Below are positions 1 through 64,000 of a stretch of DNA of 64,000 nucleotides, piece after piece. This DNA is from a virus. The translations under genes were made by a program, and so were the position numbers. How positions within the stretch are numbered: the stretch's first letter is position 1; each line of letters opens with the position of its first letter. The stretch covers positions 64,001 to 128,000 of the IMG/VR virus record IMGVR_UViG_3300047560_001714. One strand, given 5' to 3'. Under the pieces are notes generated by a model, which was not told the DNA's origin, did not search any database, and was given only the letters and a program-made list of their open reading frames with translations.

Positions 1-179
1 AAACGACCTATCAAACTCAACCACATTTGCATCCATTCTTCACGTTGTTTTATGTATCATATATTATATACACGAAAGAATATGGATTAGAATTAAGTGG
101 GGGAAACTATAACCCGGTTTATCCGGGTTTTTTATTGCCCATAGAAAATTTGATAAATATTCATAAACAAGGATTTACT

Positions 180-1967
180 ATGCGTTTTAATGAATTTAAA
201 GTAGAATTAAATGAAGTGTCAATGGCACCAACCAGTCTTGCAAAGATGGCCGGTGAAATTGATGCAACTTGTGGTATAGAATTTGAAATGTATGTACCAA
301 TAGAACAAGCACCAGGTGAAATGTCTGAACGTGAAGATCCACGTTGCCGCAGCATTAACCAAGTTATAGATTTTTTCAATGATTTAGATATGGGTGTTGA
401 CACCAATTCCATGCGTGATACCCTGCAAGAGAAATATTACGAATTTCTTGATAACAAGCGGCAAGAGGCGTGGGACGATGAGAGTGAAGAATATGTCCGT
501 AATTACATAGAAGAAAATTGGGACGAAGATAGCAAATACGAGGAAGCATATGAAGATATGGGGCTTGATGAAGACGAAATATCAGAGGCCGAAGATGCTA
601 GATCATCAAGAGATAAACAAGCACCTGGGTATGATAATTATATAACGGCAAAAGAACGTGTTGAAGAAATGTTACAAGATGATGTTGATTATTCAATGCA
701 ACGCCACGACTCATATTACGATAATGCCAGAGAAGAATGGGATAACGATTACTACGATAATAATGATGAATCTGATTTCTTTGAAGCTGAACGGTGGCAC
801 ACTATGTCAGATATCGCGGATGAATTAGGTGGAGGATGGGACTTTGAGGAGGAGGGATTCTCCAAACTCGATATTGATTTCTTAGCGGAAATAATGACAG
901 ATATACTAGGTGCAGAAGTTGTCGGTTGTGATAGTTATCATGGATGCCAAGGTGACAAAGGTAAAAAATATGTCGTTGAGTTCGATTCTAGTTTAGATAA
1001 TGGCGGTGATGAATTCAAAGGTGTAGAATTGGTGTCACCAGCACTACCATTAGAAGAAATGATAGCACAAATTGATAATGTTAAACGCATGGCTAACAAA
1101 CTTAATTGTTTTACCGATGAAAGCACTGGTCTACATATGAATATCAGTTTAAACAATGTTGACTTAGAATCAATCGACTATGTTAAATTAGTGTTATTCC
1201 TTGGCGATAAGTATGTATTAGATTCATTTGACCGCAGTACTAATGCGTATTGCAAAAGTGCGATGGCACATCTTGAATCATATATGCAATCATATAGTTA
1301 TGGCCCAAACACTATGAAACTTGAGGTGTTAGAGTTACTTCAGAAATCACTTTCAACAATTGCATCACGTATCATATTCCAACAGTTACCATCAAATCGT
1401 GGTAGTGTTAATGTCGCACACATTTCTAACATGGATCTAGCCAGTAGACGTATTGAATTCAGAAGTCCAGGTGGTGATTGGATTTCAACTGATAGTAAAA
1501 AATTAATCAGTACTATTAACAGATTCGTGGTTGCATTAGATATAGCGTGTGATCCATCTAAACACCAACGAGAATATGCTAAAAAACTTTATAAATTGAT
1601 TAATCCGTCGCACCCCCGTGTTGGCGAGGCTATTAACATCTTTACACAATACAAAGCTGGTGAAATTGATGCAGCCACCTTGAAATCATCTTTACAAACG
1701 CTTGAGCTTAGACGTTCTGTTAAAAAAGAAAAAGAGGCACCACAGGCACCACACACCGGTAATCAATTGTGGACGGTTCAATTACCACCAAGAAATCCGT
1801 TGGAAATCAATGCAAACAGTGCGTCGGCTGCTATCAAAGCGTATCGCGCACAATTTAAATTAAACACGGTCGCATACCCAGATTCAGCATTTACGGCGGT
1901 TCCGGCTAACCAAGCACAAAATAATCCAGAAATTGAAAAAAATATCTCGACAAATGATCAATTATAG
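180..1967 (+). CDS. Putative amidoligase-domain protein with acidic N-terminal insert
   Basis: GIEFE, DSSL..GVELVSP, STGLHMNIS and RIEFRSPG motifs. Start moved to ATG 180, after GGA and a TAAATA late-promoter-like motif. Confidence 0.75.
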   Translation: MRFNEFKVELNEVSMAPTSLAKMAGEIDATCGIEFEMYVPIEQAPGEMSEREDPRCRSINQVIDFFNDLDMGVDTNSMRDTLQEKYYEFLDNKRQEAWDDESEEYVRNYIEENWDEDSKYEEAYEDMGLDEDEISEAEDARSSRDKQAPGYDNYITAKERVEEMLQDDVDYSMQRHDSYYDNAREEWDNDYYDNNDESDFFEAERWHTMSDIADELGGGWDFEEEGFSKLDIDFLAEIMTDILGAEVVGCDSYHGCQGDKGKKYVVEFDSSLDNGGDEFKGVELVSPALPLEEMIAQIDNVKRMANKLNCFTDESTGLHMNISLNNVDLESIDYVKLVLFLGDKYVLDSFDRSTNAYCKSAMAHLESYMQSYSYGPNTMKLEVLELLQKSLSTIASRIIFQQLPSNRGSVNVAHISNMDLASRRIEFRSPGGDWISTDSKKLISTINRFVVALDIACDPSKHQREYAKKLYKLINPSHPRVGEAINIFTQYKAGEIDAATLKSSLQTLELRRSVKKEKEAPQAPHTGNQLWTVQLPPRNPLEINANSASAAIKAYRAQFKLNTVAYPDSAFTAVPANQAQNNPEIEKNISTNDQL

Positions 1968-1975
1968 TGTATAAT
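1947..1975 (+). promoter_or_regulatory. sigma70-like promoter upstream of the ORF-free structured region
   Basis: TCGACA-17nt-TATAAT with TG extended -10. Confidence 0.6.
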
Positions 1976-1981
1976 CGCATC

Positions 1982-2540
1982 TAATAATTAAGGCACCTAT
2001 CAGGCAACACTCAGGCACACACACTTCATATGATACTCGCACCGGTAAGGAAAATAGGTGCCGCGAGATAAGGGATGTACTCCGCTTAGAGCGAACTGGG
2101 ATGAAGCAGTAAACTTAGCAACTACCCGAAAGGATGATGATTGGACATGCCTTCCCATATAACCAATTTTGCTATTTTAAGGAACCATAGGCTAAATGAG
2201 GGTTAAAAACCCACCTTATACATATATGATTAGTGTATATATGTATAAGCACCGTCAGACATAAGAAACAAAAACGCGCTTCGAGGTACCGGCTGACCGC
2301 CTCTGTAATTAGCGTAACACTAGTGTCCGTGATTAAGTAACTCAGATGAAATCACTGGATAATTTTTGAATACCATTTGTATTCAAATTTTTTTGCTCCC
2401 GTAAGGGGGCAATAATGTCCGAAATATCATAATCTAGATGAATATATATAAAGAAACATAATTAAACATCATGTCTCTATAATTAATTAAAAAAGATTGT
2501 GAGGAACGTAAGTGACGAACAGGGGAACATTGTTCCCCTT
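1982..2540 (+). ncRNA. Candidate large structured ncRNA (class unknown)
   Basis: No ORF of 60 aa or more. Many stems: GGCACCTAT/ATAGGTGCC, CTTATACATATA/TATATGTATAAG, TTTGAATAC/GTATTCAAA, TTGCTCCC-GTAA-GGGGGCAA, terminal AGGGGAAC-ATT-GTTCCCCT. Confidence 0.45.
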
Positions 2541-2555
2541 AACATTATATAAAAC

Positions 2556-3077
2556 ATGATTAAATATATTTCACCTATAAATTTAAATATTGATTTAGAT
2601 TATATTAAAAAATTAGTATTGAATTCATTATGTGTGGATACCTCGGATAGAAAATATTCAACATTGAGATTTTGCTGTGATGATGAATATATGGCATCTT
2701 TACATAATAAATGGTATTGGATGTCTAATAAATATAATATACTATATACATCAAATGGTATTGGATTTCCTATTCATGTTGATATAGCTAGATTAAGTGC
2801 ATTAAATATTCCTATTCATGGAGGTGAGCATTCTAGTACTATATTTTATGAATCAATTGGTGAAATGAAGACTTATACGTCACCTAATGAAAGAGGATAT
2901 TTACTATTATCTGATACATCCGAAGCATATAGATTTACATTATCCGAGCCAACTATAATAAATACACAAGCGATTCATTCCGTTGATGTTGCAGATAATT
3001 CTGAACGTATAATAATAAGTTGGGGTTCTAATGCATCATATGAAGAAACGATTGAATTGTTTAATAAACAGATTTAA
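2556..3077 (+). CDS. Cupin/2OG-Fe(II) oxygenase-like protein
   Basis: HxD (IHVD) and distal HSV in a jelly-roll-like pattern. Confidence 0.55.
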   Translation: MIKYISPINLNIDLDYIKKLVLNSLCVDTSDRKYSTLRFCCDDEYMASLHNKWYWMSNKYNILYTSNGIGFPIHVDIARLSALNIPIHGGEHSSTIFYESIGEMKTYTSPNERGYLLLSDTSEAYRFTLSEPTIINTQAIHSVDVADNSERIIISWGSNASYEETIELFNKQI

Positions 3078-3118
3078 AACCACTTTTTTAAATAATTTGC
3101 TAAATAAAAACATAATAC

Positions 3119-3146
3119 TTGACAAAATAATTTTTGATAGTATAAT
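3119..3146 (+). promoter_or_regulatory. sigma70 promoter
   Basis: TTGACA-16nt-TATAAT. Confidence 0.75.
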
Positions 3147-3170
3147 CTAACACAACTTAAAGGAATTAAG

Positions 3171-3278
3171 ATGATTAACAAAATTAACGGAATACAACTC
3201 AACGGACAATATAGCCACGGCTATTCTTCGCCTGTTAATCCGGAGTATTGCACATCATCTAAGGGTTATAAGTTATAA
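3171..3278 (+). CDS. 35-aa small ORF, possible leader peptide (MINKINGIQLNGQYSHGYSSPVNPEYCTSSKGYKL)
   Basis: AGGA Shine-Dalgarno; lies between a promoter and a terminator. Confidence 0.5.
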   Translation: MINKINGIQLNGQYSHGYSSPVNPEYCTSSKGYKL

Positions 3279-3309
3279 AGTAATATTCATTTGTTTACTT
3301 TCCTTATAT

Positions 3310-3338
3310 AACCCGATACTAACACTATCGGGTTTTTT
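3310..3338 (+). terminator. Intrinsic terminator
   Basis: AACCCGATA-7nt-TATCGGGTT followed by T-run. Confidence 0.75.
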
Positions 3339-3361
3339 GTTTTAAGGGATTTAAAAAAAGC

Positions 3362-3390
3362 TTGACAAGATGGGAATAACAGTATAGAAT
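3362..3390 (+). promoter_or_regulatory. sigma70 promoter
   Basis: TTGACA-17nt-TAGAAT. Confidence 0.7.
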
Positions 3391-3648
3391 ATTACTACAG
3401 TGAACGATGTACCTGCATCGAACAACACTTAAACAAGTTCAGTTAAAGGGGGTTCTGGAGATGGATAATCAATAGACAAGTTATCGACGTGATAACATTA
3501 ATTTTAAATCTTCTAGCTTGGCTAGTATATAAGAGTATACTTAATCGGGTCAACGAGCCTTTGCTTATCCCGAAGAGTGGTACATATAATGTGGCACCTT
3601 GTATAGTGCTGGTGGATTTAAAATTAATATGAGAAAACTATATGGAAA

Positions 3649-3906
3649 ATGTACAAGATTATAAAACTTGGCGTGATAAGTTTTTTTGAAACAACCGTCA
3701 CTCAAGAAGCAAAAGAAGATATGAATAATCCAAATGGTATTGATATACGTGGTGTTATTGATGGGTTATTTCAAGCTATCATCAATTCTGTTCATAGACC
3801 AGAAACCATGGAAAAATGTTTTTATGAAAATGACACATTTAGCGATGGGTATAACATTGTAGTTGACAAATATGAAAAATATTGTAAAAAAGATGTTGAC
3901 AAATAG
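3649..3906 (+). CDS. Hypothetical protein
   Basis: ORF on coding strand; no recognisable motif. Confidence 0.45.
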   Translation: MYKIIKLGVISFFETTVTQEAKEDMNNPNGIDIRGVIDGLFQAIINSVHRPETMEKCFYENDTFSDGYNIVVDKYEKYCKKDVDK

Positions 3907-3923
3907 TTTTAAACGTGTATAAT
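3896..3923 (+). promoter_or_regulatory. sigma70 promoter for first tRNA cluster
   Basis: TTGACA-16nt-TATAAT. Confidence 0.7.
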
Positions 3924-4008
3924 AACCCCATCATTAGGAAATAACGATGGAAACACAAGAAATTAAATATACACTTGAATTTCTTGAAAAAGAAGTATAA
4001 AAAATATT

Positions 4009-4093
4009 GGAGGTCGAGCGGCATAGGTGACTGCAGCGGACTGTAAATCCGTGCCTTTTACGGCACCTGGTTCGAATCCAGGGACCTCCACCA
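4009..4093 (+). tRNA. tRNA-Tyr(GTA)
   Basis: Cloverleaf; GCGGA-CTGTAAA-TCCGT; long variable arm; CCA end. Confidence 0.93.
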
Positions 4094-4101
4094 AATATAA
4101 T

Positions 4102-4175
4102 TGGGATATAGTGTAATGGTAACACAACAGATTTTGATTCTGTCATTCTAGGTTCGAGCCCTAGTATCCCTGCCA
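4102..4175 (+). tRNA. tRNA-Gln(TTG)
   Basis: ACAGA-TTTTGAT-TCTGT; U1-U72 mismatch; CCA. Confidence 0.93.
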
Positions 4176-4181
4176 AATGTT

Positions 4182-4277
4182 AGATTAAGATATAACAGGT
4201 TCGAATCCTGTCGTTCAAGGACAACCCCATAGGGGACGACTTACACTTGTGATCAAAGGAGATTTTATCTTAATCTG
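4182..4277 (+). ncRNA. YrlA-like tRNA mimic (variant of the CAGCA-stem family)
   Basis: 11-bp outer stem AGATTAAGATA/TATCTTAATCT + G, enclosing a T-arm (CAGG-TTCGAAT-CCTG) at the 5' side. Confidence 0.55.
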
Positions 4278-4282
4278 TTTTA

Positions 4283-4366
4283 GCTCTGGTGGCGAAATGG
4301 TAAACGCGGTGGTCTTAGAAACCACTACCGAAGGGTTTGGGAGTTCAAGTCTCCCCTAGAGTACCA
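4283..4366 (+). tRNA. tRNA-Leu(TAG)
   Basis: GTGGT-CTTAGAA-ACCAC; variable arm; CCA. Confidence 0.93.
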
Positions 4367-4383
4367 AATAAGACACATTAGGT

Positions 4384-4459
4384 GTGACTATGACGGAATT
4401 GGTAGACGTCCTCGATTGTGATTCGAGATTTTGTGGGTTCAAGTCCCACTAGTCACCCC
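4384..4459 (+). tRNA. tRNA-His(GTG)
   Basis: CTCGA-TTGTGAT-TCGAG; C73; CCA incomplete. Confidence 0.9.
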
Positions 4460-4479
4460 TAATGTGTTTAAAAATGATT

Positions 4480-4554
4480 GTCGCTATCGTCTATCGGTTA
4501 GGACACAAGATTTTCATTCTTGTAAGCGGGGTTCGACTCCCCGTAGCGACGCCA
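4480..4554 (+). tRNA. tRNA-Glu(TTC)
   Basis: CAAGA-TTTTCAT-TCTTG; CCA. Confidence 0.93.
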
Positions 4555-4563
4555 ATTAACAAA

Positions 4564-4640
4564 CTCCCATTAGCGCAGTCTGGTAGCGCGATCCGTTTGG
4601 GGCGGATAGGTCGGCGGTTCGAATCCGTCATGGGAGACCA
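4564..4640 (+). tRNA. tRNA-Pro(TGG)
   Basis: ATCCG-TTTGGGG-CGGAT; CCA. Confidence 0.93.
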
Positions 4641-4645
4641 AATAT

Positions 4646-4708
4646 AGGATGGTAACAGCAAATCTTTAGCCTTAGAATTCGGATCTAAACAGCCTAAACC
4701 CCATCCTG
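4646..4708 (+). ncRNA. CAGCA-stem element E1 (contains Leu-TAG loop heptamer CTTAGAA, weakly stemmed)
   Basis: AGGATGG|TAACAGCAA...CCATCCT|G. Confidence 0.65.
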
Positions 4709-4719
4709 CTTTACAATCT

Positions 4720-4777
4720 AGGATACAACCAGCAACAATTACGCCAGACTGATAATCTGAAAATGTAACGTATCCTG
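4720..4777 (+). ncRNA. CAGCA-stem element E2 with Ile(GAT) anticodon stem-loop
   Basis: AGGATAC|AACCAGCAA...CAGA-CTGATAA-TCTG...GTATCCT|G. Confidence 0.7.
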
Positions 4778-4800
4778 TTTTTATAACTAATCGGACAACT

Positions 4801-5055
4801 ATGAAAGTAACAAAACTTGACAAACGATTTACATTATATCACAGGGGTTATATTCACGCTGTCATTGATGTTGAACAGTATGGTCCATTTATGGATCATG
4901 TTAAAACCTACTTTGCAGATAAAAAACATTTGTATGATTTTACCACCCAACGTAAACGAATTCATGGGTTGCCTTCTTACCGACGCAGTGTAGCTGTAAT
5001 CGGTTTTAGACGCGAAGAAGATTTAACTATGGTCCTATTATCTTTTAACAATTAA
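4801..5055 (+). CDS. Small phage hypothetical protein (paralog of 5751..5990)
   Basis: Shares MK..KLDKR..LY..GY and F.REE.LT..LLS with 5751..5990. Confidence 0.7.
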   Translation: MKVTKLDKRFTLYHRGYIHAVIDVEQYGPFMDHVKTYFADKKHLYDFTTQRKRIHGLPSYRRSVAVIGFRREEDLTMVLLSFNN

Positions 5056-5099
5056 CGATTATTCCAGATTTATCAAAATAAAAACAATAAAGGTACAAT

Positions 5100-5327
5100 A
5101 TGAATAAAGAAGAATTACGCGAAATATTTTCAGAACAAACCACGAAATCGTCATCTGTGATGTTTATGATATCAACTTTAAAAGAAGTAATTGATGATAA
5201 ACAACATATTAGTTTACAAGTGTTAACCACTGAATCTGAAAAAATTGATGAACTGTTAGATAACGAATTGGTGGGATGTGAATTCGAATCATATGTGAAC
5301 GATATTCCAAAGTTCGTAAAACAATAA
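5100..5327 (+). CDS. Hypothetical protein
   Basis: ORF with AAGG Shine-Dalgarno. Confidence 0.55.
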   Translation: MNKEELREIFSEQTTKSSSVMFMISTLKEVIDDKQHISLQVLTTESEKIDELLDNELVGCEFESYVNDIPKFVKQ

Positions 5328-5442
5328 CAAATTATATGGATGAATACCGCATTTTTAGCTGGCTTACGATCGTTCATTATTAACAAATGTCATCGTCGGC
5401 TTGCAGACAAAAATCATCCAGCTTTAACCACAGGATAATATT

Positions 5443-5748
5443 ATGTTTTTTAATAAAGAATTACTAAACCAAATAGCGAAACTCACCACAATCGCTGAAA
5501 AGCTTCACGATGAAAATACAATGATGCGTAACACTTTTACAATGCTTGGGGAAACCATCAAAGAAATGGACGCTAAAATTAGCACATTAGAAGGTGAGGT
5601 TAAGAATTTAAGGACTCTGAATCAACTTGACCACCAGTACCCAATCGCAGTTAATAAGTGGGGAAGATGGAATTCTCACGGAGTTAAGAACCAAACGCCC
5701 CCAGATAAAGATTCTGGATGTAATCGTAAACACTGTGAATGTGACTAA
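5443..5748 (+). CDS. Hypothetical coiled-coil protein
   Basis: AGGA Shine-Dalgarno; heptad pattern. Confidence 0.6.
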   Translation: MFFNKELLNQIAKLTTIAEKLHDENTMMRNTFTMLGETIKEMDAKISTLEGEVKNLRTLNQLDHQYPIAVNKWGRWNSHGVKNQTPPDKDSGCNRKHCECD

Positions 5749-5750
5749 TA

Positions 5751-5990
5751 ATGAAAATTATTAAATTAGATAAACGCCATCGACTTTACTGTGAAGGATA
5801 TCGTTATGCAATTTCTAAAATTTATTTGGATAGAGGTATTGCAAAACATATCCGCAAGTATTATAATAAAGATTCGGAGATATTCAAGCAATATGCAACA
5901 ATCAATCGAACTTTTTTACCTTATGGATACATTGCATTTAAACGTGAAGAACATTTAACGCTGGCGTTGTTATCCTATGAAAATTATTAG
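5751..5990 (+). CDS. Small phage hypothetical protein (paralog of 4801..5055)
   Basis: Shared N- and C-terminal motifs. Confidence 0.7.
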   Translation: MKIIKLDKRHRLYCEGYRYAISKIYLDRGIAKHIRKYYNKDSEIFKQYATINRTFLPYGYIAFKREEHLTLALLSYENY

Positions 5991-6018
5991 TTGACAAATG
6001 AAAATGATGCTGTATAAT
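5991..6018 (+). promoter_or_regulatory. sigma70 promoter for second tRNA cluster
   Basis: TTGACA-16nt-TATAAT, 11 nt before a tRNA. Confidence 0.8.
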
Positions 6019-6029
6019 AGCTAACAAAT

Positions 6030-6106
6030 GGCGGTGTAGCTCAGTTGGTTAGAGCAATCCTTTCATACGGGATAGGTCGTAGGTTCGATTCCTACTGTCG
6101 CCACCA
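6030..6106 (+). tRNA. tRNA-CAT (elongator Met or Ile2)
   Basis: ATCCT-TTCATAC-GGGAT; CCA. Confidence 0.88.
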
Positions 6107-6114
6107 ACTAAATT

Positions 6115-6189
6115 GCCCTTATCGTTTAATGGATAGGACATGGGATTTCTACTCCCAGAATGGAGGTTCGATTCCTTCTAAGGGTGCCA
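6115..6189 (+). tRNA. tRNA-Arg(TCT)
   Basis: TGGGA-TTTCTAC-TCCCA; CCA. Confidence 0.9.
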
Positions 6190-6280
6190 GTGGTGCTAGA
6201 TATGGCCCACGTTAAAAACAGAATATATCAAACTGATTAGTTTGTGGTGTTAGTTGTGACCCACGTTAAAAACAGATAAC
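6190..6280 (+). repeat. Two tandem copies of a preQ1-I-like H-type pseudoknot motif
   Basis: GTGGTG.TAG....G.CCCACGTTAAAAACAGA at 6190 and 6244. Confidence 0.55.
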
Positions 6281-6287
6281 AATTTAT

Positions 6288-6362
6288 GCCCCTATAGCTC
6301 AATGGTAGAGCGTATTCCTCATAAGAATTTGGTTATAGGTTCGAACCCTGTTGGGGGCACCA
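6288..6362 (+). tRNA. tRNA-CAT (Ile2 or elongator Met)
   Basis: ATTC-CTCATAA-GAAT; CCA. Confidence 0.88.
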
Positions 6363-6368
6363 ACAAAT

Positions 6369-6443
6369 ATATCGGTGGTGTAATGGTAACATACGGGCCT
6401 CCAAAGCCTTGAGATTAGGGTTCAAATCCTTACCGGTATGCCA
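6369..6443 (+). tRNA. tRNA-Trp(CCA)
   Basis: GGC-CTCCAAA-GCC; acceptor ATATCGG/CCGGTAT; CCA. Confidence 0.85.
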
Positions 6444-6454
6444 AACAAAAAATA

Positions 6455-6544
6455 GGAAGAGTGGCAGAGTGGTTTAATGCAGCGGTCTTGAAAACCGCCG
6501 ACGGTTAGTCCCGTCCGTGAGTTCGAATCTCACTTCTTCCGCCA
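6455..6544 (+). tRNA. tRNA-Ser(TGA)
   Basis: GCGGT-CTTGAAA-ACCGC; long variable arm; CCA. Confidence 0.93.
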
Positions 6545-6549
6545 AATAT

Positions 6550-6605
6550 TGGATGCTAACAGCAATTACTTATAATTTCTTTTGGTGAAACTTAAATGCA
6601 TCCAG
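6550..6605 (+). ncRNA. CAGCA-stem element E3 with Gln(TTG)-like anticodon stem-loop
   Basis: TGGATGC|TAACAGCAA...TTTC-TTTTGGT-GAAA...GCATCCA|G; near-duplicate of 13935..13990. Confidence 0.7.
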
Positions 6606-6726
6606 CTTAAATAATGTTCTGTCGTATAACAGCTACATAGTAGTGAAATATGTCCCACACCACTGGGGAAGATATTGGTGAAAATCCATTCAGAACTAAC
6701 ATTTCTAAACAACTTGAGAGATTATT

Positions 6727-6996
6727 ATGAAAAAATTACTTTTACTTGCTGGCCTAACTTTATTAGTAACTGGTTGTGCTGCAACCGGTGAATTAGATAC
6801 AGTTCCGGACCGTGTTAACAAACTAGAAGCCGCTGATAAGGTATTCAAAACCGATTTGAAAACTTTAACTGATAAAACCGCATCGTTGACAAATACACAA
6901 CAACAATGTATTAATCATTGTAAACTTTCTTCAAGTCGAATGAACAATTTCGATAGAAAACTTGATAACGCTTTCAACAAAGCACTAATTAAGTAA
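6727..6996 (+). CDS. Small lipoprotein, Lpp/OprI-like coiled coil
   Basis: Signal peptide with lipobox LVTGC; heptad repeats; K-rich C-terminus. Confidence 0.7.
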   Translation: MKKLLLLAGLTLLVTGCAATGELDTVPDRVNKLEAADKVFKTDLKTLTDKTASLTNTQQQCINHCKLSSSRMNNFDRKLDNAFNKALIK

Positions 6997-7067
6997 TTTA
7001 AAAAAATCCTTGACAAATCTATAAACACACACTAGAATAACCTTTTATTTAATTGGAGGTAAACACG

Positions 7068-7265
7068 ATGTCTGAACAACTTAGTAGAATGATGTACACT
7101 GGCTTATTCCTTTTAATATTTGCGGTTATCTGTTCGACGTTTGGTGGATATGTCGTATATAACCACATGAGTAAAAATTATTTCCCAATCCAAGATAGCA
7201 ATATCGGTGGGTTTGTGTTTAGAAAAGGAAAAGTTTATTCATTAGAAGAAGTCAAGGATTTATAA
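7068..7265 (+). CDS. Small single-TM membrane protein
   Basis: GGAGG Shine-Dalgarno; hydrophobic N-terminal helix. Confidence 0.6.
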   Translation: MSEQLSRMMYTGLFLLIFAVICSTFGGYVVYNHMSKNYFPIQDSNIGGFVFRKGKVYSLEEVKDL

Positions 7266-7798
7266 TGAAAACTTTATCAACTATATTTTTTCTATTACTA
7301 TCACACTCAGCGTGTGCTGATGTGGTCAAAGTGATCGATACAAAGACCGGTAATATTGAATTAGTTAAAACACGTTCTTTCTCTCTAGCTAAAAATATAG
7401 ATAAAAAGATTTATTCAAAAGCTGACATAAATCGATTTGTCAAATTAGCATCAATTAAGAACAAGGTTGACGAAAAACTGATTCACGCTGTTATTAAGGC
7501 TGAAAGTAGTTATAGAAAAAATGCAATAAGTAAAGTAGGCGCAGCTGGTTTGATGCAACTCATCCCAGCAACTGCCACTAGATTTGGTGTGACCGACCGA
7601 TTTGATGTTAAACAGAATATTGACGGTGGTACCAAGTATCTTAAATTCCTACTAAATACGTTTAAGAACACACCACTTGCTCTGGCTGGTTATAATGCAG
7701 GGGAAAATGCAGTCATTAAATATAACTACAAAATTCCCAACTACCCAGAAACTAAAAATTATGTTAAAGTGGTGATGGAAAATTACGTAACGGAATAG
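7265..7798 (+). CDS. Soluble lytic transglycosylase with signal peptide
   Basis: IKAESS catalytic Glu, GAAGLMQL, ALAGYNAG, ET..YV. Confidence 0.92.
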   Translation: MKTLSTIFFLLLSHSACADVVKVIDTKTGNIELVKTRSFSLAKNIDKKIYSKADINRFVKLASIKNKVDEKLIHAVIKAESSYRKNAISKVGAAGLMQLIPATATRFGVTDRFDVKQNIDGGTKYLKFLLNTFKNTPLALAGYNAGENAVIKYNYKIPNYPETKNYVKVVMENYVTE

Positions 7799-7801
7799 AC
7801 T

Positions 7802-8563
7802 ATGATAACACTACTTAATATATATAAACAATCACTGTTAATGGCTAAACTAAGTTCATTGGCATATAATACTGACCAATCATTCAAAGATCTCGGATAT
7901 GATAGTAAGTATATATTTAGGAAAGGTTCCGAAGCATATGTTTTGTGGGATAACGACGATTTTATTATAGTTTGTCGTGGTACACAACCAAATAAGTTTG
8001 AAGACATTATAGCTGATATTAGACTCAATTTGGTACCTAGCTATTCTAACCGTGGTAGAGCGCACGCCGGATTTAAACACAGCGTCGATCTATTGTGGCC
8101 AGAACTGGAAAAACTTATTATTAAGTATGGTTCAAACAGAAAAATCTGGTGTACTGGACACAGTCTAGGTGCAGCAATGGCAACATTGATTACAGCAAGG
8201 TTGCCATTATTAAAGACCACTACCCCAACATTATTTACATTTGGTAGCCCTCGTGTTGGCGATGCTGATTTACACGATTATCTAATCGAGTTAGGTGTTG
8301 AACATCATAGATGGGTCAATAATGCGGATATGGTTACACGTAACCCAGTATTCCCATATCGTCATCACGGTATACTATATTATATGAATCATCATGGTGA
8401 ACTTGCCACGATGAGTATAATTAGAACCGCGATTGATAGAATTAAAGGTTTCATTACTGGTATTAAGAAAGGAAAAGTAAATTTCTTTGTTAATCACTTC
8501 ATTGAAAATTATATTAACAACATAGAAAAAATGGTTGATGATGAAAAAAATAGCAATTCCTAA
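7802..8563 (+). CDS. Lipase class 3 family
   Basis: CRGT, TGHSLG nucleophile elbow, FGSPRVG. Confidence 0.92.
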   Translation: MITLLNIYKQSLLMAKLSSLAYNTDQSFKDLGYDSKYIFRKGSEAYVLWDNDDFIIVCRGTQPNKFEDIIADIRLNLVPSYSNRGRAHAGFKHSVDLLWPELEKLIIKYGSNRKIWCTGHSLGAAMATLITARLPLLKTTTPTLFTFGSPRVGDADLHDYLIELGVEHHRWVNNADMVTRNPVFPYRHHGILYYMNHHGELATMSIIRTAIDRIKGFITGIKKGKVNFFVNHFIENYINNIEKMVDDEKNSNS

Positions 8564-8816
8564 TTTTACGGATGATGAATCCGACCCTTTCTGGTGGGAT
8601 AAATTTGCGTCAGACATCGGGTATCTTGACATACAGGAATACCAATATGATGAATATGCAAAAATATTAACGAATAAAGCCAATAACATATTATTAGAAT
8701 ATAATGCCACATTTGAGTTATCACTAATGGCCGATCCAAGTGCTATTTGTGATTATGCAGTTATTACCTTTAAAGATGAAGCAAAGTATAATTGGTTTTT
8801 ACTAAAATACACATAA
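8535..8816 (+). CDS. Small phage hypothetical protein
   Basis: C-terminal F.DE..Y.WFLLKY pattern; overlaps neighbouring genes. Confidence 0.55.
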   Translation: MMMKKIAIPNFTDDESDPFWWDKFASDIGYLDIQEYQYDEYAKILTNKANNILLEYNATFELSLMADPSAICDYAVITFKDEAKYNWFLLKYT

Positions 8817-9490
8817 TGCGGTCGGATGAATATAAAAATAAAATAATAAATAACCTTTCATCACCGTATAGGATTGATAATTTTATAACAGAAACTGAGC
8901 GTAATTTATTAAAAGACTATTTTAACGATAGTTCACATAAAATAATTAAAAATACTGGACCTATTGTACTACATCTATCTGAATATGATTACCAGAATGA
9001 AGTACTGTATGGTATAAAAACTAGAGTTGAGCAATTATTAAATTCATCTGTATATTTTGGGCATTTTTTCTATACGAATCGACCACATATAATTCATAAT
9101 GATGATAGTTTAAGTATCAACGTGCCGTATAAAGGTATAAACATACCAATCGAAACGTGTGAGGAAACATCATTGTGTATTTTTGATCAATTCTACCTAG
9201 ATGGCCCATGTAAATTTTTTAATGGGTCAACTGATATACCAACCTATCATAATTTACAAAAATATGAATATTCTGGTGTTCAAGGATTGGTCGATGGTGA
9301 TTTTGATGAAAGTTTTCGTATAAAACATTTAAACCATTTAGAACCATCATGGTTACAAGGGCTTTCTATAAAAGAAATGATTCAGCAAACCATGAATTGT
9401 GGTATAGTATTTGATACAGTAAACTTACACTGTTCAACAAATTTTAAACAATCCAAACTTGGATTAAGTTTTTTTACACATTTGATATGA
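8816..9490 (+). CDS. Hypothetical, possibly 2OG-Fe(II) oxygenase-like
   Basis: IHND and distal LHC motifs. Confidence 0.5.
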   Translation: MRSDEYKNKIINNLSSPYRIDNFITETERNLLKDYFNDSSHKIIKNTGPIVLHLSEYDYQNEVLYGIKTRVEQLLNSSVYFGHFFYTNRPHIIHNDDSLSINVPYKGINIPIETCEETSLCIFDQFYLDGPCKFFNGSTDIPTYHNLQKYEYSGVQGLVDGDFDESFRIKHLNHLEPSWLQGLSIKEMIQQTMNCGIVFDTVNLHCSTNFKQSKLGLSFFTHLI

Positions 9491-10026
9491 TCAACAAAGA
9501 TGCGTTCTCGAATGGCCAAATTGATAGTAAACTATGGTTATGCCAAGAATTAGAAAATTTAGAATGGACGTCAGAACTAACGCAAATATACGGTGGATGG
9601 TATGGAATTACCGCATTTTTATTATTAAGTCGTGAAAAATTCAAAGTAACGCGCATAGAAAGTTATGATATTGACCCATCGTGTCAGGTTATTGCTGATA
9701 TGATTAATGAAAATTGGGTATTTAAAAATTGGCAATTTAAAGCACATACCGCTGATTGTAATAATATATTAACACAGCCAGATTTAATTATTAATACCTC
9801 AACTGAACATTTTGATGAAATGGACTGGTTTCATAACATAAAACCAGGTACACGAGTGATATTACAAGGCAACAATATGCCACATGACGATCACTTTATA
9901 CACAGTCAATCACTTAAAATGTTTATTGACAACTACCCATTAACTAGTATATACTATACTGGTGAATTAGATTTTAAATACCCATCTTGGGGATTCACTA
10001 GATACATGATTATCGGTGTGAAATAA
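9487..10026 (+). CDS. SAM-dependent methyltransferase-like protein
   Basis: YGGWYG motif I, SYDID, INTSTEH. Confidence 0.65.
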   Translation: MINKDAFSNGQIDSKLWLCQELENLEWTSELTQIYGGWYGITAFLLLSREKFKVTRIESYDIDPSCQVIADMINENWVFKNWQFKAHTADCNNILTQPDLIINTSTEHFDEMDWFHNIKPGTRVILQGNNMPHDDHFIHSQSLKMFIDNYPLTSIYYTGELDFKYPSWGFTRYMIIGVK

Positions 10027-10046
10027 TCATATCACTAAATATTGTT

Positions 10047-10502
10047 ATGTTAAATATATACACAAAAGAATTGATGGGTAGTTTTAAAAATATTAATGAT
10101 AAGATTGACAAATTAAACGAAATTGGTGTAACATATACACGGATTGATCTTGATGGTAGTTACATTGGTGAAATAAAGTTCTTGCATAATGTTCCTTATC
10201 ATGATACAATATCTGTAAATGAAAATACTGAGAATTATCCAGAATTAAGAAACAAGTTTAAACGTGAACATACTCATGATGACTTTGAAATGAGATTATT
10301 CACACACGGTACAGCATCTTTTTTCATAAATGCTAATGATTTAGTTTATGAATTAGTTGTTGGACCAGCTGATTTAATCAGTATACCAGCTAATACCAAA
10401 CATTGGTTCGATGCTGGTGACAACCCAGACTTTTCGGCAATTAGGTTTTTTACAGACGAAGATGGATGGATTGCAAAATATACTGATGAAAAAAATGCTT
10501 GA
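10047..10502 (+). CDS. mtnD: Acireductone dioxygenase (methionine salvage)
   Basis: EHTH.D.E metal motif, GPADLISIPANTKHWF, IRFFTDEDGW. Confidence 0.85.
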   Translation: MLNIYTKELMGSFKNINDKIDKLNEIGVTYTRIDLDGSYIGEIKFLHNVPYHDTISVNENTENYPELRNKFKREHTHDDFEMRLFTHGTASFFINANDLVYELVVGPADLISIPANTKHWFDAGDNPDFSAIRFFTDEDGWIAKYTDEKNA

Positions 10503-10527
10503 CAAGTTAAAAAGATAAGTGTATAAT
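10499..10527 (+). promoter_or_regulatory. sigma70 promoter for tRNA/ncRNA operon
   Basis: TTGACA-17nt-TATAAT. Confidence 0.8.
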
Positions 10528-10544
10528 TTGTCACATATTGAAAC

Positions 10545-10556
10545 AGTTCTTTAACA
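10545..10556 (+). promoter_or_regulatory. rrn-type boxA antitermination-like site
   Basis: AGTTCTTTAACA, 10/12 match to E. coli TGCTCTTTAACA, in the transcript leader. Confidence 0.5.
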
Positions 10557-10562
10557 AATTAT

Positions 10563-10639
<77 letters not shown>

Positions 10640-10643
10640 ATAT

Positions 10644-10775
10644 AGGATCTTAACAGCATATTCTATTTGCCTTCTAAGCACGAGATGTGGGTTCGAATCC
10701 CACACGTAATTTGCGGACTAATGTAGCAAATAACGTTAGCTTAACGGGATAGAGCACGATAAAAATAAGATCCTG
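10644..10775 (+). ncRNA. CAGCA-stem element E5: circularly permuted tRNA-Arg(TCT)-like body
   Basis: AGGATCT|TAACAGCAT, TGC-CTTCTAA-GCA, T-arm GTGGGTTCGAATCCCAC, closed acceptor hairpin, D-arm TAGCTTAACGGGATAGAGC, AGATCCT|G. Confidence 0.75.
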
Positions 10776-10783
10776 ACCCTTAT

Positions 10784-10900
10784 AGGTTTCTAACAGCAAG
10801 TATTATGGGGATCGGAAATGGTAGGTTCGAGTCCTACTATGCAGTCGTATGATTGCATAAGGGCTACGGGTGGTGCCGCCGATTATAAAAATGAAACCTG
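10784..10900 (+). ncRNA. CAGCA-stem element E6: YrlA-like (T-arm, closed acceptor, D-arm)
   Basis: AGGTTTC|TAACAGCAA, ATCGG/CCGAT, GTAGGTTCGAGTCCTAC, TATGCAGTC-GTAT-GATTGCATA, GAAACCT|G. Confidence 0.75.
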
Positions 10901-10909
10901 TTAATTTTA

Positions 10910-11025
10910 TGAATGCTAACAGCAATTTAATAACACCTGACGTGTCGTGAGTTCGAATCTCACCGTGTAAGTAATTACACGTAGCTCAGTTGGTAGAGCA
11001 TCTGGCCATAAAAAAATGCATTCAG
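10910..11025 (+). ncRNA. CAGCA-stem element E7: YrlA-like (T-arm, closed acceptor, D-arm)
   Basis: TGAATGC|TAACAGCAA, GTGAGTTCGAATCTCAC, CGTGTAA-GTAA-TTACACG, TAGCTCAGTTGGTAGAGCA, GCATTCA|G. Confidence 0.8.
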
Positions 11026-11034
11026 TATATATTT

Positions 11035-11096
11035 TGGTTGTTTTCAGCAATTTTAAAGATTCGATTTCTTATTTTTCCCAGGTGGGATACAACCAG
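11035..11096 (+). ncRNA. CAGCA-stem element E8 (T-loop-like hairpin)
   Basis: TGGTTGT|TTTCAGCAA...AAGA-TTCGATT-TCTT...ACAACCA|G. Confidence 0.6.
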
Positions 11097-11343
11097 TAAC
11101 TTTTGACTTTTGGTAACACTATGTTTATACTTATTACTGCTGAATCAATTATATTATTATTAACAATATACTTTGGTTGGCGTATTTGGACAAAGATTTC
11201 AAACAAAATTACGGAGTTTTTCAAATGACTACTGATACATCGGATGATGAAGCTGTTTTAACAATGGACCCCGAAACTTTTGCAAAACTGTTTCGAGATG
11301 AACTTGAAAAGCTTAAACAAAAGCAGAACGACGCACAATAATT

Positions 11344-11430
11344 GGAAGGTTGCCAGAATGGTATTGGAGCGGATTGCTAATCCGTCAACGGGAAACCGTT
11401 GTATAGGTTCGAACCCTATACCTTCCGCCA
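11344..11430 (+). tRNA. tRNA-Ser(GCT)
   Basis: GCGGA-TTGCTAA-TCCGT; long variable arm; CCA. Confidence 0.93.
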
Positions 11431-11443
11431 ATTACCTATAAAT

Positions 11444-11510
11444 TGGATACATACAGCATATTTAAAATCACTGCAAATGACCTTTCCGGGTGATAACCGG
11501 AGGTATCCAG
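11444..11510 (+). ncRNA. CAGCA-stem element E9 with Cys(GCA) and Ile(GAT)-like anticodon hairpins
   Basis: TGGATAC|ATACAGCAT...TCA-CTGCAAA-TGA...TCCGG-GTGATAA-CCGGA...GTATCCA|G. Confidence 0.7.
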
Positions 11511-11532
11511 ATTAAATTTTAAGGAGACATTT

Positions 11533-11760
11533 ATGAGAATAGTAGTCCCAGCGTACCACGTACCAGTTGTTGCAAATTATATTTCAAGAGCACCATATGT
11601 AATTTGCCCAAAAGATGCGTTGGTATTAAATCGTTATGATGTTGGAACACAAAAAGAAACTGCTGATGTATTATTCTATACATTATATGCAGGTGGTGGG
11701 ATACATATGCATCGCGTTAAAGATGTGTCTGAAATAAACACAATAAACGTATACGCATAA
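11533..11760 (+). CDS. Hypothetical protein
   Basis: AAGGAG Shine-Dalgarno. Confidence 0.6.
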   Translation: MRIVVPAYHVPVVANYISRAPYVICPKDALVLNRYDVGTQKETADVLFYTLYAGGGIHMHRVKDVSEINTINVYA

Positions 11761-11784
11761 AAATTTAACAATAAAAAATAATAT

Positions 11785-11859
11785 TCCCTAATAGCTCAGT
11801 GGTAGAGCAGACGGCTGTTAACCGTCCGGTCGGTGGTTCGAGCCCATCTTAGGGAGCCA
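11785..11859 (+). tRNA. tRNA-Asn(GTT)
   Basis: GACGG-CTGTTAA-CCGTC; CCA. Confidence 0.95.
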
Positions 11860-11883
11860 ATTTAACATTAAAAAGGAAATGCT

Positions 11884-12036
11884 ATGAGCAATTGGCACGG
11901 TGGAAAGGGTTCTAAACAACGACCCTTTGATAGACAAAAATTTTCAGACAACTGGGACGCTATCTTTAAAAAAACCCCAGATAACGTCCAAGAAAATAAA
12001 CCAAACCAAGAAAAAGATGACAATGAAAAAAAATAA
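11884..12036 (+). CDS. Small phage protein (GGKGS..RP...NWD.IF type)
   Basis: AAGGA Shine-Dalgarno; 50 aa MSNWHGGKGSKQRPFDRQKFSDNWDAIFKK... Confidence 0.65.
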   Translation: MSNWHGGKGSKQRPFDRQKFSDNWDAIFKKTPDNVQENKPNQEKDDNEKK

Positions 12037-13540
12037 AATAGTAATTGTCGGGGGCGGTTCAGCTGGATGGATTACGTTATCATATTTATCAGCAACCACC
12101 GACGCTGAACTAGTATTAATCCACTCAAATGAAATCGATTCTATTGGAGTTGGCGAAAGCACAACACCAACTATTAAACATATTGCGGAAACCGTTGGCG
12201 TACCGGAATACGAATGGATGAAACAATCCAAAGCAACATTTAAATACGGTGTTGATTTCCATGACTTTAACAGTTTAGGTTCACGATGGGTACATACCTT
12301 TGATGATATGATACCACATCAGGCATTTACTAGACCATTATGCGATAATGGTAAAGAAGAATTTAAACGTGATTTGACTAGTGTTGATTATTTTTTACAT
12401 CATTATGGTAAAGATGTTTCATTATTTAACGAAACCCATGGACCACAAGAATACTTGATAAAAAATAAATTAAGTCCATTTAATAAAAATGGAATTAACA
12501 ATATAAACAAATTTCCAGGATATGGGTATCATGTTAATGCATTTGAATTTGGAAAATGTTTAAAAAATCACGTACCAGAAACCCGATATGAAGAAATAAA
12601 CGCAACCATAATTGAAGTTGTAGAAAATAATGATGGTATTGAGTACGTTGTATTAGACACTGGTGAAAAAATCTATGGTGATATATTCTTTGATTGCTCT
12701 GGGTTTACTAGGGTACTTATGAAAAATCTATCAACCTGGGATTCATATACTGAATTAGTAAATGACCGTGCAATATGGGGTGAAATTCATAATGTTACCT
12801 CAGACGAACCAGTTACGGGTGTATATGCGCAAGAATCAGGATGGATATGGACTATCCCAACATGGAACCAAATTGGTTCTGGGTATGTATATTCTAATAA
12901 ATTTAGTTCTGATGAACGGGCCGAAGAAGTAATTACAGACTTTTGGCGTGAACGTGGTTACAAATTTGTTAAAAGAAAACAAGTTGCGTTTGACGCCGGA
13001 AGATTAAACAATGTTACATTTAAAAATGTAATTAGCAATGGATTGGCCCAAAGTTTTATAGAACCATTGGAAGCCACCAGCTTAATGATTACGTGCGTAA
13101 CAGTACGCAGTTTTAGTGATTTATACAATAAGCATAAAATATGGAGTGCAAAAACTAGTTCAATTCATGATCGAATAATGAAACGGTTTATTGACCATAC
13201 TAAAAAGTTTGTTCTATATCATTATAGACTATCTGAAAGAATAGATACACCATATTGGCGGTCAGTTGGTAACGATCCAACCGCAGTGCAAGAGGTATCT
13301 GATTATATAGATATTTTGGCATCAAGTAAATGGGTTGGCAAAGGGGATACCCTATTGAATCAATGGAACTGGGTAAGTATGCTCCTTGGCTTTAATAAAA
13401 AATATACTAATAAATTAAAATCAGATGTTGACATTGACGATTATTTATTATATAATAAAACCTTAATTTATCATTACCAGTCATTAGTTGGTCAAAATAT
13501 TCCAATACTTGATTTGTTAAATAAAATTAATAATACTTGA
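12017..13540 (+). CDS. Tryptophan halogenase-like flavin-dependent enzyme
   Basis: GGGSAGW, GVGEST, DCSGF, GWIWTIP, FIEPLEATS; true start at 12017 or 12023. Confidence 0.88.
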   Translation: MTMKKNKIVIVGGGSAGWITLSYLSATTDAELVLIHSNEIDSIGVGESTTPTIKHIAETVGVPEYEWMKQSKATFKYGVDFHDFNSLGSRWVHTFDDMIPHQAFTRPLCDNGKEEFKRDLTSVDYFLHHYGKDVSLFNETHGPQEYLIKNKLSPFNKNGINNINKFPGYGYHVNAFEFGKCLKNHVPETRYEEINATIIEVVENNDGIEYVVLDTGEKIYGDIFFDCSGFTRVLMKNLSTWDSYTELVNDRAIWGEIHNVTSDEPVTGVYAQESGWIWTIPTWNQIGSGYVYSNKFSSDERAEEVITDFWRERGYKFVKRKQVAFDAGRLNNVTFKNVISNGLAQSFIEPLEATSLMITCVTVRSFSDLYNKHKIWSAKTSSIHDRIMKRFIDHTKKFVLYHYRLSERIDTPYWRSVGNDPTAVQEVSDYIDILASSKWVGKGDTLLNQWNWVSMLLGFNKKYTNKLKSDVDIDDYLLYNKTLIYHYQSLVGQNIPILDLLNKINNT

Positions 13541-13565
13541 CATTATAAATAAATACTGATATAAT
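13537..13565 (+). promoter_or_regulatory. sigma70 promoter
   Basis: TTGACA-17nt-TATAAT. Confidence 0.75.
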
Positions 13566-13576
13566 AGGTACATAAA

Positions 13577-13765
13577 ATGACAGTAGCTAGTAAAGCAAAC
13601 CGAAAAGCGAATCCGCTTAAAACTAAAAATGACAAAACACGTATTAACGTGTTAAGTGACAAACAGTTAGTATTAGCATTAGAAAAAGCAACACGCGGCC
13701 GTGATAAATCAAAAATCAGAAGTCGTATTGCATTTAAACTTAAAAATCATTCACAACAACCCTAG
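13577..13765 (+). CDS. Small basic hypothetical protein
   Basis: ORF directly after promoter. Confidence 0.6.
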   Translation: MTVASKANRKANPLKTKNDKTRINVLSDKQLVLALEKATRGRDKSKIRSRIAFKLKNHSQQP

Positions 13766-13774
13766 AGGTGTATT

Positions 13775-13921
13775 ATGGCAGTAGAAGTAAAAAAATGTAA
13801 TTGCAGTGGTTCACTAGCGGCTAAGTTCCAAGATAAAGAATATGGTCAAGGAATGCGCGTTATGAATCAAACCTTGAAAAAAGAATACAATTGTACAGTT
13901 TGTGGTGCAAAACACAAATAG
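13775..13921 (+). CDS. Small Zn-binding protein (CxC...QD..YG.G.RV.N...CxxC)
   Basis: GAGG Shine-Dalgarno; 48 aa with CNC and CTVC. Confidence 0.65.
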   Translation: MAVEVKKCNCSGSLAAKFQDKEYGQGMRVMNQTLKKEYNCTVCGAKHK

Positions 13922-13934
13922 TTACACCTAATTT

Positions 13935-13990
13935 TGGATGCTAACAGCAATTACTTATAATTTCTTTTGGTGAAAATAAAATGCATCCAG
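13935..13990 (+). ncRNA. CAGCA-stem element E10 (Gln-TTG-like loop; duplicate of E3)
   Basis: TGGATGC|TAACAGCAA...TTTC-TTTTGGT-GAAA...GCATCCA|G. Confidence 0.7.
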
Positions 13991-14003
13991 CATAAATTAA
14001 TAT

Positions 14004-14079
14004 GCCACCGTAGCTCAATCGGTAGAGCGCCTCACTTGTAATGAGGATGTTGAGGGTTCGATTCCTTTCGGTGGCTCCA
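14004..14079 (+). tRNA. tRNA-Thr(TGT)
   Basis: CCTCA-CTTGTAA-TGAGG; CCA. Confidence 0.95.
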
Positions 14080-14102
14080 TTCACAATAACTTAAATGATC
14101 TT

Positions 14103-14309
14103 ATGACACCGGAACCAGACGATTTAGAAAACATTTTAAATAATCTTACTGATGACGATTTCGACAGCATCAACGAATCTATAAATTCTGACATTGACGA
14201 CGAGTTCGACGACGATGAGGAACTGTCGATTGAAGAAATGAAAGATATTTGGGGCGTAGACTTTGATGACGATGATTTAGACCCATTTGATATCCCTGGC
14301 GACAGGTGA
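14103..14309 (+). CDS. Very acidic small protein
   Basis: D/E-rich 68-aa ORF. Confidence 0.55.
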   Translation: MTPEPDDLENILNNLTDDDFDSINESINSDIDDEFDDDEELSIEEMKDIWGVDFDDDDLDPFDIPGDR

Positions 14310-14319
14310 TAACCACTTT

Positions 14320-14376
14320 TGGATACTTACAGCATATTAACTTCGACTTGAAACTTGAAAACAACTATGTATCCAG
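14320..14376 (+). ncRNA. CAGCA-stem element E11 with Ser(TGA)-like loop
   Basis: TGGATAC|TTACAGCAT...TTCGA-CTTGAAAC-TTGAA...GTATCCA|G. Confidence 0.65.
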
Positions 14377-14400
14377 AATTAAACATGTAGTGTAATCTGA

Positions 14401-14471
14401 GCGGGATTGGTATATAGGTTGTGCCTTAGCCTTCCAAGCTAATGAAACGAGTTCGACTCTCGTATCCCGCT
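14401..14471 (+). tRNA. tRNA-Gly(TCC), no encoded CCA
   Basis: TTAGC-CTTCCAA-GCTAA; U73; acceptor stem extended by flanking inverted repeat. Confidence 0.88.
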
Positions 14472-14498
14472 CAGATTACAATCCGTGTAACTCTTACA

Positions 14499-14688
14499 AG
14501 AATAGTTTCAGCAACATACTACAAATAACTTACTGGAAATGGTATTTTATCGTGGGTTTTAGCCCAACAAAACCGATGGAATATCTAGTGTTGGTAGAAT
14601 ACCAAATAGGCTAGTAGAATACTAGATAGGATCTGGTTGGGTAGACCGAGACTGACTGAAAACTAATTTCACCCAAAAAGCTATTCTG
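14499..14688 (+). ncRNA. CAGCA-stem element E12 (long, multi-hairpin)
   Basis: AGAATAG|TTTCAGCAA...CTATTCT|G; internal hairpins TTGGTA-GAA-TACCAA and CTAGTA-GAA-TACTAG. Confidence 0.6.
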
Positions 14689-14716
14689 TTTCCTTTAACC
14701 TTACAATGAGAAAAAT

Positions 14717-14989
14717 ATGTCTAATATTACAGCAAACCATATCTTAGTAGAAACGCTTGAACAAGCACAAGACTTACAACGCCAGTTATCGGAAGGCGCA
14801 TCATTCTCAGACTTAGCAAAATCTCACAGCAAATGTCCGAGTGGTACACGTGGCGGTGATTTAGGTTCATTTGGTAGAGGCCAAATGGTACCAGAATTTG
14901 AAAATGCCGCATTTGGCTTAGATGTCGGTGGGTTTAGTGAACCAGTACAAACACAATTTGGATACCATTTAATTAATCGCACCGCTTAA
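14717..14989 (+). CDS. ppiC: Parvulin-type peptidyl-prolyl isomerase
   Basis: HILV, F.DLAK.HS.CPSG..GGDLG, MVPEFE.AAF, TQFGYHLI. Confidence 0.93.
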   Translation: MSNITANHILVETLEQAQDLQRQLSEGASFSDLAKSHSKCPSGTRGGDLGSFGRGQMVPEFENAAFGLDVGGFSEPVQTQFGYHLINRTA

Positions 14990-14990
14990 T

Positions 14991-15278
14991 ATGGATTACA
15001 CTGTATTATATGATCGGGTTTTAATTAAACCGATTGAAGAAAACAAAACATTAAGTTCTGGTATTGTTTTAGTAGCAGAACAAAAAAGTACAACCACCAC
15101 TGGTACAGTAATTGCAATTGGTGATGGAAAACAGTATGATAATGGTAAGATAATCCCATTAACAGTCCAAGTTGATGATAATGTGTTATTCATGAAAAAT
15201 ACCGGTATCCCAACTAAATTAGATGGCGTTGAATATCTTATCTTGCGAGAATCAGAAATTCTTGGTATCATAGAATAA
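14991..15278 (+). CDS. groES: Co-chaperonin GroES
   Basis: LYDRVLIK, SGIVL, GTVIAIGDG, ILRESEILG. Confidence 0.93.
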   Translation: MDYTVLYDRVLIKPIEENKTLSSGIVLVAEQKSTTTTGTVIAIGDGKQYDNGKIIPLTVQVDDNVLFMKNTGIPTKLDGVEYLILRESEILGIIE

Positions 15279-15291
15279 AATATAGTATTAA

Positions 15292-15387
15292 AGGTTAATT
15301 TCCGCATACCATTTTTCTCCAGAGATGTACAAGACCCCATTGATCAGTGGTGAGATATGAAAAATCTCAAATATGATCATTAACCTG
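15292..15387 (+). ncRNA. CAGCA-stem element E13 (CCGCA variant) with Phe(GAA)-like loop
   Basis: AGGTTAA|TTTCCGCAT...TGAGAT-ATGAAAA-ATCTCA...TTAACCT|G. Confidence 0.6.
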
Positions 15388-15402
15388 ATTACCCATACCA
15401 AT

Positions 15403-15477
15403 GCACCAGTGACAGAATGGCTATGTAGCAGTCTGCAAAACTGTTTAATGCAGGTTCGACTCCTGTCTGGTGCTCCA
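15403..15477 (+). tRNA. tRNA-Cys(GCA)
   Basis: GCAGT-CTGCAAA-ACTGT; U73; CCA. Confidence 0.93.
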
Positions 15478-15508
15478 AATAAATATGTTATAAACTAGGA
15501 GTATTGAC

Positions 15509-15808
15509 ATGCATCACGAACGATTATCAGAATATGCTGTAATCAGAGATAAACTTTCAACCCGCCGGGCATTTTTATTACATCTCATCGATGAGGATTC
15601 ATATGAACTTGTTGGAATCGTAAACTTTGAAACCGGCGAATTCCAAACAGAAAATATCGTTGAACCGGAGCACGATTTAGATGATTACCCATTTCTTTAT
15701 ACTGTAAAGGATACAGATTGGTATTGTCATCCAGATGATCACGACGCAATGATTAAAAAATATGCGGAAGAAAGTCTTAAAGAAACATTTAAAAAATTAA
15801 ATATTTAA
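15509..15808 (+). CDS. Hypothetical protein
   Basis: AGGAG Shine-Dalgarno. Confidence 0.65.
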   Translation: MHHERLSEYAVIRDKLSTRRAFLLHLIDEDSYELVGIVNFETGEFQTENIVEPEHDLDDYPFLYTVKDTDWYCHPDDHDAMIKKYAEESLKETFKKLNI

Positions 15809-15814
15809 TTTTAC

Positions 15815-15842
15815 TTGACAACCGCCAAAAACCTGGTATAAT
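15815..15842 (+). promoter_or_regulatory. sigma70 promoter of the TROVE/Ro60-like gene
   Basis: TTGACA-16nt-TATAAT. Confidence 0.8.
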
Positions 15843-15851
15843 TACCCACAT

Positions 15852-15887
15852 AGATTAGATACAGCAACTATTTTTTACACTAAACTG
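15852..15887 (+). promoter_or_regulatory. Minimal CAGCA-stem element E14 in the 5' UTR of the TROVE gene (candidate autoregulatory site)
   Basis: AGATTAG|ATACAGCAA...CTAAACT|G (6/7 bp), immediately before Shine-Dalgarno AAGGTG. Confidence 0.65.
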
Positions 15888-15900
15888 AAAGGTGAATTAC

Positions 15901-17304
15901 ATGACATTAATTGCAGAAAAAACAACAACAACAACAACAAATGGTATGGCGGCGTTAAACACATCAACGACAGCCCTTACCGATTTATTCTTTAACATTG
16001 GTGCTATGCGTGGTAAAGATATTATTCCACAATTCACCAGTGCATTATCTGAAAATCGTGAGTTAGCATTACGAATTGCACTATGGTCGCGTGATGCTCG
16101 TGGTGGCGCTGGTGAAAGACAACTTTTCAGAGATATTCTAAATCATTTAGAAAACACCGATGTTTCCGCCGCCGAAGCATTAGCAAACCGCGTTGGTGAA
16201 TTGGGCAGATGGGATGATTTGTTTGTGTTTAAAACCAAACATATGAAAGAATTTGGGTTTGAGTTAATTAAACAAGCGTTGGCAGCTAAGAATGGATTGG
16301 CAGCTAAATGGACCCCACGTAAAGGACCAATTTCGGTTGAATTACGCAAATACTTGGGTTGGAGTCCAAAGCATTATCGTAAAACATTGGTGGCATTGAC
16401 ATCAGTGGTTGAAACCCAAATGTGTGCTAATGATTGGGATAACATCAATTTCAGCCACGTGCCATCTGTTGCTAGTGCTAGATACAAAAAAGCTTTCAAT
16501 AGACATACACCTAAGTTTGCTGAATATGTTAATGCACTGGTTTCTGGTGATACATCAGTTAAAGTCAATGCTGGTGCAATCTATCCATATGATGTTTTAA
16601 GTGCGTTGAAAGGTTATAATGTTGATTCAACGATTAAAAACCATGTTATTGCACAATGGGCCGCATTACCAAACTTTGTTGGTGACGCTAATATTTTACC
16701 ATTAGTTGACGTTAGTGGTTCTATGTCGTGTTCAGCGGGTGGTAAAAACGCATCTCTAACTTGTATGGATGTTGCAGTTTCCCTTGGGTTGTATCTTTCA
16801 GATAAAAACTTAGGTGAATTCAAAAACAAGTTTATTACGTTTCATGAAAAACCAGAATTGATAACACTTGAAGGGGATATTGTTCAACAGAACCAGCAAA
16901 TGCTAAGATCAAAATGGGGCATGAGTACAAACTTGGAATCAGCATTTAACTTGATTTTAAATTTAGCAACCAGTTGCAATGTTCGTAACGCAGATATGCC
17001 AGAAATTTTGTTGATTTTATCGGATATGCAATTTAACCAGGCGGTTACATCTCCAAGTGATACCGCAATGGAAATGATTGAACGTGCATATGCCGCTGCT
17101 GGATATTCTGTTCCTAAAATTGTATTCTGGAATTTAAATGCAAGTGGGAATGTCCCAGTAACATCGGATAAATCTGGCGCAGCATTGGTATCTGGGTTCT
17201 CACCATCAATTATGACTAGTTTATTATCTGCCGATATGTCTGAGTTTACACCATACGGCATTATGATTAAAACAATCATGAATGAACGGTATGACCACCA
17301 GTAA
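15901..17304 (+). CDS. TROVE/Ro60-like protein with vWA domain (DUF2828-type)
   Basis: RDARGGAGER, GRWDDL, AAKWTPR, VNAGAIYPYD, VDVSGSM (MIDAS), LSDMQF, IVFWNL; start ATG 15901. Confidence 0.85.
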   Translation: MTLIAEKTTTTTTNGMAALNTSTTALTDLFFNIGAMRGKDIIPQFTSALSENRELALRIALWSRDARGGAGERQLFRDILNHLENTDVSAAEALANRVGELGRWDDLFVFKTKHMKEFGFELIKQALAAKNGLAAKWTPRKGPISVELRKYLGWSPKHYRKTLVALTSVVETQMCANDWDNINFSHVPSVASARYKKAFNRHTPKFAEYVNALVSGDTSVKVNAGAIYPYDVLSALKGYNVDSTIKNHVIAQWAALPNFVGDANILPLVDVSGSMSCSAGGKNASLTCMDVAVSLGLYLSDKNLGEFKNKFITFHEKPELITLEGDIVQQNQQMLRSKWGMSTNLESAFNLILNLATSCNVRNADMPEILLILSDMQFNQAVTSPSDTAMEMIERAYAAAGYSVPKIVFWNLNASGNVPVTSDKSGAALVSGFSPSIMTSLLSADMSEFTPYGIMIKTIMNERYDHQ

Positions 17305-17311
17305 TAACAGT

Positions 17312-17336
17312 GGAGGGGTTTTACCCCTCCTTTTTT
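17312..17336 (+). terminator. Intrinsic terminator after TROVE gene
   Basis: GGAGGGG-TTTTA-CCCCTCC + T6. Confidence 0.85.
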
Positions 17337-17359
17337 CAACCCCCTTATATATAAAACAA

Positions 17360-17647
17360 ATGAATATTGAGATTGCACCAACCGACCATATATTAACAAA
17401 TTGGAAAGATGCCAACAGTTATTGCGAACATTTAGATTATGGTGGGAAACATGATTGGCGACTTCCGACTGTTGCTGAACTTGAAGAATTGCAACAAAGT
17501 TCAGAATATTCATACAAAGAGTTTTACTGGGCAAACAAAGCACAAAGTTACTTTTTATCTTGGGCAACAAATATGAGTACCGGGCTGTCAAAGTTGATTT
17601 TTAAAGACTATAAAGCATACGTGCTTCCAGTTAGAACAGTATCTTGA
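17360..17647 (+). CDS. DUF1566/Lcl C-terminal-like protein
   Basis: NWKDANSYC..L..GG..DWRLPT..EL. Confidence 0.75.
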   Translation: MNIEIAPTDHILTNWKDANSYCEHLDYGGKHDWRLPTVAELEELQQSSEYSYKEFYWANKAQSYFLSWATNMSTGLSKLIFKDYKAYVLPVRTVS

Positions 17648-17652
17648 TTTTT

Positions 17653-17766
17653 AGGCAGTTTCGGCACTGTATAACAGTATTACTGCCTCGGCTGAAGCGA
17701 AATGACCGAAATGGGCTGCTCTCACGGGGTTTCTGTAGTTGTACCTGACACACGAGAACAACTACA
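17653..17766 (+). ncRNA. Candidate structured (pseudoknotted) RNA upstream of Pth2
   Basis: AGGCAGT/ACTGCCT stem; TTTCGG/CCGAAA cross-pairing; TGTAGTTGT/ACAACTACA hairpin. Confidence 0.4.
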
Positions 17767-17785
17767 TCTATTTTATGTGGATAAT

Positions 17786-18169
17786 ATGACAATTGAACCA
17801 AAACAAGTAATTGTAGTAAGAAAAGACCTTAACATGCGCAAAGGTAAAATGATAAGCCAAGGCTGTCACGCATCCGTAGGCGCAGTTCTTAAATGTATGA
17901 ACAAAGTGAACAAAGGTGATGATAGTAATTTTGATGCCTTAGAAGAATGGTTAGCCGGTCGATTCACCAAAATTTGTGTGTATGTTGAAAGTGAAAAAGA
18001 ACTATTAGATATCTACGCAAATGCAAAGGATGCCGCACTTAATGTTAAATTGATTAAGGACGCTGGTTTAACTGAATTTAATGGGGTACCGACTTTAACT
18101 TGCTTGGCAATTGGGCCAGATTACCCAGACAAAATAGATAAAATAACTGGCCATTTAAAGCTGTTATAG
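17786..18169 (+). CDS. pth2: Peptidyl-tRNA hydrolase, PTH2 (archaeal/eukaryotic-type) family
   Basis: KQVIVVRKDL.M.KGK...Q..HAS, KICV.V.SE.EL, DAG.TEF...TLTCLAIGP. Confidence 0.92.
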   Translation: MTIEPKQVIVVRKDLNMRKGKMISQGCHASVGAVLKCMNKVNKGDDSNFDALEEWLAGRFTKICVYVESEKELLDIYANAKDAALNVKLIKDAGLTEFNGVPTLTCLAIGPDYPDKIDKITGHLKLL

Positions 18170-18256
18170 AATATTTTCTCGGCTGATACTAGAGGTTGTA
18201 CCAAGTGTACAATATTTTGGTATCGGCCTTTACACTTCAAATCAATACAACTATTT

Positions 18257-18496
18257 TTGATGCTGTGTTTTCCACATATTAAACCAATGAACTATATAAA
18301 CCAACGATTACGAAAAATAACTCAATATTTTACTGAACAAAATTATACACTAAGCGAACACGATATAGATTTTATCGGTGACATTTTAGCAAATGCTATT
18401 ATTGCTGGTAAAATTGATGATGAATTATTCCGAGATGCTATAAAATGGCGACAAGAACTTAGAGACACTAAAAATGACACTATTAACGAAAATTAA
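18257..18496 (+). CDS. Hypothetical protein
   Basis: ORF in operon; start uncertain. Confidence 0.45.
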   Translation: MMLCFPHIKPMNYINQRLRKITQYFTEQNYTLSEHDIDFIGDILANAIIAGKIDDELFRDAIKWRQELRDTKNDTINEN

Positions 18497-18911
18497 AGAA
18501 GATCAGTTTGCCGCGAGAAAAAACGGAACTGATAAAATTAAAATATCATTACTTACCGTACTATTTAACGAAGCTATTAACGTGGGTTTCAATGATGGTA
18601 AACGTGACACCACCGATGCTGAAGTAATTACAGTAATAAAAAAATTGTTAAAAAGTATTGATGAATGTATTTCAGCCGGTTCGTCTAAAGGAATCGATAT
18701 CAGCCCATACGAGGTGGAACGAGATATTCTGAATACCTATTTACCCCAACAATTAACGTCCGCTGAGATTAAAGAATTAATACAAGACATCATCAAGCAC
18801 GGTGGTAAACCTGCTGGGATGAAATTTTTAAAAGAGAATCATGCCGGTAAATATGATGGTAAAATTGCATCCGCTGCCATCGATGAATTGCTCACCCAAA
18901 GTACTGGCTAA
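18474..18911 (+). CDS. GatB/YqeY domain protein
   Basis: LL.KIK.D...A.K, E..IL..YLPQQL, M..LK..HAGKYDGK.AS. Confidence 0.82.
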   Translation: MTLLTKIKEDQFAARKNGTDKIKISLLTVLFNEAINVGFNDGKRDTTDAEVITVIKKLLKSIDECISAGSSKGIDISPYEVERDILNTYLPQQLTSAEIKELIQDIIKHGGKPAGMKFLKENHAGKYDGKIASAAIDELLTQSTG

Positions 18912-19230
18912 ATTTTTTCAATTCACCCTCTGAAAGATTATTCTTTGCGCGATTCGCACGAAATGATATTATTTCAATATTATCCTTAACATAACCCAAA
19001 GATGAATCTTTTCTATCAAAAGAATACGAGTCATCTTTGGGTGCTCCTCTATTCCATTTCAATGGTATCCCTAAGATTGGGCAAGTCAATGGCATCCCAA
19101 TTTCTTCAATATCTGAAACAGTTAAATCAAAATAAATCCCTCTTTTTTTAGCTGAACTTTTTAATCTTTTAATAATCTCTGCTGATGCTAATGGTTTTAA
19201 CAGTGTATTCATAATAATATTTATTGACAT
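18892..19230 (-). CDS. HNH-like endonuclease-family protein, inverted orientation
   Basis: CPILGIPL, S.DR.DSS.GY..DNI.IIS.RAN..K. Confidence 0.7.
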   Translation of the reverse strand: MSINIIMNTLLKPLASAEIIKRLKSSAKKRGIYFDLTVSDIEEIGMPLTCPILGIPLKWNRGAPKDDSYSFDRKDSSLGYVKDNIEIISFRANRAKNNLSEGELKKFSQYFG

Positions 19231-19281
19231 TTATTTTTTATTGTGTATAATTTGTATTTTATAACACAACTGGAGAATACA

Positions 19282-19656
19282 ATGACAGACTTTAACGCTG
19301 CGGCGGAATTGAAAGGGTTGCAAACCCAACTTGCAAAATCTATCGCAAACAAAGAGATTTTGCAAAATGATGTAAAACTTAAACAAAAAGAACTTGCTGA
19401 ATTGACAGATAAAATCAACGGTATGCAAACTAGAATTGCTGAAATAACATCCGATGAAAAAGAGCCTGTAATATCTGAACACGCTATTTTACGATATCTT
19501 GAACGTATTAAAGGACTTGATATTACGGCAATTAAAGATGAAATCTTGGATGAAAAAACCATTGCAAATATTAAGTTTATAAAACGTAATGGTAAAATTA
19601 AACGTGACGCGTTTAATTTAGTGGTTAAAGATAATATTGTGGTATCCATTTACTAA
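19282..19656 (+). CDS. Coiled-coil hypothetical protein (SEHAILRYLERI motif)
   Basis: GGAG Shine-Dalgarno; TTGACA-TATAAT upstream near 19225. Confidence 0.65.
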   Translation: MTDFNAAAELKGLQTQLAKSIANKEILQNDVKLKQKELAELTDKINGMQTRIAEITSDEKEPVISEHAILRYLERIKGLDITAIKDEILDEKTIANIKFIKRNGKIKRDAFNLVVKDNIVVSIY

Positions 19657-19665
19657 GGAGGAAAC

Positions 19666-20217
19666 ATGGCGGTATATATAACTAGTGACTTGCATTTTCA
19701 TCACAAAAACATTCTTACGTTTAATAGTAACACTAGACCGTATCAATCAGTAGAACACATGAACGCAGAAATCATTCGTGAATGGAATAACACTGTTACT
19801 GATGATGATACCGTCTATATTTTAGGTGATGTTGGGTTGTGTTCACAACGTAAAGCTATCGATGCGATGGCGGCGTTAGCCGGAAGTAAAATTTTGATTC
19901 AAGGCAACCATGATAAGTACTTTGTTCAAAATAAACACTTTGTAAACTGCTTTACTGAAATTCATCAATATCTCGAAATAAAACATAACAAACATAAAAT
20001 ATGTATGTTTCATTTCCCTATATCAGAATGGCATGCGTGCCACCATGGAAGTATCCATCTACACGGACATTTACATGGGGCACCATCTGGACTTGAAAGG
20101 TATAGAGTTAGAGATGTTGGGATGGATGCAACTGGTAAAGTTGTATCATTGCTAGACGACATTTTAGCAGACGCATTAACAGGTGAAATTAAAAATCATG
20201 GTGGAATAAATGGATAG
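19666..20217 (+). CDS. Calcineurin-like metallophosphoesterase
   Basis: SDLHF.H, LGDV, GNHD, HFP, HGH.H. Confidence 0.92.
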   Translation: MAVYITSDLHFHHKNILTFNSNTRPYQSVEHMNAEIIREWNNTVTDDDTVYILGDVGLCSQRKAIDAMAALAGSKILIQGNHDKYFVQNKHFVNCFTEIHQYLEIKHNKHKICMFHFPISEWHACHHGSIHLHGHLHGAPSGLERYRVRDVGMDATGKVVSLLDDILADALTGEIKNHGGING

Positions 20218-21109
20218 ATATATTACTAGTGCCGATATGAAACAATTTGTAGAAACCAATCCAGAATTGGTAACATGCAAACAATCATCCTATGATAATG
20301 TTTATGTGTTGAAATACAAACGTAAAGTATTCTATGATAATTTATGGAATGACTTTTTGGAAGAATGTCGTGGTACATTAGTCGATAAAGATTATAACGT
20401 GGTATCACGACCATTTACTAAAATCTATAACTACGGTGTTGAAGAAAATGCTCCAAAGTTAGATGATGCTACACGGGTGCGAGCGTTTAGAAAAGTCAAT
20501 GGTTTCATGGTGGCAATTACTTGGCATAACGGTGATATACTAGTTAGCACCACTGGCTCAACTGATTCTGATTTTGTGAAAATGGCATACGACCATATTG
20601 ATATTGCCGCATATCGTGAAGTATGTCACAATTGGAACGGCTATACGTTTATGTTTGAATGTGTTCATGAAAATGATCCACATATTATCCAAGAAAAAAC
20701 AGGAATGTATGTACTTGGCTTTCGTAAGAATTCTTGGATTAGTAATGTTGAAGTAGATCCAGGTGTGCTGTATGTGTTGGCAAAACAATTTAACTGCTAT
20801 ACACCAGAATTTATTGAAACGAATGTGTGTAATTTGATTAGATTGGCCAAATGTGTAAAACATGAAGGCTATGTCGCATACACGGCCAACGGGTATCATT
20901 CATTTAAAATAAAATCACCTTTCTACTTAGTGTCAAAACTAATGGCAAGAGTGAAAGATACTAGTAAACTACTTGGTAATAATGTCAAAAATCGAGTGGA
21001 TGAAGAATTCTACCCATTGGTTGACCACATTAAATCCAATGTTGAAAGTTTTGAAATCATGACAGAACAACAACGTCTGCAATTAATTAGAGAATTTCTC
21101 GGATCATAA
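20210..21109 (+). CDS. T4 Rnl1-like RNA ligase
   Basis: ECRG, F.KIYN, KVNG (motif I), STTGS, TFMFE, EGYV, FKIKS..Y. Confidence 0.82.
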   Translation: MDRYITSADMKQFVETNPELVTCKQSSYDNVYVLKYKRKVFYDNLWNDFLEECRGTLVDKDYNVVSRPFTKIYNYGVEENAPKLDDATRVRAFRKVNGFMVAITWHNGDILVSTTGSTDSDFVKMAYDHIDIAAYREVCHNWNGYTFMFECVHENDPHIIQEKTGMYVLGFRKNSWISNVEVDPGVLYVLAKQFNCYTPEFIETNVCNLIRLAKCVKHEGYVAYTANGYHSFKIKSPFYLVSKLMARVKDTSKLLGNNVKNRVDEEFYPLVDHIKSNVESFEIMTEQQRLQLIREFLGS

Positions 21110-21110
21110 T

Positions 21111-21746
21111 ATGGTTTTGACGTTGAATACCTCTGGAAGTACTGCTGACCCAAAATGTATCACACATCAAAATATACTTCATCATGCACAAAGATGCGTC
21201 GATGAGGTTAATTTGACCAGTTCAGACATTGTGTTGGACGTATTTCCATCTAACGTGATTGCACATTACACTATAACAGCGGTACCAGCGTTAATTGCTG
21301 GTGCCCATTTAGTTTCAATGATGTTCGACCCATACCAATATATAAAAACATTTAATCAATATCAGCCAACGTATATTTCATTGATCCCTAGACATATTAC
21401 CATTCTAGAAAAAACAAAAGAATGGGCAAATTTAGATATGTCATCGGTTAGGTATATGGTCACGGGCAGTCAGCCTGTACCACAACAGATGATTGATATG
21501 TTACTTTCAAAAGGTGTGAAATTGGTTGCTAACTGGTATGGAATGACAGAATTCCCTCCACCCGTGATGATTGGGTATAATTCAGAATGCTTTGAAACAA
21601 TCTCTAACCATTATGCGGTAACTTTTGCACAAGATGGTGAATGTATAATAAATGGCGCACCAACTGGTGATATATTTGATACAACCAGAAATTTATTTCT
21701 GTATAGAAAAAATGGCAATCAAAATTTAACTTGGAAAACCAAGTAA
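21111..21746 (+). CDS. Truncated AMP-binding (ANL-type adenylating) enzyme
   Basis: TSGST..PK, YGMTE, TGD. Confidence 0.75.
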   Translation: MVLTLNTSGSTADPKCITHQNILHHAQRCVDEVNLTSSDIVLDVFPSNVIAHYTITAVPALIAGAHLVSMMFDPYQYIKTFNQYQPTYISLIPRHITILEKTKEWANLDMSSVRYMVTGSQPVPQQMIDMLLSKGVKLVANWYGMTEFPPPVMIGYNSECFETISNHYAVTFAQDGECIINGAPTGDIFDTTRNLFLYRKNGNQNLTWKTK

Positions 21747-22346
21747 ATCTAATGCTAATTTACGCTCGTTGTAATAATTATCCACATTTATTCGCCATAC
21801 TGTTTGAGATGTTGAATAAAGCATAAAATTGTCATAAACTTTTTCAATCACCCCAGTCTTTGCCACTAATGGCATTATTCGTGAATCTAATCGTTGACTA
21901 GACGCAAAATGGGTCTTATTAGAGAGGTTATTAGTAGTTAAATAGAACTCAGCGTTATTATATAAACTAGAAATATATTCAATTTGTAGCCACAAGAATA
22001 AACTAATATGCATACCGGTATGCATAACATTTTTACTAAATCTATTTGACAATAAATATCCTGGTAGTTGCGCCCCTCTGAATAAACATCTCCACGCATT
22101 CTCACCAATTTCAGGAAGTTGATGTACCCCAGCCAAAGACCATATCTTATTTTGTAAATGATCAAATCCAATAAAAAAAGCCCCATATGGCATTACCATC
22201 GTCTGTAATTTAATTGAATTAAAATCACTATTATTTGCCCATCCGAATTCTTTACATGTATTGCAAAATACTTGTAACTTTGGAAAATCCGAAACTTGCA
22301 GCAGTCTAATTTCTAAATGTGGGTGGGTTGGGATAAAAAAATTCAT
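21726..22346 (-). CDS. Hypothetical, possibly GNAT-like
   Basis: ORF co-oriented with adjacent oxygenase; weak fold cues. Confidence 0.5.
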   Translation of the reverse strand: MNFFIPTHPHLEIRLLQVSDFPKLQVFCNTCKEFGWANNSDFNSIKLQTMVMPYGAFFIGFDHLQNKIWSLAGVHQLPEIGENAWRCLFRGAQLPGYLLSNRFSKNVMHTGMHISLFLWLQIEYISSLYNNAEFYLTTNNLSNKTHFASSQRLDSRIMPLVAKTGVIEKVYDNFMLYSTSQTVWRINVDNYYNERKLALDLLGFPS

Positions 22347-22993
22347 ACCATCAAACTCAATAGTATGTCGTGGGTTCGTTGATTTAATTTAACTGTTAAA
22401 ATTAAATTATATAAATTATCAGTAAAACTAATTACACTATGCGAAATTTGAAAATTTACAAAATAAACATCCCCTGCGTCTGGATAGAATGGTTTCTGTC
22501 CTAAAATTTGAACATAATCTGTGTTCTTACAATTTCCAAATACACAACAGATTCGAAAGTATTCTGGGGCAATGCCTTGAAAGTCTCTATGTGGCGGAAA
22601 ATATCCACCCGTATCAACCCTCAATAAATGTACCCGCCCAATATCTGGGTTAAATAAATCCACTAATTTTCTTAATTCTGGTATTTTATAATAAACCTCA
22701 GTTGGTGTTGTAAAATCCGACTCTTGTAACAACGTATTATGATATTTCTGCATATAACCAAAACTATTTAAATGGTAATTATCCATTACATCACCGCTGT
22801 GGCTGGTGATCGGCAAACCCCATCTATTATTATTTTTGTCTTTTTTAATGTTATATGGGCACCAATTATCTTGAAATTCCACCAACTGCTGTATTACCTC
22901 ATCTTGTAAAATACTAATATTTAACTTACGGAAAGGTGCGGTTTTCACTAGGTTATCCCATAATAATGCGCGGTCTATTATATCTGAATTCAT
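22343..22993 (-). CDS. Asp/Asn beta-hydroxylase-like 2OG-Fe(II) oxygenase
   Basis: GGYFPPHRD, HSV. Confidence 0.75.
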   Translation of the reverse strand: MNSDIIDRALLWDNLVKTAPFRKLNISILQDEVIQQLVEFQDNWCPYNIKKDKNNNRWGLPITSHSGDVMDNYHLNSFGYMQKYHNTLLQESDFTTPTEVYYKIPELRKLVDLFNPDIGRVHLLRVDTGGYFPPHRDFQGIAPEYFRICCVFGNCKNTDYVQILGQKPFYPDAGDVYFVNFQISHSVISFTDNLYNLILTVKLNQRTHDILLSLMV

Positions 22994-23036
22994 AATTCAT
23001 ATTTAGTATACTGATAATGAATAACTTGCGATTTTT

Positions 23037-23051
23037 CATAAATACAAGAAA
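23037..23051 (+). promoter_or_regulatory. T4-like late promoter motif
   Basis: CATAAATACAAGAAA, identical at 52604; both precede virion-type genes. Confidence 0.55.
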
Positions 23052-23083
23052 GATCTAATGATCATAAAACATGGAGATAGCAA

Positions 23084-24079
23084 ATGTCGCTACGATTAAG
23101 ACGAGGAACGGATGCAGATAGACAATCAGGTATTATCTTTGATCCGGGCGAATTAGTTTATACAACAGATACAAAAAAACTATATATAGGTGACGGGGTG
23201 GCGAATGGTGGAAACCACGTTTTAAAAACTTCCGCTGGTGTTGGATTAGTTTGGGATGATAGCACACAAACATTAAACATTGGTGCTGCAAACCTATCAA
23301 CTGGGTACATCAGTGAGGATTCAACCCACTTATATTTCACACCAGAACGCGCACAGGATGCGGTTGCAGGACTTTTTACGCATTCAACCCATAGTGGTAT
23401 AACATATGCGTACAATGACGTTGATAATATAATAACATCAACTGTAACCGTAAATATTGAATCAGATACATCACCATCATTGGGTGCGAATTTAGATTTG
23501 AATAGTCACAATATTACAGGAACTGGTAATATTAATATAGATGGTTCATATACTAATACCGCGTTAACATTATCAGCTAGTGTATTTACAACCGGTGATA
23601 ACGGATTAACTGTAAATTCAACTAGATCCAGAGTATTAGACCTGGTTACATTATCATCGCAAAATAGTATTCAAGGTATTTCTCATCTTGCTATCAGCGC
23701 ATCTAATGGTACGTTGGGTTCACCAACCCCGCTTGCATCCGATGACCATATAGGTGGTTTACTGTTCCGTGGATATAATTCATCAGCCAGCTGGACCGTT
23801 ACCTCTGGAATTTATTCTAAGTTGTCCGATTCCGCCGATATTGATACGCAGTTCCCATCATCCATTGTAAATATTTTTACTGGGACTAATTCGTCATCAA
23901 TGAATACGTTTTCGTTTACTGAAAAAGGTGTACTTAGCGCCCCGATTCTGAAAACAGCGTCGTATGCAACGAGTAATTACCCATCGACCCCCGAAGCTGG
24001 ATGGATTATCTACGATTCAACATTAAATCAATTCATTGGATATGCTGGTTCAACCAGAGGATGGATTGTTTTAGGGTAA
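23084..24079 (+). CDS. Virion structural/tail-associated protein (LRRGT N-terminus)
   Basis: MSLRLRRGT...GEL.YTTDTKKLYIGDG...GG; T/S/G-rich. Confidence 0.7.
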   Translation: MSLRLRRGTDADRQSGIIFDPGELVYTTDTKKLYIGDGVANGGNHVLKTSAGVGLVWDDSTQTLNIGAANLSTGYISEDSTHLYFTPERAQDAVAGLFTHSTHSGITYAYNDVDNIITSTVTVNIESDTSPSLGANLDLNSHNITGTGNINIDGSYTNTALTLSASVFTTGDNGLTVNSTRSRVLDLVTLSSQNSIQGISHLAISASNGTLGSPTPLASDDHIGGLLFRGYNSSASWTVTSGIYSKLSDSADIDTQFPSSIVNIFTGTNSSSMNTFSFTEKGVLSAPILKTASYATSNYPSTPEAGWIIYDSTLNQFIGYAGSTRGWIVLG

Positions 24080-24090
24080 ATCACATAAAT

Positions 24091-24115
24091 TAATGGCACT
24101 AATATAGTGCCATTA
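24091..24115. terminator. Hairpin between convergent genes
   Basis: TAATGGCACTA-ATA-TAGTGCCATTA. Confidence 0.6.
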
Positions 24116-24123
24116 ACATTTTT

Positions 24124-24630
24124 TTAAAAAGTATCTAAAATACTATTTATAATGTCATATGTTTCTTTACTAGAACCTAATTTAATTTCAAGGTAATAAA
24201 CACCATTGATAAAACTATGAAATGATATGTGCTTGCTAGTATTAAACAAATACAACGAATTTACTTGAATATTAACAATCTCACTATTTGAAACTAAATT
24301 GACATGTCCTTCATAATAATCACCAAAAAATAAAAATAGTGAAATAGTTTTAGGGTGATTATAAAATTCTGGAATATATCCCCCTAATGTAACTTTACGA
24401 ATATCTGCGCTTATTATTACCGCACTATCAAAAATATTCAAGACATTGGAAAGTTCATCACAGTTAATAATATCATTGGCCGTATTCGCTGGAATAGTTA
24501 AGATATTATTCTTATATTCACCCCACTGTATATCACCTTTAATATATTGATCCATATTATGAAACCTAGGTGACAACTTAATAAAATTACCCAGATTAAA
24601 TAAACTGCTACTATAAATGTCAAACTCCAT
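24124..24630 (-). CDS. Hypothetical, degenerate oxygenase-like
   Basis: GGYIPE / NTSKHI pattern resembling neighbours. Confidence 0.45.
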   Translation of the reverse strand: MEFDIYSSSLFNLGNFIKLSPRFHNMDQYIKGDIQWGEYKNNILTIPANTANDIINCDELSNVLNIFDSAVIISADIRKVTLGGYIPEFYNHPKTISLFLFFGDYYEGHVNLVSNSEIVNIQVNSLYLFNTSKHISFHSFINGVYYLEIKLGSSKETYDIINSILDTF

Positions 24631-24631
24631 T

Positions 24632-25342
24632 TTAATGCCTATGTAATAAATGTGACATGACTACCGCAACATTATCAGAGGTCAATGGTATATTTAATAT
24701 TAAATGAATACTGTCATCCACCCAAGATATTGTTCTATGAGTTTGCATTGTGTTTACATAATATGCTCTCCCCATCTCAATAGACATCTTTTTATCGACC
24801 CCTTGAATCCAATCATAATCCATGGGTGAACAGTTATTTAAAAAGACCACAATACGAAATACATCTCTAGGCATTACAGGGTGATCTCTGTGTGGAACAA
24901 AATATCCGCCTATATTTGACTTTATTAAAAATGATCTGCCTAGCGAATCGAATAAACTTAATATTGGGCGTAAACTATGACAACTATGATACACATCGGT
25001 TGGTGAATTGAATAATAACTCCGAAAGTTTGTTTCCGCCAGCCCGAACAATTGCTTCTGCTAAACTAGGATCCTCATTATGCAATTTTCCTGGTAAATTA
25101 TATAACACCAATGCTTGTCTATTGTTAACACGGTCGGTTCTTGGTAAGTAATCCACCCATTCCCCATCATATTTTGCTATTTCTTGCATAAATGACGCAC
25201 AATCAATCTTTATATCTAACGGCTCAAAATCGCCAATTTTGGACAAAGATACCTCATTTGCTAGTGTTTCTAAATTGATATTTTCCGAATTATATATTGG
25301 TCGTTGACCAGATGATCCAGGCGGTACTTTTATTTGTTCCAT
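24632..25342 (-). CDS. Asp/Asn beta-hydroxylase-like 2OG-Fe(II) oxygenase
   Basis: GGYFVPHRDH, NT..TH; paralog of 22343..22993. Confidence 0.75.
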   Translation of the reverse strand: MEQIKVPPGSSGQRPIYNSENINLETLANEVSLSKIGDFEPLDIKIDCASFMQEIAKYDGEWVDYLPRTDRVNNRQALVLYNLPGKLHNEDPSLAEAIVRAGGNKLSELLFNSPTDVYHSCHSLRPILSLFDSLGRSFLIKSNIGGYFVPHRDHPVMPRDVFRIVVFLNNCSPMDYDWIQGVDKKMSIEMGRAYYVNTMQTHRTISWVDDSIHLILNIPLTSDNVAVVMSHLLHRH

Positions 25343-25409
25343 AATGAGTTGTCTCCGAAAATATCACGTATTTAGTAATACGGTATGCACACAACCATAA
25401 ATATAAATC

Positions 25410-26078
25410 ATGAATACAATCTATATAGGATATGACGAAAACAGTCCAGTTACCTATCACGTCTGTTCAAACAGTATTATTAGAAAAAGTACCACACCGG
25501 TAGCGTTAATACCATTAGTATTACCATCGTTGCCATATAACGAAACCCATACTGATGGCAGTAACCGATTCGTATACTCTCGATTTTTGGTACCATATTT
25601 ACAAAACTTTACTGGGTGGGCATTATTTATAGATGGGGATATGGTCGTGACCGATGATATTACCACATTATTTACAGAGTTCTTAGACCCATCTAAAGGG
25701 GTGGTTGTTGTTAAGCATTCTTATACAACCAACTCTAAAATAAAATATCTAAACCATACGAATGATGATTATCCGAGAAAAAATTGGAGTAGTGTAATAT
25801 TATGGAATTGTTCCTATTACAAAAATAAAATATTAACCCCAAAAACAATATCTGAATCAACCGGTAGTTTCTTACATAGGTTTTCTTGGTTGGACGATTT
25901 TGAGATAGGAGAATTACCGATCGAATGGAACTGGTTACCTGATGAATTTGGTGAAAATCCAAAAGCAAAAATAATTCATTACACATTAGGTGCACCGTGC
26001 TTTAATGGATACGAAACTACGCCAATGAATGAATTATGGCATCAAGAATTGAAAAACACAATATATTGCGTACAATAA
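25410..26078 (+). CDS. Glycosyltransferase (GT-A, GT8-like)
   Basis: F.YSRFLVP, FIDGD, YPRKNWSS, EWNWL, IIHYT.G.P. Confidence 0.85.
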   Translation: MNTIYIGYDENSPVTYHVCSNSIIRKSTTPVALIPLVLPSLPYNETHTDGSNRFVYSRFLVPYLQNFTGWALFIDGDMVVTDDITTLFTEFLDPSKGVVVVKHSYTTNSKIKYLNHTNDDYPRKNWSSVILWNCSYYKNKILTPKTISESTGSFLHRFSWLDDFEIGELPIEWNWLPDEFGENPKAKIIHYTLGAPCFNGYETTPMNELWHQELKNTIYCVQ

Positions 26079-26080
26079 TT

Positions 26081-26968
26081 ATGAGACCAAGTTGGAAAAT
26101 AGAAAAATATAATAATACAAAAATAAATTTGGCAAATAACGTTTGTTATGATACAATTTTGCTAAACCAAGTATCAAGTTTAATTAAATCGACAAAAATC
26201 GACTTACGGCAATACCCAGAGGAGGTTCATGTTTATAGAGCTATATCTGCACATCATGAAATATCAATGGATAATATTGCAATTGGGTTTGGGATTGGTG
26301 AACTAATAGTTAGAGTATTGAATCTTAAACAAAATAAAAAAATATCAATTGTTAGCCCAACCTGGCCGATGGTTGAAACATATAGTGAAATATTTAATAT
26401 AGAGTATTGTACTAAATTTGATGAAACAGCAACCACCTTATATTTGGCTAATCCAAATGGAATGTCTGGTGAATGCCTCACTAGACAACAAGTATTAGAG
26501 TTATTACCGAAATTTGATTTAGTAATAGTGGATGAAGCATACGGCGAATTTGCAACTATACAATACAGCGTGATAGATATAGCTGCAAAGGTTGATAATT
26601 TAATAGTTTTAAAGACATTTTCTAAAAGTTTATCACTAGCTGGTATACGATTAGGGTATGCCATTGCTAACACAGAAATAATAAAGCAGCTTCAGTTAAC
26701 ACGCCCAAGTGGTGTACCTTGTGGGATTATTACCCCGATAATAACAGATTTATTTAATTTGATTCCATCGCACGTAAGTAGGATGAACGAAACCCGTAAT
26801 TTCTTAGAATCTAATTTTGATTGTATTCCGTCAAATGGGAATTTTGTATTAATGAAAGAACCACCAATTGGGTTGAGTGATCATTTTTTAATGCGAACCC
26901 TTGATAATGGTATTTGTAGAATGGCACTTGCCGACTTGACTATGATAAAAAATGCTTGTAAATTTTAA
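26081..26968 (+). CDS. PLP-dependent aminotransferase class I/II (HisC-like)
   Basis: ANPN, DEAY, KTFSKSLSLAGIRLGY. Confidence 0.88.
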   Translation: MRPSWKIEKYNNTKINLANNVCYDTILLNQVSSLIKSTKIDLRQYPEEVHVYRAISAHHEISMDNIAIGFGIGELIVRVLNLKQNKKISIVSPTWPMVETYSEIFNIEYCTKFDETATTLYLANPNGMSGECLTRQQVLELLPKFDLVIVDEAYGEFATIQYSVIDIAAKVDNLIVLKTFSKSLSLAGIRLGYAIANTEIIKQLQLTRPSGVPCGIITPIITDLFNLIPSHVSRMNETRNFLESNFDCIPSNGNFVLMKEPPIGLSDHFLMRTLDNGICRMALADLTMIKNACKF

Positions 26969-27764
26969 CACACTTCGAGAAATGCAATCACACGGGGTTA
27001 CTGATTTATTATCAACTTTGCGTGTCGTAGAAATAAACCCAATTGATGCTTGTAATCGTTCGTGTTCCTTTTGCCCAAGAAGTATTAAAGAATACTCGGC
27101 TAACAAAATCAAACTATCATTAGATACTATAAAAAAGATAGCAACGGATTTGCAAGAAATATCATTTGATGGACGTATTAGTTTTGCTGGATTTGGTGAG
27201 CCAACTTTATACAAACATCTAATTGAATCAATTTCAATAATTCGAAGTACCGTACCAACCGCCAAGTATATTGAAATAATTACAAATGGTGATTTATTAA
27301 CAAAGCCAATGGTTGCCGAATTGGAAACTGCTGGGTGCACTAACGTCACCATTAGTATGTACGATTACGATAAAACGGCAATTATTGCACCATTATTCGA
27401 AAATACGTCTATTCAGTTGACACTAAAAGATTCATACAATGGTTTTGCAATGGTAAATCGAACTGAAATATTTTCAGAATCAGCCACATTATATAAACAA
27501 AAAGAATGTTATCTACCATTTTATAAAATGTTTATAGATACAGATGGAAATGTGATATTATGCGCAAATGATTGGAAACGTACCTCAATTATAGGGAATG
27601 TGTTAGATGAAACTATACAAGCTATATGGTTAGGTGAGGGATATAAACAATACCGGCAACATTTATTACAACAAACCAGAGATTTAATTCCTTGTAAATT
27701 TTGTAATATTGATGGTACATTGTACGGACGCGCTAGTTTTATAAAATGGTCAACAAATGATTAA
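26952..27764 (+). CDS. Radical SAM/SPASM protein
   Basis: CNRSCSFC, GFGEP, ITNG, C..PF...DG.V.LC..D. Confidence 0.9.
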   Translation: MLVNFNTLREMQSHGVTDLLSTLRVVEINPIDACNRSCSFCPRSIKEYSANKIKLSLDTIKKIATDLQEISFDGRISFAGFGEPTLYKHLIESISIIRSTVPTAKYIEIITNGDLLTKPMVAELETAGCTNVTISMYDYDKTAIIAPLFENTSIQLTLKDSYNGFAMVNRTEIFSESATLYKQKECYLPFYKMFIDTDGNVILCANDWKRTSIIGNVLDETIQAIWLGEGYKQYRQHLLQQTRDLIPCKFCNIDGTLYGRASFIKWSTND

Positions 27765-28440
27765 AGAATTGCAACAATTACTAGATGAATGGGATATACA
27801 TGTTGCATATCGGTTCCATAATAATATTTATATAAATATTGGTCCTGAAGATCAATATATGTGGAAACGTACTGAAAATGGTGTTTTTATGTGGAAACAG
27901 TATAAAGCATTTTTCTTTCATAATAATGGTATGGTTTATAAACTAACAAATTGGGAAAAAGTCAATGATTGGGCCAATCATGCTAATTTATACAAAATAT
28001 CCTCTAACAATCAAAAATTTTGTATAGAGAAACCAATTGAGTTTCAAACATTTGAACATAATAAAGAATTATGGTTATATTACGTTGTACAACGACCTTG
28101 GGGGAGGAATGGGTGTACTTTTATGGAGGATATACTCCGAGAACATACCGATACTGAGTATTTTTTAAAACTAGTCGATGACCACTCATCACTTTTAAAA
28201 TATTTAAAAATATTAAACTCTATGACTAAGTGTAATTTACCAGCTATTACACCAAAGCGAATAATATACAATGATATGATATGCTGGACTGATTTTAAAG
28301 ATTGGTCACTAACCCCATCCCAATACATAGCCAATACAACCGCATCCATATATCATAGTATGCTAGCAATTGAATCGATGACACGTAAAAAGTTAAATAA
28401 AAAAGCAGTGATAGAAAGGATAACTGATACATGGAAATAA
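27757..28440 (+). CDS. Hypothetical protein
   Basis: Overlaps neighbouring genes. Confidence 0.6.
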   Translation: MIKELQQLLDEWDIHVAYRFHNNIYINIGPEDQYMWKRTENGVFMWKQYKAFFFHNNGMVYKLTNWEKVNDWANHANLYKISSNNQKFCIEKPIEFQTFEHNKELWLYYVVQRPWGRNGCTFMEDILREHTDTEYFLKLVDDHSSLLKYLKILNSMTKCNLPAITPKRIIYNDMICWTDFKDWSLTPSQYIANTTASIYHSMLAIESMTRKKLNKKAVIERITDTWK

Positions 28441-28676
28441 CCGCAAACTATATTATGTATAAAAATGGTACTCTTATCAATAGTGCTGAAGTGCCAATTG
28501 ACTTGCTATTGATTTTAGCACCAATACGGCATACCGGAGTTTATGACCGACTGTATATAGAATTCAATGGCTCAACTCATAATTTTAATCCGTGTTCATA
28601 TGACCATACAATTGATTCTGATATAACACTAGCCGAACATAATAATTTAATACAACCGCAAATGTATATACATTAA
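28431..28676 (+). CDS. Hypothetical protein
   Basis: Coupled ORF. Confidence 0.45.
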   Translation: MEITANYIMYKNGTLINSAEVPIDLLLILAPIRHTGVYDRLYIEFNGSTHNFNPCSYDHTIDSDITLAEHNNLIQPQMYIH

Positions 28677-28737
28677 AAATTTGACAACTAGTTTGTAATC
28701 TTATATAATATCAATTTTTAACTATTCGGTGCTTAGT

Positions 28738-29061
28738 ATGAGAATTACTTTTATTTTACTTATGTTGACTTTTATTACATCTGCATATGCTGAAAGTCCA
28801 TACGATAAATTTTCTACAGCTGATAATTACACCAACAAAGTAACCGTCGAATGGCAATCTGCCGATGACATACAAACAGCGTGTAATAAACAACGTACTG
28901 ACAATGGTGAACAACCATATACCTATGCTGTACAAGCTTGCTCTATATGGTATGCAAATGGTCAAAAATCAACGTGTACCATTATCACAAGTAAAAATGT
29001 ATCTATGTGGTCAATAGGACATGAAATTAGACACTGCTTTCAAGGAGCTTTTCATAAATGA
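28738..29061 (+). CDS. Secreted small protein with HExxH motif
   Basis: Signal peptide; GHEIRHCF; promoter at 28681. Confidence 0.65.
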   Translation: MRITFILLMLTFITSAYAESPYDKFSTADNYTNKVTVEWQSADDIQTACNKQRTDNGEQPYTYAVQACSIWYANGQKSTCTIITSKNVSMWSIGHEIRHCFQGAFHK

Positions 29062-29489
29062 ACGATTTAAATGATTTAGAGGATGACGACTTTGATTTTT
29101 CTGCGTTCCTTGCCGGATTAAGGATACGAGATGATAAAATGTCGCCTGAACATAATATGGAATATACCATGATGAACACCGAATGGTTTGTTGAAAAAGT
29201 TAAACAATCCGAAAGTTATTCACAAAATTTATACGCAGCCCTGTGCAATAATGATTTTGCAGAATTGGACGATACTTGGAGTATCCTTAACGAAGATTGG
29301 TGGTCATGTTCATGGCGTACAGCTGGTGGAATTGTTGCTAACTTGCGTGATGAGGGTGATTACTTAGATTGGTATTGTTCTGGTATGAAAGGTTCATCAG
29401 ATAGTAATAGTGATGTTTCAGAAGGTTATGTAACTGAAGAAATCAAAGAAGATTTAAAAAAACTGGGATGGGCCCCAGTTAGAAATTAG
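29058..29489 (+). CDS. Phage hypothetical protein
   Basis: YAQ/SQNLYAALCNN, WSCSWR.AGGIVA, Y.DWYCSG. Confidence 0.7.
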   Translation: MNDLNDLEDDDFDFSAFLAGLRIRDDKMSPEHNMEYTMMNTEWFVEKVKQSESYSQNLYAALCNNDFAELDDTWSILNEDWWSCSWRTAGGIVANLRDEGDYLDWYCSGMKGSSDSNSDVSEGYVTEEIKEDLKKLGWAPVRN

Positions 29490-29506
29490 GAGAAACTTAA
29501 AAATAC

Positions 29507-29722
29507 ATGAAAGAAGATTTAATAGAAATGACAGGTGTGGTTAATGACGTGCTGCCTGGCAATATGTTTAAAGTGCAAATCGATGATACCACGCATGAAC
29601 TAATTTGCTACTTAGGAGGAAAGCTTAAACAACACAAGATTCGAGTAATTATGGGTGACAAGGTGAAAATTGAGGTCAGTCCATATGATTTAAACCGTGG
29701 TCGAGTAATTTACCGTTTATAG
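29507..29722 (+). CDS. infA: Translation initiation factor IF-1
   Basis: KED.IEM.G.V...LP..MF.V, GK..., GD.VK.E.SPYDL.RGR..YR. Confidence 0.95.
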   Translation: MKEDLIEMTGVVNDVLPGNMFKVQIDDTTHELICYLGGKLKQHKIRVIMGDKVKIEVSPYDLNRGRVIYRL

Positions 29723-29731
29723 GACACTATC

Positions 29732-30580
29732 ATGACAGACAAATTTCGCATAAAACTAGTTTCAGACTTGCATTTGGAGTTCAGTCCAATTGTAATACCA
29801 AATGATCAGAATTACGATTTACTCATTTTATCGGGTGATATCTTGATATCACAATATCTACATGATTATTCGGAAAACGATGAAAGTGAATCTGGGTATG
29901 CTGATCTTGCACAAAGATTTAGAGAATTTCTCACACAAGTAAATAATGATTTTCCAAAAGTAATCTATGTTGCGGGTAACCATGAACTATATCATGGTGG
30001 ATTTAACAAAGGTATTCAATATCTTTATGATGAATGCGCCAAATATCCAAACGTATTCTTTTTAGAAAAAGATTATTGTATTATTAATGATACAGCTTTT
30101 ATTGGCGCAACGTTATGGACTGATTGTAATAAAAATGACCCATTAAGTTCACACGTGGTACAAGGTAGTTTAAATGATTATCGCTTGATTAGAGATGATA
30201 CAAATGGGTATCGTAAAATCACAGCACTTGATACCATTGCACGCCATTATAAGACTATACTTTATTTTGATACCACTATTACCCAATTACAAGACTCTGG
30301 GATTGAGAAATTTGTAATAGTAGGGCATCATAGTCCCAGTTTTAAAAGTTTATCAACTAAATATCCAGCGAATTCGCAGGTAAACTATGCGTACCATAAC
30401 AATTTGGATGAGTATATCTTAGAACATCCAGAAATTGTATTATGGACACATGGACATTCGCATTGTCCAATGGATTATTGTATAGGAACTACCCGCATTG
30501 TATGTAACCCACGTGGGTACGAAGGATCTTCATATAATGAATGTACCGGTTGGGACCCAAATATATTAATTGAAATTTAA
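29732..30580 (+). CDS. Metallophosphoesterase
   Basis: SDLHLEF, SGDI, GNHE, GATLWTD, HH.P, HGH.H, NPRGY. Confidence 0.9.
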   Translation: MTDKFRIKLVSDLHLEFSPIVIPNDQNYDLLILSGDILISQYLHDYSENDESESGYADLAQRFREFLTQVNNDFPKVIYVAGNHELYHGGFNKGIQYLYDECAKYPNVFFLEKDYCIINDTAFIGATLWTDCNKNDPLSSHVVQGSLNDYRLIRDDTNGYRKITALDTIARHYKTILYFDTTITQLQDSGIEKFVIVGHHSPSFKSLSTKYPANSQVNYAYHNNLDEYILEHPEIVLWTHGHSHCPMDYCIGTTRIVCNPRGYEGSSYNECTGWDPNILIEI

Positions 30581-30634
30581 TTGTTGACATTTTAATAAAA
30601 CTTGGTATAATATCATTTCATTTTGGAGAATACG

Positions 30635-30814
30635 ATGACCGATGAAAAACTATCAGTTAGTAAACTATTGCGAACAACTGTTACAAATAGTAATGACTTT
30701 TATATGCAAGTTGCTGACCACATCGACAAGCTTGAACAAACAATTCGTGAACTAACGACCGAACTCAATGATTTGAAAAAAACGTTAGACAACGAAATTG
30801 ACGATCACAAATAA
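30635..30814 (+). CDS. Small coiled-coil protein
   Basis: GGAG Shine-Dalgarno; promoter at 30584. Confidence 0.6.
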
Positions 30815-30837
30815 TTTTAACTTTACTGGAGACACAC

Positions 30838-31419
30838 ATGGCTGGATTAATTCCAATGGTTGTAGAACAAGAAGCACACGGCGAACGATCTTATGACATC
30901 TATAGCAGATTATTAAAAGATCGTATCGTAATGCTTGACACAGATGTAAATGAACATTCTGCAAGTGTTATTGTTGCGCAACTTCTATTTTTAGAAAGTC
31001 AAGGCAATGATGATATTAGCTTCTTTATTAATAGTCCAGGCGGTTCAGTAACCGCTGGTATGGCTATCTATGATACAATGAACTTTATTAAACCAGACGT
31101 CTCGACGATTGTAATGGGGCAAGCGTGCAGTATGGGTAGTTTGCTCGCATCCTCTGGTGCAAAAGGCAAACGTAAAATTCTGCCATCCGCACGGCATATG
31201 ATTCATCAAGTTAGTTCCGGTACTCGTGGTACCGCAATTGATATGAAAATTGCGCTCGAAGAAACATTGAAGTTAAATAAGTACTTAACTGAGGTGTATG
31301 TGAAAAACACTGGACATTCTTACGAAAAGCTTGAACAGGATATGAGTCGTGACTATTACATGAGTGCGCAAGAAAGCGTTGATTACGGGCTTGCAGATTT
31401 AATTATTACATCACGTTAA
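30838..31419 (+). CDS. clpP: Clp protease proteolytic subunit
   Basis: [23 protein letters not shown] (Ser), MIHQ (His), RD. Confidence 0.96.
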
Positions 31420-31429
31420 TTTCAACGGT

Positions 31430-31453
31430 ACCACCCTTCGGGGTGGTCTTTTT
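31430..31453 (+). terminator. Intrinsic terminator
   Basis: ACCACCC-TTCG-GGGTGGT + T-run. Confidence 0.85.
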
Positions 31454-31464
31454 TAAGGATTATT

Positions 31465-32781
31465 ATGCTTACACCATACCAAGCTATTATACAACTTCGA
31501 ACTACAAACAGTAGATTAGAGAAAGTAGGATATATTAAACACCAAGCAAATGTAAATAATACTGAATTTTTTGAAGGATGTCGTCTTGCATTAGACAACA
31601 TGATTACGTTTGGGGTAAAGAAAGTCCCAATTAAGAAAGACGCCGACGGACCTGGGTTATCGTGGGAGGATTTCTTAACTGTTGCAAACGATTTAAGATC
31701 ACGCAAACTAACTGGTAATGCTGCCAAAGCCGCAATTGACACACTTATGGCATCTGCGACTGATAAACAATGGAATCGATGGTATCGCCTTATTCTGATT
31801 AAAGATCTAAAATGTGGAGTTAATGTTAAAACTCTTAACAGCGCTATTATGGATTCGTCACATCCAGAATTTACTGTCCCAGTCTTTCAATGTCAATTGG
31901 CTAAAGATATTGATAAACACGCCGCAAAAGGTGTTGGTAAGAAATTACTCGAATTTAAACTGGATGGCGTTAGAGTGTTAACGGTGGTCTACCCAAATGG
32001 TGAGGTAACGCAATATTCTCGTTCTGGTAAAGAATTTAACAATTTCACTGCTATCAAAGAACGATTCGCAACGGTTGCCTATACGCTAACTAAACCATTG
32101 GTATTTGATGGCGAGGTTATGAGTACATCATTCCAAGATCTAATGAAACAGGCAAGACGTGAAGAAAATGTTGAAACTGAGAATTTGCAATTAAATCTGT
32201 TTGATGTAATCCCACTTGAGGATTTTCTAAAAGGCAAGTGTCAAATGCCGCAGGCATCCAGATCTGCATATCTTAACCTATGGTATTCTGAAAATTCGTA
32301 TGCCTTACCAAATATCAATGTTCTCCCACAGCTCGAGGTTGATTTAGATACTGAGGAAGGTATTGCTGAGTATAATGCATTCAACGATAAAGCCTTGATC
32401 GAGGGATATGAAGGTATTATGGTTAAAGACCCACTTGCACCATATGAATGCAAAGTTGGTACTAACTGGATGAAACGTAAACCATTTATTGAGGTAACAC
32501 TTGCTGTCATTGGATATGAAGAAGGTGAAGGACAATTTGAAGGTTCGCTTGGTGCATTGATTTGTCAAGGTGTTGATGATGGAATTGCAATAACTGTAAC
32601 AGTTGGTGGCGGTTTCACCCCACAAACTCGTGCTGAAATTTGGGCAGACCGTGAAAACGTTGTCGGACGCATGGTAGAAGTTCGTGCTGGTGAAATTACA
32701 CAAAATCAAAATGGAAATTACAGTTTAAGATTCCCACGTTTCAAATGTTTTAGAGGATTTGAAAAAGGTGAAAAATTGTAG
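31465..32781 (+). CDS. ATP-dependent DNA ligase
   Basis: KLDGVR (motif I), DGEV, EGIMVK, W.K.K, SLRFPRF. Confidence 0.95.
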   Translation: MLTPYQAIIQLRTTNSRLEKVGYIKHQANVNNTEFFEGCRLALDNMITFGVKKVPIKKDADGPGLSWEDFLTVANDLRSRKLTGNAAKAAIDTLMASATDKQWNRWYRLILIKDLKCGVNVKTLNSAIMDSSHPEFTVPVFQCQLAKDIDKHAAKGVGKKLLEFKLDGVRVLTVVYPNGEVTQYSRSGKEFNNFTAIKERFATVAYTLTKPLVFDGEVMSTSFQDLMKQARREENVETENLQLNLFDVIPLEDFLKGKCQMPQASRSAYLNLWYSENSYALPNINVLPQLEVDLDTEEGIAEYNAFNDKALIEGYEGIMVKDPLAPYECKVGTNWMKRKPFIEVTLAVIGYEEGEGQFEGSLGALICQGVDDGIAITVTVGGGFTPQTRAEIWADRENVVGRMVEVRAGEITQNQNGNYSLRFPRFKCFRGFEKGEKL

Positions 32782-32840
32782 TTGACAAAAACAAAAAACC
32801 GAGTATAATATACCACAACTTGGAACCAATCGTATAAATA
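32782..32840 (+). promoter_or_regulatory. Dual promoter of pmoC (sigma70 plus T4-like late)
   Basis: TTGACA-16nt-TATAAT at 32782..32809; TATAAATA at 32833..32840. Confidence 0.65.
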
Positions 32841-32888
32841 ATACGAAATACCATACTAATTTAGTATGGAATACAGAATCTCCCAACC

Positions 32889-32922
32889 CGTGACTTGACG
32901 GGCGTTAAGTCACGATTTTTTT
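32889..32922 (+). promoter_or_regulatory. Terminator-like hairpin in the pmoC 5' leader
   Basis: CGTGACTTGAC-GGGC-GTTAAGTCACG (11 bp) + T7. Confidence 0.5.
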
Positions 32923-32947
32923 ACATTTTTTACCACTGGAGGTAACT

Positions 32948-33700
32948 ATGTCTGCTGTTTCAACAGATGTACAATTAGCGGTTGCGGAAGCACCGATGTT
33001 AAATAAAAGAAATATGTTTGCTGGCGCTGCCTTATATGTTTTATTTTATGGGTGGGTTCGCTGGTACGAGGGTGTTTATGGATGGTCTGCAGGTTTGGAC
33101 TCATTCGCACCTGAGTTCGAAACATACTGGATGAACTTTCTCTATATCGAAATGGTACTAGAAATCGTAACTGCTTCAGTATTATGGGGATATATCTGGA
33201 AAAGCCGTGATCGTAAAGTGATGTCAATCACACCGCGTGAAGAATTGCGTCGTCATTTCACACATTGGGTATGGTTGGTAATGTATGGTATCGCTATCTA
33301 TTATGGCGCATCTTACTTCACTGAACAAGATGGTACATGGCATCAAACAATCGTTCGTGACACTGACTTTACTCCAAGTCACGTGATTGAGTTTTACTTA
33401 AGTTATCCAATTTACATTATTACTGGTGTTGCTGCTTTCTTATACGCAAAAACACGGTTACCATCATATCAAAAAGGCTTACCTTTACAATATATGGTAT
33501 CAGTAATTGGTCCGTTCATGATTCTTCCTAATGTTGGTCTGAACGAATGGGGTCACACATTCTGGTTTATGGAAGAATTGTTCGTAGCTCCATTGCATTA
33601 CGGGTTTGTATTCTTTGGTTGGGCTGCACTTGGGGTTTTAGGTGTGGTTAACATTGAAGTACAAGCAATTTCAAGATTGCTTAAATCCGAATTAGCTTAA
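32948..33700 (+). CDS. pmoC: Particulate methane monooxygenase subunit C
   Basis: WYEGVYGWSAGLDSFAPEFETYW, EQDGTWHQ, DFTPSH, NEWGHTFWFMEELF.APLH. Confidence 0.98.
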   Translation: MSAVSTDVQLAVAEAPMLNKRNMFAGAALYVLFYGWVRWYEGVYGWSAGLDSFAPEFETYWMNFLYIEMVLEIVTASVLWGYIWKSRDRKVMSITPREELRRHFTHWVWLVMYGIAIYYGASYFTEQDGTWHQTIVRDTDFTPSHVIEFYLSYPIYIITGVAAFLYAKTRLPSYQKGLPLQYMVSVIGPFMILPNVGLNEWGHTFWFMEELFVAPLHYGFVFFGWAALGVLGVVNIEVQAISRLLKSELA

Positions 33701-33724
33701 CAAGGTTATTATGGGAGATAAAAA

Positions 33725-33746
33725 GGGGACTTCGGTCCCCTTTTTT
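33725..33746 (+). terminator. Intrinsic terminator
   Basis: GGGGAC-TTCG-GTCCCC + T6. Confidence 0.9.
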
Positions 33747-33811
33747 AATGCTGGTATTTTTACAAAATACCATTTATAATGAATCAACTTTAACAATTAC
33801 GGAGATTACGC

Positions 33812-36800
33812 GTGGCTAAAAAGCAATTCATGACATACGATGAAGCAAAATCATACATTCAATCAGTTGAATTTAACGGTAAGAAAATCCAATCCTCACT
33901 GCAATATCGGAACTGGAGAAAATCTGGTGCAGTTACACCTATGACGTTTCCTCGTAGTCCTAATTCTGTTTATAAAAAAAATAAATTCAGCTGGGGGGAT
34001 TTCTTGGGAACTGGTAGAATAACAACTTTGGGTAGAACATATATGTCATATGATGAGGCAAAGACATTTATCCAATCAATTGAATTTAATGGTGTAAACA
34101 TCCAAACTGAAAAACAGTTTAATGAATGGCGGTGTCTTGCGGATAACGTCCCAGATAACTTACCTCGTTCTCCAAAAAGTGTATACCAACGATGCCATTT
34201 TACATGGGCTGATTTTCTTAATACTAATACAAAACGAAATGCACCATTTATGTCATATGATGAAGCAAAAACATACATTCAATCAATTGAATTTAATGGT
34301 AAAAAAATAACTACATCCACACAATTTTGTGAATGGCATAAAACCGCATCAATCCCCTATAATTTTTCAAGATCACCGGACAAACGTTACCGCCGTGATA
34401 ATTTCAGTTGGGGCGATTTTCTTGGAACTGGGAGAATATCAAACTCTCGCAGAACATTTATGACGTATGAGGAAGCGAAAGAGTACATACAATCAGTTGA
34501 ATTTAACGGTGAGTACATTACGACTGAAAAAAAATTTATTGAATGGACGAACAGCAACCATTATAATACTTCAATACCAAAGCGGCCACATCGTTATTAT
34601 ATCACTGCTACTTTTAAATGGGCCGATTTTCTGGGGACTGGTAGATTTAGCCGTAGAAACATACCATATATGAATTATCAGGATGCACAGAAATATATAC
34701 AATCCATTAACTTTAATGGGGGACCTATCACCTCCGGTGATATATTTAGAGAATGGATAAACTCCGGTGTTGAACTACCAGAAATGTTTCCTACACAACC
34801 AGGATATGCATATAGAAATCAAAATTTTAAATGGAGGGATTTTCTTGGCACCGAGGGCTTGACCTATTCAATAAAGAATTATATGCCATATGAAGACGCA
34901 AAAGCATATATTCAATCAATTGAATTTAATGGTGCGAAAATTAAATCAAAAGAAATGTATCATAAATGGTATGACTCTGGAGTTGAATTACCGGCAAAAC
35001 TACCAAGAACGCCGTGGACAGCGTATCGTCACCATGGGTTTTGTACTTGGGACTTTTTTGGAAAACCCTACAAATATTTGTGGAATACAGAACGGTTACG
35101 GAACTTTTTACAATCAATGGCTGCCACTATTGATAAATTATCATCAGTTGAACGGTACAGTATTTTGGCTGCGGCAGGATTACTAGACTTATCGACAAAC
35201 ACAAAAAACCAAGCCTTCAAACGTGTTATTTCCAATGCACTAAATGGTAAACAATATAGCGTAGATGATTTAACTGATTTTGATATTGATGATAATGATA
35301 TTGATATTGATATTGATATTGATGATACCATGCAATTTGCCGAGATAGAACCAATGATTAACGATATTTCCAAGCATAATATGTCTGTACCAGCAATTTT
35401 AGACACTATTGATACAGTTACCGAAATTCAAAAACAATTTAGTGGTGATGTCTTAGGTGATTTCTTTGTAAAAACTCGTGTGATGATGTGCTGGAACCTA
35501 GTAATCAATACGAACAAGCCAGTTGACGATGTAATTTCAGAAATCACACATCATAACACTGGTGAATATGGTACCAAAATTAAGAATGAGTTTTTACATG
35601 AATTTGATGAAACTTATAATATGTTGTTACCAAATGGATATTCATTCCACAAAAATGGGCAATTGGTGCAACCAAACTTAATGCAGAAATATATTTCTCA
35701 TGTTCTGACAACTAGAACTAGATATGGACAATGGTCAGATATGGGAGCAGGTAAAACTTTGAGTGCTATTCTTGCTTCAAGAACATTAAATTCAAAATTA
35801 ACAGTTGTAATTACGGTTAATAATACGGTACATGATGAATTTACTGGATGGGCAGGTGAAATTAAAAATGCATTCCCAGATTCACATGTATTATTAAAAG
35901 ACACAACATATCTCCAGTTTGATACTACCAATCCAAATTTTTTATTGTTAAATTATGAAAAATTTCAATTACCTGGTACACAGGATATGATTATCAACTT
36001 GGTTGAGAACCATAAAATTGATATGATTGTACTTGATGAAATTCATAGTGCGAAAAAACGTGATAATACCAAAGAAAGTATCCGACGTGCTAATATCAAT
36101 GCATTTATTACATCGGCAACCACTAAAAATCCAGCATGTCGAGTTCTCGGTATGTCAGGTACTCCAGTAGTAAATGATTTGGCAGAAGCAGTGTCGTTAC
36201 TGGAAATGGTTACTGGTGACGATTATAGTTTCTTATCGACGACTAATTCGATCAACAATGCTATAGAAATTCATAAGTATTTGGTACTTAATGGCATCAG
36301 ATTTAAACCAACATTGCACACTATGCACTTAAATGAAACAATTATTGATATTCCTGTTTCAGATGTAGAAATAATTAAAAATATTGCGGCATTACCAAAA
36401 GGAGCAATGCTTCAAATGGAACAACAGTTATTGCAACCAAAAATCCAAACGATTATTGATAATTGCCAACCACAAACTATCATTTATACACAATATGTTG
36501 ATGGTATTGTGGATGAAATATCAGAGGTTCTTAGTAAAAACAGTATTTCACATGGATTCTTCACTGGTAATGATAAGGCTGGATTGGAACAATTCAAGAA
36601 CAAACAAATTGATGTTTTGATCGCATCTAGCCCGATTAGCACAGGGGTCGATGGGTTGCAATATATTTGTAATAAAATGATAATTGTTTCTTTACCATGG
36701 ACACATTCATTGTACCAGCAATTGGTGTGTCGTTTATATAGACAAGGTAGTAATTTTACTGATATTGAAATTGTAATACCAAAAGTTATAATTGAGAATA

Positions 36801-36979
36801 ACGGTGATGAATGGTCGTGGGATAATACCAGATTGGAACGTATCAAATATAAACGTACTCTCGGTGATTGTGCGGTAGATGGGGTTATTCCAAACAGTAA
36901 AATCCTATCTGAAACACAAGAGTTCGACAAATGCAAAGAAGCGTTGAATATGATTATCAAAAAAATTGAAAACAAATAG
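33812..36979 (+). CDS. SF2 helicase with six N-terminal ~70-aa repeats
   Basis: Repeats M.Y.EAK.YIQS.EFNG...P..P...Y...F.W.DFLG; MGAGKT, DEIH, SGTP, CRLYRQG; GTG start. Confidence 0.85.
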   Translation: MAKKQFMTYDEAKSYIQSVEFNGKKIQSSLQYRNWRKSGAVTPMTFPRSPNSVYKKNKFSWGDFLGTGRITTLGRTYMSYDEAKTFIQSIEFNGVNIQTEKQFNEWRCLADNVPDNLPRSPKSVYQRCHFTWADFLNTNTKRNAPFMSYDEAKTYIQSIEFNGKKITTSTQFCEWHKTASIPYNFSRSPDKRYRRDNFSWGDFLGTGRISNSRRTFMTYEEAKEYIQSVEFNGEYITTEKKFIEWTNSNHYNTSIPKRPHRYYITATFKWADFLGTGRFSRRNIPYMNYQDAQKYIQSINFNGGPITSGDIFREWINSGVELPEMFPTQPGYAYRNQNFKWRDFLGTEGLTYSIKNYMPYEDAKAYIQSIEFNGAKIKSKEMYHKWYDSGVELPAKLPRTPWTAYRHHGFCTWDFFGKPYKYLWNTERLRNFLQSMAATIDKLSSVERYSILAAAGLLDLSTNTKNQAFKRVISNALNGKQYSVDDLTDFDIDDNDIDIDIDIDDTMQFAEIEPMINDISKHNMSVPAILDTIDTVTEIQKQFSGDVLGDFFVKTRVMMCWNLVINTNKPVDDVISEITHHNTGEYGTKIKNEFLHEFDETYNMLLPNGYSFHKNGQLVQPNLMQKYISHVLTTRTRYGQWSDMGAGKTLSAILASRTLNSKLTVVITVNNTVHDEFTGWAGEIKNAFPDSHVLLKDTTYLQFDTTNPNFLLLNYEKFQLPGTQDMIINLVENHKIDMIVLDEIHSAKKRDNTKESIRRANINAFITSATTKNPACRVLGMSGTPVVNDLAEAVSLLEMVTGDDYSFLSTTNSINNAIEIHKYLVLNGIRFKPTLHTMHLNETIIDIPVSDVEIIKNIAALPKGAMLQMEQQLLQPKIQTIIDNCQPQTIIYTQYVDGIVDEISEVLSKNSISHGFFTGNDKAGLEQFKNKQIDVLIASSPISTGVDGLQYICNKMIIVSLPWTHSLYQQLVCRLYRQGSNFTDIEIVIPKVIIENNGDEWSWDNTRLERIKYKRTLGDCAVDGVIPNSKILSETQEFDKCKEALNMIIKKIENK

Positions 36980-37042
36980 GTGTTGTAAATTTTTCAAAAT
37001 CAACGTATAATCTATTTTTCACTACTAACACTTGGTAATACT

Positions 37043-38062
37043 ATGACACACAAAATTGGTTTCGCATGCAAATGGATTGACAACGCATCACAAGTCGATG
37101 GCATCAAATCATCCGACGATTGCAAAAAATATAACACTGGTACAACCACTGTTGCGTGGCTTGACCGCCAAACCCCACATACTGCTGAGAAAAAATTATG
37201 GGACTTACTCAAACAAAATATCGAGGCAACTCGCAAGTTAGTTCACAAAGTTTCTACACTTGCTGAACCATTGCGTATGGTGCGTCTAAGTAGTGACATA
37301 CTCCCAGTATATACACATACTAAATATGCTGAATTTTATCGTCGTCCAGATGTTGTTGCCTATGCCGCACGTGAGTTTGCTCGTATTGGCGAGATTGCAC
37401 GACAAACTAATACCCGTCTATCATTCCATCCTGGCCAGTTTTGTGTATTAGCGTCAGACCGCCCAGATGTTGTCGATAACAGTATTGCAGAATTTGAATA
37501 CCACGCTGATATGGTACGTTGGCTTGGTTTTGGTACCACTTTCCAAGATATGAAAATTAACGTGCATATTGCTGGTAAACTTGGCCCTACTGGTATGCTT
37601 GCTGCATATGACCGATTAAGCGATGTTGCTAAAAATTGTATTACTATTGAAAATGAGGAGATTTCCTTTGGACTTGATGACTGCCTTACCCTTGCTAGTA
37701 GAATTCCTGTGGTTTTGGATATACACCACCACTTTATTAAGACAGGAGAATATATCCAACCCAATGACCCGCGTGTACAACTTGTTATTGATAGTTGGCG
37801 TGGTTGTCGCCCCACTATGCATTATTCTGTTAGTCGGGAAGATGTACTACCAACCCATTGCAAATCAACTTTGCCAGAACTTCAACTATTGCTTGAGGCT
37901 GGACTAAACAAACAGAAATTGCGTGCGCATTCCAATTTTATGTGGAATTCTGCTGTTAATCAATGGGCGTTAACATTCTTAGATAGTTTTGACATTATGG
38001 TCGAAGCCAAAGCAAAAAACCTTGCATCGTTTGCGCTATATGAGTTATCTAAAAATAGATAA
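37043..38062 (+). CDS. uvsE: UV damage endonuclease
   Basis: KIGFAC, RLSSDILP, SFHPGQF, IENEE, LDIHHH, MHYS, HS, MVEAKAK. Confidence 0.92.
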   Translation: MTHKIGFACKWIDNASQVDGIKSSDDCKKYNTGTTTVAWLDRQTPHTAEKKLWDLLKQNIEATRKLVHKVSTLAEPLRMVRLSSDILPVYTHTKYAEFYRRPDVVAYAAREFARIGEIARQTNTRLSFHPGQFCVLASDRPDVVDNSIAEFEYHADMVRWLGFGTTFQDMKINVHIAGKLGPTGMLAAYDRLSDVAKNCITIENEEISFGLDDCLTLASRIPVVLDIHHHFIKTGEYIQPNDPRVQLVIDSWRGCRPTMHYSVSREDVLPTHCKSTLPELQLLLEAGLNKQKLRAHSNFMWNSAVNQWALTFLDSFDIMVEAKAKNLASFALYELSKNR

Positions 38063-38338
38063 CTATTGACATGGTGGGAAGTATATGATATACTTCTCAC
38101 CTAAATTAATTGGACATACCGATGACCCTTAAAACAATTTATGCGGTGCGGCAAGAGGATGACGTAATTGCCGCATATGAAAATAAACAAGATGCATTAG
38201 ATTATGTGGACTTTATCACTGAGCAAGATTCTTCTTGTGATGTTATAGAAATACCATATTATTATGGTGCATAAATGACACCACCTATTAAAACACACAG
38301 TAAATACAGAGAGGAAACCAAAATAATGGACGGATAAT

Positions 38339-38575
38339 ATGCAAAAAATACCTGAAAACATTGAACATAGAATTCAATTGAAAAAAATTGAAATTAAAAA
38401 TTATGAACAATCAATAAAAAACTACCCGCCACAACGTATGCAAACACATGGCGAACCATATCTTCGACAGCTAAAAAACGAGTTAATAATTCTCAATAAT
38501 GAATTAGAAGACCGTGAAAAGCAGATACGTAAAGACATTTACCATAAACGTAGGAATAAGAGAAAAACAGTATGA
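38339..38575 (+). CDS. Hypothetical coiled-coil protein
   Basis: ORF in operon. Confidence 0.5.
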   Translation: MQKIPENIEHRIQLKKIEIKNYEQSIKNYPPQRMQTHGEPYLRQLKNELIILNNELEDREKQIRKDIYHKRRNKRKTV

Positions 38576-38766
38576 TGCAAACCATTACATTCGAAACATT
38601 CTTTATTATGGATGGTGAAAAAATATTAGTTGGCCCATTGTCAAATGCAGGGTGTGCTTTGCGTAAGAAAGCAACCTACAAAAAGAGATACTACCCAAAT
38701 TTGACAATTGCCAAAAAAATTAATACAGTGGAACTACGAGTAAATGGCGACGGAATCAGAAGATAA
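38572..38766 (+). CDS. Hypothetical protein
   Basis: Coupled ORF. Confidence 0.45.
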   Translation: MMQTITFETFFIMDGEKILVGPLSNAGCALRKKATYKKRYYPNLTIAKKINTVELRVNGDGIRR

Positions 38767-38917
38767 AAGTAACTATACTAAAAATATCTGCCCAGAATGT
38801 GGCGGACCATTATTACTGTTCATGTCAATGAACTTAAAATGCTGCAATGATTGCAGGCGAGAATATACGTGGCTATTGTCACCGAAACAGAAACCCTTAG
38901 TACAACATCAGAGGTAA
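38744..38917 (+). CDS. Small Zn-ribbon protein
   Basis: 57 aa; CPECGG and CNDC. Confidence 0.5.
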   Translation: MATESEDKSNYTKNICPECGGPLLLFMSMNLKCCNDCRREYTWLLSPKQKPLVQHQR

Positions 38918-38919
38918 TT

Positions 38920-39171
38920 ATGAAAGAAACCAGTATTGCAGCGATAATCACGGGTGCCCTTATTGTTATTTTAGTAGGTGCTGTCGGATTTGCGATATAC
39001 AATGAGTCACAATTTGAAACAAAGCTGCAAAATCAGACACCATCTGGCTGCACATTTTTAGGACAAGCACGCGATTTACGTAAAGTAGCTTTTTATGCCT
39101 GCGGTTCTGATAAAGAAATTATTATGGCATTTTCTGGCAATCAACCAAACTATAAAGGAGACAATAAATGA
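38920..39171 (+). CDS. Small single-TM protein
   Basis: GAGGT Shine-Dalgarno; N-terminal hydrophobic helix. Confidence 0.55.
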   Translation: MKETSIAAIITGALIVILVGAVGFAIYNESQFETKLQNQTPSGCTFLGQARDLRKVAFYACGSDKEIIMAFSGNQPNYKGDNK

Positions 39172-39542
39172 GTGTTTTTACAGATCAAGAAAAATTTATG
39201 ACAGCATGTGACCAATCGGTTGATAAGTTCAACGACCCACAATATAAGCTGTATATCGACTTAATCAAAGAAGAAGTCCAAGAATTGAACGATGCCATCA
39301 AAGATGGGGATCTTACCGAACAATTAGATGCATTGATTGATATCTTAGTTGTAACAACTGGTGCTATTCATTCGGCTGGGTTTGATGCAAACGGCGCTTG
39401 GGACGAAGTTATGAAAACTAACTTTGCTAAAATCGACCCAACGACTGGTAAAGTTAACAAACGAGCCGATGGGAAAGTACTAAAACCAGAAGGCTGGGTT
39501 GCCCCCAACCTAATTCCATTTTTAAGAAAACGCGGAGAATAA
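39168..39542 (+). CDS. MazG-like NTP pyrophosphohydrolase (PRA-PH family)
   Basis: LIKEEVQEL, DALIDILVVT, EV...N..K, DGKVLKPEGW..P. Confidence 0.88.
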   Translation: MSVFTDQEKFMTACDQSVDKFNDPQYKLYIDLIKEEVQELNDAIKDGDLTEQLDALIDILVVTTGAIHSAGFDANGAWDEVMKTNFAKIDPTTGKVNKRADGKVLKPEGWVAPNLIPFLRKRGE

Positions 39543-39543
39543 A

Positions 39544-40209
39544 ATGACAACATTGACAAAAGAATTGGTATATACGCCGATGGTGCGTGTTTATAAAAAC
39601 ATGCTATTATCGATTTTAACGACCTTTGTCACTATTTTTTTCGTTGGAACACACTTTCCATCGTTTACATTTTTGTATAATGGTGCGATGTTATGGGTGA
39701 CAATATTATTACCACTCCCAGCAATATTTGCGGTATCATCTATTTTACAGAATTGCAAAACAGATGCGCTTAACTATGCTGCATTTCTAGGATTTGCTGT
39801 TTTAATGGGTCTGTCGTTGGCGCCTGTGGTAATAGTGTCCCCATTAGAATTAGTTGGAACCGCATTTGGTTCAGCGGCGTTACTGTTTACCACAATGGCT
39901 GCGTATGGTGCATATACCAAACGAGATTTATCTAGTTGGGGCAGTTTCTTAATGGTTGGATTAATTGCGTTAATTATAGCTAGTTTTATTAACATTTTTG
40001 TGTTAAACTCTATGCTAAATTTAATTATTAGTGGTATTACTATTATTGTGTTCTTAGGACTAACTGCGTATGATGTACAATCGATTCAAGAAATGATTCG
40101 TTATGAACAAAATACTGGTTTAGAATTAATGGGCGCATTATTGTTATACATGAATTTCATCAACTTATTCCTAAGTATCTTACGAATACTTAGTGAAACG
40201 CACGATTAG
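39544..40209 (+). CDS. Bax inhibitor-1/YccA family membrane protein
   Basis: Seven TM segments; TKRDLS.WG.FL, TAYD.Q.I, LY..FINLF. Confidence 0.9.
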   Translation: MTTLTKELVYTPMVRVYKNMLLSILTTFVTIFFVGTHFPSFTFLYNGAMLWVTILLPLPAIFAVSSILQNCKTDALNYAAFLGFAVLMGLSLAPVVIVSPLELVGTAFGSAALLFTTMAAYGAYTKRDLSSWGSFLMVGLIALIIASFINIFVLNSMLNLIISGITIIVFLGLTAYDVQSIQEMIRYEQNTGLELMGALLLYMNFINLFLSILRILSETHD

Positions 40210-40218
40210 ATTACATTT

Positions 40219-40246
40219 AAAGCCCTGGAAATTTCCAGGGCTTTTT
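40219..40246. terminator. Bidirectional intrinsic terminator
   Basis: AAAGCCCTGGAA..TTCCAGGGCTTTTT. Confidence 0.8.
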
Positions 40247-40263
40247 ACTACACAGGAGATACT

Positions 40264-41076
40264 ATGAGAAAAAGTTATTGGTCATGTTCAGAGTTTGCTG
40301 ATTGGTTGCGTGGAACTAAAAAGTTACCGTATGGTACAAGCGATGAATGGGATGATTGGGATTCTTTAGCAAAAGCAAATAATCAAATTAGATTTTGGCT
40401 GGCTGAAACCGCATTGGACAAACTACAGGATATTATAATGTGGCCGATTGACACAATTTATAATATCAAATATTATTGTGTAAACCGATGGGTAACCAAA
40501 ACACACCAACTTACAGCTGCGCCGCAGGACATTAAACCAGGTGAATGGTGTGATGTAGGTAATAGGTTTTTGCCTTGTTTATTCAACGAATTAGTCAATT
40601 TTGTTGAGGTTGAGCAAGCGTGGCATCATATTGCGTGGGATGAGGATGCTAGTAAAAAATACGAGGCACCATTCAATGCTAGTGGATATTTTAATACTCG
40701 AACTTGGAGATGTCCGGAAGCTGGGTTAGAATATTTAGACTGGGCAAGTGAATTAAGATACGATGCCAATATAATGGCATCTGATCATCCTAAGTTTGGC
40801 CATCTTACTGACCAAGCATTAGCGGCACGTGAGATTAGAGAACTTTACTACTGGTGGAAAGTGCAACGCCCACAGCGGGTTGACCCATATGATGCCAGTG
40901 GGTTTAATGAGTTAATTGACCAGGATGCAAAATTTTTTACATCTTTGAAAAACATGGATAAAGACAAATCTAAAAAAGCTAATGAAATGATACGAGATTT
41001 GGAAGAACTTTACGAAAATGAGGATGAAGAAATGATGATTAGGCTAATAAAAATTAGGCAAGGATTGTGGACATGA
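40264..41076 (+). CDS. Phage hypothetical protein
   Basis: GGAG Shine-Dalgarno; W-rich; ends M.IRLIKIR..LWT. Confidence 0.7.
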   Translation: MRKSYWSCSEFADWLRGTKKLPYGTSDEWDDWDSLAKANNQIRFWLAETALDKLQDIIMWPIDTIYNIKYYCVNRWVTKTHQLTAAPQDIKPGEWCDVGNRFLPCLFNELVNFVEVEQAWHHIAWDEDASKKYEAPFNASGYFNTRTWRCPEAGLEYLDWASELRYDANIMASDHPKFGHLTDQALAAREIRELYYWWKVQRPQRVDPYDASGFNELIDQDAKFFTSLKNMDKDKSKKANEMIRDLEELYENEDEEMMIRLIKIRQGLWT

Positions 41077-42446
41077 CTAATGAAGAAAGAATTAGAATTT
41101 TAGACGAAAAGCGAGAAAAAATCGATGAAATAAGTCCTAGTTTTTGCACAGCAAAATGGTTGCAAACAACTTTATATCTACAAAACGGGTATAACCATAG
41201 TTGCCACCATCCTAGTCCTCATAAGATTCCACTTGCTGAAATTAAAATAGATCCTGCGTCATTGCACAATAGCTCTTTTAAAAAGTCGCAACGTGTTATG
41301 ATGAAGCAAGGTCAACGACCGCCTGAATGTGAATATTGTTGGAAAATTGAAGACCTTAATAAAAATTATTTTTCTGACAGGCATTATAAAACATCTGATA
41401 CGTGGGCATGGCCCCGATTTGATGAAATTGCCGCATCTGATCCTACCATTAACGTATTTCCGAGTTACCTTGAAGTTAGTTTTAGTAATGCATGTAACTT
41501 TGCATGTGCGTACTGTTCTCCAGAAATAAGCAGTAAATGGATGGAAGACATAGTTGAGTACGGCCAATATCCAACTGAACATAGCAGTCATAGTCTAAGT
41601 TATTTAGAGAGTGTCGGTAAGATGCCGTATAAAAACAATGAAGAGAATCCATATGTAGATGCATTTTGGCAATGGTTCCCAGAAGCGTTACCTAACTTAA
41701 AAGTTCTTCGAATCACTGGTGGCGAGCCCACTATGGCAAAATCAATGTGGCGATTGTTAGATTACCTAATTGAGAATCCAAATTTAGATCTAAATATTGC
41801 GATTAACACAAATGCATGTGTTGACAATAAACTGATTGATAAACTAATCGAAAAGATCAACAAATTAACAGAGATTGGGATATCTGTTGATATATACACA
41901 AGTCTAGAAAGTATTGGTGAGCAAGCCGAATATGTGAGAGATGGGTTATCATACGATCAATGGTGTAGGAATGTACATCGTTTTCTCTCCGAAACTTCGT
42001 CAACAGTTTCATTAATGACAACTATTAATATATTGAGTCTTCCGACTTTTACGAAGTTCATCTCATTAATTATGGAATTTCGTAAAATTTACAATAAAGA
42101 TTTTGCATACAATCGAATCCCATTAAGTATAAATTACTTACGGTGGCCACCGCATTTGCAAGCAACGCTGTTGGATCAAGATACTAGGACAACTTATGCA
42201 ACTGAAATTGAAGAGTTTTGCGAACAATGGTTGAAATACTATAGTCCAGAACTTTATGCAAGAATTTACCTTGAAGAGTTTGATCAAATAAAAAGATTCT
42301 GTGATTATTTAAGAACATCCGTCACTGAATTAAATTACAGAAAAGACTTTGTGAACTATATAAATACATACGATTTTCGACGAGGAAAAAATTTCGCAGA
42401 ATGTTTTCCAGAATATAAAAACTTATTAGAGAAGTGGAATGCCTAA
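41073..42446 (+). CDS. Radical SAM protein (twitch-type N-terminus)
   Basis: C.AKW..SCHHP, CNFACAYC, ITGGEP, INTN. Confidence 0.9.
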   Translation: MTNEERIRILDEKREKIDEISPSFCTAKWLQTTLYLQNGYNHSCHHPSPHKIPLAEIKIDPASLHNSSFKKSQRVMMKQGQRPPECEYCWKIEDLNKNYFSDRHYKTSDTWAWPRFDEIAASDPTINVFPSYLEVSFSNACNFACAYCSPEISSKWMEDIVEYGQYPTEHSSHSLSYLESVGKMPYKNNEENPYVDAFWQWFPEALPNLKVLRITGGEPTMAKSMWRLLDYLIENPNLDLNIAINTNACVDNKLIDKLIEKINKLTEIGISVDIYTSLESIGEQAEYVRDGLSYDQWCRNVHRFLSETSSTVSLMTTINILSLPTFTKFISLIMEFRKIYNKDFAYNRIPLSINYLRWPPHLQATLLDQDTRTTYATEIEEFCEQWLKYYSPELYARIYLEEFDQIKRFCDYLRTSVTELNYRKDFVNYINTYDFRRGKNFAECFPEYKNLLEKWNA

Positions 42447-43890
42447 AAAACCAGAAGAAAGTTTAAAACAATACCGAATTCGTGTATTAGATAGCAAGAG
42501 CAATAGCTTTTGTGGTGCAAAGTGGTTTAATGCAACCACATGGTTAGGTAGCGGAACAACTGCTAGTTGTCATCACCCTCCTGCACACACTATTCCAATA
42601 TCCGAAGTAAACGAAAATTTTACAGCGATACATAACACCTCTCATAAAAAAGCAATGCGTCGAATGATGCAAGAAGGTGAAAGACCTCGTGAATGCGAAT
42701 ATTGCTGGAAGATGGAAGACATGGGTAAAGATGCTGTGAGTGATCGTGTTTTCAAAAGCATAATTTACACAGACGAAGAACTTGATATCGCATATAATAC
42801 ACATCAAGATGAAAACGTGCAACTTAAAACATTTGAAATCGCATTCGACCGAGTATGTAATTTAGCATGTTCGTATTGTAATGCATCTTTTTCAACTACA
42901 TGGGCTAAGGACATTAAAAACAATGGTCCTTATCAGAACTTAGTCAGTGACGGTGCAGGCGCGTATCATCATGCTGGAGATTGGGCTCAACCGTTTAAGG
43001 ATGATCAAGAAAATCCATACATACAAGCATTTTGGAAGTGGTGGGACAATGGTCTTTCGGACAGTTTGCAAGAACTAAGAATTACTGGCGGCGAACCTCT
43101 AATGAGTGGAAATACGTGGAAGTTAATGGATTGGTTCGAATCACAGAACTCAGATATTCGATTTGCGATTAATACCAACCTAATTGCAAAAAAAGATATT
43201 ATTGACGCACTAATAGATAAATCGCATAATATTAAGAATTTTGATTTATATACTAGCTGCGAATCAGTTGGTGCTCATGCTGAGTATATCCGAGATGGAT
43301 TAGATTACAATCTATGGTTAGCAAACTTGACTAGAGTTTTAACTGAAGCTCGTTATCATGAGGTAAATGTAATGATGACCATTAATAGTCTTTGCTTGTT
43401 TAGCATTACTGACTTTTTAGATGAAATTTATAAATTAAAAGAATTAACACAAAGTAAAAGTCCTGCTGTTAGTTTAAACTTACTTAGATTTCCTAGTTTT
43501 CAAAGTCCTCTCGCATTACCAACACACATAAAAGATGTATTGCATAAAAATCTTTCAGAATGGTACGAACAGAAAAAATCATTGCCGTATTGGGATACCT
43601 TTGAAAAAACAAATATTGAACGGTTAATCGATTACTTAATCACGGTTGATGCTCCACACCGCCGCACAAGTAATTCAATTACATTATGGAGAGATTTTAA
43701 AACATTCTATAAACAATACGATGTCCGTAGAAACAAAGATATAAATGTTTTCCCTCCGATATTAACCGAGTGGATTGAAAGTATTCCGGATACTGATTCT
43801 GCTATTCAAGAATTAGCTGAGAAAGAAGGTTGGATATTAACACCTGATAACAAAAATATAGATAACCCAACGGCAACATATGACAAATAA
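42439..43890 (+). CDS. Radical SAM protein (twitch-type N-terminus)
   Basis: CGAKW..SCHHP, CNLACSYC, ITGGEP. Confidence 0.9.
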   Translation: MPKKPEESLKQYRIRVLDSKSNSFCGAKWFNATTWLGSGTTASCHHPPAHTIPISEVNENFTAIHNTSHKKAMRRMMQEGERPRECEYCWKMEDMGKDAVSDRVFKSIIYTDEELDIAYNTHQDENVQLKTFEIAFDRVCNLACSYCNASFSTTWAKDIKNNGPYQNLVSDGAGAYHHAGDWAQPFKDDQENPYIQAFWKWWDNGLSDSLQELRITGGEPLMSGNTWKLMDWFESQNSDIRFAINTNLIAKKDIIDALIDKSHNIKNFDLYTSCESVGAHAEYIRDGLDYNLWLANLTRVLTEARYHEVNVMMTINSLCLFSITDFLDEIYKLKELTQSKSPAVSLNLLRFPSFQSPLALPTHIKDVLHKNLSEWYEQKKSLPYWDTFEKTNIERLIDYLITVDAPHRRTSNSITLWRDFKTFYKQYDVRRNKDINVFPPILTEWIESIPDTDSAIQELAEKEGWILTPDNKNIDNPTATYDK

Positions 43891-45202
43891 AATCGGAAAA
43901 TATTTTTGTGTTGCTCCATGGACTCATACATATCTAAGTCCACAAAGTGAACGCCGTATATGTTGCGCAAGTCGGGAACCAGCAGCATGGCAACGGCAAT
44001 ACATAGATTCGAAAGGTACAGACTGCGATACATACTCTCCAAAAACTCTTGAAGAACATTGGAATAGCGAACACATGAAAAGTGTTCGCAAACGAATTCT
44101 AGCAGGGGAAAAAATCCCAGAATGTCAAGTATGCAATGATCAGTTACTAAACCTTCATACTTATAGACAATATTTTACAGATTCTTTATTTCCTCATAAA
44201 ATAGAAGATATTATAAATTCTACCGACGAAACCGGCTATACGACAATGAATCCGATTAGTTTTGATTATAGAATTTATAACTTATGTAATTTTAAATGTC
44301 GTATGTGTGGAGAACAGCTATCTAGTTCTTGGGAATCAGAAAAACGCCAGATGAATAACTGGAGTTCAATTCACGACAAGTGGATGATTTTAGAAAATAA
44401 ACAGTTAATCCAGGAGTTCCAGCAAGGAGTTGCTGAACAAGAATTATGGAAAAGTGTTAAAAATCATACTATAGAAGAAATTTATTGGGTAGGCGGTGAA
44501 CCATTGATGTACAACATTCACTGGGATGTTATGAACTACTTAGTCAAATCAGGGCATAGCAAGAACGTGGTTGTTAGATATAATACTAATTTAAGTCGTA
44601 CTAGTTATAAAGATAACAATTTATATGATTTACTAACTCATTTTAAGAGGGTGAATATATGTGCAAGCATAGATGCAACAAAAGAGATTGGAGAATGGAT
44701 ACGAACCGGTCTTAACTGGAACGAATGGCTCGACAACTTTAAATCCGGTATTTTTTTAAATGAAAAATATGGAATGGACGCAATGGTGTTAGATGTAACA
44801 TTAACATTACCTGGTTTACTAGGAATCAAGGATATGATCGATTTAGCGGTGGAATTAAATGTTAAAAGTTACGTGAAGATTACATTTGATTTTGATTCTA
44901 GTGCAATTATGAGTCCAATGTGTTTACCTAAAGAAATTTTAAATGAAATTTGTAATGATTTAATCGAATACGAAACCCAACATGGAAATTTATTAACTAG
45001 AATCTATAGTCAAACGTTCCGAGATATGCTGAATCGACCGACTTTTGAGGATAAATATCCTGATTATAGACAAGGACTAATTAAAGGTAAGGAACGATAC
45101 AAAAATATCGCAGAATTTAGGAAAGACGGCCAAATAGCTGTGACAATAGAAGATATCTTCAAAAAAAATAACAAAATTTTTAATTGGTGGAATTCTATAT
45201 GA
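43880..45202 (+). CDS. Radical SAM protein (SPASM/twitch)
   Basis: CVAPW..CC, CNFKCRMC, VGGEP, YNTN. Confidence 0.9.
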   Translation: MTNKIGKYFCVAPWTHTYLSPQSERRICCASREPAAWQRQYIDSKGTDCDTYSPKTLEEHWNSEHMKSVRKRILAGEKIPECQVCNDQLLNLHTYRQYFTDSLFPHKIEDIINSTDETGYTTMNPISFDYRIYNLCNFKCRMCGEQLSSSWESEKRQMNNWSSIHDKWMILENKQLIQEFQQGVAEQELWKSVKNHTIEEIYWVGGEPLMYNIHWDVMNYLVKSGHSKNVVVRYNTNLSRTSYKDNNLYDLLTHFKRVNICASIDATKEIGEWIRTGLNWNEWLDNFKSGIFLNEKYGMDAMVLDVTLTLPGLLGIKDMIDLAVELNVKSYVKITFDFDSSAIMSPMCLPKEILNEICNDLIEYETQHGNLLTRIYSQTFRDMLNRPTFEDKYPDYRQGLIKGKERYKNIAEFRKDGQIAVTIEDIFKKNNKIFNWWNSI

Positions 45203-46356
45203 GTACCTTATGTCCTCTACCGTGGATACATTTAGCAAGTCACCCAGAAGGAAAGGTTACACTATGTTGTATTAGTGAACATGCTTGTAATATGAGTGCT
45301 GCTCGAACAAACGGCGAGACCTTAAATTTAAACAAACACTCTGTATTTGAAATTGTAAATAACGATTACTTTAAAAAAACAAGACTAGAAATGTTAGCCG
45401 GAGTCAAACCTACCGCGTGTTCTCGATGTTATCGAGAGGAAGAGTTAACCGGAAAAAGTAAGCGATTATCCGAAAAATTAAAATTTAGTGTCGATTATTC
45501 AACTAATACAGACGGATCTATTATTCCTAATTTAAAATTTATCGAACTTCGACTAGGTAACCTATGTAACGTTAAATGCAGAACATGCAATCCTGCATCT
45601 AGCACACAGTGGATACAAGAATATAATAAATTACAACAGGAATTAAATTTTGTAGCAAACTATGACACTAAGATTAATACAGATTGGACACAAAGTGACA
45701 AGTTTTGGGATGATTTATTAGAAAATAGTAAGGACATAGAATTAATTTATATTAACGGTGGGGAGCCCACGTTAGTTGAGAAACATTGGACTTATCTTGA
45801 AAGATTGATCGACGCAAATTTAAATGAACAAGTTACTCTTTGGTATAACATTAATATGACAAATGTACCAGACAATCTTGTTAATATCTGGAGACAATTT
45901 AAGAAAGTTATTGTTCACGGGTCAATCGACGATATTAACGAACGCAACTCATATATTAGAAAAGGTACTAATTGGAATTCTGTAGAATCTAACTTAATTA
46001 AGTTAAAATCTTTAGATTGGATCGAGTTGCATGTCACTCAAACCGTCAGTTGGTTAAACATTTACTATGTTCCCGAATTTAATGATTATTTTGAATCACA
46101 CCAGATAAATACGCATATTAATTTAGTCTATGATCCGATTTTTTTAAGCCCATTTGTAATTCCAAATTATGCTAAAGAAGAATTATTTAAAAAATTTAGT
46201 GGAACAAAATTTAACTGGCTTATACCGTTAATTAAGACAGGAGAAGACTTAGAAATATTCAAGCAAGGCGTTGAATATAACAGATGGTTAGACCGATCAA
46301 GAAACGAAAATTTTCAAACACATTTTTCCGAATGGACAACTATTTTAAGGATATAA
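45199..46356 (+). CDS. Radical SAM protein (SPASM/twitch)
   Basis: CPLPW..LCC, CNVKCRTC, NGGEP. Confidence 0.9.
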   Translation: MSTLCPLPWIHLASHPEGKVTLCCISEHACNMSAARTNGETLNLNKHSVFEIVNNDYFKKTRLEMLAGVKPTACSRCYREEELTGKSKRLSEKLKFSVDYSTNTDGSIIPNLKFIELRLGNLCNVKCRTCNPASSTQWIQEYNKLQQELNFVANYDTKINTDWTQSDKFWDDLLENSKDIELIYINGGEPTLVEKHWTYLERLIDANLNEQVTLWYNINMTNVPDNLVNIWRQFKKVIVHGSIDDINERNSYIRKGTNWNSVESNLIKLKSLDWIELHVTQTVSWLNIYYVPEFNDYFESHQINTHINLVYDPIFLSPFVIPNYAKEELFKKFSGTKFNWLIPLIKTGEDLEIFKQGVEYNRWLDRSRNENFQTHFSEWTTILRI

Positions 46357-46357
46357 C

Positions 46358-47215
46358 ATGACACAATGCCCCAATAACGACACCCTCTCTGAATTAAAAC
46401 TAAGGAGTCCATTACTAGCGAAAACTCCATCAGACATACTGTATTACAGTAACATGCAAAATCGAGCCGAATTAGCTCAAGGTTTCCCACCACCGGGATT
46501 TCACACGTTTATAAACACACAAGAAAAAAACAGAAGTAATAGTAACTGGGAAGAGCCATTCTCGTATTATATCAATGAGCTCGGCTTTAGAGGTAATTAT
46601 CCCCGAACTGATATAAAAAATATTATAGGATTTTTTGGATGTAGTTGTACATTTGGTGAAGGATTGCCAGAAACTAGGCTCTTTTCATCTATTGTCGGAT
46701 CACACAGAAATTATCCGATACTTAATTTAGGAATGCCAGGTACTGGATGTCATCGAATTGCCATGACTTTTTCGGCTGCTGCAAACATATGGAAAATAGA
46801 TACTGCTATAGTAACATTACCGAATTACAGCCGATTTAATTATGTATCTAAATACAATTTAATGTATTCGATTTTACCAGCACATCCTACTATGCCCGAT
46901 GAAGCTGAAACTGTTAGGCTTGACCTTGTTAAACATTTTAGTGAAGAATATTTTATATCTGCGGCTAAAGATGCGATTACATGGATCGTTACAACTGCAC
47001 GTCAGAAAAAGATTAAACTCATCTTAGGTTCTTGGGATCCGCATACATTAAAAATAATCGAAACTGTAACTGAATACAACCCACCCTTTTTTAATATGTA
47101 CCCTATAGGTTCTACACCTGCTAGAGATACGATTCATCCAGGAACTGCGGCTAACCGGATGTATGCAGAAACGCTAATAAATTACATGGATAACACCAAC
47201 TATGTGCAGACCTGA
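46358..47215 (+). CDS. SGNH/GDSL-like hypothetical protein
   Basis: Y.INELGFRG, FFGCSCTFG, NLG.PG, D..HPG. Confidence 0.65.
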   Translation: MTQCPNNDTLSELKLRSPLLAKTPSDILYYSNMQNRAELAQGFPPPGFHTFINTQEKNRSNSNWEEPFSYYINELGFRGNYPRTDIKNIIGFFGCSCTFGEGLPETRLFSSIVGSHRNYPILNLGMPGTGCHRIAMTFSAAANIWKIDTAIVTLPNYSRFNYVSKYNLMYSILPAHPTMPDEAETVRLDLVKHFSEEYFISAAKDAITWIVTTARQKKIKLILGSWDPHTLKIIETVTEYNPPFFNMYPIGSTPARDTIHPGTAANRMYAETLINYMDNTNYVQT

Positions 47216-48020
47216 TAAAATAAGTATCGCTATAATTACATTTCATAATGACTTTGAGTTGCTAAAAAAATTATTAAATTCAATATATGCTTACTGGGAC
47301 CCGGTAGAAATAGATTCTATTAAAATTGTATTAAATGACGGTCCTGAATATTACTCTCAATTTAATGAGTTAATCGACGAGGTCACGGTTCCTGACTTTA
47401 AAATAGATAAAGTATTCCATTATGAATTAGCACCAAAAGTATTTTTGTTAAATTGGACTAGCCAACAATTATTTAAATGTGTAATATCTAAAAAAATTAC
47501 AACAGAATGGTATTTAATAAACGATTGTAAAGATACTTATAATGCTCCTACCGGAATTACCGATTGCTTTACTCAAGACGGAAAAGCTATAATGCATCTC
47601 GATCACAATCGGTATACCGATCAAAATGAACCAATGACTCATTGGGGGTTTGGACCGTTTAGTTCGGCATTTCGAAACTCGTGTCTTCTTTTTAATGTTG
47701 ACCCCGAAGATTGTAAAAATTATCACTTACCATTTTTAACTCCGTTTTTAGTTAAAACATCTATGATGCAAGATATGGTACAAGATGTTAAAAGTATGAT
47801 GCAAGGAATGTTTCCGTTTTTATTTGCGATAAATCTTGACGGTGCGTTCTTTGTAACTGAATTTTTACTATACAACGCATATTGTTATTCAAAAAACAAA
47901 TTAACTGATTATGCCGACTGGGAGATAAATTATCGAAAATTTTTTAGTTCGGTGAGCCAATCTATTGAACAACGGAGTACAACTGGGGTTAGGATTATGG
48001 ATTTTTCTAGAAATGAGTAA
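47202..48020 (+). CDS. Hypothetical, glycosyltransferase-like
   Basis: W..QQLFK, TPF, TEFLLY..Y. Confidence 0.5.
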   Translation: MCRPDKISIAIITFHNDFELLKKLLNSIYAYWDPVEIDSIKIVLNDGPEYYSQFNELIDEVTVPDFKIDKVFHYELAPKVFLLNWTSQQLFKCVISKKITTEWYLINDCKDTYNAPTGITDCFTQDGKAIMHLDHNRYTDQNEPMTHWGFGPFSSAFRNSCLLFNVDPEDCKNYHLPFLTPFLVKTSMMQDMVQDVKSMMQGMFPFLFAINLDGAFFVTEFLLYNAYCYSKNKLTDYADWEINYRKFFSSVSQSIEQRSTTGVRIMDFSRNE

Positions 48021-48816
48021 ACTTTTATTAAATCAACTGCAACCATCAAAAATACAAATCACTGACTTGTACATTTTAAATCATTTTGTGCATTGTTATT
48101 CACGCATGAATAATTTATTGGGTAAATCTTATTCAACTCGTGAATTGCTTCTTAGCGAGCCAAATGCAGTAAACGATCCTTGGGAGTATCGAATAAATCA
48201 ATATGGATATCGCGGCGACGATTGGGAATTCACATCGCCAACCATACCATTTTTTGGATGTAGCTTTGTATTTGGAATTGGTGTAAACATTCCGGTTTCT
48301 GAATTAGTTCAATCTCGTATTAACGTGCCATGTTATAATTTAGGTCAACCAGGTGCAAATATTCTTAATATTTTAAAAACATTTATATCATTTAATAATA
48401 TATTTCCGACTACGTATGCTATTATTGTATTACCTGGATTTCACAGACTTCATTTACCTAAATATAACGATATAACTAGAGAATGGGAATATCATAATAT
48501 CCATCCCATGCATGGGAGACTATTCGATGAATCAATAAGAATTATTACATCGGATGTTATATTAACATACGTTATTGATTACATAGATTGGGCATCTGCA
48601 CAAGCCCAAAAGTCTAATACAACAATTCTTTGGTCGGCATGGGATTCTGAAGTATTTGAACTGTTATGTGAGTTGTTTCCAAAAGAATATGTTTTTGACC
48701 CACCAAACCAAGTTGATTACGGACGAGACGCCGGACACTATGGACCAATTACTGTAAAGAACTGGGCAGATATTATATGTAATAAGTATCAGACACAACC
48801 ACCTGAATCAATATGA
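48013..48816 (+). CDS. SGNH/GDSL-like hypothetical protein
   Basis: YRINQYGYRG, FFGCSFVFG, NLGQPG, D..HYG; paralog of 46358..47215. Confidence 0.65.
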   Translation: MSKLLLNQLQPSKIQITDLYILNHFVHCYSRMNNLLGKSYSTRELLLSEPNAVNDPWEYRINQYGYRGDDWEFTSPTIPFFGCSFVFGIGVNIPVSELVQSRINVPCYNLGQPGANILNILKTFISFNNIFPTTYAIIVLPGFHRLHLPKYNDITREWEYHNIHPMHGRLFDESIRIITSDVILTYVIDYIDWASAQAQKSNTTILWSAWDSEVFELLCELFPKEYVFDPPNQVDYGRDAGHYGPITVKNWADIICNKYQTQPPESI

Positions 48817-50087
48817 CTATACAAATTAACTCAATTAAAACATTTAAAAAAACAGTTTGTCCAATACCTTGGATGCATTTAGCATTCGAACCAAGTGGTA
48901 AAGTTATTCCTTGTTGTTTAACCTCAGTTCATAATTACTTTGCTGGAGACCTCACCACTCAATCTATTGATGAAATCTGGAATAGTGATAATATGAAACA
49001 ACTTCGCAAACAGATGATTAATGGTGTTAAACCAGATGTATGTCGTAAATGTTTTGAACGGGAAGCAGTTACGGGTGAAAGTAGTAGAATACATCATGAA
49101 AGATATTTCCCAGATGTAATTGAACGCATACCAGAAATTACACTAGAAGATGGAACTTGTACTGAAATGAAACTTAAATATTGGGACTTTCGTTTTAGTA
49201 ACTTATGCAATTTCAAATGTCGTAGTTGTTGTGCCAGATACAGTTCATCTTGGGTACCAGATGCAAAAAAACTTGGATTAATTAATGAACAAGAAAAAGT
49301 ATGGTATATACAATCAGTCAATGAACGCGCAAATTTTGATTTTCTAGCAGAACAAGTGAAATATGTTGAAAAGATTTACTTTGCCGGTGGTGAGCCATTA
49401 TTAATGGATGAACATTGGCAAATATTAGACATGTTAACTGAAAATAAACGGTTTGATGTGACTTTAAATTATAATACTAACTGTTCGACATTAACTCATA
49501 ACAACAAAAATGTGATTGATTATTGGAAACAATGGGATTTTGGTAAAATAGAAATATGGGCTAGCATTGATGAAATTGGTGAACGTGCTGAGTTAATTCG
49601 TTCTGGTACTGTTTGGAGTAAGGTTGAAGAAAATCTTAAAGAATTAACAAAGTATGATAACATAATTGTAAAACCAGGTATTACCGTTGGCGCTTGGAAT
49701 GTTTCTAGACTACCAGAAATAATCACCTATTTAAATGAACTAGGTGTACTAAGAGAAAAACTTTATTATAGTAATTTTTTTATAAATTTAATAGAACACC
49801 CAACATATTATCATGTTCACATTCTCCCAGCAGATACTAGAAAAGATATTGTGAATAAACTGGAATCATTTATCCTGGATTATAACACCAACTATAATAC
49901 TAATATTACTAACTTATTTACACATATAATTCATGAATTAAAAAAACCACAATCGTTCAACGATACTAAGAGATTTGTATCTCTTACTGACAAACTTGAC
50001 AATATACGAGATGAAGATTTGTATAAAATAATACCAGAAATGCAAGTATTACTTCCACAGATTGAACCACCAAACAATGACATCTAA
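48813..50087 (+). CDS. Radical SAM protein (SPASM/twitch)
   Basis: CPIPW..PCC, CNFKCRSC, AGGEP. Confidence 0.9.
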   Translation: MTIQINSIKTFKKTVCPIPWMHLAFEPSGKVIPCCLTSVHNYFAGDLTTQSIDEIWNSDNMKQLRKQMINGVKPDVCRKCFEREAVTGESSRIHHERYFPDVIERIPEITLEDGTCTEMKLKYWDFRFSNLCNFKCRSCCARYSSSWVPDAKKLGLINEQEKVWYIQSVNERANFDFLAEQVKYVEKIYFAGGEPLLMDEHWQILDMLTENKRFDVTLNYNTNCSTLTHNNKNVIDYWKQWDFGKIEIWASIDEIGERAELIRSGTVWSKVEENLKELTKYDNIIVKPGITVGAWNVSRLPEIITYLNELGVLREKLYYSNFFINLIEHPTYYHVHILPADTRKDIVNKLESFILDYNTNYNTNITNLFTHIIHELKKPQSFNDTKRFVSLTDKLDNIRDEDLYKIIPEMQVLLPQIEPPNNDI

Positions 50088-51315
50088 AATATGCCCAATA
50101 CCTTGGGTTCACTTAAATATTGATCCAAACGGGGATGTATATCCTTGTTGTCTAATGTCACATACTGGATACATCGTTGGGAATGTACATTCCCAACCAA
50201 TTTCACAAATATGGAACAGCGATGGTATGAAAACATTGCGAAAACAATTCATGAATGGTGAGGAACCTAGTGTTTGTTCTACCTGTTTTGATAGAGAACG
50301 GGTTACTGGTGTAAGTAATAGGATACATAGACTTAGAAATTTTCAAAACACCATTGATAATGTTTCATCTACCACACTCCCAGATGGTACCTGCACTGAA
50401 ATGCAACTAAAATATTGGGATTTTCGTTTTAGTAATTTGTGTAATTTTAAATGTCGAAGTTGCGGTCCGAAATACAGTTCATCATGGATACCAGATGCGG
50501 TAAAACTTGGAAGATCAACCTCTGATTCAAAAGTTACACAAGTATCCTCGATTTATGATATTAATACATATGAATTTCTTGAATCCCAAATTGAATACGT
50601 TGAGAGAATCTATTTTGCGGGTGGCGAACCCCTACTAATGGCTGAACATTGGCAAATTCTAAAATTATTGTTTAAACGTAAGAAATTCGATGTTGAAATA
50701 ATGTATAATACAAATTGTTCGACTCTTACCTTCGGTGGTGAACACGCAATAGATTATTGGAAACATTGGCAGTTCAAAAAATTAGATATTTCCGCTAGTA
50801 TTGACGAAATCGGTGTTCGGGCAGAGTTAATTCGGTCGGGAACTAATTGGAAAAAAGTTGAAGCTAATTTAATAACCATTACTAAACATGAAAATATCAT
50901 TATTCGCCCGAGTATAACAGTTGGTGCGTGGAATGTATTCCGATTACCAGAAATACTAACTCATTTGGTTGATATCGGAGTCATTAAACATTACGAAAAC
51001 CTAGCAAAGTATACTAATTTTCACTTAAACTTACTACAATATCCATCCCACTATCATGTAAGTATTCTTCCAAATGAATACAAAGATGAAATTATTATTA
51101 AACTAACCAATTTCATATCAGAGTTTAATAGTATGTATGAAACAGAAATCGACAGTATGTTTTTACAGATTTTTCATGAATTATCAAAACCATTTGATGA
51201 GACTGCGGCAAAATCTTTCATCAAATTATCAACGACACTTGATAACGTAAGAAATGAAAATATATTTACTATTATACCGGAATTAAATGTCATAAAGGAA
51301 TATATTGACAACTAA
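50077..51315 (+). CDS. Radical SAM protein (tandem paralog of 48813..50087)
   Basis: Shared LKYWDFRFSNLCNFKCRSC, YFAGGEPLLM.EHWQIL, ASIDEIG.RAELIRSGT.W.KVE. Confidence 0.9.
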   Translation: MTSKICPIPWVHLNIDPNGDVYPCCLMSHTGYIVGNVHSQPISQIWNSDGMKTLRKQFMNGEEPSVCSTCFDRERVTGVSNRIHRLRNFQNTIDNVSSTTLPDGTCTEMQLKYWDFRFSNLCNFKCRSCGPKYSSSWIPDAVKLGRSTSDSKVTQVSSIYDINTYEFLESQIEYVERIYFAGGEPLLMAEHWQILKLLFKRKKFDVEIMYNTNCSTLTFGGEHAIDYWKHWQFKKLDISASIDEIGVRAELIRSGTNWKKVEANLITITKHENIIIRPSITVGAWNVFRLPEILTHLVDIGVIKHYENLAKYTNFHLNLLQYPSHYHVSILPNEYKDEIIIKLTNFISEFNSMYETEIDSMFLQIFHELSKPFDETAAKSFIKLSTTLDNVRNENIFTIIPELNVIKEYIDN

Positions 51316-51361
51316 TATAACGAATGGTATACTATATATAATAACTTAAATTGGAAATTGT

Positions 51362-52573
51362 ATGGCCAAAATTAAAAAACAAACTATATCGTTAGCTAAA
51401 AAACCAAAAAAATCAAAAATCACATCGGTTACAATTAGAGAAAATAGAGGTAAAGATTTTAGTCCAGTATGGACGGACGTTGACTCAATGACTGCACCGG
51501 AATATTTACTGCATTTTCAAACATCAATGCAATATTACAATATTCAATTCAATAGTAAAGATCTAAAACCCGCTGTACTTAAATGGATGGAACTTAATGC
51601 ATATGAACCTAAACTAATCCAAGAATTTAAGAAAACCAAAGATTGGCGATGTGGAACAACTATGGGTGCATTGGCGAGTTGTCTTTTAAGAGGTATGCCT
51701 GAGAAACGGGATGATTTTAACAAAGGCAGATGTGCAAAAGAATGGTTAAATAACGCAATTTATTCTGTAATTGAAGATAGTAAAGATGACATCGATGAGG
51801 ATGATGGTGAAAAGCCCGTAACTAAACAACAACCATCTATTCAAGAACGTGTAAAAGACGCAACCATCAGAATGGCGGAAGGGATTGAAGAAATAATTGA
51901 TAATTGGATCAATAATCCAGATAGTATAGATTTAAAACAGATAAAAATACTGAATATACTTAAAAGCAATGATGCTAAACCAGCCCACGCCAGAATTATC
52001 AAAGATTTCTATTCATCTGGGCTAAAAGAAATAACGGAATTACTAACAGAACCAGATGAACAGTTAAAAGAAGCATATCAACATAGAACAAAGAAGCAAT
52101 TAAACACATTATTATCATTATATAAAGAAATAGATGCTGCGTGTACTATGTTAATGGAAGAAGCCAAGCTTACCCGCGCCCCACGTGCAAAAAAAGCTGT
52201 TTCAAAGGACAAGATAGTCGAAAAATTAAAGTATTTGAAGACTTATGAACCCTTAAAATTAGTATCAATCAATCCAACCGATATTATTAATAGTAAAGAA
52301 CTATGGATTTTTAATACTAAGACTAGAAAACTAGGCAAATATGTGGCGGATGAATTAACTGGGCCGCTCACCATCAAAGGTACCACAATAATTGGCTACG
52401 ATGAACATAAAAGTATTCAAAAAACTATTAGAAAACCTGCTGAAAAACTATCTGAGTTTAAGACCGCCGGAAAAATTGCACTGAGAAAGTTTTTGGACGA
52501 TATAAATGCGACAGATACCAAGTTAAACGGTCGTATAAATGAAGAAATTATCTTGTTAAAAACCGCATCTTAG
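51362..52573 (+). CDS. Phage hypothetical protein
   Basis: Promoter at 51306; long ORF with no recognised catalytic motif. Confidence 0.7.
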   Translation: MAKIKKQTISLAKKPKKSKITSVTIRENRGKDFSPVWTDVDSMTAPEYLLHFQTSMQYYNIQFNSKDLKPAVLKWMELNAYEPKLIQEFKKTKDWRCGTTMGALASCLLRGMPEKRDDFNKGRCAKEWLNNAIYSVIEDSKDDIDEDDGEKPVTKQQPSIQERVKDATIRMAEGIEEIIDNWINNPDSIDLKQIKILNILKSNDAKPAHARIIKDFYSSGLKEITELLTEPDEQLKEAYQHRTKKQLNTLLSLYKEIDAACTMLMEEAKLTRAPRAKKAVSKDKIVEKLKYLKTYEPLKLVSINPTDIINSKELWIFNTKTRKLGKYVADELTGPLTIKGTTIIGYDEHKSIQKTIRKPAEKLSEFKTAGKIALRKFLDDINATDTKLNGRINEEIILLKTAS

Positions 52574-52634
52574 AATGTCGTATAAAGAGTTATGATAATA
52601 ACGCATAAATACAAGAAATGCGAGATAAAATAAC

Positions 52635-54104
52635 ATGACTCAAATACTTAATATCAAAGATGACAAGGTAATCGTCGAAAAACTAGTTGTATCTAGCCTA
52701 GAAGGTCCGATTGTATTACCAGATCAGTTACAAATCGGTGGATCTATATCATTAGGTGGTAACTTAACTGTTGCTAATACGATCACGGCCGATACAATAC
52801 AAGTAAAAAACTTAATTACAGATAATGGCCCAATTTATGACATTGGAAATTGGGCCACTAATACCGAATCTGAGCTTAATGGCAAAGGATTCTCATGGGC
52901 ATATGGCGATGGCTGTACACAATTGATGTATCGTTCAGGGAATACCTTATGGACCAACGCAAACCTAGATATTAGTCCAGAATCCTCGTATAATATAGAT
53001 GGTACACCTATTATTACGCTGAACACACTGGGTTCGACCATAATTAATAGTAATTTACGCAAGGTTGGACCTTTAAATTCGTTAAATGTCATCGGTGATA
53101 CCTCAATTGGTGAATTTCTATATGTAAATACCACATTTAATCGAGTTGGTATAGGTACGGATGAACCCTCCGCATCTATTACCATTATAGACAACGATGT
53201 TGAAATTGGAATTGGTAGTCACCAATTCGGTTCAGCGTCAATTGGTACATATTCAAATCATAATTTAGAACTTGTCACTGATGGTATACCAAGAATTCAA
53301 ATAGCAAGAAATGGTGACATCCATTTTGGTAATTCGACCACAAATGATAGTGTTGTAAAAATTCATGGCACCTTATATGCCAATAGCATTGTATCAGACG
53401 CCCATTCGATTGAATTTACCGCAACACCATCTAATCCAATCTACGGGAAAGGATTATTATGGATTGGGGATGGTGAAACCAAATATTTGGTACTAGAACC
53501 TGACCCAGTTAGGCTGCATTCATCAATTTCAATCGATTTATCACCAGATCAAGCCTATTATATTAATAACGCCCCTGTTTTAACCTCGGAAGGGCTAGGT
53601 AATGGTATTGTTCATTCTAATTTAGAACAAGTAGGGGTACTACGGTCACTACGTGTCAATGGTGAAGGCAATATTACAACACTTATATCTGAAAATATTG
53701 CCATATGTGGTGAAACCAATGTACTAAACATATCAACGACCGGTATTACCTCGGATGGCGCTATCACAATTCAATCAAACACCAAACCAGTACTATTTGC
53801 AGACGAAACCCAGATTATTTTAGGTGAACTTAGTACAAAATCCAGACCAGTTAAGATATTTGGTCAGTTGTCAGTTGGTGTTAACAACCCGGACCCAAGT
53901 ATTAGTTTATCGGTACAAGGAAACATAAGCTTCGCTAATAAAAAATTCATTACCGGCACTGAACCGCCCATTTCTGGGATATATTACAAAGGTGACATTT
54001 GCTGGCACTCTAATCCATCAGAGGAAGGGAACGTCGGCTGGATTTGTATTCTTGATGGTACCCCTGGGGAATGGAGAATGTTTGGCACCATCGGGACACA
54101 ATGA
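52635..54104 (+). CDS. Virion structural protein (beta-rich, tail-fibre-like)
   Basis: Late promoter motif at 52604; RVGIGT..P, GD..W...P....GW.C...GTPG.W..FG C-terminus. Confidence 0.65.
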   Translation: MTQILNIKDDKVIVEKLVVSSLEGPIVLPDQLQIGGSISLGGNLTVANTITADTIQVKNLITDNGPIYDIGNWATNTESELNGKGFSWAYGDGCTQLMYRSGNTLWTNANLDISPESSYNIDGTPIITLNTLGSTIINSNLRKVGPLNSLNVIGDTSIGEFLYVNTTFNRVGIGTDEPSASITIIDNDVEIGIGSHQFGSASIGTYSNHNLELVTDGIPRIQIARNGDIHFGNSTTNDSVVKIHGTLYANSIVSDAHSIEFTATPSNPIYGKGLLWIGDGETKYLVLEPDPVRLHSSISIDLSPDQAYYINNAPVLTSEGLGNGIVHSNLEQVGVLRSLRVNGEGNITTLISENIAICGETNVLNISTTGITSDGAITIQSNTKPVLFADETQIILGELSTKSRPVKIFGQLSVGVNNPDPSISLSVQGNISFANKKFITGTEPPISGIYYKGDICWHSNPSEEGNVGWICILDGTPGEWRMFGTIGTQ

Positions 54105-54442
54105 AAGAAATAGAAAATATAATTTTAAAACGAGAACTATCTATTAATGAAATTAATGATAGAAGACGTCGATGGCTATATGCTAGTTCGTTAGTATTCT
54201 TTACATTAGTTGTAACCATATTTAAATGGCCAAGTATTTCCGACATACATGAACCATCAATATGGTGGGTTGTTGTTGCAGTTCTCTTAGTGGTTAGTGT
54301 TAATTGGTGGTATTGGACATTACATGTTATTAACACATTACTAGAAAATCAACGATCCCAAATTGAGGTATTAAAAGTAATAATAGATAATTTACATGAA
54401 ATAGAGCACGATATTAACGATGATAATAAAAAAGGGGCATAA
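54101..54442 (+). CDS. Two-TM membrane protein
   Basis: Two hydrophobic segments. Confidence 0.6.
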   Translation: MKEIENIILKRELSINEINDRRRRWLYASSLVFFTLVVTIFKWPSISDIHEPSIWWVVVAVLLVVSVNWWYWTLHVINTLLENQRSQIEVLKVIIDNLHEIEHDINDDNKKGA

Positions 54443-54454
54443 CGCCCCTTTTTT
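54428..54454. terminator. Bidirectional intrinsic terminator
   Basis: A6-GGGGC-ATAAC-GCCCC-T6 between convergent genes. Confidence 0.85.
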
Positions 54455-54788
54455 ATTTTTTCGCTTTAGTACGAGGTTTTTTTACAGGTGGTTCATTAAC
54501 AATACTAACCACCTCGGCTGATACTGTCTCCACTTTTTTTCGTGTTTTACGAGTTTTAGGGGCAGTCTCGGTAATTGGTTCCACCGTTTCTTTTGGTTTA
54601 GGTGTACGCGGCTTGCTTACCGCTTTGACTGGTTTCTCGACTGCAGCAACCGTTGGTTTAGCTGCTTTCGGGCTTGATACGCCTGGTTTTTTAGTAACAG
54701 CCACTTTTTTTACTTTCTTTGGTGGTACTGGGGCAGGCGTTGGTGCAGGTAGCAACTTACCAAACAATCTTTTTATAAAATTAAACAT
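54453..54788 (-). CDS. K/P/A-rich basic (histone H1-like) protein
   Basis: Low-complexity PKK/KPR repeats. Confidence 0.6.
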   Translation of the reverse strand: MFNFIKRLFGKLLPAPTPAPVPPKKVKKVAVTKKPGVSSPKAAKPTVAAVEKPVKAVSKPRTPKPKETVEPITETAPKTRKTRKKVETVSAEVVSIVNEPPVKKPRTKAKK

Positions 54789-54817
54789 ATTATTCTCCTT
54801 TTCGTATTTATTAAATA

Positions 54818-55108
54818 CTAATTTAACTTATCTATCGTTTTGAGAGAACTAACCGGTAAATCCCAAATATTTTTATTCTCAACCCCTTTTTGTTGAGCAA
54901 ATCTTTTGGAATCACAACTATGACATACGTGATAAACATTATTGTTTAAGCGTTTTGGATCCATTTTTCCGCGTTCACGATTAAACGTGCAACCACAACT
55001 GTCACATCTAAAAGTAATAATCCTCTTTTGACGAGTATATGTGTGTTCCTTTCCTAATTTACTTTTTCTAACATAATTAGAAACAATATATTCGGTTTTA
55101 ATAATCAT
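54818..55108 (-). CDS. Zn-ribbon protein
   Basis: CDSC and CHSC. Confidence 0.7.
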   Translation of the reverse strand: MIIKTEYIVSNYVRKSKLGKEHTYTRQKRIITFRCDSCGCTFNRERGKMDPKRLNNNVYHVCHSCDSKRFAQQKGVENKNIWDLPVSSLKTIDKLN

Positions 55109-55183
55109 ACCTTTATTTATTTACATTAAGATTATAAAAAATTGTTGCTAAATACCTAATAATAATACCACGAGGTGTAACAA

Positions 55184-58100
55184 ATGACAAAACAGGTAAT
55201 TGATATTGGTGTACAGGGGAATGATGGAACTGGTGACAGTATTCGTGAATCATTCAGAAAAGTAAACGAAAATTTTGATGAAATATATGCTATATTTGGG
55301 GCAAGTGGCACGATTTCATTCTCTAGTTTACAAGATGGCGTTGCATATGATGCAAATCAACTCATTATGGGGGACTCAACTGGGGGGACTTTATCCGCGA
55401 GAGATTTAATTGCGGGGGTTGGTATAGAAATTGAACAAAGTGATACCGATTTAACTATTTCTGCAGCTGCAGCAAATTTACAATCAGACCATACCCCATC
55501 ATTATCAGGACCATTAAATGCTTCTGGGGTAACCATCGGCAACCTTAGATATCCATCCGTTGAAGCAGTCAATGATTATAACGCAGTATGGGCACCTAAC
55601 ACAACCACAATTGAACAACTACCAGCAACTGTTGGATATACAAATAACACGTTTGTTGCTAAAACAACAGATGGAATCGTTGGTACTATAACAACTGATG
55701 GAATCATCGAGGCACCATTACGTGTTAGAGATGAACCAATCTTAGCGGATACAACTGATCCCACCTACGATGATACCTTACTTGGAAACTATCTATCAAA
55801 TGAAGTAATGCCTAGAAAAGACACCGTTCGTCGTTCTGGCGACACCATGACTGGTGTTTTGACATTGAGTGATCATCCTGCACCACTTAGTGGGTACGGT
55901 ACGCCATTAAATGCGGACGATCTTCAAGCTGCAACCAAGTTTTATGTTAATAATAGCACGTTTTCTAGTAATATTAACTTATATGTTTCTGCATCAACTG
56001 GTGATGATCTACAAACGAATACACCTCCTGGTAAAGAAGGTAGATTTTGGAACTATGCTTATAAATCATTAGGTGCCGCCGCATTACAAGCTGATAACTT
56101 AATGGAACTTGCTAGTCAAGAACCTGGCCCATATCGCCAACGACTATCATATACAATTGGTGCCGATCAATCTTTTTCAACTGTACAATCAGCTACGTTA
56201 TCTGGTGGGAATGTTGCATTATCTGGATATACGGATGCATATGATCTATTACTAGCAAATAAGTCATTTATCCAATCTGAAGTTATTGCATATATTAACA
56301 AAAAATATGTAAATGATTTCAAATATGATAAAGTTAAATGTCAACGTGACGTTCAGTTAATTTTAAGTGCAATTGGGGACGACTTACTATTTGGAACGAC
56401 CTTCAATTCAACCCGTGCTGCAAACGAGTATTTTAATGCAACATCCGCAAAAGTCATAACAAATCAACTTGCACAAACTATAGATGCCATAAATTTTGTA
56501 AAAAATCAAGTGTTAGGGTTTTCTTACAACAATACTAACGTAATAACCTATGTTACTAATGTAATGACTGCATTAAAATACGATGTTGTATTTTTAGGAA
56601 ACTATCAAAGTATTCAAGTTGCTAGACAATTTGCATCGGCCGGAACTAACCTTGGTGTAACAGAAATTACTGGTATCTTAAATGATATTTCTGATAAATT
56701 AGAAGTTTTGCCAACTATAGCTGCATCGGCACAAATTGTTGGGAACGTAAAATCAAATATTCAAAGCATAATTGATATAATAACCGATGGATTTTACCCA
56801 ACTTTCTTATTCCCAGAAAAACCAAATACCACAATTGGCCAACTAAGTTCACGCGACTTAATTATTAATAATATTGAATTTATCCAAGCTGAATTAATCG
56901 GATATTTCAACGCGGAATATCCAACCTTGTTTATATCCCGTGAAACCATATCTTTAGAAATAGAAAAATTAGTATATGATATTGTTTATGATGTTTTATA
57001 TGGTGGAAACACCCAATCCCTAAACTGGGCAACATACCAAGGGTTATCAGCCAATACCGCAGCAGTGGCCGGGGCGTTGACATACGTTAACACATTAATG
57101 CAAGGTATTATTAATTCAACCACCCTTGTTGTATACCAACAAGGTGTAAAACAGTACCGTAATGAAACTTATGTCGGGGCAGAAACAACGTCGTCCGCTA
57201 TTTCAACTAGTATTACGTTAATTAAAAACAAGATTGTAAACAATACGTCCCCAACTATAGTTTATCCTATATATACAGACGTTGGCGATATATTAACTAA
57301 TGCATTCAATTCTATTACCACTAATACTAGCATATATGCACAAGCTGCAGGTGTTTATATTAATACCCATTATCCATCTGTAAATGATCCAGTAGTATTG
57401 ACAACAATAACAAATCTATTTGATATAATGATCGATGGGTTAACACTTGGTACCACATCGGTGCCAACTTATACTAGCCCAGCTGGAACTATGCCTGGCG
57501 TTACCCATGCTAGAGACGCATTATTGGCAAATCTATCATTTATCTCGGATGAGGTATCAGGATGGATTGCAACAACATACCCAACTTTTACTTATAACGG
57601 AAACCCAGTCACCGGATTGGCTAAATCTAAGCGTGATATTGCTTATATAATCGAAGCTATTTGTTATGATATTACATATGGTGGGACCACTGGAAACTCA
57701 GCAACTGTACACGCAAGTAATCAATATTGGACTGAGAATCCAACCAATGTATTCACATTAAATCTGATATCACCAGCTATATGCAGTGCAGCTCTTACAT
57801 ATATGCAAGGAATAGTTAAGTCCGTTGCAAAAAATGAAACAGTTACAACAACACACACCGCAACCCCTCAAGTACGCAATAGTGTTTGGGCGGATGGTAT
57901 CGCAGTGGCCTCACATACAGATACCTTGATCCAAATAATTGTAAATAGTATCGGTGGAACTCGTACCACAACCGCAATCGAACCAGTTACAACCGGATAC
58001 GATGATAACAACCTTGCGGTTCGTGCATTAATCAATACCAATGCAGCTACTATTGCGCAAAATACCACCAATTACTTGGATGATACTTATAAAGGTGGGT

Positions 58101-61100
58101 TTAATTACAACGAAGCCATTTGTAAACGTGATGTCGGATATCTTATTGATGGTATGGCGATTGATTTGGTAACTGGTGGAACATGGCAATCTGTCTATGC
58201 TGGTAAAAGTTATTATAAGAACTCATCAGCAAAAGCTATCGCAATTGGGGTTCAGTTAACCGAAACGTTAGATGCAATCAACTATGCTAAAACGGTTGGT
58301 TTGCAGGTTTTAAATCAAACAACCGCCACTAGATACCAATCAATAGTTCCACAAGTATTCAACAACGCAAAAGCACCCTCATCTGATGCAAAAACCACGT
58401 TTAATACGAATATGTCAACTGTTATTAGCATTATTCAAAACGGAATTAGTGCTGCGCCTAGTCCATCGTTCGGAACAGGTATATGGAGTGTTGTATTTAC
58501 AAATGGTGGTAAAGGTTATGTTGATCAAGGTTCGCCTAGTAATAATGATATTATCCCTGCAAAGGTATTGATCGGTTTAACATCAAGCGCGTATGGTAGT
58601 ATTGTAAAATATCTTCGCAGTACTGGTGGTAATGGAATGGATACCATTCAATTACGCCTAACCAAACCTGGGTTCTTTACTCCTGGTGAACAACTAGAGT
58701 TTGGTGAAACCGTTCGTGATTTAAACATAACAATAATGCTTGAATCTGGTATCTATTATGAAGACTATCCTATCAAATTACCAGAAAATTGTTCTATTAA
58801 AGGTGATGATTTCCGTAGAACAATAATTAGACCACTTGACAGAATTAGTCAATCTCCTTGGCGGAAAGTATTCTTCTATCGTGATGCTGTTATCGACGGT
58901 CTTGAAATCGGTGTTGTTAATTACACTGGTACTAATTATGCCCCTAGTACATCTATTACAATCAGTGATAATGGTGATACCCCTAGTATAACATTAGGAA
59001 GTGGCCAAGTTCCATCGAGTTGGATTGGTAGAGTACTTGCAGATAATAATATATCTAATGGTAATGCTAAACGCGGTAAAGCTGTTATCAATTCCGTTAG
59101 TGGTAATGTTATGACTTGTTCGATAATATATCCATTTAGTTCGTTAGCTATTGCAGCTGGAAACTGGTCATTATTTGATAGTCTTAACTACGGTCGTCAT
59201 TATTTAAGTGACCCATCTGATGTAAACAGTACTGCATTAAATAACAAAGAAATAGACGTACTGTTATGTAACAACTCCACTAGAGTATGCGATATTACAT
59301 TCCAAGGACACGGTGGGTTTGCGATGGTACTTGATCCAAATGGCCAAGTAAAAACAAAATCACCATATGGTCAAGTTTGTTCTAGTTTTTCGCAAAGTAA
59401 TAATAGACATCGTTTCGCTGGTGGCCAATTGGTTGACGGGTTTACCGGTCGTCTTATTGGTAATATCGTTGATATCGCGGATAGTGGTATCACTGTTACT
59501 ATTCAAGGAACCACTCGCGCCACTGCGACGTATAGTTCTGGTGGGGTTGCATCTACGACTATGCAACTTACAAACGTATACAACACCATATTGGTTGGCG
59601 CAGTTGTATCTGGGTCTGGGTTTATATCAAACCAAACCGTTCTATCTGTAACACAAACTGGTACCACTGCGACTGTTGTATTGAGTGCTGTCGCAGACAG
59701 TACACCTAGTGGTACTTTAGTACTAGGCAAAGAGTCAGGTTTAGATATTAGACCGCCGCAACCACCTTGTGCATTTTATTTACACGGAAACAGATATCAA
59801 ATTAATGATGTTGTTAGTTTTGATGCATCAACCGCAACAGTTGTATTAACATTGGATACTGCCACACCATACAATGCGGCAGCTGCCTATAATAATACTA
59901 AGTGTTCTCGTGACGTTGGTTTAATATTAGACGCAATCACTTACGATCTTGTTCTTGGTTCAAACTTTAGAACCGTTAGAGCTGCAACATCATATTTGCG
60001 TTCATATTCAAGTGTTGTACCAAGTTCGCAAAAAATACAAACAATCGCCGGGGTTAATAAAACTAGAGATTTAGCAAATGCGTTAATAACCAGCAATACT
60101 TCTGCACAAGCGACTATTAAAGCATTGTCAGCAATCGTAACAGGGGTAATATTTGATGGTATTACTTATGCACCATCTTTAGTATATGCAAATCCAGTAG
60201 GTATTTCTGATACATCAAATATCGCAAAAGCAAAAAATATTTTAATTGCAAATAGAGCATTTATACAAAATGAAATTACCGCGTACATCTCGGCCACCTA
60301 TTCAATCAAATTAATCAATAGATATAACGTATTGACATGTCAACGTGACGTTGGCTTGGTCGTTGATGCTATGGTTTATGATTTATTTTATGGTGGAAAT
60401 AGTCAAACCAGAGATGCTGGTGAAGCATATTATGCTTCTGGTGTTAGTAGTATTTTTGGTGAAGAAACGTACACTGTTGCTGCATATGGGCGATTAAAAA
60501 CCGTTATACAACAAATTGTTGCTGGTACCACCGTAACAAAAACATATGGAAATACCGAAACACAAGTTACAACAAACGCACCGTCTAGTATTACATATAC
60601 AGCAACAGCGACAACTAGTGCAATTACCGCAATTGGTACTAAAATCATTACATGTACTAGTGTACCATCTAATATTGGGATAGGTTCACCGATTAGTGGT
60701 ACAAATATACCATCTAATAGCTATGTAATTGGTTTTACCGATACGACTATAACCATTTCTAATAATGTTACGACAGCGGTTGCATCAGGTGTAACATTAA
60801 CGATCAATGGGTCTTTTGCAACGACATTGGCGTCATTGAGTGATATATTAATCGATTATGTGGCAAATGGTGCATATGATACGACCAGTTATATACTATC
60901 ACAACCAATTGTTACCGGTCAAAGCAGTGGTTTAATAACCGCACAATCAACTATCCTTGCAGGCAAAGCTGGTATTCAAACAAGTGTAATTGATTTCTTA
61001 AATAAAGGCGGTGGTGTATCGATTAACATAGAAATGGGTGGTAATAAATCTATGTTAGCTAACGATTTTGCTATGGTCAATGACTTAGGCTATGCAATTT

Positions 61101-64000
61101 TAGCAACAAATGGTGGATTATCCGAACAGGTTTCGACATTCTCGTATTATTGTCACACCCATTACTGGGCAAACAACGGTGGACAAATTAGATCGGTTGG
61201 TGGATCAAACGCACACGGTTCTTATGGGTTGCGTTCATCTGGCTATGACGTTACTGAGTTACCAGATTCGGTTACATTAGCAAATAATTTACTACAGACC
61301 GCTAAAATATATAAACAAGGGTCAACCGCCACATATATGGTTGTTAACACTGACAAAACCCAAGTGGTATCGATCTGGATATACGGATATGAATATACTC
61401 CGACTAATTTATGTGAAATTGAAATAGATCATTCATTATATGGTGGTCCTATTGCTAGATATGGGGTTTCAACAATTGAGCATACCAATATTACTATTAA
61501 TGGCCAAAATGTTCTTAAAGTAAACTTTTCGTCAACTGGTATGGATGGTACAACTGTTACTGGGTTAGCAACTGACTTATATAATGGGCAATTGGTAACT
61601 ATTATTTCATTCCAAAGTGTTAAATGTTACAATATTGATAACGTTAGACCGACTCGTCCGTCAACCGCATTGCAATATACAGATAATCTTGGAAGTATTT
61701 ACCGTGTTATTTCTTATAATTTAACAGAATCAACCGGTGAAACCCTTCCAGCAAATATTGCTATTTTACAAACAGATGCTGGATTTAACTATTACCAATT
61801 ACTTACCGATACATCAAGTTTAACAGTTGTTGACCCAAATGATCCCTCAAAAACACAAGGTTCAAAAGTTGGTGACACTAAAATTGCGATAGTTGCAATT
61901 TCACAAAAAGCAATTATCGACCAAATTAACAAAGGTACATATATTACCGCGTGGAGTGGAAGAATCCATAAGATATCTAGCTACACTTTACCACAAGTTA
62001 TTGCAACCGGTACTTACTATAGTTGGAATAGTACAACTAAGGTTTTAGTTGTATCATCTGTGTATGGGGTAATAGAGGTCAATGATATCGTGGTTGGTTC
62101 TGGCATTACCGGCAACCCAACTGTTGTAAGCTCAACTTATGACTCTGAAACTCTTAGAACATCTGTTACCTTATCAACCGCATCAGGAATAACAACACCA
62201 AGTGGTTCTATTACGTTTGGTATATCCGCAAATGCATATATTTCAATTGAATCCACACCAATCGCAAATAATTCTGCCGATGGAACTGTTATATCAGCAC
62301 TTACACACAAAAGTACAGCAACACAATTAAATAGTTTGACCGCAAAAACGGTTACTTTTGATATACCATACAGTCAATACAACGTTGTACCAGCAATTGA
62401 CAGTTATGTTACAATTGCTAATAATGCAACGACCGCATTTAATGGAACTTATCAAGTTATCGGTAATATTAGTCAAACTGAAATAGCGGTATCCTCTGTT
62501 TCAACACTAGCCGTTGGTATGGTTATATTACCACCGTCTATTAGTGGGGTTACCGCAAGTGGAAACGGGACCTCTATAACCTTTACCTTTGCATCACAAG
62601 CATCAATGCCATTTGTTGTTGGCGGTTCAATTAAAGTTGCAGGTATTATTCCAACCGCATATAATGGTGTGTATACTATTACTGGTGTTAGCTCAACATA
62701 CATTACGGTTGCCGGAACCGTTGCTAGCTCAATAACACAAACTGGTATTATATCTGCACACGATGGGTATATTCCTGATAGTTGTATTATTCAATCAATT
62801 AATAGCTCAACTAACTCTTTTGTGGTTAGTCCAGCGTGCTGGGTGCCATCGAATACGGTGATCAATGCTATTTTATTAGCAACACTAAAAGATATTACTA
62901 TCGTAAATGGTGGTTCAAATTATTCTTCCACTATTCCACCAACTATTTCTATAACAGGTGGTGGTGCGTTAGTTAATGCCCAAGCAACCTGTGTGGTAAT
63001 TGATGGAACTATTTCAAAAATTGTTATAATTAGCACAGGGTATGGTTATACCAGCGTACCTGCGGTGGCGGTGGCTGGTAATGCTATCCTAACCGCTAGT
63101 ATAACAAATACCACGTCAACGACCTTAACCGCTAATAGTGGTATTAATACCACCGCCATTGCATTAAGTTATGCGAGTGACCCAGGTACATTTACACTTG
63201 GAAGTGGTGCAAACGTACTTACATTATCGGCGGCTAGTACGGTAACAACTGCTAATCCAGATGTGCCGGAATATCCATATTACGATGTTACATTTACCAC
63301 CACTGGAACCGCACAAACTGTCGGTAACTACTTCAGAATAACTGGTAATAATAATGCATTATACAATGGATTCTGGAAATGTACTGCAAGTGCAGCAAAC
63401 TCGTTGACATTACGCATGCCATTAGATCCAGGTAAGGCTGGTACAGCCACAGAAACCACAAATGCAACCGCATCTATGGCTACTTCTAGCATTGCTGGTA
63501 CAACCTTAACCATCGGTGGTGCTGTCACAGGCACGGTGGCTATTGGTATGTACTTAACAGGTGGTACTATCCCATCTGGAACTTATATTACTAGCGGTTC
63601 TGGCACAACATGGACTATTAACCAAAGTGTTACACAAGCATCAACAACGATAACTGGAACTAACAATCTAATTACGTTGGGGTCATCAAATGGTCTTTCG
63701 GTTGGTGATCAAATTATATTTACTGGAACATCATTTGGTGGTATAACAGCGTCAACCGTATATTATATCAGTGAGGTGGTATCATCAACACAGATATCTA
63801 TAACAACTAGTTCTACCACACCAGCAGCAAGTGCAAATGTCACATTAACAACAGCCACTGGAATTATGTCATTCTATACCAATAAAGCAAATTTTGGTCA
63901 TACCTATACGGTATCGTCATTTGCTAGTAAAACTGGTACAGGACCATACTTAGTTACGTTAAATATTCCAACTGTGGTTACACCAATATTAGTTGGAAGT
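55184..64000 (+). CDS. Giant virion structural protein, over 2939 aa, runs off the window end
   Basis: GAGG Shine-Dalgarno; [31 protein letters not shown]; internal KCQRD/CSRD repeats; T/S/G-rich; frame open at 64000 and no in-frame terminated ORF in the track. Confidence 0.82.
   Translation, partial: [2939 protein letters not shown]

Follow-up and report, generated by a model that had tools for sequence, protein, structure and literature searches.

Fourteen elements in a 64,000-nucleotide stretch of a T4-like phage genome (the window, taken at its full length) most plausibly are Y-RNA-like small RNA genes, one of them an mRNA leader, whose common terminal handle docks on a Ro60-like protein; we place the probability of this reading at roughly 70%. 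The docking site is probably recognized by the phage's own DUF2828 + vWA ring protein. The fold of this protein, the YrlA-type cores of some elements, and the co-occurrence of handle and gene support the original prediction of a phage Ro60-like RNP system.

Handle-closed elements in the tRNA cluster

Read from 5′ to 3′, the handle opens with the 5′ arm of a 7-bp terminal stem (consensus A-G-G/A-A/U-U-N-N). Three loop bases (U-W-A) and a single-stranded CAGCAA come next, and a linker poor in G leads into the cargo. Behind the cargo, a stretch rich in A precedes the 3′ stem arm, after which a single G stays unpaired. We scanned both window strands for [7-bp perfect stem]-N3-C[AC]GCA-(≤300 nt)-[complement]-G, with 200 shuffles as control. 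Thirteen perfect copies were found on the + strand, spanning 4646–15387, and none on the − strand, whereas the shuffled window gave 0.36 on average and at most 3. A 14th copy at 15852, with one mismatch, lies in the 5′ leader of gene 15901–17304. The handle RNAs sit inside the tRNA cluster of the 188-kb (187,935-bp) genome, and a looser genome-wide scan confined copies with a WGRWU stem start to this stretch. The family is therefore confirmed as 13 perfect copies and one imperfect copy. Of the 13 starts originally predicted, 12 are perfect (4646, 4720, 6550, 10644, 10784, 10910, 11035, 11444, 13935, 14320, 14499, and the CCGCA variant at 15292), while that at 15852 carries an A·A mismatch; the count was one short, as the copy at 5337–5421 had been overlooked. 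Element sizes (36–190 nt), the invariant 3′ G, and the placement between genes were all given correctly.

In a set of 247 unique copies, the conserved features are CAGCAA, stem positions 2 and 5, and the 3′ G; U is frequent at position −1. The covariation alignment, fitted to the model, comprised 48 distinct copies taken from IMG/VR relatives, Ci1, and Finnry as well as the window; stem pairing in it was 100% across 336 cells, with double changes in six of seven pairs. The covariation score was 0.603 compared with 0.162 in shuffles (0/500 reached 0.603), and slid partners scored at most 0.134, upholding the predicted covarying stem. These data bear on whether the elements might instead be remnants of tRNA genes in decay, or small mobile DNA repeats bounded by terminal inverted repeats, in either case functionless as RNA. 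Cargoes made of tRNA pieces, the resemblance between the 6550 and 13935 copies, and the frequency of homing endonuclease genes in phage tRNA regions would all fit such an origin. Remnants or DNA repeats, however, would not retain base-pairing with differing sequences, whereas the stem arms change in compensatory pairs around a fixed CAGCAA and G. Window copies also lie strictly on one strand, and the design is maintained across phages whose protein shares only 28–48% identity, making this origin highly improbable.

The individual elements, all on the + strand and scored with model R1 where bits are given, lie close to tRNA genes in several places. Handle RNA 1 (4646–4708, 63 nt; AGGATGG-taa-CAGCAA ... 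CCATCCT-G; 54.1 bits) starts 5 nt past tRNA-Pro and holds a 5-bp stem capped by the 7-nt loop AUUCGGA, resembling an anticodon arm (UCG). Handle RNA 2 (4720–4777, 58 nt; AGGATAC-aac-CAGCAA ... GTATCCT-G; 53.5 bits) holds the hairpin CAGA-CUGAUAA-UCUG, with an anticodon-like loop (GAU). The intergenic handle RNA 3 (5337–5421, 85 nt; TGGATGA-ata-CCGCA ... TCATCCA-G) scores 23.0 bits. Handle RNA 4 (6550–6605, 56 nt; TGGATGC-taa-CAGCAA ... GCATCCA-G; 62 bits) starts 5 nt past tRNA-Ser, and handle RNA 10 (13935–13990, 56 nt; 63.8 bits), its near-duplicate, ends 13 nt upstream of tRNA-Thr. Handle RNA 8 (11035–11096, 62 nt; TGGTTGT-ttt-CAGCAA ... ACAACCA-G; 51.1 bits) contains two hairpins, AAGA-UUCGAUU-UCUU and UCCC-AGGU-GGGA. 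Handle RNA 9 (11444–11510, 67 nt; TGGATAC-ata-CAGCAT ... GTATCCA-G; 48.8 bits), 13 nt past tRNA-Ser, encloses the anticodon-arm-like hairpin UCCGG-GUGAUAA-CCGGA (GAU), and handle RNA 11 (14320–14376, 57 nt) is closed by TGGATAC-tta-CAGCAT ... GTATCCA-G (59.4 bits). Downstream of tRNA-Gly, handle RNA 12 (14499–14688, 190 nt; AGAATAG-ttt-CAGCAA ... CTATTCT-G) carries a large, multi-hairpin cargo of no recognised kind. The CCGCA variant, handle RNA 13 (15292–15387, 96 nt; AGGTTAA-ttt-CCGCA ... TTAACCT-G), includes the hairpin UGAGAU-AUGAAAA-AUCUCA and ends 15 nt upstream of tRNA-Cys.

Three elements, handle RNAs 5–7, hold YrlA-like tRNA bodies. Handle RNA 5 (10644–10775, 132 nt; z −4.35) starts 4 nt past tRNA-Met, with a perfect promoter upstream at 10499–10527, and its rearranged tRNA-like body combines the anticodon-like loop CUUCUAA with a T arm (GUGGG-UUCGAAU-CCCAC), a long closed hairpin resembling an acceptor, and a D arm. 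In handle RNA 6 (10784–10900, 117 nt; z −4.03; 22.6 bits), an inner stem AUCGG/CCGAU is followed by a T arm GUAGG-UUCGAGU-CCUAC, a closed 9-bp acceptor-like hairpin, and a D-arm-like region. Handle RNA 7 (10910–11025, 116 nt; 27.6 bits) shows the YrlA-type order, from the T arm GUGAG-UUCGAAU-CUCAC through a 7-bp, GUAA-closed acceptor to the D arm (AGCUCAGUUGGUAGAGCA). Rfam YrlA matches RNA 7 at 37.7 bits (E 2e-5, model positions 27–81 of 114) and RNA 5 at 21.8 bits (10684–10755); these matches are sub-threshold and, like those in Finnry, cover the tRNA-like cores only. Within those limits, the predicted tRNA-mimic payload is seen in three elements. In 93 short copies across the clade, 7-nt loops cap 29 hairpins (3.8 in shuffles), 21 of them on a stem of exactly 5 bp, and 25 of the 29 loops combine U at position 2 with a purine at position 6, the U33/R37 signature (0.7 in shuffles). 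Judged from sequence, the cargoes are tRNA parts, some being closed-acceptor tRNA bodies of YrlA type and others anticodon arms on their own.

The Ro60-like gene as companion of the handle

Gene 15901–17304 (+, 467 aa) has a perfect sigma-70-type promoter, TTGACA-16-TATAAT with TG (15815–15842, +), and an intrinsic terminator with an 8-bp GC-rich stem and T run (17312–17338, +) closes this single-gene unit. Its product is DUF2828 plus DUF7788 (a vWA domain with a DxSxS MIDAS motif) in Pfam, phrog_850, in contrast to the TROVE + vWA composition of Ro60, and is not a sequence-level TROVE member; sequence similarity to Ro60 is marginal (profile E 0.02–0.08) and limited to the vWA part. The predicted structure (pLDDT 91) nonetheless bears out a Ro60-like gene. 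All of its 12 best PDB matches are Ro60 structures, including those from Thermus phage phiLo, Xenopus, human, and Deinococcus (Rsr), matched over the whole length at E 4e-11 to 5e-7, with TM 0.44–0.63 bar one entry. Downstream lie genes for Pth2, YqeY, and an Rnl1-type RNA ligase, and in other phages tRNAs and RNA ligase or phosphoesterase genes adjoin the DUF2828 gene.

Handle and gene travel together. In the close IMG/VR relatives, 78 of 80 loci carry at least one handle; handles in the 80 number 336 on the strand of the gene, compared with 8 on the opposite strand and 3 in shuffles. Among distant phages, a handle lies at most about 1 kb from the gene on the same strand in 8/10: Mycobacterium Finnry, Felix O1a, Campylobacter F367, Listeria LP-Mix_6.2, Staphylococcus S-CoN_Ph5, Bacillus Thrax1, Enterococcus VRE9_1, and Fusobacterium phiKSUM. 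The best handles of Vibrio VH7D are 8 kb away from its DUF2828 gene, and those of Salmonella 7t3 are not near it. A small panel of five gene-less controls (T4, T5, RB69, RB49, and 44RR2.8t) gave no handle match better than E 0.33. When IMG/VR loci were selected by a complete handle, the gene was present in the ~9-kb stretch in 36/90, always on the same strand. It was elsewhere on the contig in 17/30 loci that lacked it in the stretch, including 4/4 contigs at least 90% complete; one 75%-complete contig carrying a handle yielded no gene. For matches to the 5′ pattern without the 3′ arm, the gene was in the stretch in 2/29, elsewhere in 1/18 contigs searched whole, and in 0/4 near-complete contigs. 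The proposed co-occurrence hence extends across phage diversity, and because the handle adjoins the Ro60-like gene in very different phages, handle RNAs probably are partners of that protein.

The genomic setting could also suggest that the handle serves RNA processing or punctuation, as a signal at which RNase P, E, or III, or a phage endonuclease, cuts tRNA-operon transcripts and the mRNA leader, with the Ro60-like protein not its binder. Elements lie 4–13 nt from tRNA ends inside tRNA operons, the 7-bp stem with one unpaired 3′ base resembles an acceptor stem with its discriminator base, and U is common at −1, where RNase P favours it. Such a signal would leave unexplained both the same-strand adjacency of handle and DUF2828 gene in phages of eight unrelated host groups, including Fusobacterium and Staphylococcus phages without a tRNA between the two, and the absence of handles from the tRNA clusters of the five control phages. 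The stem is too short for an RNase III site, and we know of no role for single-stranded CAGCAA in tRNA processing. We consider this account unlikely.

A handle in the leader of the gene

Docking on the Ro60-like protein would give the leader copy (15852–15887, +, 36 nt; AGATTAG-ata-CAGCAA ... CTAAACT-G) a regulatory role. Almost cargo-free and interrupted by one A·A mismatch (AGATTAG/CTAAACT), it does not fold when taken alone; model R1 gives it 21.5 bits (E 0.07). Its 3′ G directly abuts the Shine-Dalgarno AAAGGUG, with the ATG 14 nt further. In 58/77 relatives, a perfect handle ends 12–28 nt upstream of the ATG, its G running directly into AAAGGA or UGAGG; the window leader has the same layout, though with a mismatch. 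In Citrobacter phage Ci1, handles occur between the tRNAs, and the gene leader shows no clear one. Because the leader handle abuts the Shine-Dalgarno, free Ro60-like protein could block translation of its own mRNA and would thereby keep its level in step with the RNA pool. Translational self-repression through an RNA-target mimic is known from T4 gp32, RegA, ribosomal proteins, and threonyl-tRNA synthetase. As in those systems, a copy of the presumed target lies beside the ribosome-binding site in the mRNA of the putative regulator itself; a difference is that the window's leader copy is imperfect.

Relation to Class I RNAs and to Ro60/Y RNA particles

By alignment, the handle matches the orphan Class I RNAs of Dictyostelium. 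Dictyostelid Class I RNAs (RF01414) share its design, with a short covarying 5′/3′ stem, an unstructured motif past the 5′ arm, a variable interior, a length of about 60 nt, and many genes per genome. The published sequences GUUGAC-CUUA-CAGCAA...GUCAAC-UG and GGUCGUC-UUA-CAGCAA...GAAGACC-UG (Kjellin et al. 2021, PMC7919456) can be aligned with phage copies from one end to the other, and the reported start AAG and end CUGU correspond to the phage consensus A-G...C-U-G-U. Class I RNAs differ in being eukaryotic, reportedly unique to Dictyostelia, and equipped with their own upstream promoter element (PMC7919456), and their stem register is shifted by one base. The Rfam Class I model gave no match to window copies at E ≤ 10 and 18.7 bits on the leader copy of one relative.

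Since the direct binder reported for these same-handle RNAs is an RRM protein, Rnp1A (PMC7919456), the phage handle might likewise be bound by another conserved factor, such as an RRM protein, a phage RNA ligase or repair enzyme, or a host tRNA enzyme, with the Ro60-like protein acting on cargo or other RNAs. Genes for RNA ligase, phosphoesterase, and Pth2 are clustered close by, and canonical Ro60 threads single-stranded ends through its ring, so the Ro60-like protein might bind elsewhere on handle RNAs. Yet the DUF2828 gene is the handle's only companion in all sampled lineages, whereas the ligase and other neighbours vary, and a handle against the Shine-Dalgarno of the DUF2828 gene itself best fits self-regulation. 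Binding by another factor therefore appears improbable.

With the Ro60-like protein as binder, one protein would carry many RNAs, each closed by the common handle, transcribed together with tRNAs from strong early-type promoters and excised by host tRNA-processing nucleases. The particles might present tRNA look-alikes to host tRNA-acting factors (anticodon nucleases, modification or decay enzymes, or PNPase), conceivably acting as decoy, sponge, or platform, the last for the neighbouring tRNA-repair genes.

Bacterial and mycobacteriophage YrlA (Chen et al. 2014, PMC4201824) and Thermus phage phiLo Ro60 with Yrl1/Yrl2 (PMC12135203) provide the closest comparison on the protein side. Shared with Ro60/Y RNA systems are a ring-shaped HEAT-repeat + vWA protein, by fold match; a gene adjoining small RNA genes; a terminal stem in which 5′ and 3′ ends pair, and on its 5′ side a conserved motif left single-stranded; linked RNA-ligase genes; and, in some of the RNAs, the YrlA (RF02553) succession of T arm, closed acceptor, and D arm. 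No copy, however, reaches the YrlA gathering score, the tRNA-like core alone matching, and most handle cargoes are anticodon arms or other folds rather than tRNA bodies. The phage system also has up to 14–16 handle RNAs per genome, compared with 1–2 Y RNAs, and a handle copy inside the gene's own leader. As anticipated, the phage motif UUACAGCAA...UG (UWA-CAGCAA plus 3′ G) differs from the described bacterial Ro60 site GNCGAA (PMC4201824), as from CGAA or GGUCCGA. Rfam searches found no family covering the elements, and we found neither a match in RNA catalogues nor a published description, consistent with a possibly undescribed system. For a Thermus phage Ro60, both binding of Y-like RNAs and damping of host PNPase have been described (PMC12135203). 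In the Felix-type phage Bas63, gp130 counters Ppl defence, and Y RNAs among the tRNAs were guessed at, with none identified (PMC11482910); gp130 is a homologue of the window's Ro60-like protein.

Handle elements of the tRNA region

The window derives from a single contig of 187,935 bp with 36% G+C, whose best protein match is Citrobacter phage Ci1, a member of the Straboviridae (T4-like). A search for near-identical DNA among 50,697 deposited phage records found only tRNA matches and no close relative. All 17 tRNA genes of the genome lie on the + strand within window positions 4009-15477, with small ORFs and seven perfect sigma-70-type promoters scattered between them. The same region encodes a tryptophan-halogenase-like protein (12023-13540; phrog_2928, E 9e-97), a parvulin-type PPIase (14717-14989) and a Cpn10/GroES homolog (14991-15278), and upstream of it stands a Polynucleobacter-1 RNA (2034-2177, + strand; 53.6 bits against an Rfam gathering score of 37).

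We scanned the window by script for a "handle", defined as a perfect 7-bp terminal stem, N3, C(A/C)GCA, up to 300 nt of enclosed cargo, and the reverse complement of the 5' arm followed by G. The + strand held 13 copies, spanning 4646-15387, and the - strand none, against 0.36 +/- 0.59 (maximum 3) in 200 shuffles. A looser, genome-wide scan confined copies with the characteristic stem start to this same stretch. Twelve of the 13 elements listed in the original prediction are among the perfect copies; its thirteenth, at 15852, is imperfect, with one A.A mismatch, and a further perfect copy, the CCGCA variant at 5337-5421, had been overlooked. The imperfect copy has no fold on its own; under a covariance model derived from other copies it reaches 21.5 bits. 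Counting it with the 13 perfect ones, the family therefore has 14 members, 36-190 nt long and all intergenic.

The handle consensus, drawn from 247 unique copies in the window phage and its relatives, runs from a U-rich 5' flank through the stem A(87%)-G(96%)-G/A-A/U-U(96%)-N-N and a U-W-A loop to CAGCA, followed by A in 87% of copies, about ten G-poor bases and the cargo. On the 3' side, an A-rich stretch precedes the 3' arm, G and U-U. This G is demanded by the scan, and it is also invariant in copies from distant phages that were found without that demand. Among 48 distinct model-found sequences, 336 of 336 stem cells are paired and six of the seven pairs change on both sides. For covariation the stem scores 0.603; shuffles score 0.162, none of 500 attaining the observed value, and slid partners score at most 0.134. 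The alignment of these 48 sequences was fitted to the model, which favours pairing; scan-based and distant-phage copies give the same pairing result without any model. The covarying stem first read from the sequence is thus upheld, and the handle elements are real, selected RNA structures.

Every window copy carries UWA-C(A/C)GCA(A/U), and none has GNCGAA(N)G, the proposed Ro60 site, near its 5' end, in agreement with the earlier claim that the motif differs from the bacterial Y RNA Ro-site. The motif GNCGAA was defined, together with YrlA, by Chen et al. 2014 (PMC4201824). We found no description of a CAGCAA handle in the open-access literature and no Rfam family for it.

Other structural identities were considered for the handle. 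A kink-turn was rejected because the 3' strand beside the stem is A-rich and offers no G for sheared G.A pairs, RNase III sites because the stems are too short, and terminators because no U run follows the stem and the loops span 20-170 nt.

The Ro60-like protein and its association with the handle

The Ro60-like gene (15901-17304) has its own perfect promoter at 15815-15842 and a terminator at 17312-17330 followed by a T run. Pfam matches in its product are to DUF2828 and DUF7788 only (PF11443, E 7.6e-19; PF25043, E 1.6e-48). In PHROGs it matches phrog_850, "RNA-binding protein", across residues 5-465 (E 3.4e-136), a full-length profile match that makes it a member of this DUF2828/DUF7788 phage family. 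DUF2828 proteins fill 6,090 clusters at 50% identity, and homologs occur in 710 phage records.

An AlphaFold model built on 55 homologs (pLDDT 91) predicts a ring of HEAT-like repeats with a vWA domain behind it; in the MIDAS motif (DxSxS) of that domain, D270, S272 and S274 are invariant across the 55 homologs. The 12 best Foldseek matches of this model in the PDB are all Ro60 (E 4e-11 to 5e-7), among them Thermus phage phiLo, Xenopus and human Ro60 and Deinococcus Rsr, with TM over the whole length of 0.44-0.63, the Deinococcus entry excepted (0.35-0.37). By fold, the gene therefore deserves the name Ro60-like that it was first given. Whereas the ring and vWA fold are shared with Ro60/TROVE proteins, the sequence differs: the Pfam TROVE domain (PF05731) has no match in the protein, and phmmer against the PDB found no Ro60. 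A profile search of the PDB placed Ro60 as its top four matches, but at E 0.02-0.08 and over the vWA part only, so that the link to Ro60 comes from the fold search alone. A search of the ESM Atlas brought up no family but the protein's own. Fold match and marginal sequence likeness together point to a Ro60 fold in a separate sequence family.

Handles accompany this gene. Across 80 IMG/VR loci encoding a protein 63-70% identical, the gene strand carries 336 perfect handles, the opposite strand 8 and shuffled sequence 3. At least one such handle is present at 78 of the 80 loci, and 157 of them stand no more than 500 nt upstream of the gene. In Citrobacter phage Ci1, whose protein is 48% identical, four handles occur amid the tRNAs; a 114-nt "tRNA-Pseudo" 3' of the Ci1 gene was also considered and proved to be a tRNA carrying an insertion rather than a handle RNA. 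Ten distant phages (28-43% identity) were searched over their whole records by model and script. Eight have a handle about 1 kb or less from the gene, on the same strand: Mycobacterium phage Finnry (where one handle holds a YrlA-like core), Felix O1a, Campylobacter F367, Listeria LP-Mix_6.2, Staphylococcus S-CoN_Ph5, Bacillus Thrax1, Enterococcus VRE9_1 and Fusobacterium phiKSUM. The handles of Vibrio VH7D lie 8 kb from the gene, and those of Salmonella 7t3 also lie away from it. Stems are wholly different across lineages (AGGAUNN, GUGGACG, AGACCGU, AUGGUAC, AAGACAC and others), while W-A-CAGCAA and the 3' G are kept. Five gene-less phages (T4, T5, RB69, RB49 and 44RR2.8t; 796 kb in total) gave no handle match better than E 0.33. 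The proposed co-occurrence of handle and DUF2828 gene across phages thus extends from the relatives to most of the distant phages.

The association was also approached from the RNA side. Scanning IMG/VR for the 5' half of the handle gave 119 loci, of which 90 are completed by the 3' arm and G. The gene lies within the ~9-kb stretch in 36 of these 90, always on the same strand, and elsewhere on the contig in 17 of 30 examined from the remainder, including 4 of 4 contigs at least 90% complete. Where the 3' arm is missing, the gene is found in the stretch at 2 of 29 loci, elsewhere in 1 of 18 contigs searched whole, and in 0 of 4 near-complete contigs. Taken together, these results make the handle elements a Y-RNA-like family without earlier description, linked across phages to proteins of the DUF2828 Ro60-fold family. 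A good deal of the unannotated sequence between genes in phage tRNA clusters belongs to it.

Some copies elsewhere are carried as small hypothetical ORFs. A 45-aa "hypothetical protein" of Campylobacter phage F367, F367_017, overlaps two handle RNAs (locus L084:1325-1462), and handles in Enterococcus VRE9_1 and mycobacteriophage Finnry lie under similar small ORF calls; all of these are probably misannotations. Separately, in two IMG/VR contigs (behind loci L132, G011, and L159, G025) the DUF2828 gene is in two pieces 1-2 kb apart, equivalent to query residues ~5-139 and 122-465, which could reflect an insertion, an intron or a split gene.

Leader copies and gene neighbourhood

Among the 77 relatives with enough upstream sequence, 58 have a perfect handle ending 12-28 nt before the ATG (12-16 nt in 57). 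The terminal G of this leader copy directly abuts the Shine-Dalgarno sequence (G-AAAGGA or G-UGAGG). The leader copy of the window (15852-15887) has the same layout, with G at 15887, then AAAGGUG and the ATG at 15901, and in Campylobacter F367 a handle stands 19 nt ahead of the ATG. A presumed target copy set against the ribosome-binding site of its presumed binder would be a classic sign of translational self-repression. The handle might be read by some other factor; the placement of the leader copy is the strongest indirect argument that this protein is the reader. We consider the Ro60-like protein a putative binder of the handle that regulates itself via the leader copy, with a probability of roughly 0.7. 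The DUF2828 family is large and has had no known RNA partner so far, and the handle is a concrete, testable candidate.

In many relatives the leader handle encloses a conserved hairpin whose 9-nt loop reads A(C/A)GCAUAUC (10 unique copies, for example near 2514 in locus L011 and 1680 in L012). Just upstream of the leader copy, a further handle in relative L046 (6112-6396) and 17 other loci holds a conserved structured cargo of 230-285 nt, in which 10 of 22 predicted pairs covary (alignment A4) and which matches nothing in Rfam. No clear equivalent exists in the window, although its 190-nt cargo at 14499-14688 may be a distant relation.

The Ro60-like gene is followed by a tRNA-related block (17702-21109) comprising Pth2 peptidyl-tRNA hydrolase (17702-18169), YqeY (18474-18911) and an Rnl1-type RNA ligase (20210-21109), at whose end stands an AMP-binding fragment (21111-21746). 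In other phages the DUF2828 gene is flanked by tRNAs and by RtcB or other RNA-ligase/phosphoesterase genes. In Listeria phage LP-Mix_6.2 (locus L085), a ROOL RNA (1-460; 88.8 bits, clipped by the locus end) sits immediately upstream of a group made up of tRNA-Met, the DUF2828 gene with three handle RNAs, and an RtcB-type ligase.

The ribonucleoprotein of Ro60 and Y RNAs is a classic one, and what it does in bacteria and viruses is only beginning to emerge. A Thermus phage Ro60 of the canonical TROVE type binds two Y-like RNAs that bear CGAA, and it damps the PNPase of the host (Hu et al. 2025, PMC12135203). In the PhageMaP preprint, Bas63 gp130, a Felix-type Ro60-like protein, counters Ppl defence, and some downstream "tRNA genes" were speculated to be Y RNAs, none being identified (PMC11482910). 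The handle offers a route to investigating this reported anti-defence effect.

Cargo, possible purpose and likeness to Class I RNAs

Three tandem elements behind tRNA-Met (10644, 10784 and 10910) enclose tRNA bodies in which a T arm is followed by a loop-closed acceptor stem and then a D arm, an order read in 3 of the 14 elements from sequence, folds and partial YrlA matches. They fold with much greater stability than shuffled sequence (z of -4.4, -4.0 and -2.4). YrlA (RF02553) scores 37.7 bits at 10943-10999 (model positions 27-81 of 114) and 21.8 bits at 10684-10755, over the tRNA-like core only, and no window copy reaches the 69-bit gathering score of the whole model. At E <= 10, Rfam gave only these partial core matches in the region, with no Y_RNA; at gathering thresholds, the window and seven relatives' loci gave tRNAs and the Polynucleobacter-1 RNA and nothing else. 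Three of the window RNAs thus share the tRNA-like order with YrlA, and the family shares its gene linkage, but the neighbour gene is of DUF2828 type and the site is not GNCGAA(N)G. Split or permuted tRNA precursors are an unlikely identity, as the acceptor stems are closed by loops, which leaves no aminoacylatable end.

Short elements mostly hold a single hairpin. Across 93 unique short copies of the clade, folding predicts 29 hairpins with a loop of 7 nt, where shuffles give 3.8 +/- 1.6. Of the 29, 25 have U at loop position 2 and a purine at position 6 (0.7 shuffled), and 21 have stems of exactly 5 bp. These counts overstate the number of events, since orthologous copies lack independence among related phages. 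CUUUUAA and CUUGUAA are the loops seen most often. A 7-nt loop with U at 2, a purine at 6 and a 5-bp stem is an anticodon-arm signature. In the window, the copies at 4646, 4720 and 11444 fit it with 7-nt loops (anticodon-like triplets UCG, GAU and GAU), and the copy at 15292 (GAA) does so save for A in place of U33. Ile and Phe, which have no gene among the phage's 17 tRNAs, are named only by the loops at 4720 and 11444 (GAU) and at 15292 (GAA). The tRNA-mimic payloads foreseen in the original prediction are therefore present in two forms, as tRNA bodies and as anticodon-arm hairpins.

Through its anticodon-arm cargoes the system connects with tRNA-targeting immunity, an active field. That the RNAs serve as decoys or sponges against host factors which target tRNA is possible, though on balance we lean against it. 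Distinctly more doubtful is a display system in which the ring protein would carry, by way of the handle, tRNA anticodon arms and tRNA bodies that act as decoys or sponges towards tRNA enzymes and tRNA-targeting immune nucleases of the host, with Class I RNAs as partners of a DUF2828-type protein; if true, it would be a new class of RNA-based anti-defence and the RNP an ancient one common to viruses and eukaryotes.

Class I RNAs of dictyostelids (RF01414) are ~60 nt long, start with AAG and end with CUGU; a short covarying stem joins the ends, with an unstructured 11-nt motif after the 5' arm and a variable interior (PMC7919456). A published sequence reads GUUGAC-CUUA-CAGCAA...GUCAAC-UG. Published Class I sequences align end to end with the phage copies, CAGCA and the terminal G being invariant, and the phage copies have the covarying stem, the motif (CCUUACAGCAA) after the 5' arm and the CUG(U) end of the Class I design. 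The resemblance in design is close. RF01414 scored 18.7 bits on a relative's leader copy (L046:6407-6461) and gave no match at E <= 10 on the window copies, which miss its 41.5-bit gathering score. Class I RNAs have an upstream DUSE promoter element and are dictyostelid, whereas the phage copies have bacterial-type promoters. The match could explain an RNA class that has been without a function for 20 years. Outgroup candidates of the Class I survey with a complete handle include Arabidopsis (GTTTTC-ATTA-CAGCAA...GAAAAC-TG) and Capsaspora, which its authors discarded for having no promoter element (PMC7919456). As a side observation, literature on "DUF2828" concerns plants, which appear to have the protein family.

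What the first reader, a model, noticed from the sequence alone, without database searches (positions are those of the whole stretch)
4720..15387. Short family members display isolated anticodon stem-loops, like a decoy panel
Seen: 7-nt loops with U33 and a purine at 37 inside the closing stem. These are Ile CTGATAA (4749), Gln-like TTTTGGT (6580 and 13965), Cys CTGCAAA (11471), Ile-like GTGATAA (second hairpin of E9) and Phe-like ATGAAAA (E13). Less well stemmed are Ser CTTGAAA (E11) and Leu CTTAGAA (E1). Several equal or closely match loops of full tRNAs in the window (Cys, Ser, Leu identical; Gln differs at position 37), while Ile-GAT and Phe-GAA have no full tRNA here. Established: host defences such as PrrC, RloC, VapC and PARIS cut anticodon loops. 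Inference: sacrificial substrates or competitive inhibitors, or sponges for tRNA-modifying enzymes. Short AT-rich hairpins can mimic such loops by chance.
Basis: partly seen in the sequence, partly recalled or inferred. Interest (0 to 1): 0.8.

Follow-up and report, generated by a model that had tools for sequence, protein, structure and literature searches.

The report
Phage RNAs displaying anticodon-loop look-alikes
Small RNA genes in this phage's tRNA cluster share one folded 'handle', most likely bound by the neighbouring Ro60-shaped ring protein, and many carry a hairpin that imitates a tRNA anticodon loop; the imitation is kept by selection across many phages, but its use as bait for host tRNA-cutting defences is still unproven.

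Summary
Thirteen elements (7-bp closing stem, 3 nt, CAGCA) lie among the tRNA genes beside a DUF2828/DUF7788 gene whose model folds like Ro60. In the window, 6 of 8 short elements carry a 7-nt U33/R37 loop on at least 4 pairs (shuffles 0.9). In 118 non-redundant homologues from other phages, 112 have a 7-nt-loop hairpin (null 49). Of these loops 48 equal real tRNA loops (null 1.7%), A34 and stop anticodons are avoided, stems covary and anticodons switch in place. Corrections: E1's loop is Arg-UCG-like, not Leu; the Gln (E4/E10), Cys (E9) and Ser (E11) hairpins are weak. The panel is biased: positions 34-35 vary, position 36 is nearly always U or A before A37, and host-type U36AAU is kept more often than in phage tRNAs. 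Best reading: Y-RNA-like partners of the ring protein that present host-like anticodon arms as bait, most likely for anticodon nucleases (0.4). No binding, expression or cleavage is shown, and the only phenotype for this protein family is against Ppl, a DNA exonuclease. I found no Rfam family or paper, but this scan found the family before in at least 10 genomes.

The parts
4646..4707 (+). E1: handle + anticodon-arm mimic, loop ATTCGGA at 4677-4683 (Arg-UCG-like, G37); not Leu
   Evidence: same loop on another stem in L179
4720..4776 (+). E2: handle + outer stem + Ile-GAU anticodon arm, loop 4749-4755; best example, member of a scaffold that carries Lys, Thr, Ser, Arg, Phe, Leu loops in other phages
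5337..5420 (+). E3: handle (CCGCA variant) with long hairpin, no convincing anticodon loop
6550..6604 (+). E4: handle + weak 4-bp hairpin, loop TTTTGGT 6580-6586 (bacterial-type Gln-UUG G37 loop, but subfamily conserves only UGGU)
10644..10774 (+). E5: handle + Arg-UCU anticodon loop (10671-10677) + T arm, capped acceptor stem, D arm (YrlA-like permuted tRNA body)
   Evidence: (YrlA E=0.97)
10784..10899 (+). E6: handle + permuted tRNA body without anticodon loop
10910..11024 (+). E7: handle + permuted tRNA body; best YrlA similarity
   Evidence: RF02553 37.7 bits, E=2.5e-5, gathering 69
11035..11095 (+). E8: handle + T-loop-like hairpin (loop TTCGATT 11060-11066), no anticodon loop
11444..11509 (+). 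E9: handle + weak Cys-GCA hairpin (11471-11477, 3 bp) + strong hairpin with loop GTGATAA (11490-11496, G32)
13935..13989 (+). E10: near duplicate of E4 (loop 13965-13971)
   Evidence: D4, 91% over 76 nt
14320..14375 (+). E11: handle + degenerate Ser-UGA hairpin (14347-14353)
14499..14687 (+). E12: handle + large multi-hairpin cargo, no anticodon loop
15292..15386 (+). E13: handle (CCGCA variant) + long hairpin with Phe-GAA-like loop ATGAAAA (15357-15363, A32)
15851..15888 (+). E14: cargo-free, imperfect handle in the leader of the Ro-like gene, abutting its Shine-Dalgarno; promoter 15815-15842
   Evidence: a leader element abuts the SD in 97 of 128 loci
15901..17304 (+). Ro60-like ring protein (DUF2828 + DUF7788/vWA, phrog_850 RNA-binding protein); terminator 17312-17330
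4009..15477 (+). tRNA cluster (17 genes) in which the elements are interspersed
20210..21109 (+). T4 Rnl1-like RNA ligase nearby (with Pth2 17702-18169 and YqeY 18474-18911): tRNA-repair context, link inferred

Best explanation
The elements are Y-RNA-like partner RNAs of the phage's Ro60-like DUF2828 protein. The 7-bp closing stem plus the unpaired CAGCA is the protein-binding handle (inferred from co-occurrence, fold and the leader copy); the cargo is an exchangeable module. In the short class the cargo is an anticodon arm imitating host tRNAs of the U36-A37-A38 and A36-A37-A38 kinds (shown by sequence statistics). The ring therefore presents bait to host proteins that read anticodon loops (inferred). 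The most likely targets are anticodon nucleases of anti-phage defence (PrrC-, AriB-, VapC-like), which the particle would engage and hold or divert rather than merely saturate, with the phage Rnl1 ligase possibly recycling nicked bait (inferred, untested). Odds: partner RNAs of the ring about 0.85; functional anticodon-arm mimicry about 0.8; nuclease bait about 0.4.
For: Handle: 607 elements on the majority strand against 6 on the other in about 170 loci; in the 80 loci oriented by the Ro-like gene, 345 against 9; none in the tRNA region of T5, which lacks the gene. Fold hits are phage Ro60 9kop/9l5y, Rsr 2nvo and Ro 1yvp. Mimicry: 112/118 hairpins with 7-nt loop (null 49); 48/112 exact real loops (null 1.7%); A34 2/57 (null 48%); stop anticodons 0 (null 9%). 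Hold-out set: 13/15 hairpins, 5/13 exact loops (null 2%). Anchored on the loop only, pairs 30-40 and 29-41 form in 36 and 37 of 39 (dealt null 15, 18) with four Watson-Crick types; covariation in alignment A2. 11 scaffold clusters hold more than one anticodon. No 17-mer is shared with real tRNAs and stems are 28% GC against 60%, so they are not copies. Host-type features: U39 after U36A37A38 in 25/33 elements against 74/234 phage tRNAs. U36AAUC is the AriB site and U39A abolishes cleavage (PMC12409363). 14 of 15 listed proteobacterial Lys-UUU tRNAs have it; phage Lys-UUU tRNAs 12/22, elements 7/8. PrrC reads mainly the anticodon stem-loop (PMC1484252) and needs t6A37. Rnl1, Pth2, YqeY nearby.
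Against: No binding, expression or cleavage is shown. The only phenotype for this protein family is that Bas63 gp130 counters Ppl (10.1101/2024.10.10.617714), described as an ssDNA 3'-5' exonuclease (PMC12904381); the Thermus phage Ro60 acts on PNPase (PMC12135203). AriB needs distal contacts. Cleavable host tRNAs protected little against OLD and PrrC170. Anticodons with C36 (Glu, Asp, Gly, Ala, Val) are nearly absent although RloC and colicin E5 targets include such tRNAs (own knowledge). The U39 excess may be inherited from one Lys-like ancestor or follow from AT-rich stems; the counts are not phylogenetically independent. In this window several hairpins are degenerate.
Confidence: 0.4

Rival explanations
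1. Adaptors or sponges for tRNA-modifying enzymes or other loop readers: the arms recruit position-37 enzymes (TsaBCDE for U36A37A38, MiaA for A36A37A38, TrmD for G36G37) or synthetases to the ring, or need these marks to be recognised.
For: Within scaffolds 34-35 change while 36-38 stay: G/C at 34, 35, 36 in 33, 32 and 8 of 65 cluster-distinct anticodons; 16/19 common A/U36 anticodons seen against 3/14 G/C36, Fisher P=5e-4. G36 loops mostly carry G37 while phage Gln/His/Arg tRNAs carry A37. The determinants are own knowledge.
Against: Avoidance of A34 and stop anticodons shows the whole anticodon matters, which 37-modifying enzymes do not need. Several of these enzymes need a whole tRNA (own knowledge). 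No clear benefit to a phage that encodes its own tRNAs.
Confidence: 0.15
2. Damage sensor: a nick in the weak AT-rich arm opens the RNA, frees an end for the ring cavity or releases the ring, and switches on an activity or the ring's own gene through the leader copy.
For: Stems are AT-rich, even in GC-rich mycobacteriophage LeBron. An element abuts the Shine-Dalgarno of the Ro-like gene in 97 of 128 loci and usually carries a CAU-like loop (24/49 against 0/129 elsewhere). Salmonella Rsr/YrlA lie under RtcR control (PMC4201824).
Against: This window's leader has no cargo; leader loops are the most degenerate (U33 in 24/49); no output is known.
Confidence: 0.15
3. Classical Ro60/Y-RNA tether: the particle engages 3'-5' exonucleases (PNPase, Ppl); tRNA-like parts serve only folding, processing or stability, or dock on tRNA-binding surfaces unrelated to defence.
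For:: RYPER precedent, phage Ro60 slows PNPase, Bas63 gp130 counters Ppl; Bas63 carries four elements.
Against: Does not explain a diversified set of valid anticodons or the avoidance of A34 and stops.
Confidence: 0.2
4. Relics: handles inserted into or fused with tRNA genes; the loops are decaying remnants with no role.
For: YrlA-like members are permuted tRNA bodies; several loops here are degenerate, and A32 or C33 occur.
Against: Compensatory stem changes, in-place anticodon switches restricted to valid anticodons, no stem shared with cognate tRNAs, no link to loss of the cognate tRNA.
Confidence: 0.08
5. Chance: AT-rich hairpins mimic anticodon loops.
For: Plausible for single cases (E9 second hairpin, E13, E4/E10).
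Confidence: 0.02

Closest known systems
Bacterial and phage Ro60 (Rsr) with YrlA/YrlB Y RNAs (Chen et al. 2014, PMC4201824; Rfam RF02553; Thermus phage phiLo, PMC12135203)
   Same: Ring protein of helical repeats plus vWA next to small RNAs closed by a 5'/3' stem with a conserved 5' motif; some members have a permuted tRNA body (T arm, capped acceptor, D arm).
   Different: Protein is DUF2828/DUF7788, not Pfam TROVE, 10-17% identical to Ro60 structures; motif is CAGCA, not GNCGAA; up to 15 RNAs per locus; a short class of 45-70 nt consists of an anticodon arm, which YrlA lacks.
Bas63 (Felixounavirus) gp130, counter-defence against Ppl (10.1101/2024.10.10.617714)
   Same: Same protein family (39% identity); the authors guessed Y RNAs lie among its tRNA genes; four handle elements are there.
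   Different: The RNAs were not identified or tested; Ppl is a DNA exonuclease; Bas63 loops are less canonical (C33, A33).
Phage tRNAs that evade anticodon nucleases (PMC10264068, PMC11464382, PMC11555353, PMC12445682)
   Same: Same genomic region and the same proposed conflict.
   Different: Those are full, cleavage-resistant tRNAs that replace host tRNA; these cannot be charged and keep cleavable host-type features.
Dictyostelium Class I RNAs (PMC7919456)
   Same: 42-65 nt, short terminal stem with compensatory changes, 11-nt motif beside the 5' strand with conserved T3, C6, C9, A10, A11, which fits the handle here; variable interior.
   Different: Eukaryotic; no anticodon cargo or Ro-like partner reported; no Rfam hit to these elements; homology not tested.

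Membership tests
Ro60/Rsr proteins | Helical-repeat ring plus vWA fold | tested here: met
   Model pLDDT 70.8; top Foldseek hits all Ro60, E 4e-7 to 1e-3, TM 0.36-0.50
Ro60/Rsr proteins | Pfam TROVE domain or sequence similarity to Ro60 | tested here: not met
   Only DUF2828 and DUF7788; no phmmer hit to Ro60 chains
Y RNAs (YrlA type) | GNCGAA(N)G motif near the 5' end | tested here: not met
   Consensus is NNN-C(A/C)GCA(A/T) after a 7-bp stem; motif definition
Y RNAs (YrlA type) | 5'/3' terminal stem, encoded near the Ro gene on its strand | tested here: met
   345 against 9 by strand; covariation
Y RNAs (YrlA type) | Permuted tRNA body (T, acceptor, D) | tested here: inconclusive
   Present in E5-E7 (RF02553 below gathering score), absent from the short class
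Y RNAs (YrlA type) | Bound by the Ro protein; expressed as discrete RNAs | not testable with these tools
   No usable RNA run
tRNA anticodon arm | 5-bp stem, 7-nt loop, Y32 U33 R37 | tested here: met
   Family. Window: met for E2; near for E1, E13 (A32) and E9 second hairpin (G32); stem weak for E4/E10, E9 Cys, E11
tRNA genes | Cloverleaf with free acceptor end | tested here: not met
   Not called by ARAGORN or Rfam
Anticodon-nuclease decoy | Carries known nuclease determinants | tested here: inconclusive
   U36AAU enriched over phage tRNAs, but AriB also needs distal contacts
Anticodon-nuclease decoy | Is bound or cut by the nuclease and protects host tRNA or phage growth | not testable with these tools
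   Needs biochemistry and phage genetics
Dictyostelium Class I RNA | Terminal stem plus 11-nt motif, about 60 nt | tested here: inconclusive
   Conserved positions agree with the text of PMC7919456; no Rfam match; sequences not compared

The most novel reading that the evidence does not exclude
A widespread phage counter-defence particle in which a Ro60-like ring is programmed by a panel of exchangeable RNA baits, each imitating the anticodon arm (or whole body) of a host tRNA, to capture tRNA-targeting immune nucleases; anticodon switching in the bait retargets it.
Probability: 0.3. Interest if true: 0.9.

Novelty: new variant of a known kind. Interest (0 to 1): 0.68.

Why it matters
Phage tRNA clusters are read as sets of nuclease-resistant replacement tRNAs. 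These elements show that the same clusters also hold selected, non-chargeable anticodon-arm mimics on a protein handle, in cultured phages of Escherichia, Citrobacter, Vibrio, Aeromonas, Sinorhizobium, Listeria and Mycobacterium. They supply candidates for the partner RNAs that the Bas63 gp130 study only guessed at, and make the function of the DUF2828 family directly testable in E. coli. If they are bait, they would be RNA-based inhibitors of tRNA-targeting immunity with a simple retargeting code.

Tried and rejected
Rfam gathering scans of the window and four other loci: only tRNA (and Polynucleobacter-1), no family for the elements. phmmer against PDB: no Ro60 hit; only the fold search linked it. 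Paper searches found no description of CAGCA-handle or anticodon-arm Y RNAs; the DUF2828/TROVE search was swamped by the English word and is uninformative. Expression: no RNA holder listed; one run with a 0.05 share, RNA status a guess, laid as low-depth contigs, no conclusion. No bacterial chromosomal homologue came from the one genome-contig scan (narrow patterns, not absence). Host could not be assigned from GroES. 'Replaces a missing tRNA': rejected, 29/41 against 27.6 expected. 'Copied from cognate tRNA': rejected. Leader loop CAU pairing with the gene's own start codon: no covariation seen by inspection. E1 as Leu: rejected. The Gln pattern search in proteobacteria with a 13-nt gap was too narrow to count frequencies; His G37 is a minority type there, so 'G37 = host type' stays weak. 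A free sacrificial-RNA model is rated below a tethered one on published OLD and PrrC data. The last look-up in earlier findings for the position-36 bias gave nothing.


Full report
Setting. The window is part of a 188-kb virus contig. Bases 4009-15477 hold 17 tRNA genes. A scan for a 7-bp closing stem followed by 3 nt and C(A/C)GCA(A/T) finds 13 elements there (E1-E13); a stricter scan of the whole contig gives these 13 and one weak AT-rich hit elsewhere. An imperfect, cargo-free fourteenth copy abuts the Shine-Dalgarno of the gene at 15901-17304. That gene is DUF2828 plus DUF7788, phrog_850, present in 710 phage records and named Ro-like RNA-binding protein in mycobacteriophages. Its model (pLDDT 70.8) matches Ro60 structures best. 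Pth2, YqeY and an Rnl1 ligase follow within 4 kb.

Checking the observation. All heptamers are where stated. With duplicates counted once, 6 of 8 short elements have a 7-nt U33/R37 loop on four or more pairs, against 0.92 in shuffles (0 of 2000); one of the six is not the claimed hairpin, and exact matches to real loops are 2 of 8 (P=0.012). Folding supports E2 (Ile), E13 (Phe-like, A32), the second hairpin of E9 (G32, doubtful as an anticodon loop) and E1. It does not support the Gln, Cys and Ser hairpins. E1 was misread: its loop is ATTCGGA at 4677, aligned with E2's loop and seen on another stem in L179. The E4/E10 loop is a natural bacterial Gln loop, but its subfamily conserves only UGGU, so the Gln reading is uncertain. 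Ile-GAU and Phe-GAA tRNAs are absent from the whole contig.

The family elsewhere. In 80 IMG/VR loci around homologous genes there are 345 elements on the gene's strand and 9 on the other; with more loci, 607 against 6 and 396 distinct sequences. Elements lie beside the gene or in the tRNA cluster in Bas63, Ci1, nt-1, LeBron, P100, Aeh1 and phiM12. T5, with 25 tRNAs and no such gene, has none in its tRNA region; this is a single negative control.

The anticodon arms are under selection. Picking hairpins without looking at the loop, 112 of 118 non-redundant short elements have a 7-nt-loop hairpin (null 49). 57 loops fit Y32-U33-R37 (null 8%) and 48 equal real tRNA loops (null 1.7%). Among the 57, A34 occurs twice (null 48%) and stop anticodons never (null 9%). 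A hold-out set repeats this. Anchoring on the loop alone, flanking pairs form in 36 and 37 of 39 cases with all four Watson-Crick types; one scaffold carries Ile, Lys, Thr, Ser, Arg, Phe and Leu loops with compensatory stem changes. Eleven scaffold clusters hold more than one anticodon. YrlA-like members can carry the same arm before the T arm, as E5 does. The arms are not copies of cognate tRNAs (no shared 17-mer, 28% against 60% GC), and do not track loss of the cognate tRNA. Chance and simple relic readings are therefore unlikely.

The panel is biased. G or C is as common at 34 and 35 as in real tRNAs (47-48%) but 10% at 36 against 47%; by scaffold cluster 33, 32 and 8 of 65. The constant part is U36A37A38 or A36A37A38, the t6A and i6A contexts (own knowledge). 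After U36A37A38, U39 stands in 25 of 33 elements, 74 of 234 phage tRNAs, and 6 of 19 A36 elements. U36AAUC is the AriB site and U39A is a T5 escape change (PMC12409363). Proteobacterial Lys-UUU tRNAs have it in 14 of 15 listed matches (counted by eye). So the elements look more like host tRNA than the phages' own tRNAs do. These counts are not independent of descent, and the host is unknown.

Mechanism. Shown by sequence: handle, linkage to the Ro-like gene, selected anticodon-arm mimicry, position-36 bias. Inferred: the protein binds the handle, as Ro60 binds Y RNA (PMC4201824; PMC12135203), and the cargo recruits a host protein. I rate anticodon nucleases the likeliest target (0.4): whole valid anticodons are kept, Lys-UUU is commonest, PrrC reads the anticodon stem-loop and repair genes are near. 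A free sacrificial RNA is doubtful, because extra host tRNA protected little against OLD and PrrC170 and AriB needs distal contacts; tethering to the ring could turn bait into a trap. Rivals: exonuclease tether (0.2), since Bas63 gp130 counters Ppl, an ssDNA exonuclease; modifying-enzyme adaptor (0.15); cleavage sensor (0.15), given the weak stems and the leader copy in 97 of 128 loci; relic (0.08); chance (0.02).

Comparison and novelty. It works like Ro60/Y RNA but fails two membership features (TROVE domain, GNCGAA motif), so it is a variant branch, not YrlA. No Rfam family and no paper in the library searched describes it; most subscription papers are not searchable. Earlier notes of this scan report the same family, including anticodon-arm cargo, in at least 10 genomes; they are not independent support.

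Verdict. A real, selected feature; new variant of a known kind; interest 0.68. The decoy function is plausible, untested, and testable in Bas63.

Noticed in passing
window 15851-15900 and 97 of 128 related loci: A handle element directly abuts the Shine-Dalgarno of the Ro-like gene; its loop is CAU-like in 24 of 49 leaders and 0 of 129 other short elements. Suggests autoregulation.
   Followed up: partly
window 6580-6586, 13965-13971; L003 7757-7809, L125: Subfamily whose loop conserves only UGGU, complementary to the tRNA 3' end ACCA (as in T-box antiterminators); may be a CCA-end reader rather than a Gln loop.
   Followed up: partly
L029 9448-9610, L040 172-337, L052 240-405 and others: A 150-170-nt class of handle elements upstream of the Ro-like gene with a conserved paired TGGAG / TGAAG internal loop; unlike tRNA.
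   Followed up: no
L081 13706-13772, 13873-13930, 14328-14395, 14415-14540 (Bas63): Four handle elements behind gp130; the last is a YrlA-like body with a Thr-GGU arm (C33) and overlaps an annotated small reverse ORF.
   Followed up: partly
L184 21407-21654 (mycobacteriophage LeBron): Three tandem elements right behind the Ro-like gene, AT-rich in a GC-rich genome; the first has a Thr-GGU-like loop.
   Followed up: partly
window 11060-11066: E8 displays a T-loop-like heptamer instead of an anticodon loop.
   Followed up: no
G000 C1 62328-62749 (1.3 kb before the window): Permuted (two-piece) tmRNA called by ARAGORN.
   Followed up: no
window 2034-2177: Polynucleobacter-1 RNA motif above gathering score.
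   Followed up: no
   Followed up: no
phage tRNA genes in the fetched loci: Phage Gln-UUG, His-GUG, Arg-UCG and most Leu-UAG tRNAs have A37, and many Phe-GAA tRNAs have G37; possible escape variants.
   Followed up: partly
window 55184-64000: One open frame of at least 2939 aa running off the window end.
   Followed up: no
window 11900-13540, 10047-10502, 14717-15278: Tryptophan-halogenase-like, acireductone dioxygenase, parvulin and GroES genes inside the tRNA cluster.
   Followed up: no

What the first reader, a model, noticed from the sequence alone, without database searches (positions are those of the whole stretch)
10644..11025. Three tandem circularly permuted tRNA bodies inside CAGCA stems
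Seen: each element has the order T-arm, acceptor stem closed by a loop, D-arm, so there is no free CCA end. E7 has a textbook D-arm (TAGCTCAGTTGGTAGAGCA) and a GTAA-capped acceptor. In E6 and E7 the anticodon stem is formed by distal strands (ATCGG/CCGAT; CCTGA/TCTGG) leading into the closing stem. E5 instead keeps an intact Arg(TCT) anticodon arm (TGC-CTTCTAA-GCA) 5' of the T-arm, so the permutation point differs. Established: T-acceptor-D order is the YrlA architecture. Inference: unchargeable tRNA-elbow mimics. Three divergent copies in tandem, one with a retained anticodon, is unusual.
Basis: partly seen in the sequence, partly recalled or inferred. Interest (0 to 1): 0.85.

Follow-up and report, generated by a model that had tools for sequence, protein, structure and literature searches.

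The report
Phage tRNA-shaped partner RNAs of Ro60-like protein
Three neighbouring small RNA genes in a giant lake phage are back-to-front tRNA look-alikes that share a short conserved "handle"; this handle travels with a Ro60-shaped protein gene in hundreds of phages, so they are probably an undescribed branch of the Ro60/Y-RNA particle.

Summary
At 10644-10775, 10784-10900 and 10910-11025 (+ strand) lie three tandem ~115-130-nt elements. Each has a 7-9-bp terminal stem, an unpaired NNN-CAGCA-(A/U), a T arm, a closed acceptor hairpin, a D arm, an A-rich strand, the complementary stem strand and a G.

They belong to a large family: I collected 138 distinct tRNA-like members from uncultured phages. 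All four helices covary (98.5% of cells paired, against 35-45% when the partners are slid), and the tRNA 15:48 tertiary pair covaries.

They are YrlA-like in the tRNA module only. Rfam YrlA matches positions 27-81 alone and stays below threshold. The GNCGAA Ro-binding motif is absent, and the record holds no TROVE gene. The partner gene is instead DUF2828/DUF7788 (15892-17304), whose model matches Ro60 over its full length (Z 16-10).

The handle and this gene co-occur strongly. A handle copy ends 21-26 nt before the start codon in 63 of 76 loci. Members occur in cultured phages: a Felix O1-like coliphage, mycobacteriophage Moostard and KVP40. In KVP40, "tRNA-Pseudo-3" is E5's homologue in the normal tRNA order.

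Binding, expression and function are inferred, not shown. The scan had already noted this system in at least 17 other genomes. I found no paper that describes it.

The parts
10499..10527 (+). Consensus sigma-70-type promoter (TTGACA-17-TATAAT) upstream of tRNA-fMet and the three elements
   Evidence: 12 of 12 matches. No terminator-like site in 10300-11900, so co-transcription is plausible but inferred.
10563..10639 (+). Initiator-type tRNA-Met(CAT) with encoded CCA, directly upstream of E5
10644..10775 (+). E5: handle RNA with a tRNA-like body. Order: 9-bp terminal stem, CAGCAU (10654-10659), anticodon-loop-like hairpin UGC-CUUCUAA-GCA (10668-10680), T arm (10687-10703), closed acceptor hairpin (10704-10736), D arm (10739-10755), A-rich strand, stem, G.
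   Evidence: R1 76.7 bits. Rfam YrlA 21.8 bits on positions 28-81. A15:U48 pair. Homologous to KVP40 tRNA-Pseudo-3 in the other permutation.
10784..10900 (+). E6: handle RNA with a tRNA-like body. 7-bp stem, CAGCAA (10794-10799), distal 'anticodon' stem AUCGG/CCGAU (10811-10815 with 10879-10883), T arm (10821-10837), acceptor hairpin (10838-10859), degenerate D arm (10861-10877).
   Evidence: R1 71.6 bits. No Rfam YrlA match.
10910..11025 (+). E7: handle RNA with the most tRNA-like body. 7-bp stem, CAGCAA (10920-10925), distal stem CCUGA/UCUGG (4 of 5 pairs), T arm (10947-10963), 7-bp acceptor stem capped by GUAA (10964-10981), U8 A9, D arm (10984-10999), A-rich strand.
   Evidence: R1 97.4 bits. 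Rfam YrlA 37.7 bits on positions 27-81. G15:C48 pair.
11035..11096 (+). E8: fourth tandem handle element (UGGUUGU ... ACAACCA G, UUU-CAGCAA). Its short cargo keeps a T-loop-like hairpin (AAGA-UUCGAUU-UCUU) but no D arm.
   Evidence: Weak fold, z = -1.7.
15852..15887 (+). Cargo-poor handle copy in the 5' leader of the Ro60-like gene
   Evidence: In 63 of 76 related loci a handle element ends 21-26 nt (most) before the inferred start codon.
15892..17304 (+). Ro60-like protein gene (DUF2828 + DUF7788/vWA, 470 aa), the proposed protein partner
   Evidence: Pfam. PHROG 850 'RNA-binding protein'. The AF2 model matches Ro60 chains over its full length: Foldseek E 5e-8 to 1e-4 and VIA Z 16.3-9.6. Invariant DxSxS MIDAS motif D273/S275/S277.

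Best explanation
E5, E6 and E7 are three paralogous small non-coding RNAs of a phage family that I call handle RNAs.

Each RNA has two modules:
1. A conserved handle. It consists of a 7-bp helix formed by the RNA's two ends, an unpaired NNN-CAGCA-(A/U) on the 5' strand, an A-rich 3' strand and a 3' G.
2. An L-shaped tRNA mimic whose acceptor stem is closed by a loop, so the ends lie where the anticodon loop (E6, E7) or the 26/27 junction (E5) of a tRNA would be.

They are most likely transcribed with tRNA-fMet from the promoter at 10499 and cut out by the tRNA-processing nucleases. I propose that the handle is bound by the phage's own Ro60-like ring protein (DUF2828/DUF7788, 15892-17304). The tRNA-like module would then offer a tRNA elbow, and in E5 an anticodon-like loop, to tRNA-recognising factors. 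The RNP would thus work like Ro60 with YrlA-type Y RNAs: as a tether or gate that links the ring protein to tRNA-handling or RNA-degrading enzymes during infection, when the phage expresses its own tRNA set.

Shown here: the sequence anatomy, the covariation of all helices and of the 15:48 pair, the family's spread, its co-occurrence and fixed spacing with the gene, and the Ro60 fold of the protein.

Inferred: transcription and processing, protein-handle binding, and the tether, gate or decoy role.
For: - Anatomy.
- Family and structure: a MAFFT alignment of 29 members gives, by RNAalifold, the terminal stem, T stem, acceptor hairpin and D stem, with 19 of 23 pairs showing compensatory changes.
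- On 45 distinct sequences, 98.5% of cells pair, against 35-45% in slid controls. The covariation score is 0.748 against at most 0.137, and 0 of 500 shuffles reach it.
- tRNA invariants are kept: G53, U54, C56, A58 and C61 in 45/45, U55 in 41/45, A14 in 44/45, G18 in 43/45.
- The Levitt pair is G15:C48 in 15 sequences and A15:U48 in 14.
- Handle: CAGCA sits at nt 11-15 in 131 of 138 distinct members, and a 3' G is present in 137.
- Strand: all 195 model hits lie on the strand of the gene.
- Link to the protein, from the gene side: 80 loci fetched through the protein carry the RNAs. 42 of 42 loci with 5 kb of upstream sequence have handle elements, and 63 of 76 have one mostly 21-26 nt before the start codon.
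- Link to the protein, from the RNA side: an RNA-only pattern scan of IMG/VR gave 114 new loci. The gene lies inside the short fetched stretch in 32 of them. It is present in 12 of 14 whole records where the stretch lacked it, including 3 of 3 complete genomes. The rate among cultured phage records is 710 of 50,697.
- Operon-like arrangement: in mycobacteriophage Moostard, three handle RNAs, one tRNA-like at 76.9 bits, follow the 'Ro-like RNA binding protein' gene and end at a stem followed by a T run that looks like a terminator.
- Protein fold.
- The handle type tracks the protein type. Bxz1 has a TROVE Ro and no DUF7788. Its tRNA-like RNA has a long GC stem with GCCGAG/GCCGAAG and no CAGCA.
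Against: - No expression or end-mapping data.
- No binding data of any kind.
- The gene lies 4.9 kb from E7, not adjacent.
- The covariation counts use an alignment fitted to the model, although one search does not.
- The record is only about half a genome, so other partners could exist.
- The function of even the well-studied YrlA tRNA-like module is unknown (10.1101/312249), so the tether or gate role is an analogy.
Confidence: 0.72

Rival explanations
1. The tRNA-like handle RNAs act mainly as decoys or sponges for host tRNA-targeting factors, such as anticodon nucleases or tRNA-modifying or tRNA-degrading enzymes. The Ro60-like protein would only stabilise them or play no part.
For: - They lie in the phage's tRNA cluster.
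- 26 family members carry 7-nt loops fitting Y-U-NNN-R-N on hairpins of at least 4 bp, with many different 'anticodons': UCU, GUA, GAU, GUU, GCA, CAU and others.
- E5's loop CUUCUAA recurs in L081 and L043 on a different stem.
- A closed acceptor stem would make the RNA resistant to exonucleases (inference).
Against: - E6 and E7, like most members, have no anticodon loop at all.
- The loop sequence is not conserved among E5's own orthologues: CUUCUAA, AUUUGAA, AUUUGGA, and CUGUUAA in KVP40.
- The most conserved part of the RNA is the handle, which is shared with elements that carry no tRNA part. This points to a common binder rather than to tRNA mimicry alone.
Confidence: 0.12
2. They are true circularly permuted tRNA genes. 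The transcript is circularised or joined at the handle, the acceptor hairpin is opened by RNase P and RNase Z, CCA is added, and a chargeable tRNA results.
For: - The 3' half precedes the 5' half, as in algal and archaeal permuted tRNA genes (10.1101/312249, Discussion).
- E7 has a 7-bp acceptor stem. M. smegmatis YrlA, which also has a 7-bp stem, is cut by RNase P and receives CCA (10.1101/312249).
- The KVP40 homologues are in normal order, and two end in A73-CCA.
Against: - E6 and E7 have no anticodon loop. The distal stem opens into a 19-nt / 12-nt internal loop and then the handle.
- There is no bulge-helix-bulge motif, and bacteria have no known splicing endonuclease.
- The acceptor loops are 4, 4 and 11 nt without CCA, while 15 of the 17 tRNA genes in the window encode CCA.
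- In a permuted tRNA gene the flanks are discarded. Here the flanks (handle) are the most conserved part.
- No RtcB or Rnl2-type ligase was found in the 188-kb record, though it is only half a genome.
Confidence: 0.05
3. They are processing spacers or decayed tRNA debris of the tRNA cluster, with no function of their own. Alternatively they are DNA-level elements (small mobile inverted-repeat elements or recombination sites).
For: - They sit between tRNA genes.
- Tandem tRNA genes can mimic the T-then-D order. The weak YrlA and R1 hits at window 4527-4589 and 6046-6158 are such tRNA junctions.
Against: - Each element has its own perfectly paired acceptor hairpin and terminal stem, and neighbouring elements cannot pair across.
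- There are compensatory changes in every helix, and a tertiary pair covaries, across 138 distinct members from distant phages.
- Strand bias is strict: 195 of 195.
- Stems vary in sequence while pairing is kept, unlike transposon terminal repeats.
- They occur next to the Ro-like gene in Moostard, where only one annotated tRNA gene lies in the 9.4-kb stretch fetched.
Confidence: 0.04

Closest known systems
YrlA-type Y RNAs bound by Ro60/Rsr in bacteria and phages (Rfam RF02553; Chen et al. 2014, PMC4201824; structure: Wang et al., bioRxiv 10.1101/312249; Thermus phage phiLo Ro60 with Yrl1/2, PMC12135203)
   Same: - Modular RNA whose 5' and 3' ends pair into a terminal stem, with a short conserved unpaired motif on the 5' strand.
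- An effector module that is a tRNA mimic in the order T arm, closed acceptor stem-loop, D arm, optionally with a further hairpin 5' of the T arm ('V').
- tRNA elbow nucleotides and the 15:48 covariation are kept.
- Several copies can lie near the gene on the same strand.
- The partner is a HEAT-ring plus vWA protein.
   Different: - The handle is a 7-bp stem plus NNN-CAGCA-(A/U), an A-rich strand and a 3' G. YrlA has a long stem with GNCGAA(N)G, which is present in the first 50 nt of only 1 of 138 members here.
- Rfam YrlA matches only positions 27-81, at 37.7, 21.8 and 0 bits against a threshold of 69.
- The protein is DUF2828/DUF7788, not Pfam TROVE, with about 10-16% identity to solved Ro60 chains.
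- About ten more handle RNAs with non-tRNA cargo lie in the same cluster.
- Some members keep anticodon-like loops.
- The family exists in both circular permutations (KVP40).
Circularly permuted tRNA genes of red and green algae and some archaea (Soma et al. 2007, as cited in 10.1101/312249)
   Same: The 3' half (T arm, acceptor 3' strand) is encoded upstream of the 5' half (acceptor 5' strand, D arm). The primary transcript has a closed acceptor stem, and its ends pair beyond the anticodon stem.
   Different: - No anticodon loop can be rebuilt for E6 and E7.
- No bulge-helix-bulge motif.
- The flanking stem and motif are conserved rather than discarded.
- The host domain lacks the splicing endonuclease.
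- The elements co-occur with an RNA-binding ring protein.
KVP40 'tRNA-Pseudo-3, -4, -5' (NC_005083.2, annotated tRNA-OTHER pseudogenes)
   Same: They have the same handle (A-rich strand, 6-7-bp helix, G, NNN-C(A/U)GCA) and the same tRNA body. They lie in the tRNA cluster upstream of the KVP40 DUF2828 gene. E5 aligns with Pseudo-3 segment by segment: scores 66 against 34 +/- 4 and 40 against 22 +/- 3.5 for shuffles.
   Different: - The order is that of a normal tRNA. The acceptor stem is open, and in two of them it is followed by A73-CCA.
- The handle helix is closed by a short loop and sits in place of, or beside, the anticodon arm.
- The database treats them as pseudogenes. No function has been proposed.

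Membership tests
YrlA (Rfam RF02553; Chen et al. 2014) | tRNA-like module in the order T stem-loop, closed acceptor stem-loop, D stem-loop | tested here: met
   Rfam alignment to positions 27-81. Helices supported by covariation.
YrlA (Rfam RF02553; Chen et al. 2014) | tRNA tertiary-interaction nucleotides, including a covarying 15:48 pair | tested here: met
   G18, G19, U54, U55, C56 and A58 are nearly invariant. G15:C48 in 15 sequences and A15:U48 in 14 of 45. E7 has G:C, E5 has A:U.
YrlA (Rfam RF02553; Chen et al. 2014) | Score at or above the Rfam gathering threshold (69 bits) over the whole model | tested here: not met
   E7 37.7 bits, E5 21.8 bits, E6 no hit; only positions 27-81 of 114 match. 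Caveat: the classical TROVE-linked RNA of phage Bxz1 also reaches only 32.5 bits, so this test alone is weak.
YrlA (Rfam RF02553; Chen et al. 2014) | GNCGAAN0-1G motif near the 5' end (proposed Rsr contact) | tested here: not met
   Absent from E5, E6 and E7. Present in the first 50 nt of 1 of 138 family members. Present as GCCGAG/GCCGAAG in the Bxz1 RNAs.
YrlA (Rfam RF02553; Chen et al. 2014) | Encoded within about 4 kb of, and on the same strand as, a TROVE-domain Ro60 orthologue | tested here: not met
   No PF05731 match in the 188-kb record. The nearest Ro60-fold gene is DUF2828/DUF7788, 4.9 kb downstream on the same strand.
YrlA (Rfam RF02553; Chen et al. 2014) | Bound by Ro60/Rsr; modified by TruB and DusA | not testable with these tools
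   Needs immunoprecipitation or EMSA, and modification mapping.
Handle RNAs linked to DUF2828 (undescribed family seen by this scan) | 7-bp terminal helix, NNN-CAGCA-(A/U) on the 5' strand, 3' G | tested here: met
   All three elements. 131 of 138 and 137 of 138 in the family.
Handle RNAs linked to DUF2828 (undescribed family seen by this scan) | Co-occurrence with a DUF2828/DUF7788 gene on the same strand | tested here: met
   Gene at 15892-17304. Statistics.
Circularly permuted tRNA genes | 3' half upstream of 5' half, with a closed acceptor stem in the transcript | tested here: met
Circularly permuted tRNA genes | Joining the ends yields a 7-nt anticodon loop on a 5-bp stem, via a bulge-helix-bulge motif | tested here: not met
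   In E6 and E7 the distal stem opens into internal loops of 21/9 nt (E6) and 19/12 nt (E7), followed by a continuous 7-bp helix; there is no bulge-helix-bulge. E5 has a separate hairpin with only a 3-bp stem.
Ro60 / TROVE proteins (for the proposed partner) | Match to Pfam TROVE (PF05731) | tested here: not met
Ro60 / TROVE proteins (for the proposed partner) | HEAT-repeat ring plus C-terminal vWA domain with a MIDAS motif | tested here: met
   The AF2 model (pLDDT 71) aligns with Ro60 chains over about 380 residues at Z 16.3-9.6. The next hits are vWA-only at Z 8.6 or less. Invariant D273-x-S275-x-S277.

The most novel reading that the evidence does not exclude
DUF2828/DUF7788 proteins and CAGCA-handle RNAs form a second, phage-centred branch of the Ro60/Y-RNA world. 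Its RNAs are whole or partial tRNAs fitted with a protein-docking handle, and they exist in both circular permutations: closed acceptor here, open acceptor with encoded CCA in KVP40. Many carry real anticodon-type loops. The particle would survey, protect or imitate tRNAs during infection, for example against host tRNA-cleaving defences. Some members might be opened by RNase P into CCA-bearing, possibly chargeable, handle-tagged tRNAs.
Probability: 0.4. Interest if true: 0.85.

Novelty: new variant of a known kind. Interest (0 to 1): 0.7.

Why it matters
Ro60 and its Y RNAs are conserved from bacteria to humans, yet the purpose of the tRNA-like module of bacterial Y RNAs is still unknown.

The variants have different cargo, two circular permutations, and are with or without anticodon-like loops. 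All are tied to a divergent Ro60-fold protein that databases call only 'DUF2828' or 'RNA-binding protein'.

The family occurs in phages that can be handled in the laboratory: Felix O1-like coliphages, KVP40 and mycobacteriophages. The binding site, the partners of the tRNA module and the infection phenotype are therefore directly testable.

It would also re-annotate 'pseudo-tRNAs' and some spurious ORFs in phage tRNA clusters as genes for structured RNAs.

Tried and rejected
Expression is untested.
- TROVE, RtcB and Rnl2-type ligase families were not found in the 188-kb record. The record is about 51% complete, so absence is not shown.
- NCBIfam gave no name for the protein.
- A sequence search of PDB chains gave only a weak vWA hit. 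The fold search was needed.
- Reading neighbouring elements as normal tRNAs with a long insert (D arm of one plus T arm of the next): rejected for this window. The acceptor strands of neighbours do not pair, and the Rfam tRNA model gives only 16.6 bits at 10982-11071. In KVP40 that reading is the correct one.
- E5 as a recent derivative of the phage's own tRNA-Arg(TCT): no special similarity.
- A strict regex for closed-handle (normal-order) forms found no convincing case in the freshwater relatives, only KVP40.
- Literature: no relevant paper for 'DUF2828', for Ro-like + phage + tRNA, or for 'permuted tRNA' + phage. Two reviews (PMC10870794, PMC6047535) are not held. The PA5oct RNA-seq preprint reports ncRNAs, but nothing could be tied to this family.
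- The supplementary phage table of Chen 2014 is not held.
Full report
**Setting**

The window is bases 64001-128000 of a 188-kb IMG/VR virus record, estimated about 51% complete. It is an AT-rich giant phage. Seventeen tRNA genes, all on the + strand, lie between 4009 and 15477. The finding sits just after an initiator-type tRNA-Met (10563-10639). That tRNA follows a perfect TTGACA-17-TATAAT promoter at 10499-10527, and no terminator-like site occurs up to 11900.

**Observation**

Reading 10000-11700 and the repeat scan confirm three tandem units: E5 10644-10775, E6 10784-10900 and E7 10910-11025. Each unit has this order:
- a terminal helix (AGGATCTTA/TAAGATCCT, AGGTTTC/GAAACCT, TGAATGC/GCATTCA)
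- TAA-CAGCA-(T/A)
- a T arm of the GGTTCGANTCC type
- a hairpin in the acceptor position (11 bp with an 11-nt loop; 9 bp with GTAT; 7 bp with GTAA)
- a D arm
- an A-rich run, the 3' strand of the helix, and a G

E7 carries U8, A14, G15, G18, G19, A21, G53, T54, T55, C56, A58, C61 and C48. E5 has A15 with U48. E6's D arm is degenerate (a 3-bp stem).

In E6 a perfect 5-bp distal stem (ATCGG/CCGAT) stands for the anticodon stem. In E7 the equivalent has 4 of 5 pairs (CCTGA/TCTGG). E5 has no such stem. It has a small hairpin, TGC-CTTCTAA-GCA, 5' of the T arm.

Single-sequence folds are more stable than shuffles, with z = -3.7, -4.1 and -2.6. A fourth unit (11035-11096) has the same ends but only a T-loop-like remnant.

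**Relation to Rfam**

At gathering thresholds, nothing but tRNAs and one Polynucleobacter-1 RNA is found in the window. With relaxed thresholds, YrlA (RF02553) matches E7 at 37.7 bits and E5 at 21.8 bits, but only over model positions 27-81 of 114. Those positions are the T arm, acceptor hairpin and D arm. The gathering score is 69. So the tRNA-like module resembles YrlA, and the rest does not.

**The handle and the wider family**

The same ends (7-bp helix, NNN-CAGCA-A/T, 3' G) occur on about ten further elements of the tRNA cluster with unrelated, mostly short cargo. This was a lead from earlier notes, which I verified.

The cluster ends with a 470-aa ORF (15892-17304) that matches DUF2828 and DUF7788.

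I fetched 80 viral loci through the protein. A mechanical scan for the handle gave 341 hits on the gene's strand and 56 on the other. Dozens of hits contained T arm, hairpin and D arm.

A MAFFT alignment of 29 such RNAs folded with RNAalifold gives the terminal stem, T stem, acceptor hairpin and D stem. In 19 of 23 pairs there are compensatory changes.

A covariance model built from this alignment (R1) finds 195 matches in the loci, all on the gene's strand. On 45 distinct tRNA-like sequences:
- 98.5% of cells pair, against 35-45% when the partners are slid;
- the covariation score is 0.748, against at most 0.137;
- no shuffle out of 500 reaches the observed values.

That alignment is fitted to the model; one search is not. 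The elbow nucleotides are almost invariant. The 15:48 pair is G:C in 15 sequences and A:U in 14, which is the same covariation used to argue for a tRNA fold in YrlA (PMC4201824).

Three sub-architectures exist:
- ends in the anticodon loop (E6, E7);
- ends at the 26/27 junction with a hairpin 5' of the T arm (E5);
- hairpins on both sides.

**Independence of the RNA-protein link**

I scanned IMG/VR with an RNA-only pattern (AGGAT-N5-CAGCAW-N15-45-GGTTCRANTCC). In the 78 newly fetched loci that I searched, 107 places matched R1 at E < 1e-5. Results for the 114 new loci:
- A DUF2828 relative lies inside the short fetched stretch in 32 of 114. In every case I checked it was on the same strand, and often within a few hundred bases.
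- For 14 large records whose stretch lacked the gene, 12 hold one DUF7788 ORF of 470-580 aa. All three complete genomes are among them.
- Among cultured phage records the gene occurs in 710 of 50,697.
- In 63 of 76 protein-anchored loci a handle element ends shortly before the inferred start codon, in most at a nearly fixed 21-26 nt. All 42 loci with 5 kb of upstream sequence hold handle elements, and 22 hold T-arm-bearing ones by a strict test.

**The protein**

An AlphaFold2 model (27-sequence alignment, mean pLDDT 71) was searched against the PDB.
- Foldseek: the twelve matches at E of about 1e-4 or better are all Ro60/TROVE chains, aligned over their full length (Thermus phage phiLo, Xenopus, human, Deinococcus), with E from 5.5e-8 to 1e-4.
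- VIA-align: Z 16.3 (rmsd 4.9 Å over 387 residues) down to 9.6 for Ro60 chains. The next hits cover only the vWA domain, at Z 8.6 or less.
- A DxSxS MIDAS motif is invariant.
- Pfam TROVE does not match.
- PHROG 850 and RefSeq call the family 'RNA-binding protein', and SEA-PHAGES annotators call it 'Ro-like RNA binding protein'.

The Ro-like nature of the protein is therefore already suspected in databases. Its RNA partner is not described in anything I could search.

**Cultured phages**

- Mycobacteriophage Moostard: the Ro-like gene (DUF2828 by Pfam) is followed by three handle RNAs and then a stem followed by a T run that looks like a terminator. The middle RNA is tRNA-like, with R1 at 76.9 bits and Rfam YrlA at only 37.9.
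- Felix O1-like coliphage Alf5: the gene opens the tRNA array, which holds at least four handle RNAs. One is tRNA-like (66 bits) and lies under a minus-strand 'hypothetical protein'.
- KVP40: the annotated 'tRNA-Pseudo-3, -4, -5' are the same RNA in the other circular permutation. They have an open acceptor stem (two end in A73-CCA) and a D arm. The handle follows as an A-rich strand, a 6-7-bp hairpin, a G, and NNN-C(A/U)GCA. A T arm completes them. E5 and Pseudo-3 align segment by segment well above shuffles: 66 against 34 +/- 4, and 40 against 22 +/- 3.5.
- Control, Bxz1: it has a TROVE Ro and no DUF7788. The tRNA-like RNA before its Ro gene has a long GC stem and GCCGAG/GCCGAAG. It has no CAGCA, and R1 matches only its tRNA core (33 bits, handle columns deleted).

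Handle type thus follows protein type in the cases examined.

**Interpretation**

The most economical reading is a Ro60/Y-RNA-like particle. The handle would be the docking site of the ring protein. The cargo would be the effector module, here a tRNA mimic as in YrlA. I put this at about 0.7.

The steps not shown are transcription and processing, binding, and what the tRNA module does. For YrlA itself that last point is unknown (10.1101/312249).

*Decoy reading.* A role as a decoy for host tRNA-targeting factors is attractive because 26 members have anticodon-type loops with many different triplets. However, E6, E7 and most members have no such loop, and the loop is not conserved among E5's orthologues.

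*True permuted tRNA genes.* This is unlikely for four reasons:
- E6 and E7 have no anticodon loop.
- There is no bulge-helix-bulge motif.
- The acceptor loops hold no CCA, while 15 of the 17 tRNA genes here encode it.
- The part that would be discarded is the most conserved.

RNase P opening of the 7-bp acceptor hairpin of E7 cannot be excluded, because M. smegmatis YrlA is cut in this way (10.1101/312249).

*Debris or DNA-level elements.* These are contradicted by the covariation and by the strict strand bias.

**Novelty and context**

YrlA-type tRNA mimics next to TROVE Ro60 genes are known, also in 22 phages (PMC4201824; PMC12135203). New relative to that are:
- the handle;
- the DUF2828-type partner;
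- the many paralogues with exchangeable cargo;
- the anticodon-like loops;
- the occurrence of both permutations.

I class it as a new variant of a known kind. This scan had already reported the same system in at least 17 other genomes, and twice more on this genome. Those notes agree with what I tested here, but they are not independent evidence.

Noticed in passing
window 2034-2177 (+): Match to Rfam Polynucleobacter-1 RNA (RF01718): 53.6 bits against a gathering score of 37, full length. It lies between a 646-aa amidoligase-like ORF and the tRNA cluster. This is a structured RNA of unknown function in a phage.
   Followed up: no
L202 459-705 and 2256-2371 (KVP40, NC_005083.2 about 180967-181213 and 179301-179416): The annotated pseudogenes tRNA-Pseudo-5, -4 and -3 are normal-order tRNA bodies. 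Their anticodon region carries the handle (A-rich strand, 6-7-bp hairpin, G, NNN-C(A/U)GCA). Pseudo-3 and Pseudo-4 end in A73-CCA. They are probably functional RNAs, not decayed tRNAs.
   Followed up: partly
L201 14414-14540 (Escherichia phage Alf5, NC_031082.1 about 25088-25214): A tRNA-like handle RNA (R1 66 bits) lies on the + strand under the minus-strand CDS BIZ90_gp133 'hypothetical protein'. That ORF may be spurious. At least three more handle elements lie at about 13706-13773, 13873-13931 and 14327-14395 of the locus.
   Followed up: partly
L200 5428-5687 (Mycobacterium phage Moostard, MZ622183.1 about 42302-42561): Three unannotated handle RNAs follow the 'Ro-like RNA binding protein' gene gp54 and are closed by a stem followed by a T run that looks like a terminator. 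This is an operon-like unit in a laboratory phage.
   Followed up: partly
window 15852-15887 and the related loci L006-L085: A handle copy ends a nearly constant 21-26 nt before the start codon of the DUF2828 gene in most of the 63 (of 76) loci that have one. The spacing suggests translational autoregulation through the protein's own binding site.
   Followed up: partly
window 10047-10502, 11900-13540, 17702-18169: ORFs interleaved with the tRNA and handle-RNA cluster: an ARD-type cupin (acireductone dioxygenase family), a 546-aa tryptophan-halogenase-family flavoprotein, and a PTH2-type peptidyl-tRNA hydrolase just after the Ro60-like gene.
   Followed up: no
window 14499-14688 and 15292-15387: Two larger handle elements: a 190-nt one (AGAATAG ... 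CTATTCT G), and one with the CCGCA variant of the motif. Their cargo I did not analyse.
   Followed up: no
family alignments A4, A5: About a fifth of the tRNA-like members carry hairpins with C-U-NNN-A/G-A loops that spell many different anticodons (UCU, UGA, GUA, GAU, GAA, CCA, GCU, GUG, GUU, ACG, GCA, CAU, UAA). It looks as if different tRNAs had been recruited repeatedly.
   Followed up: partly
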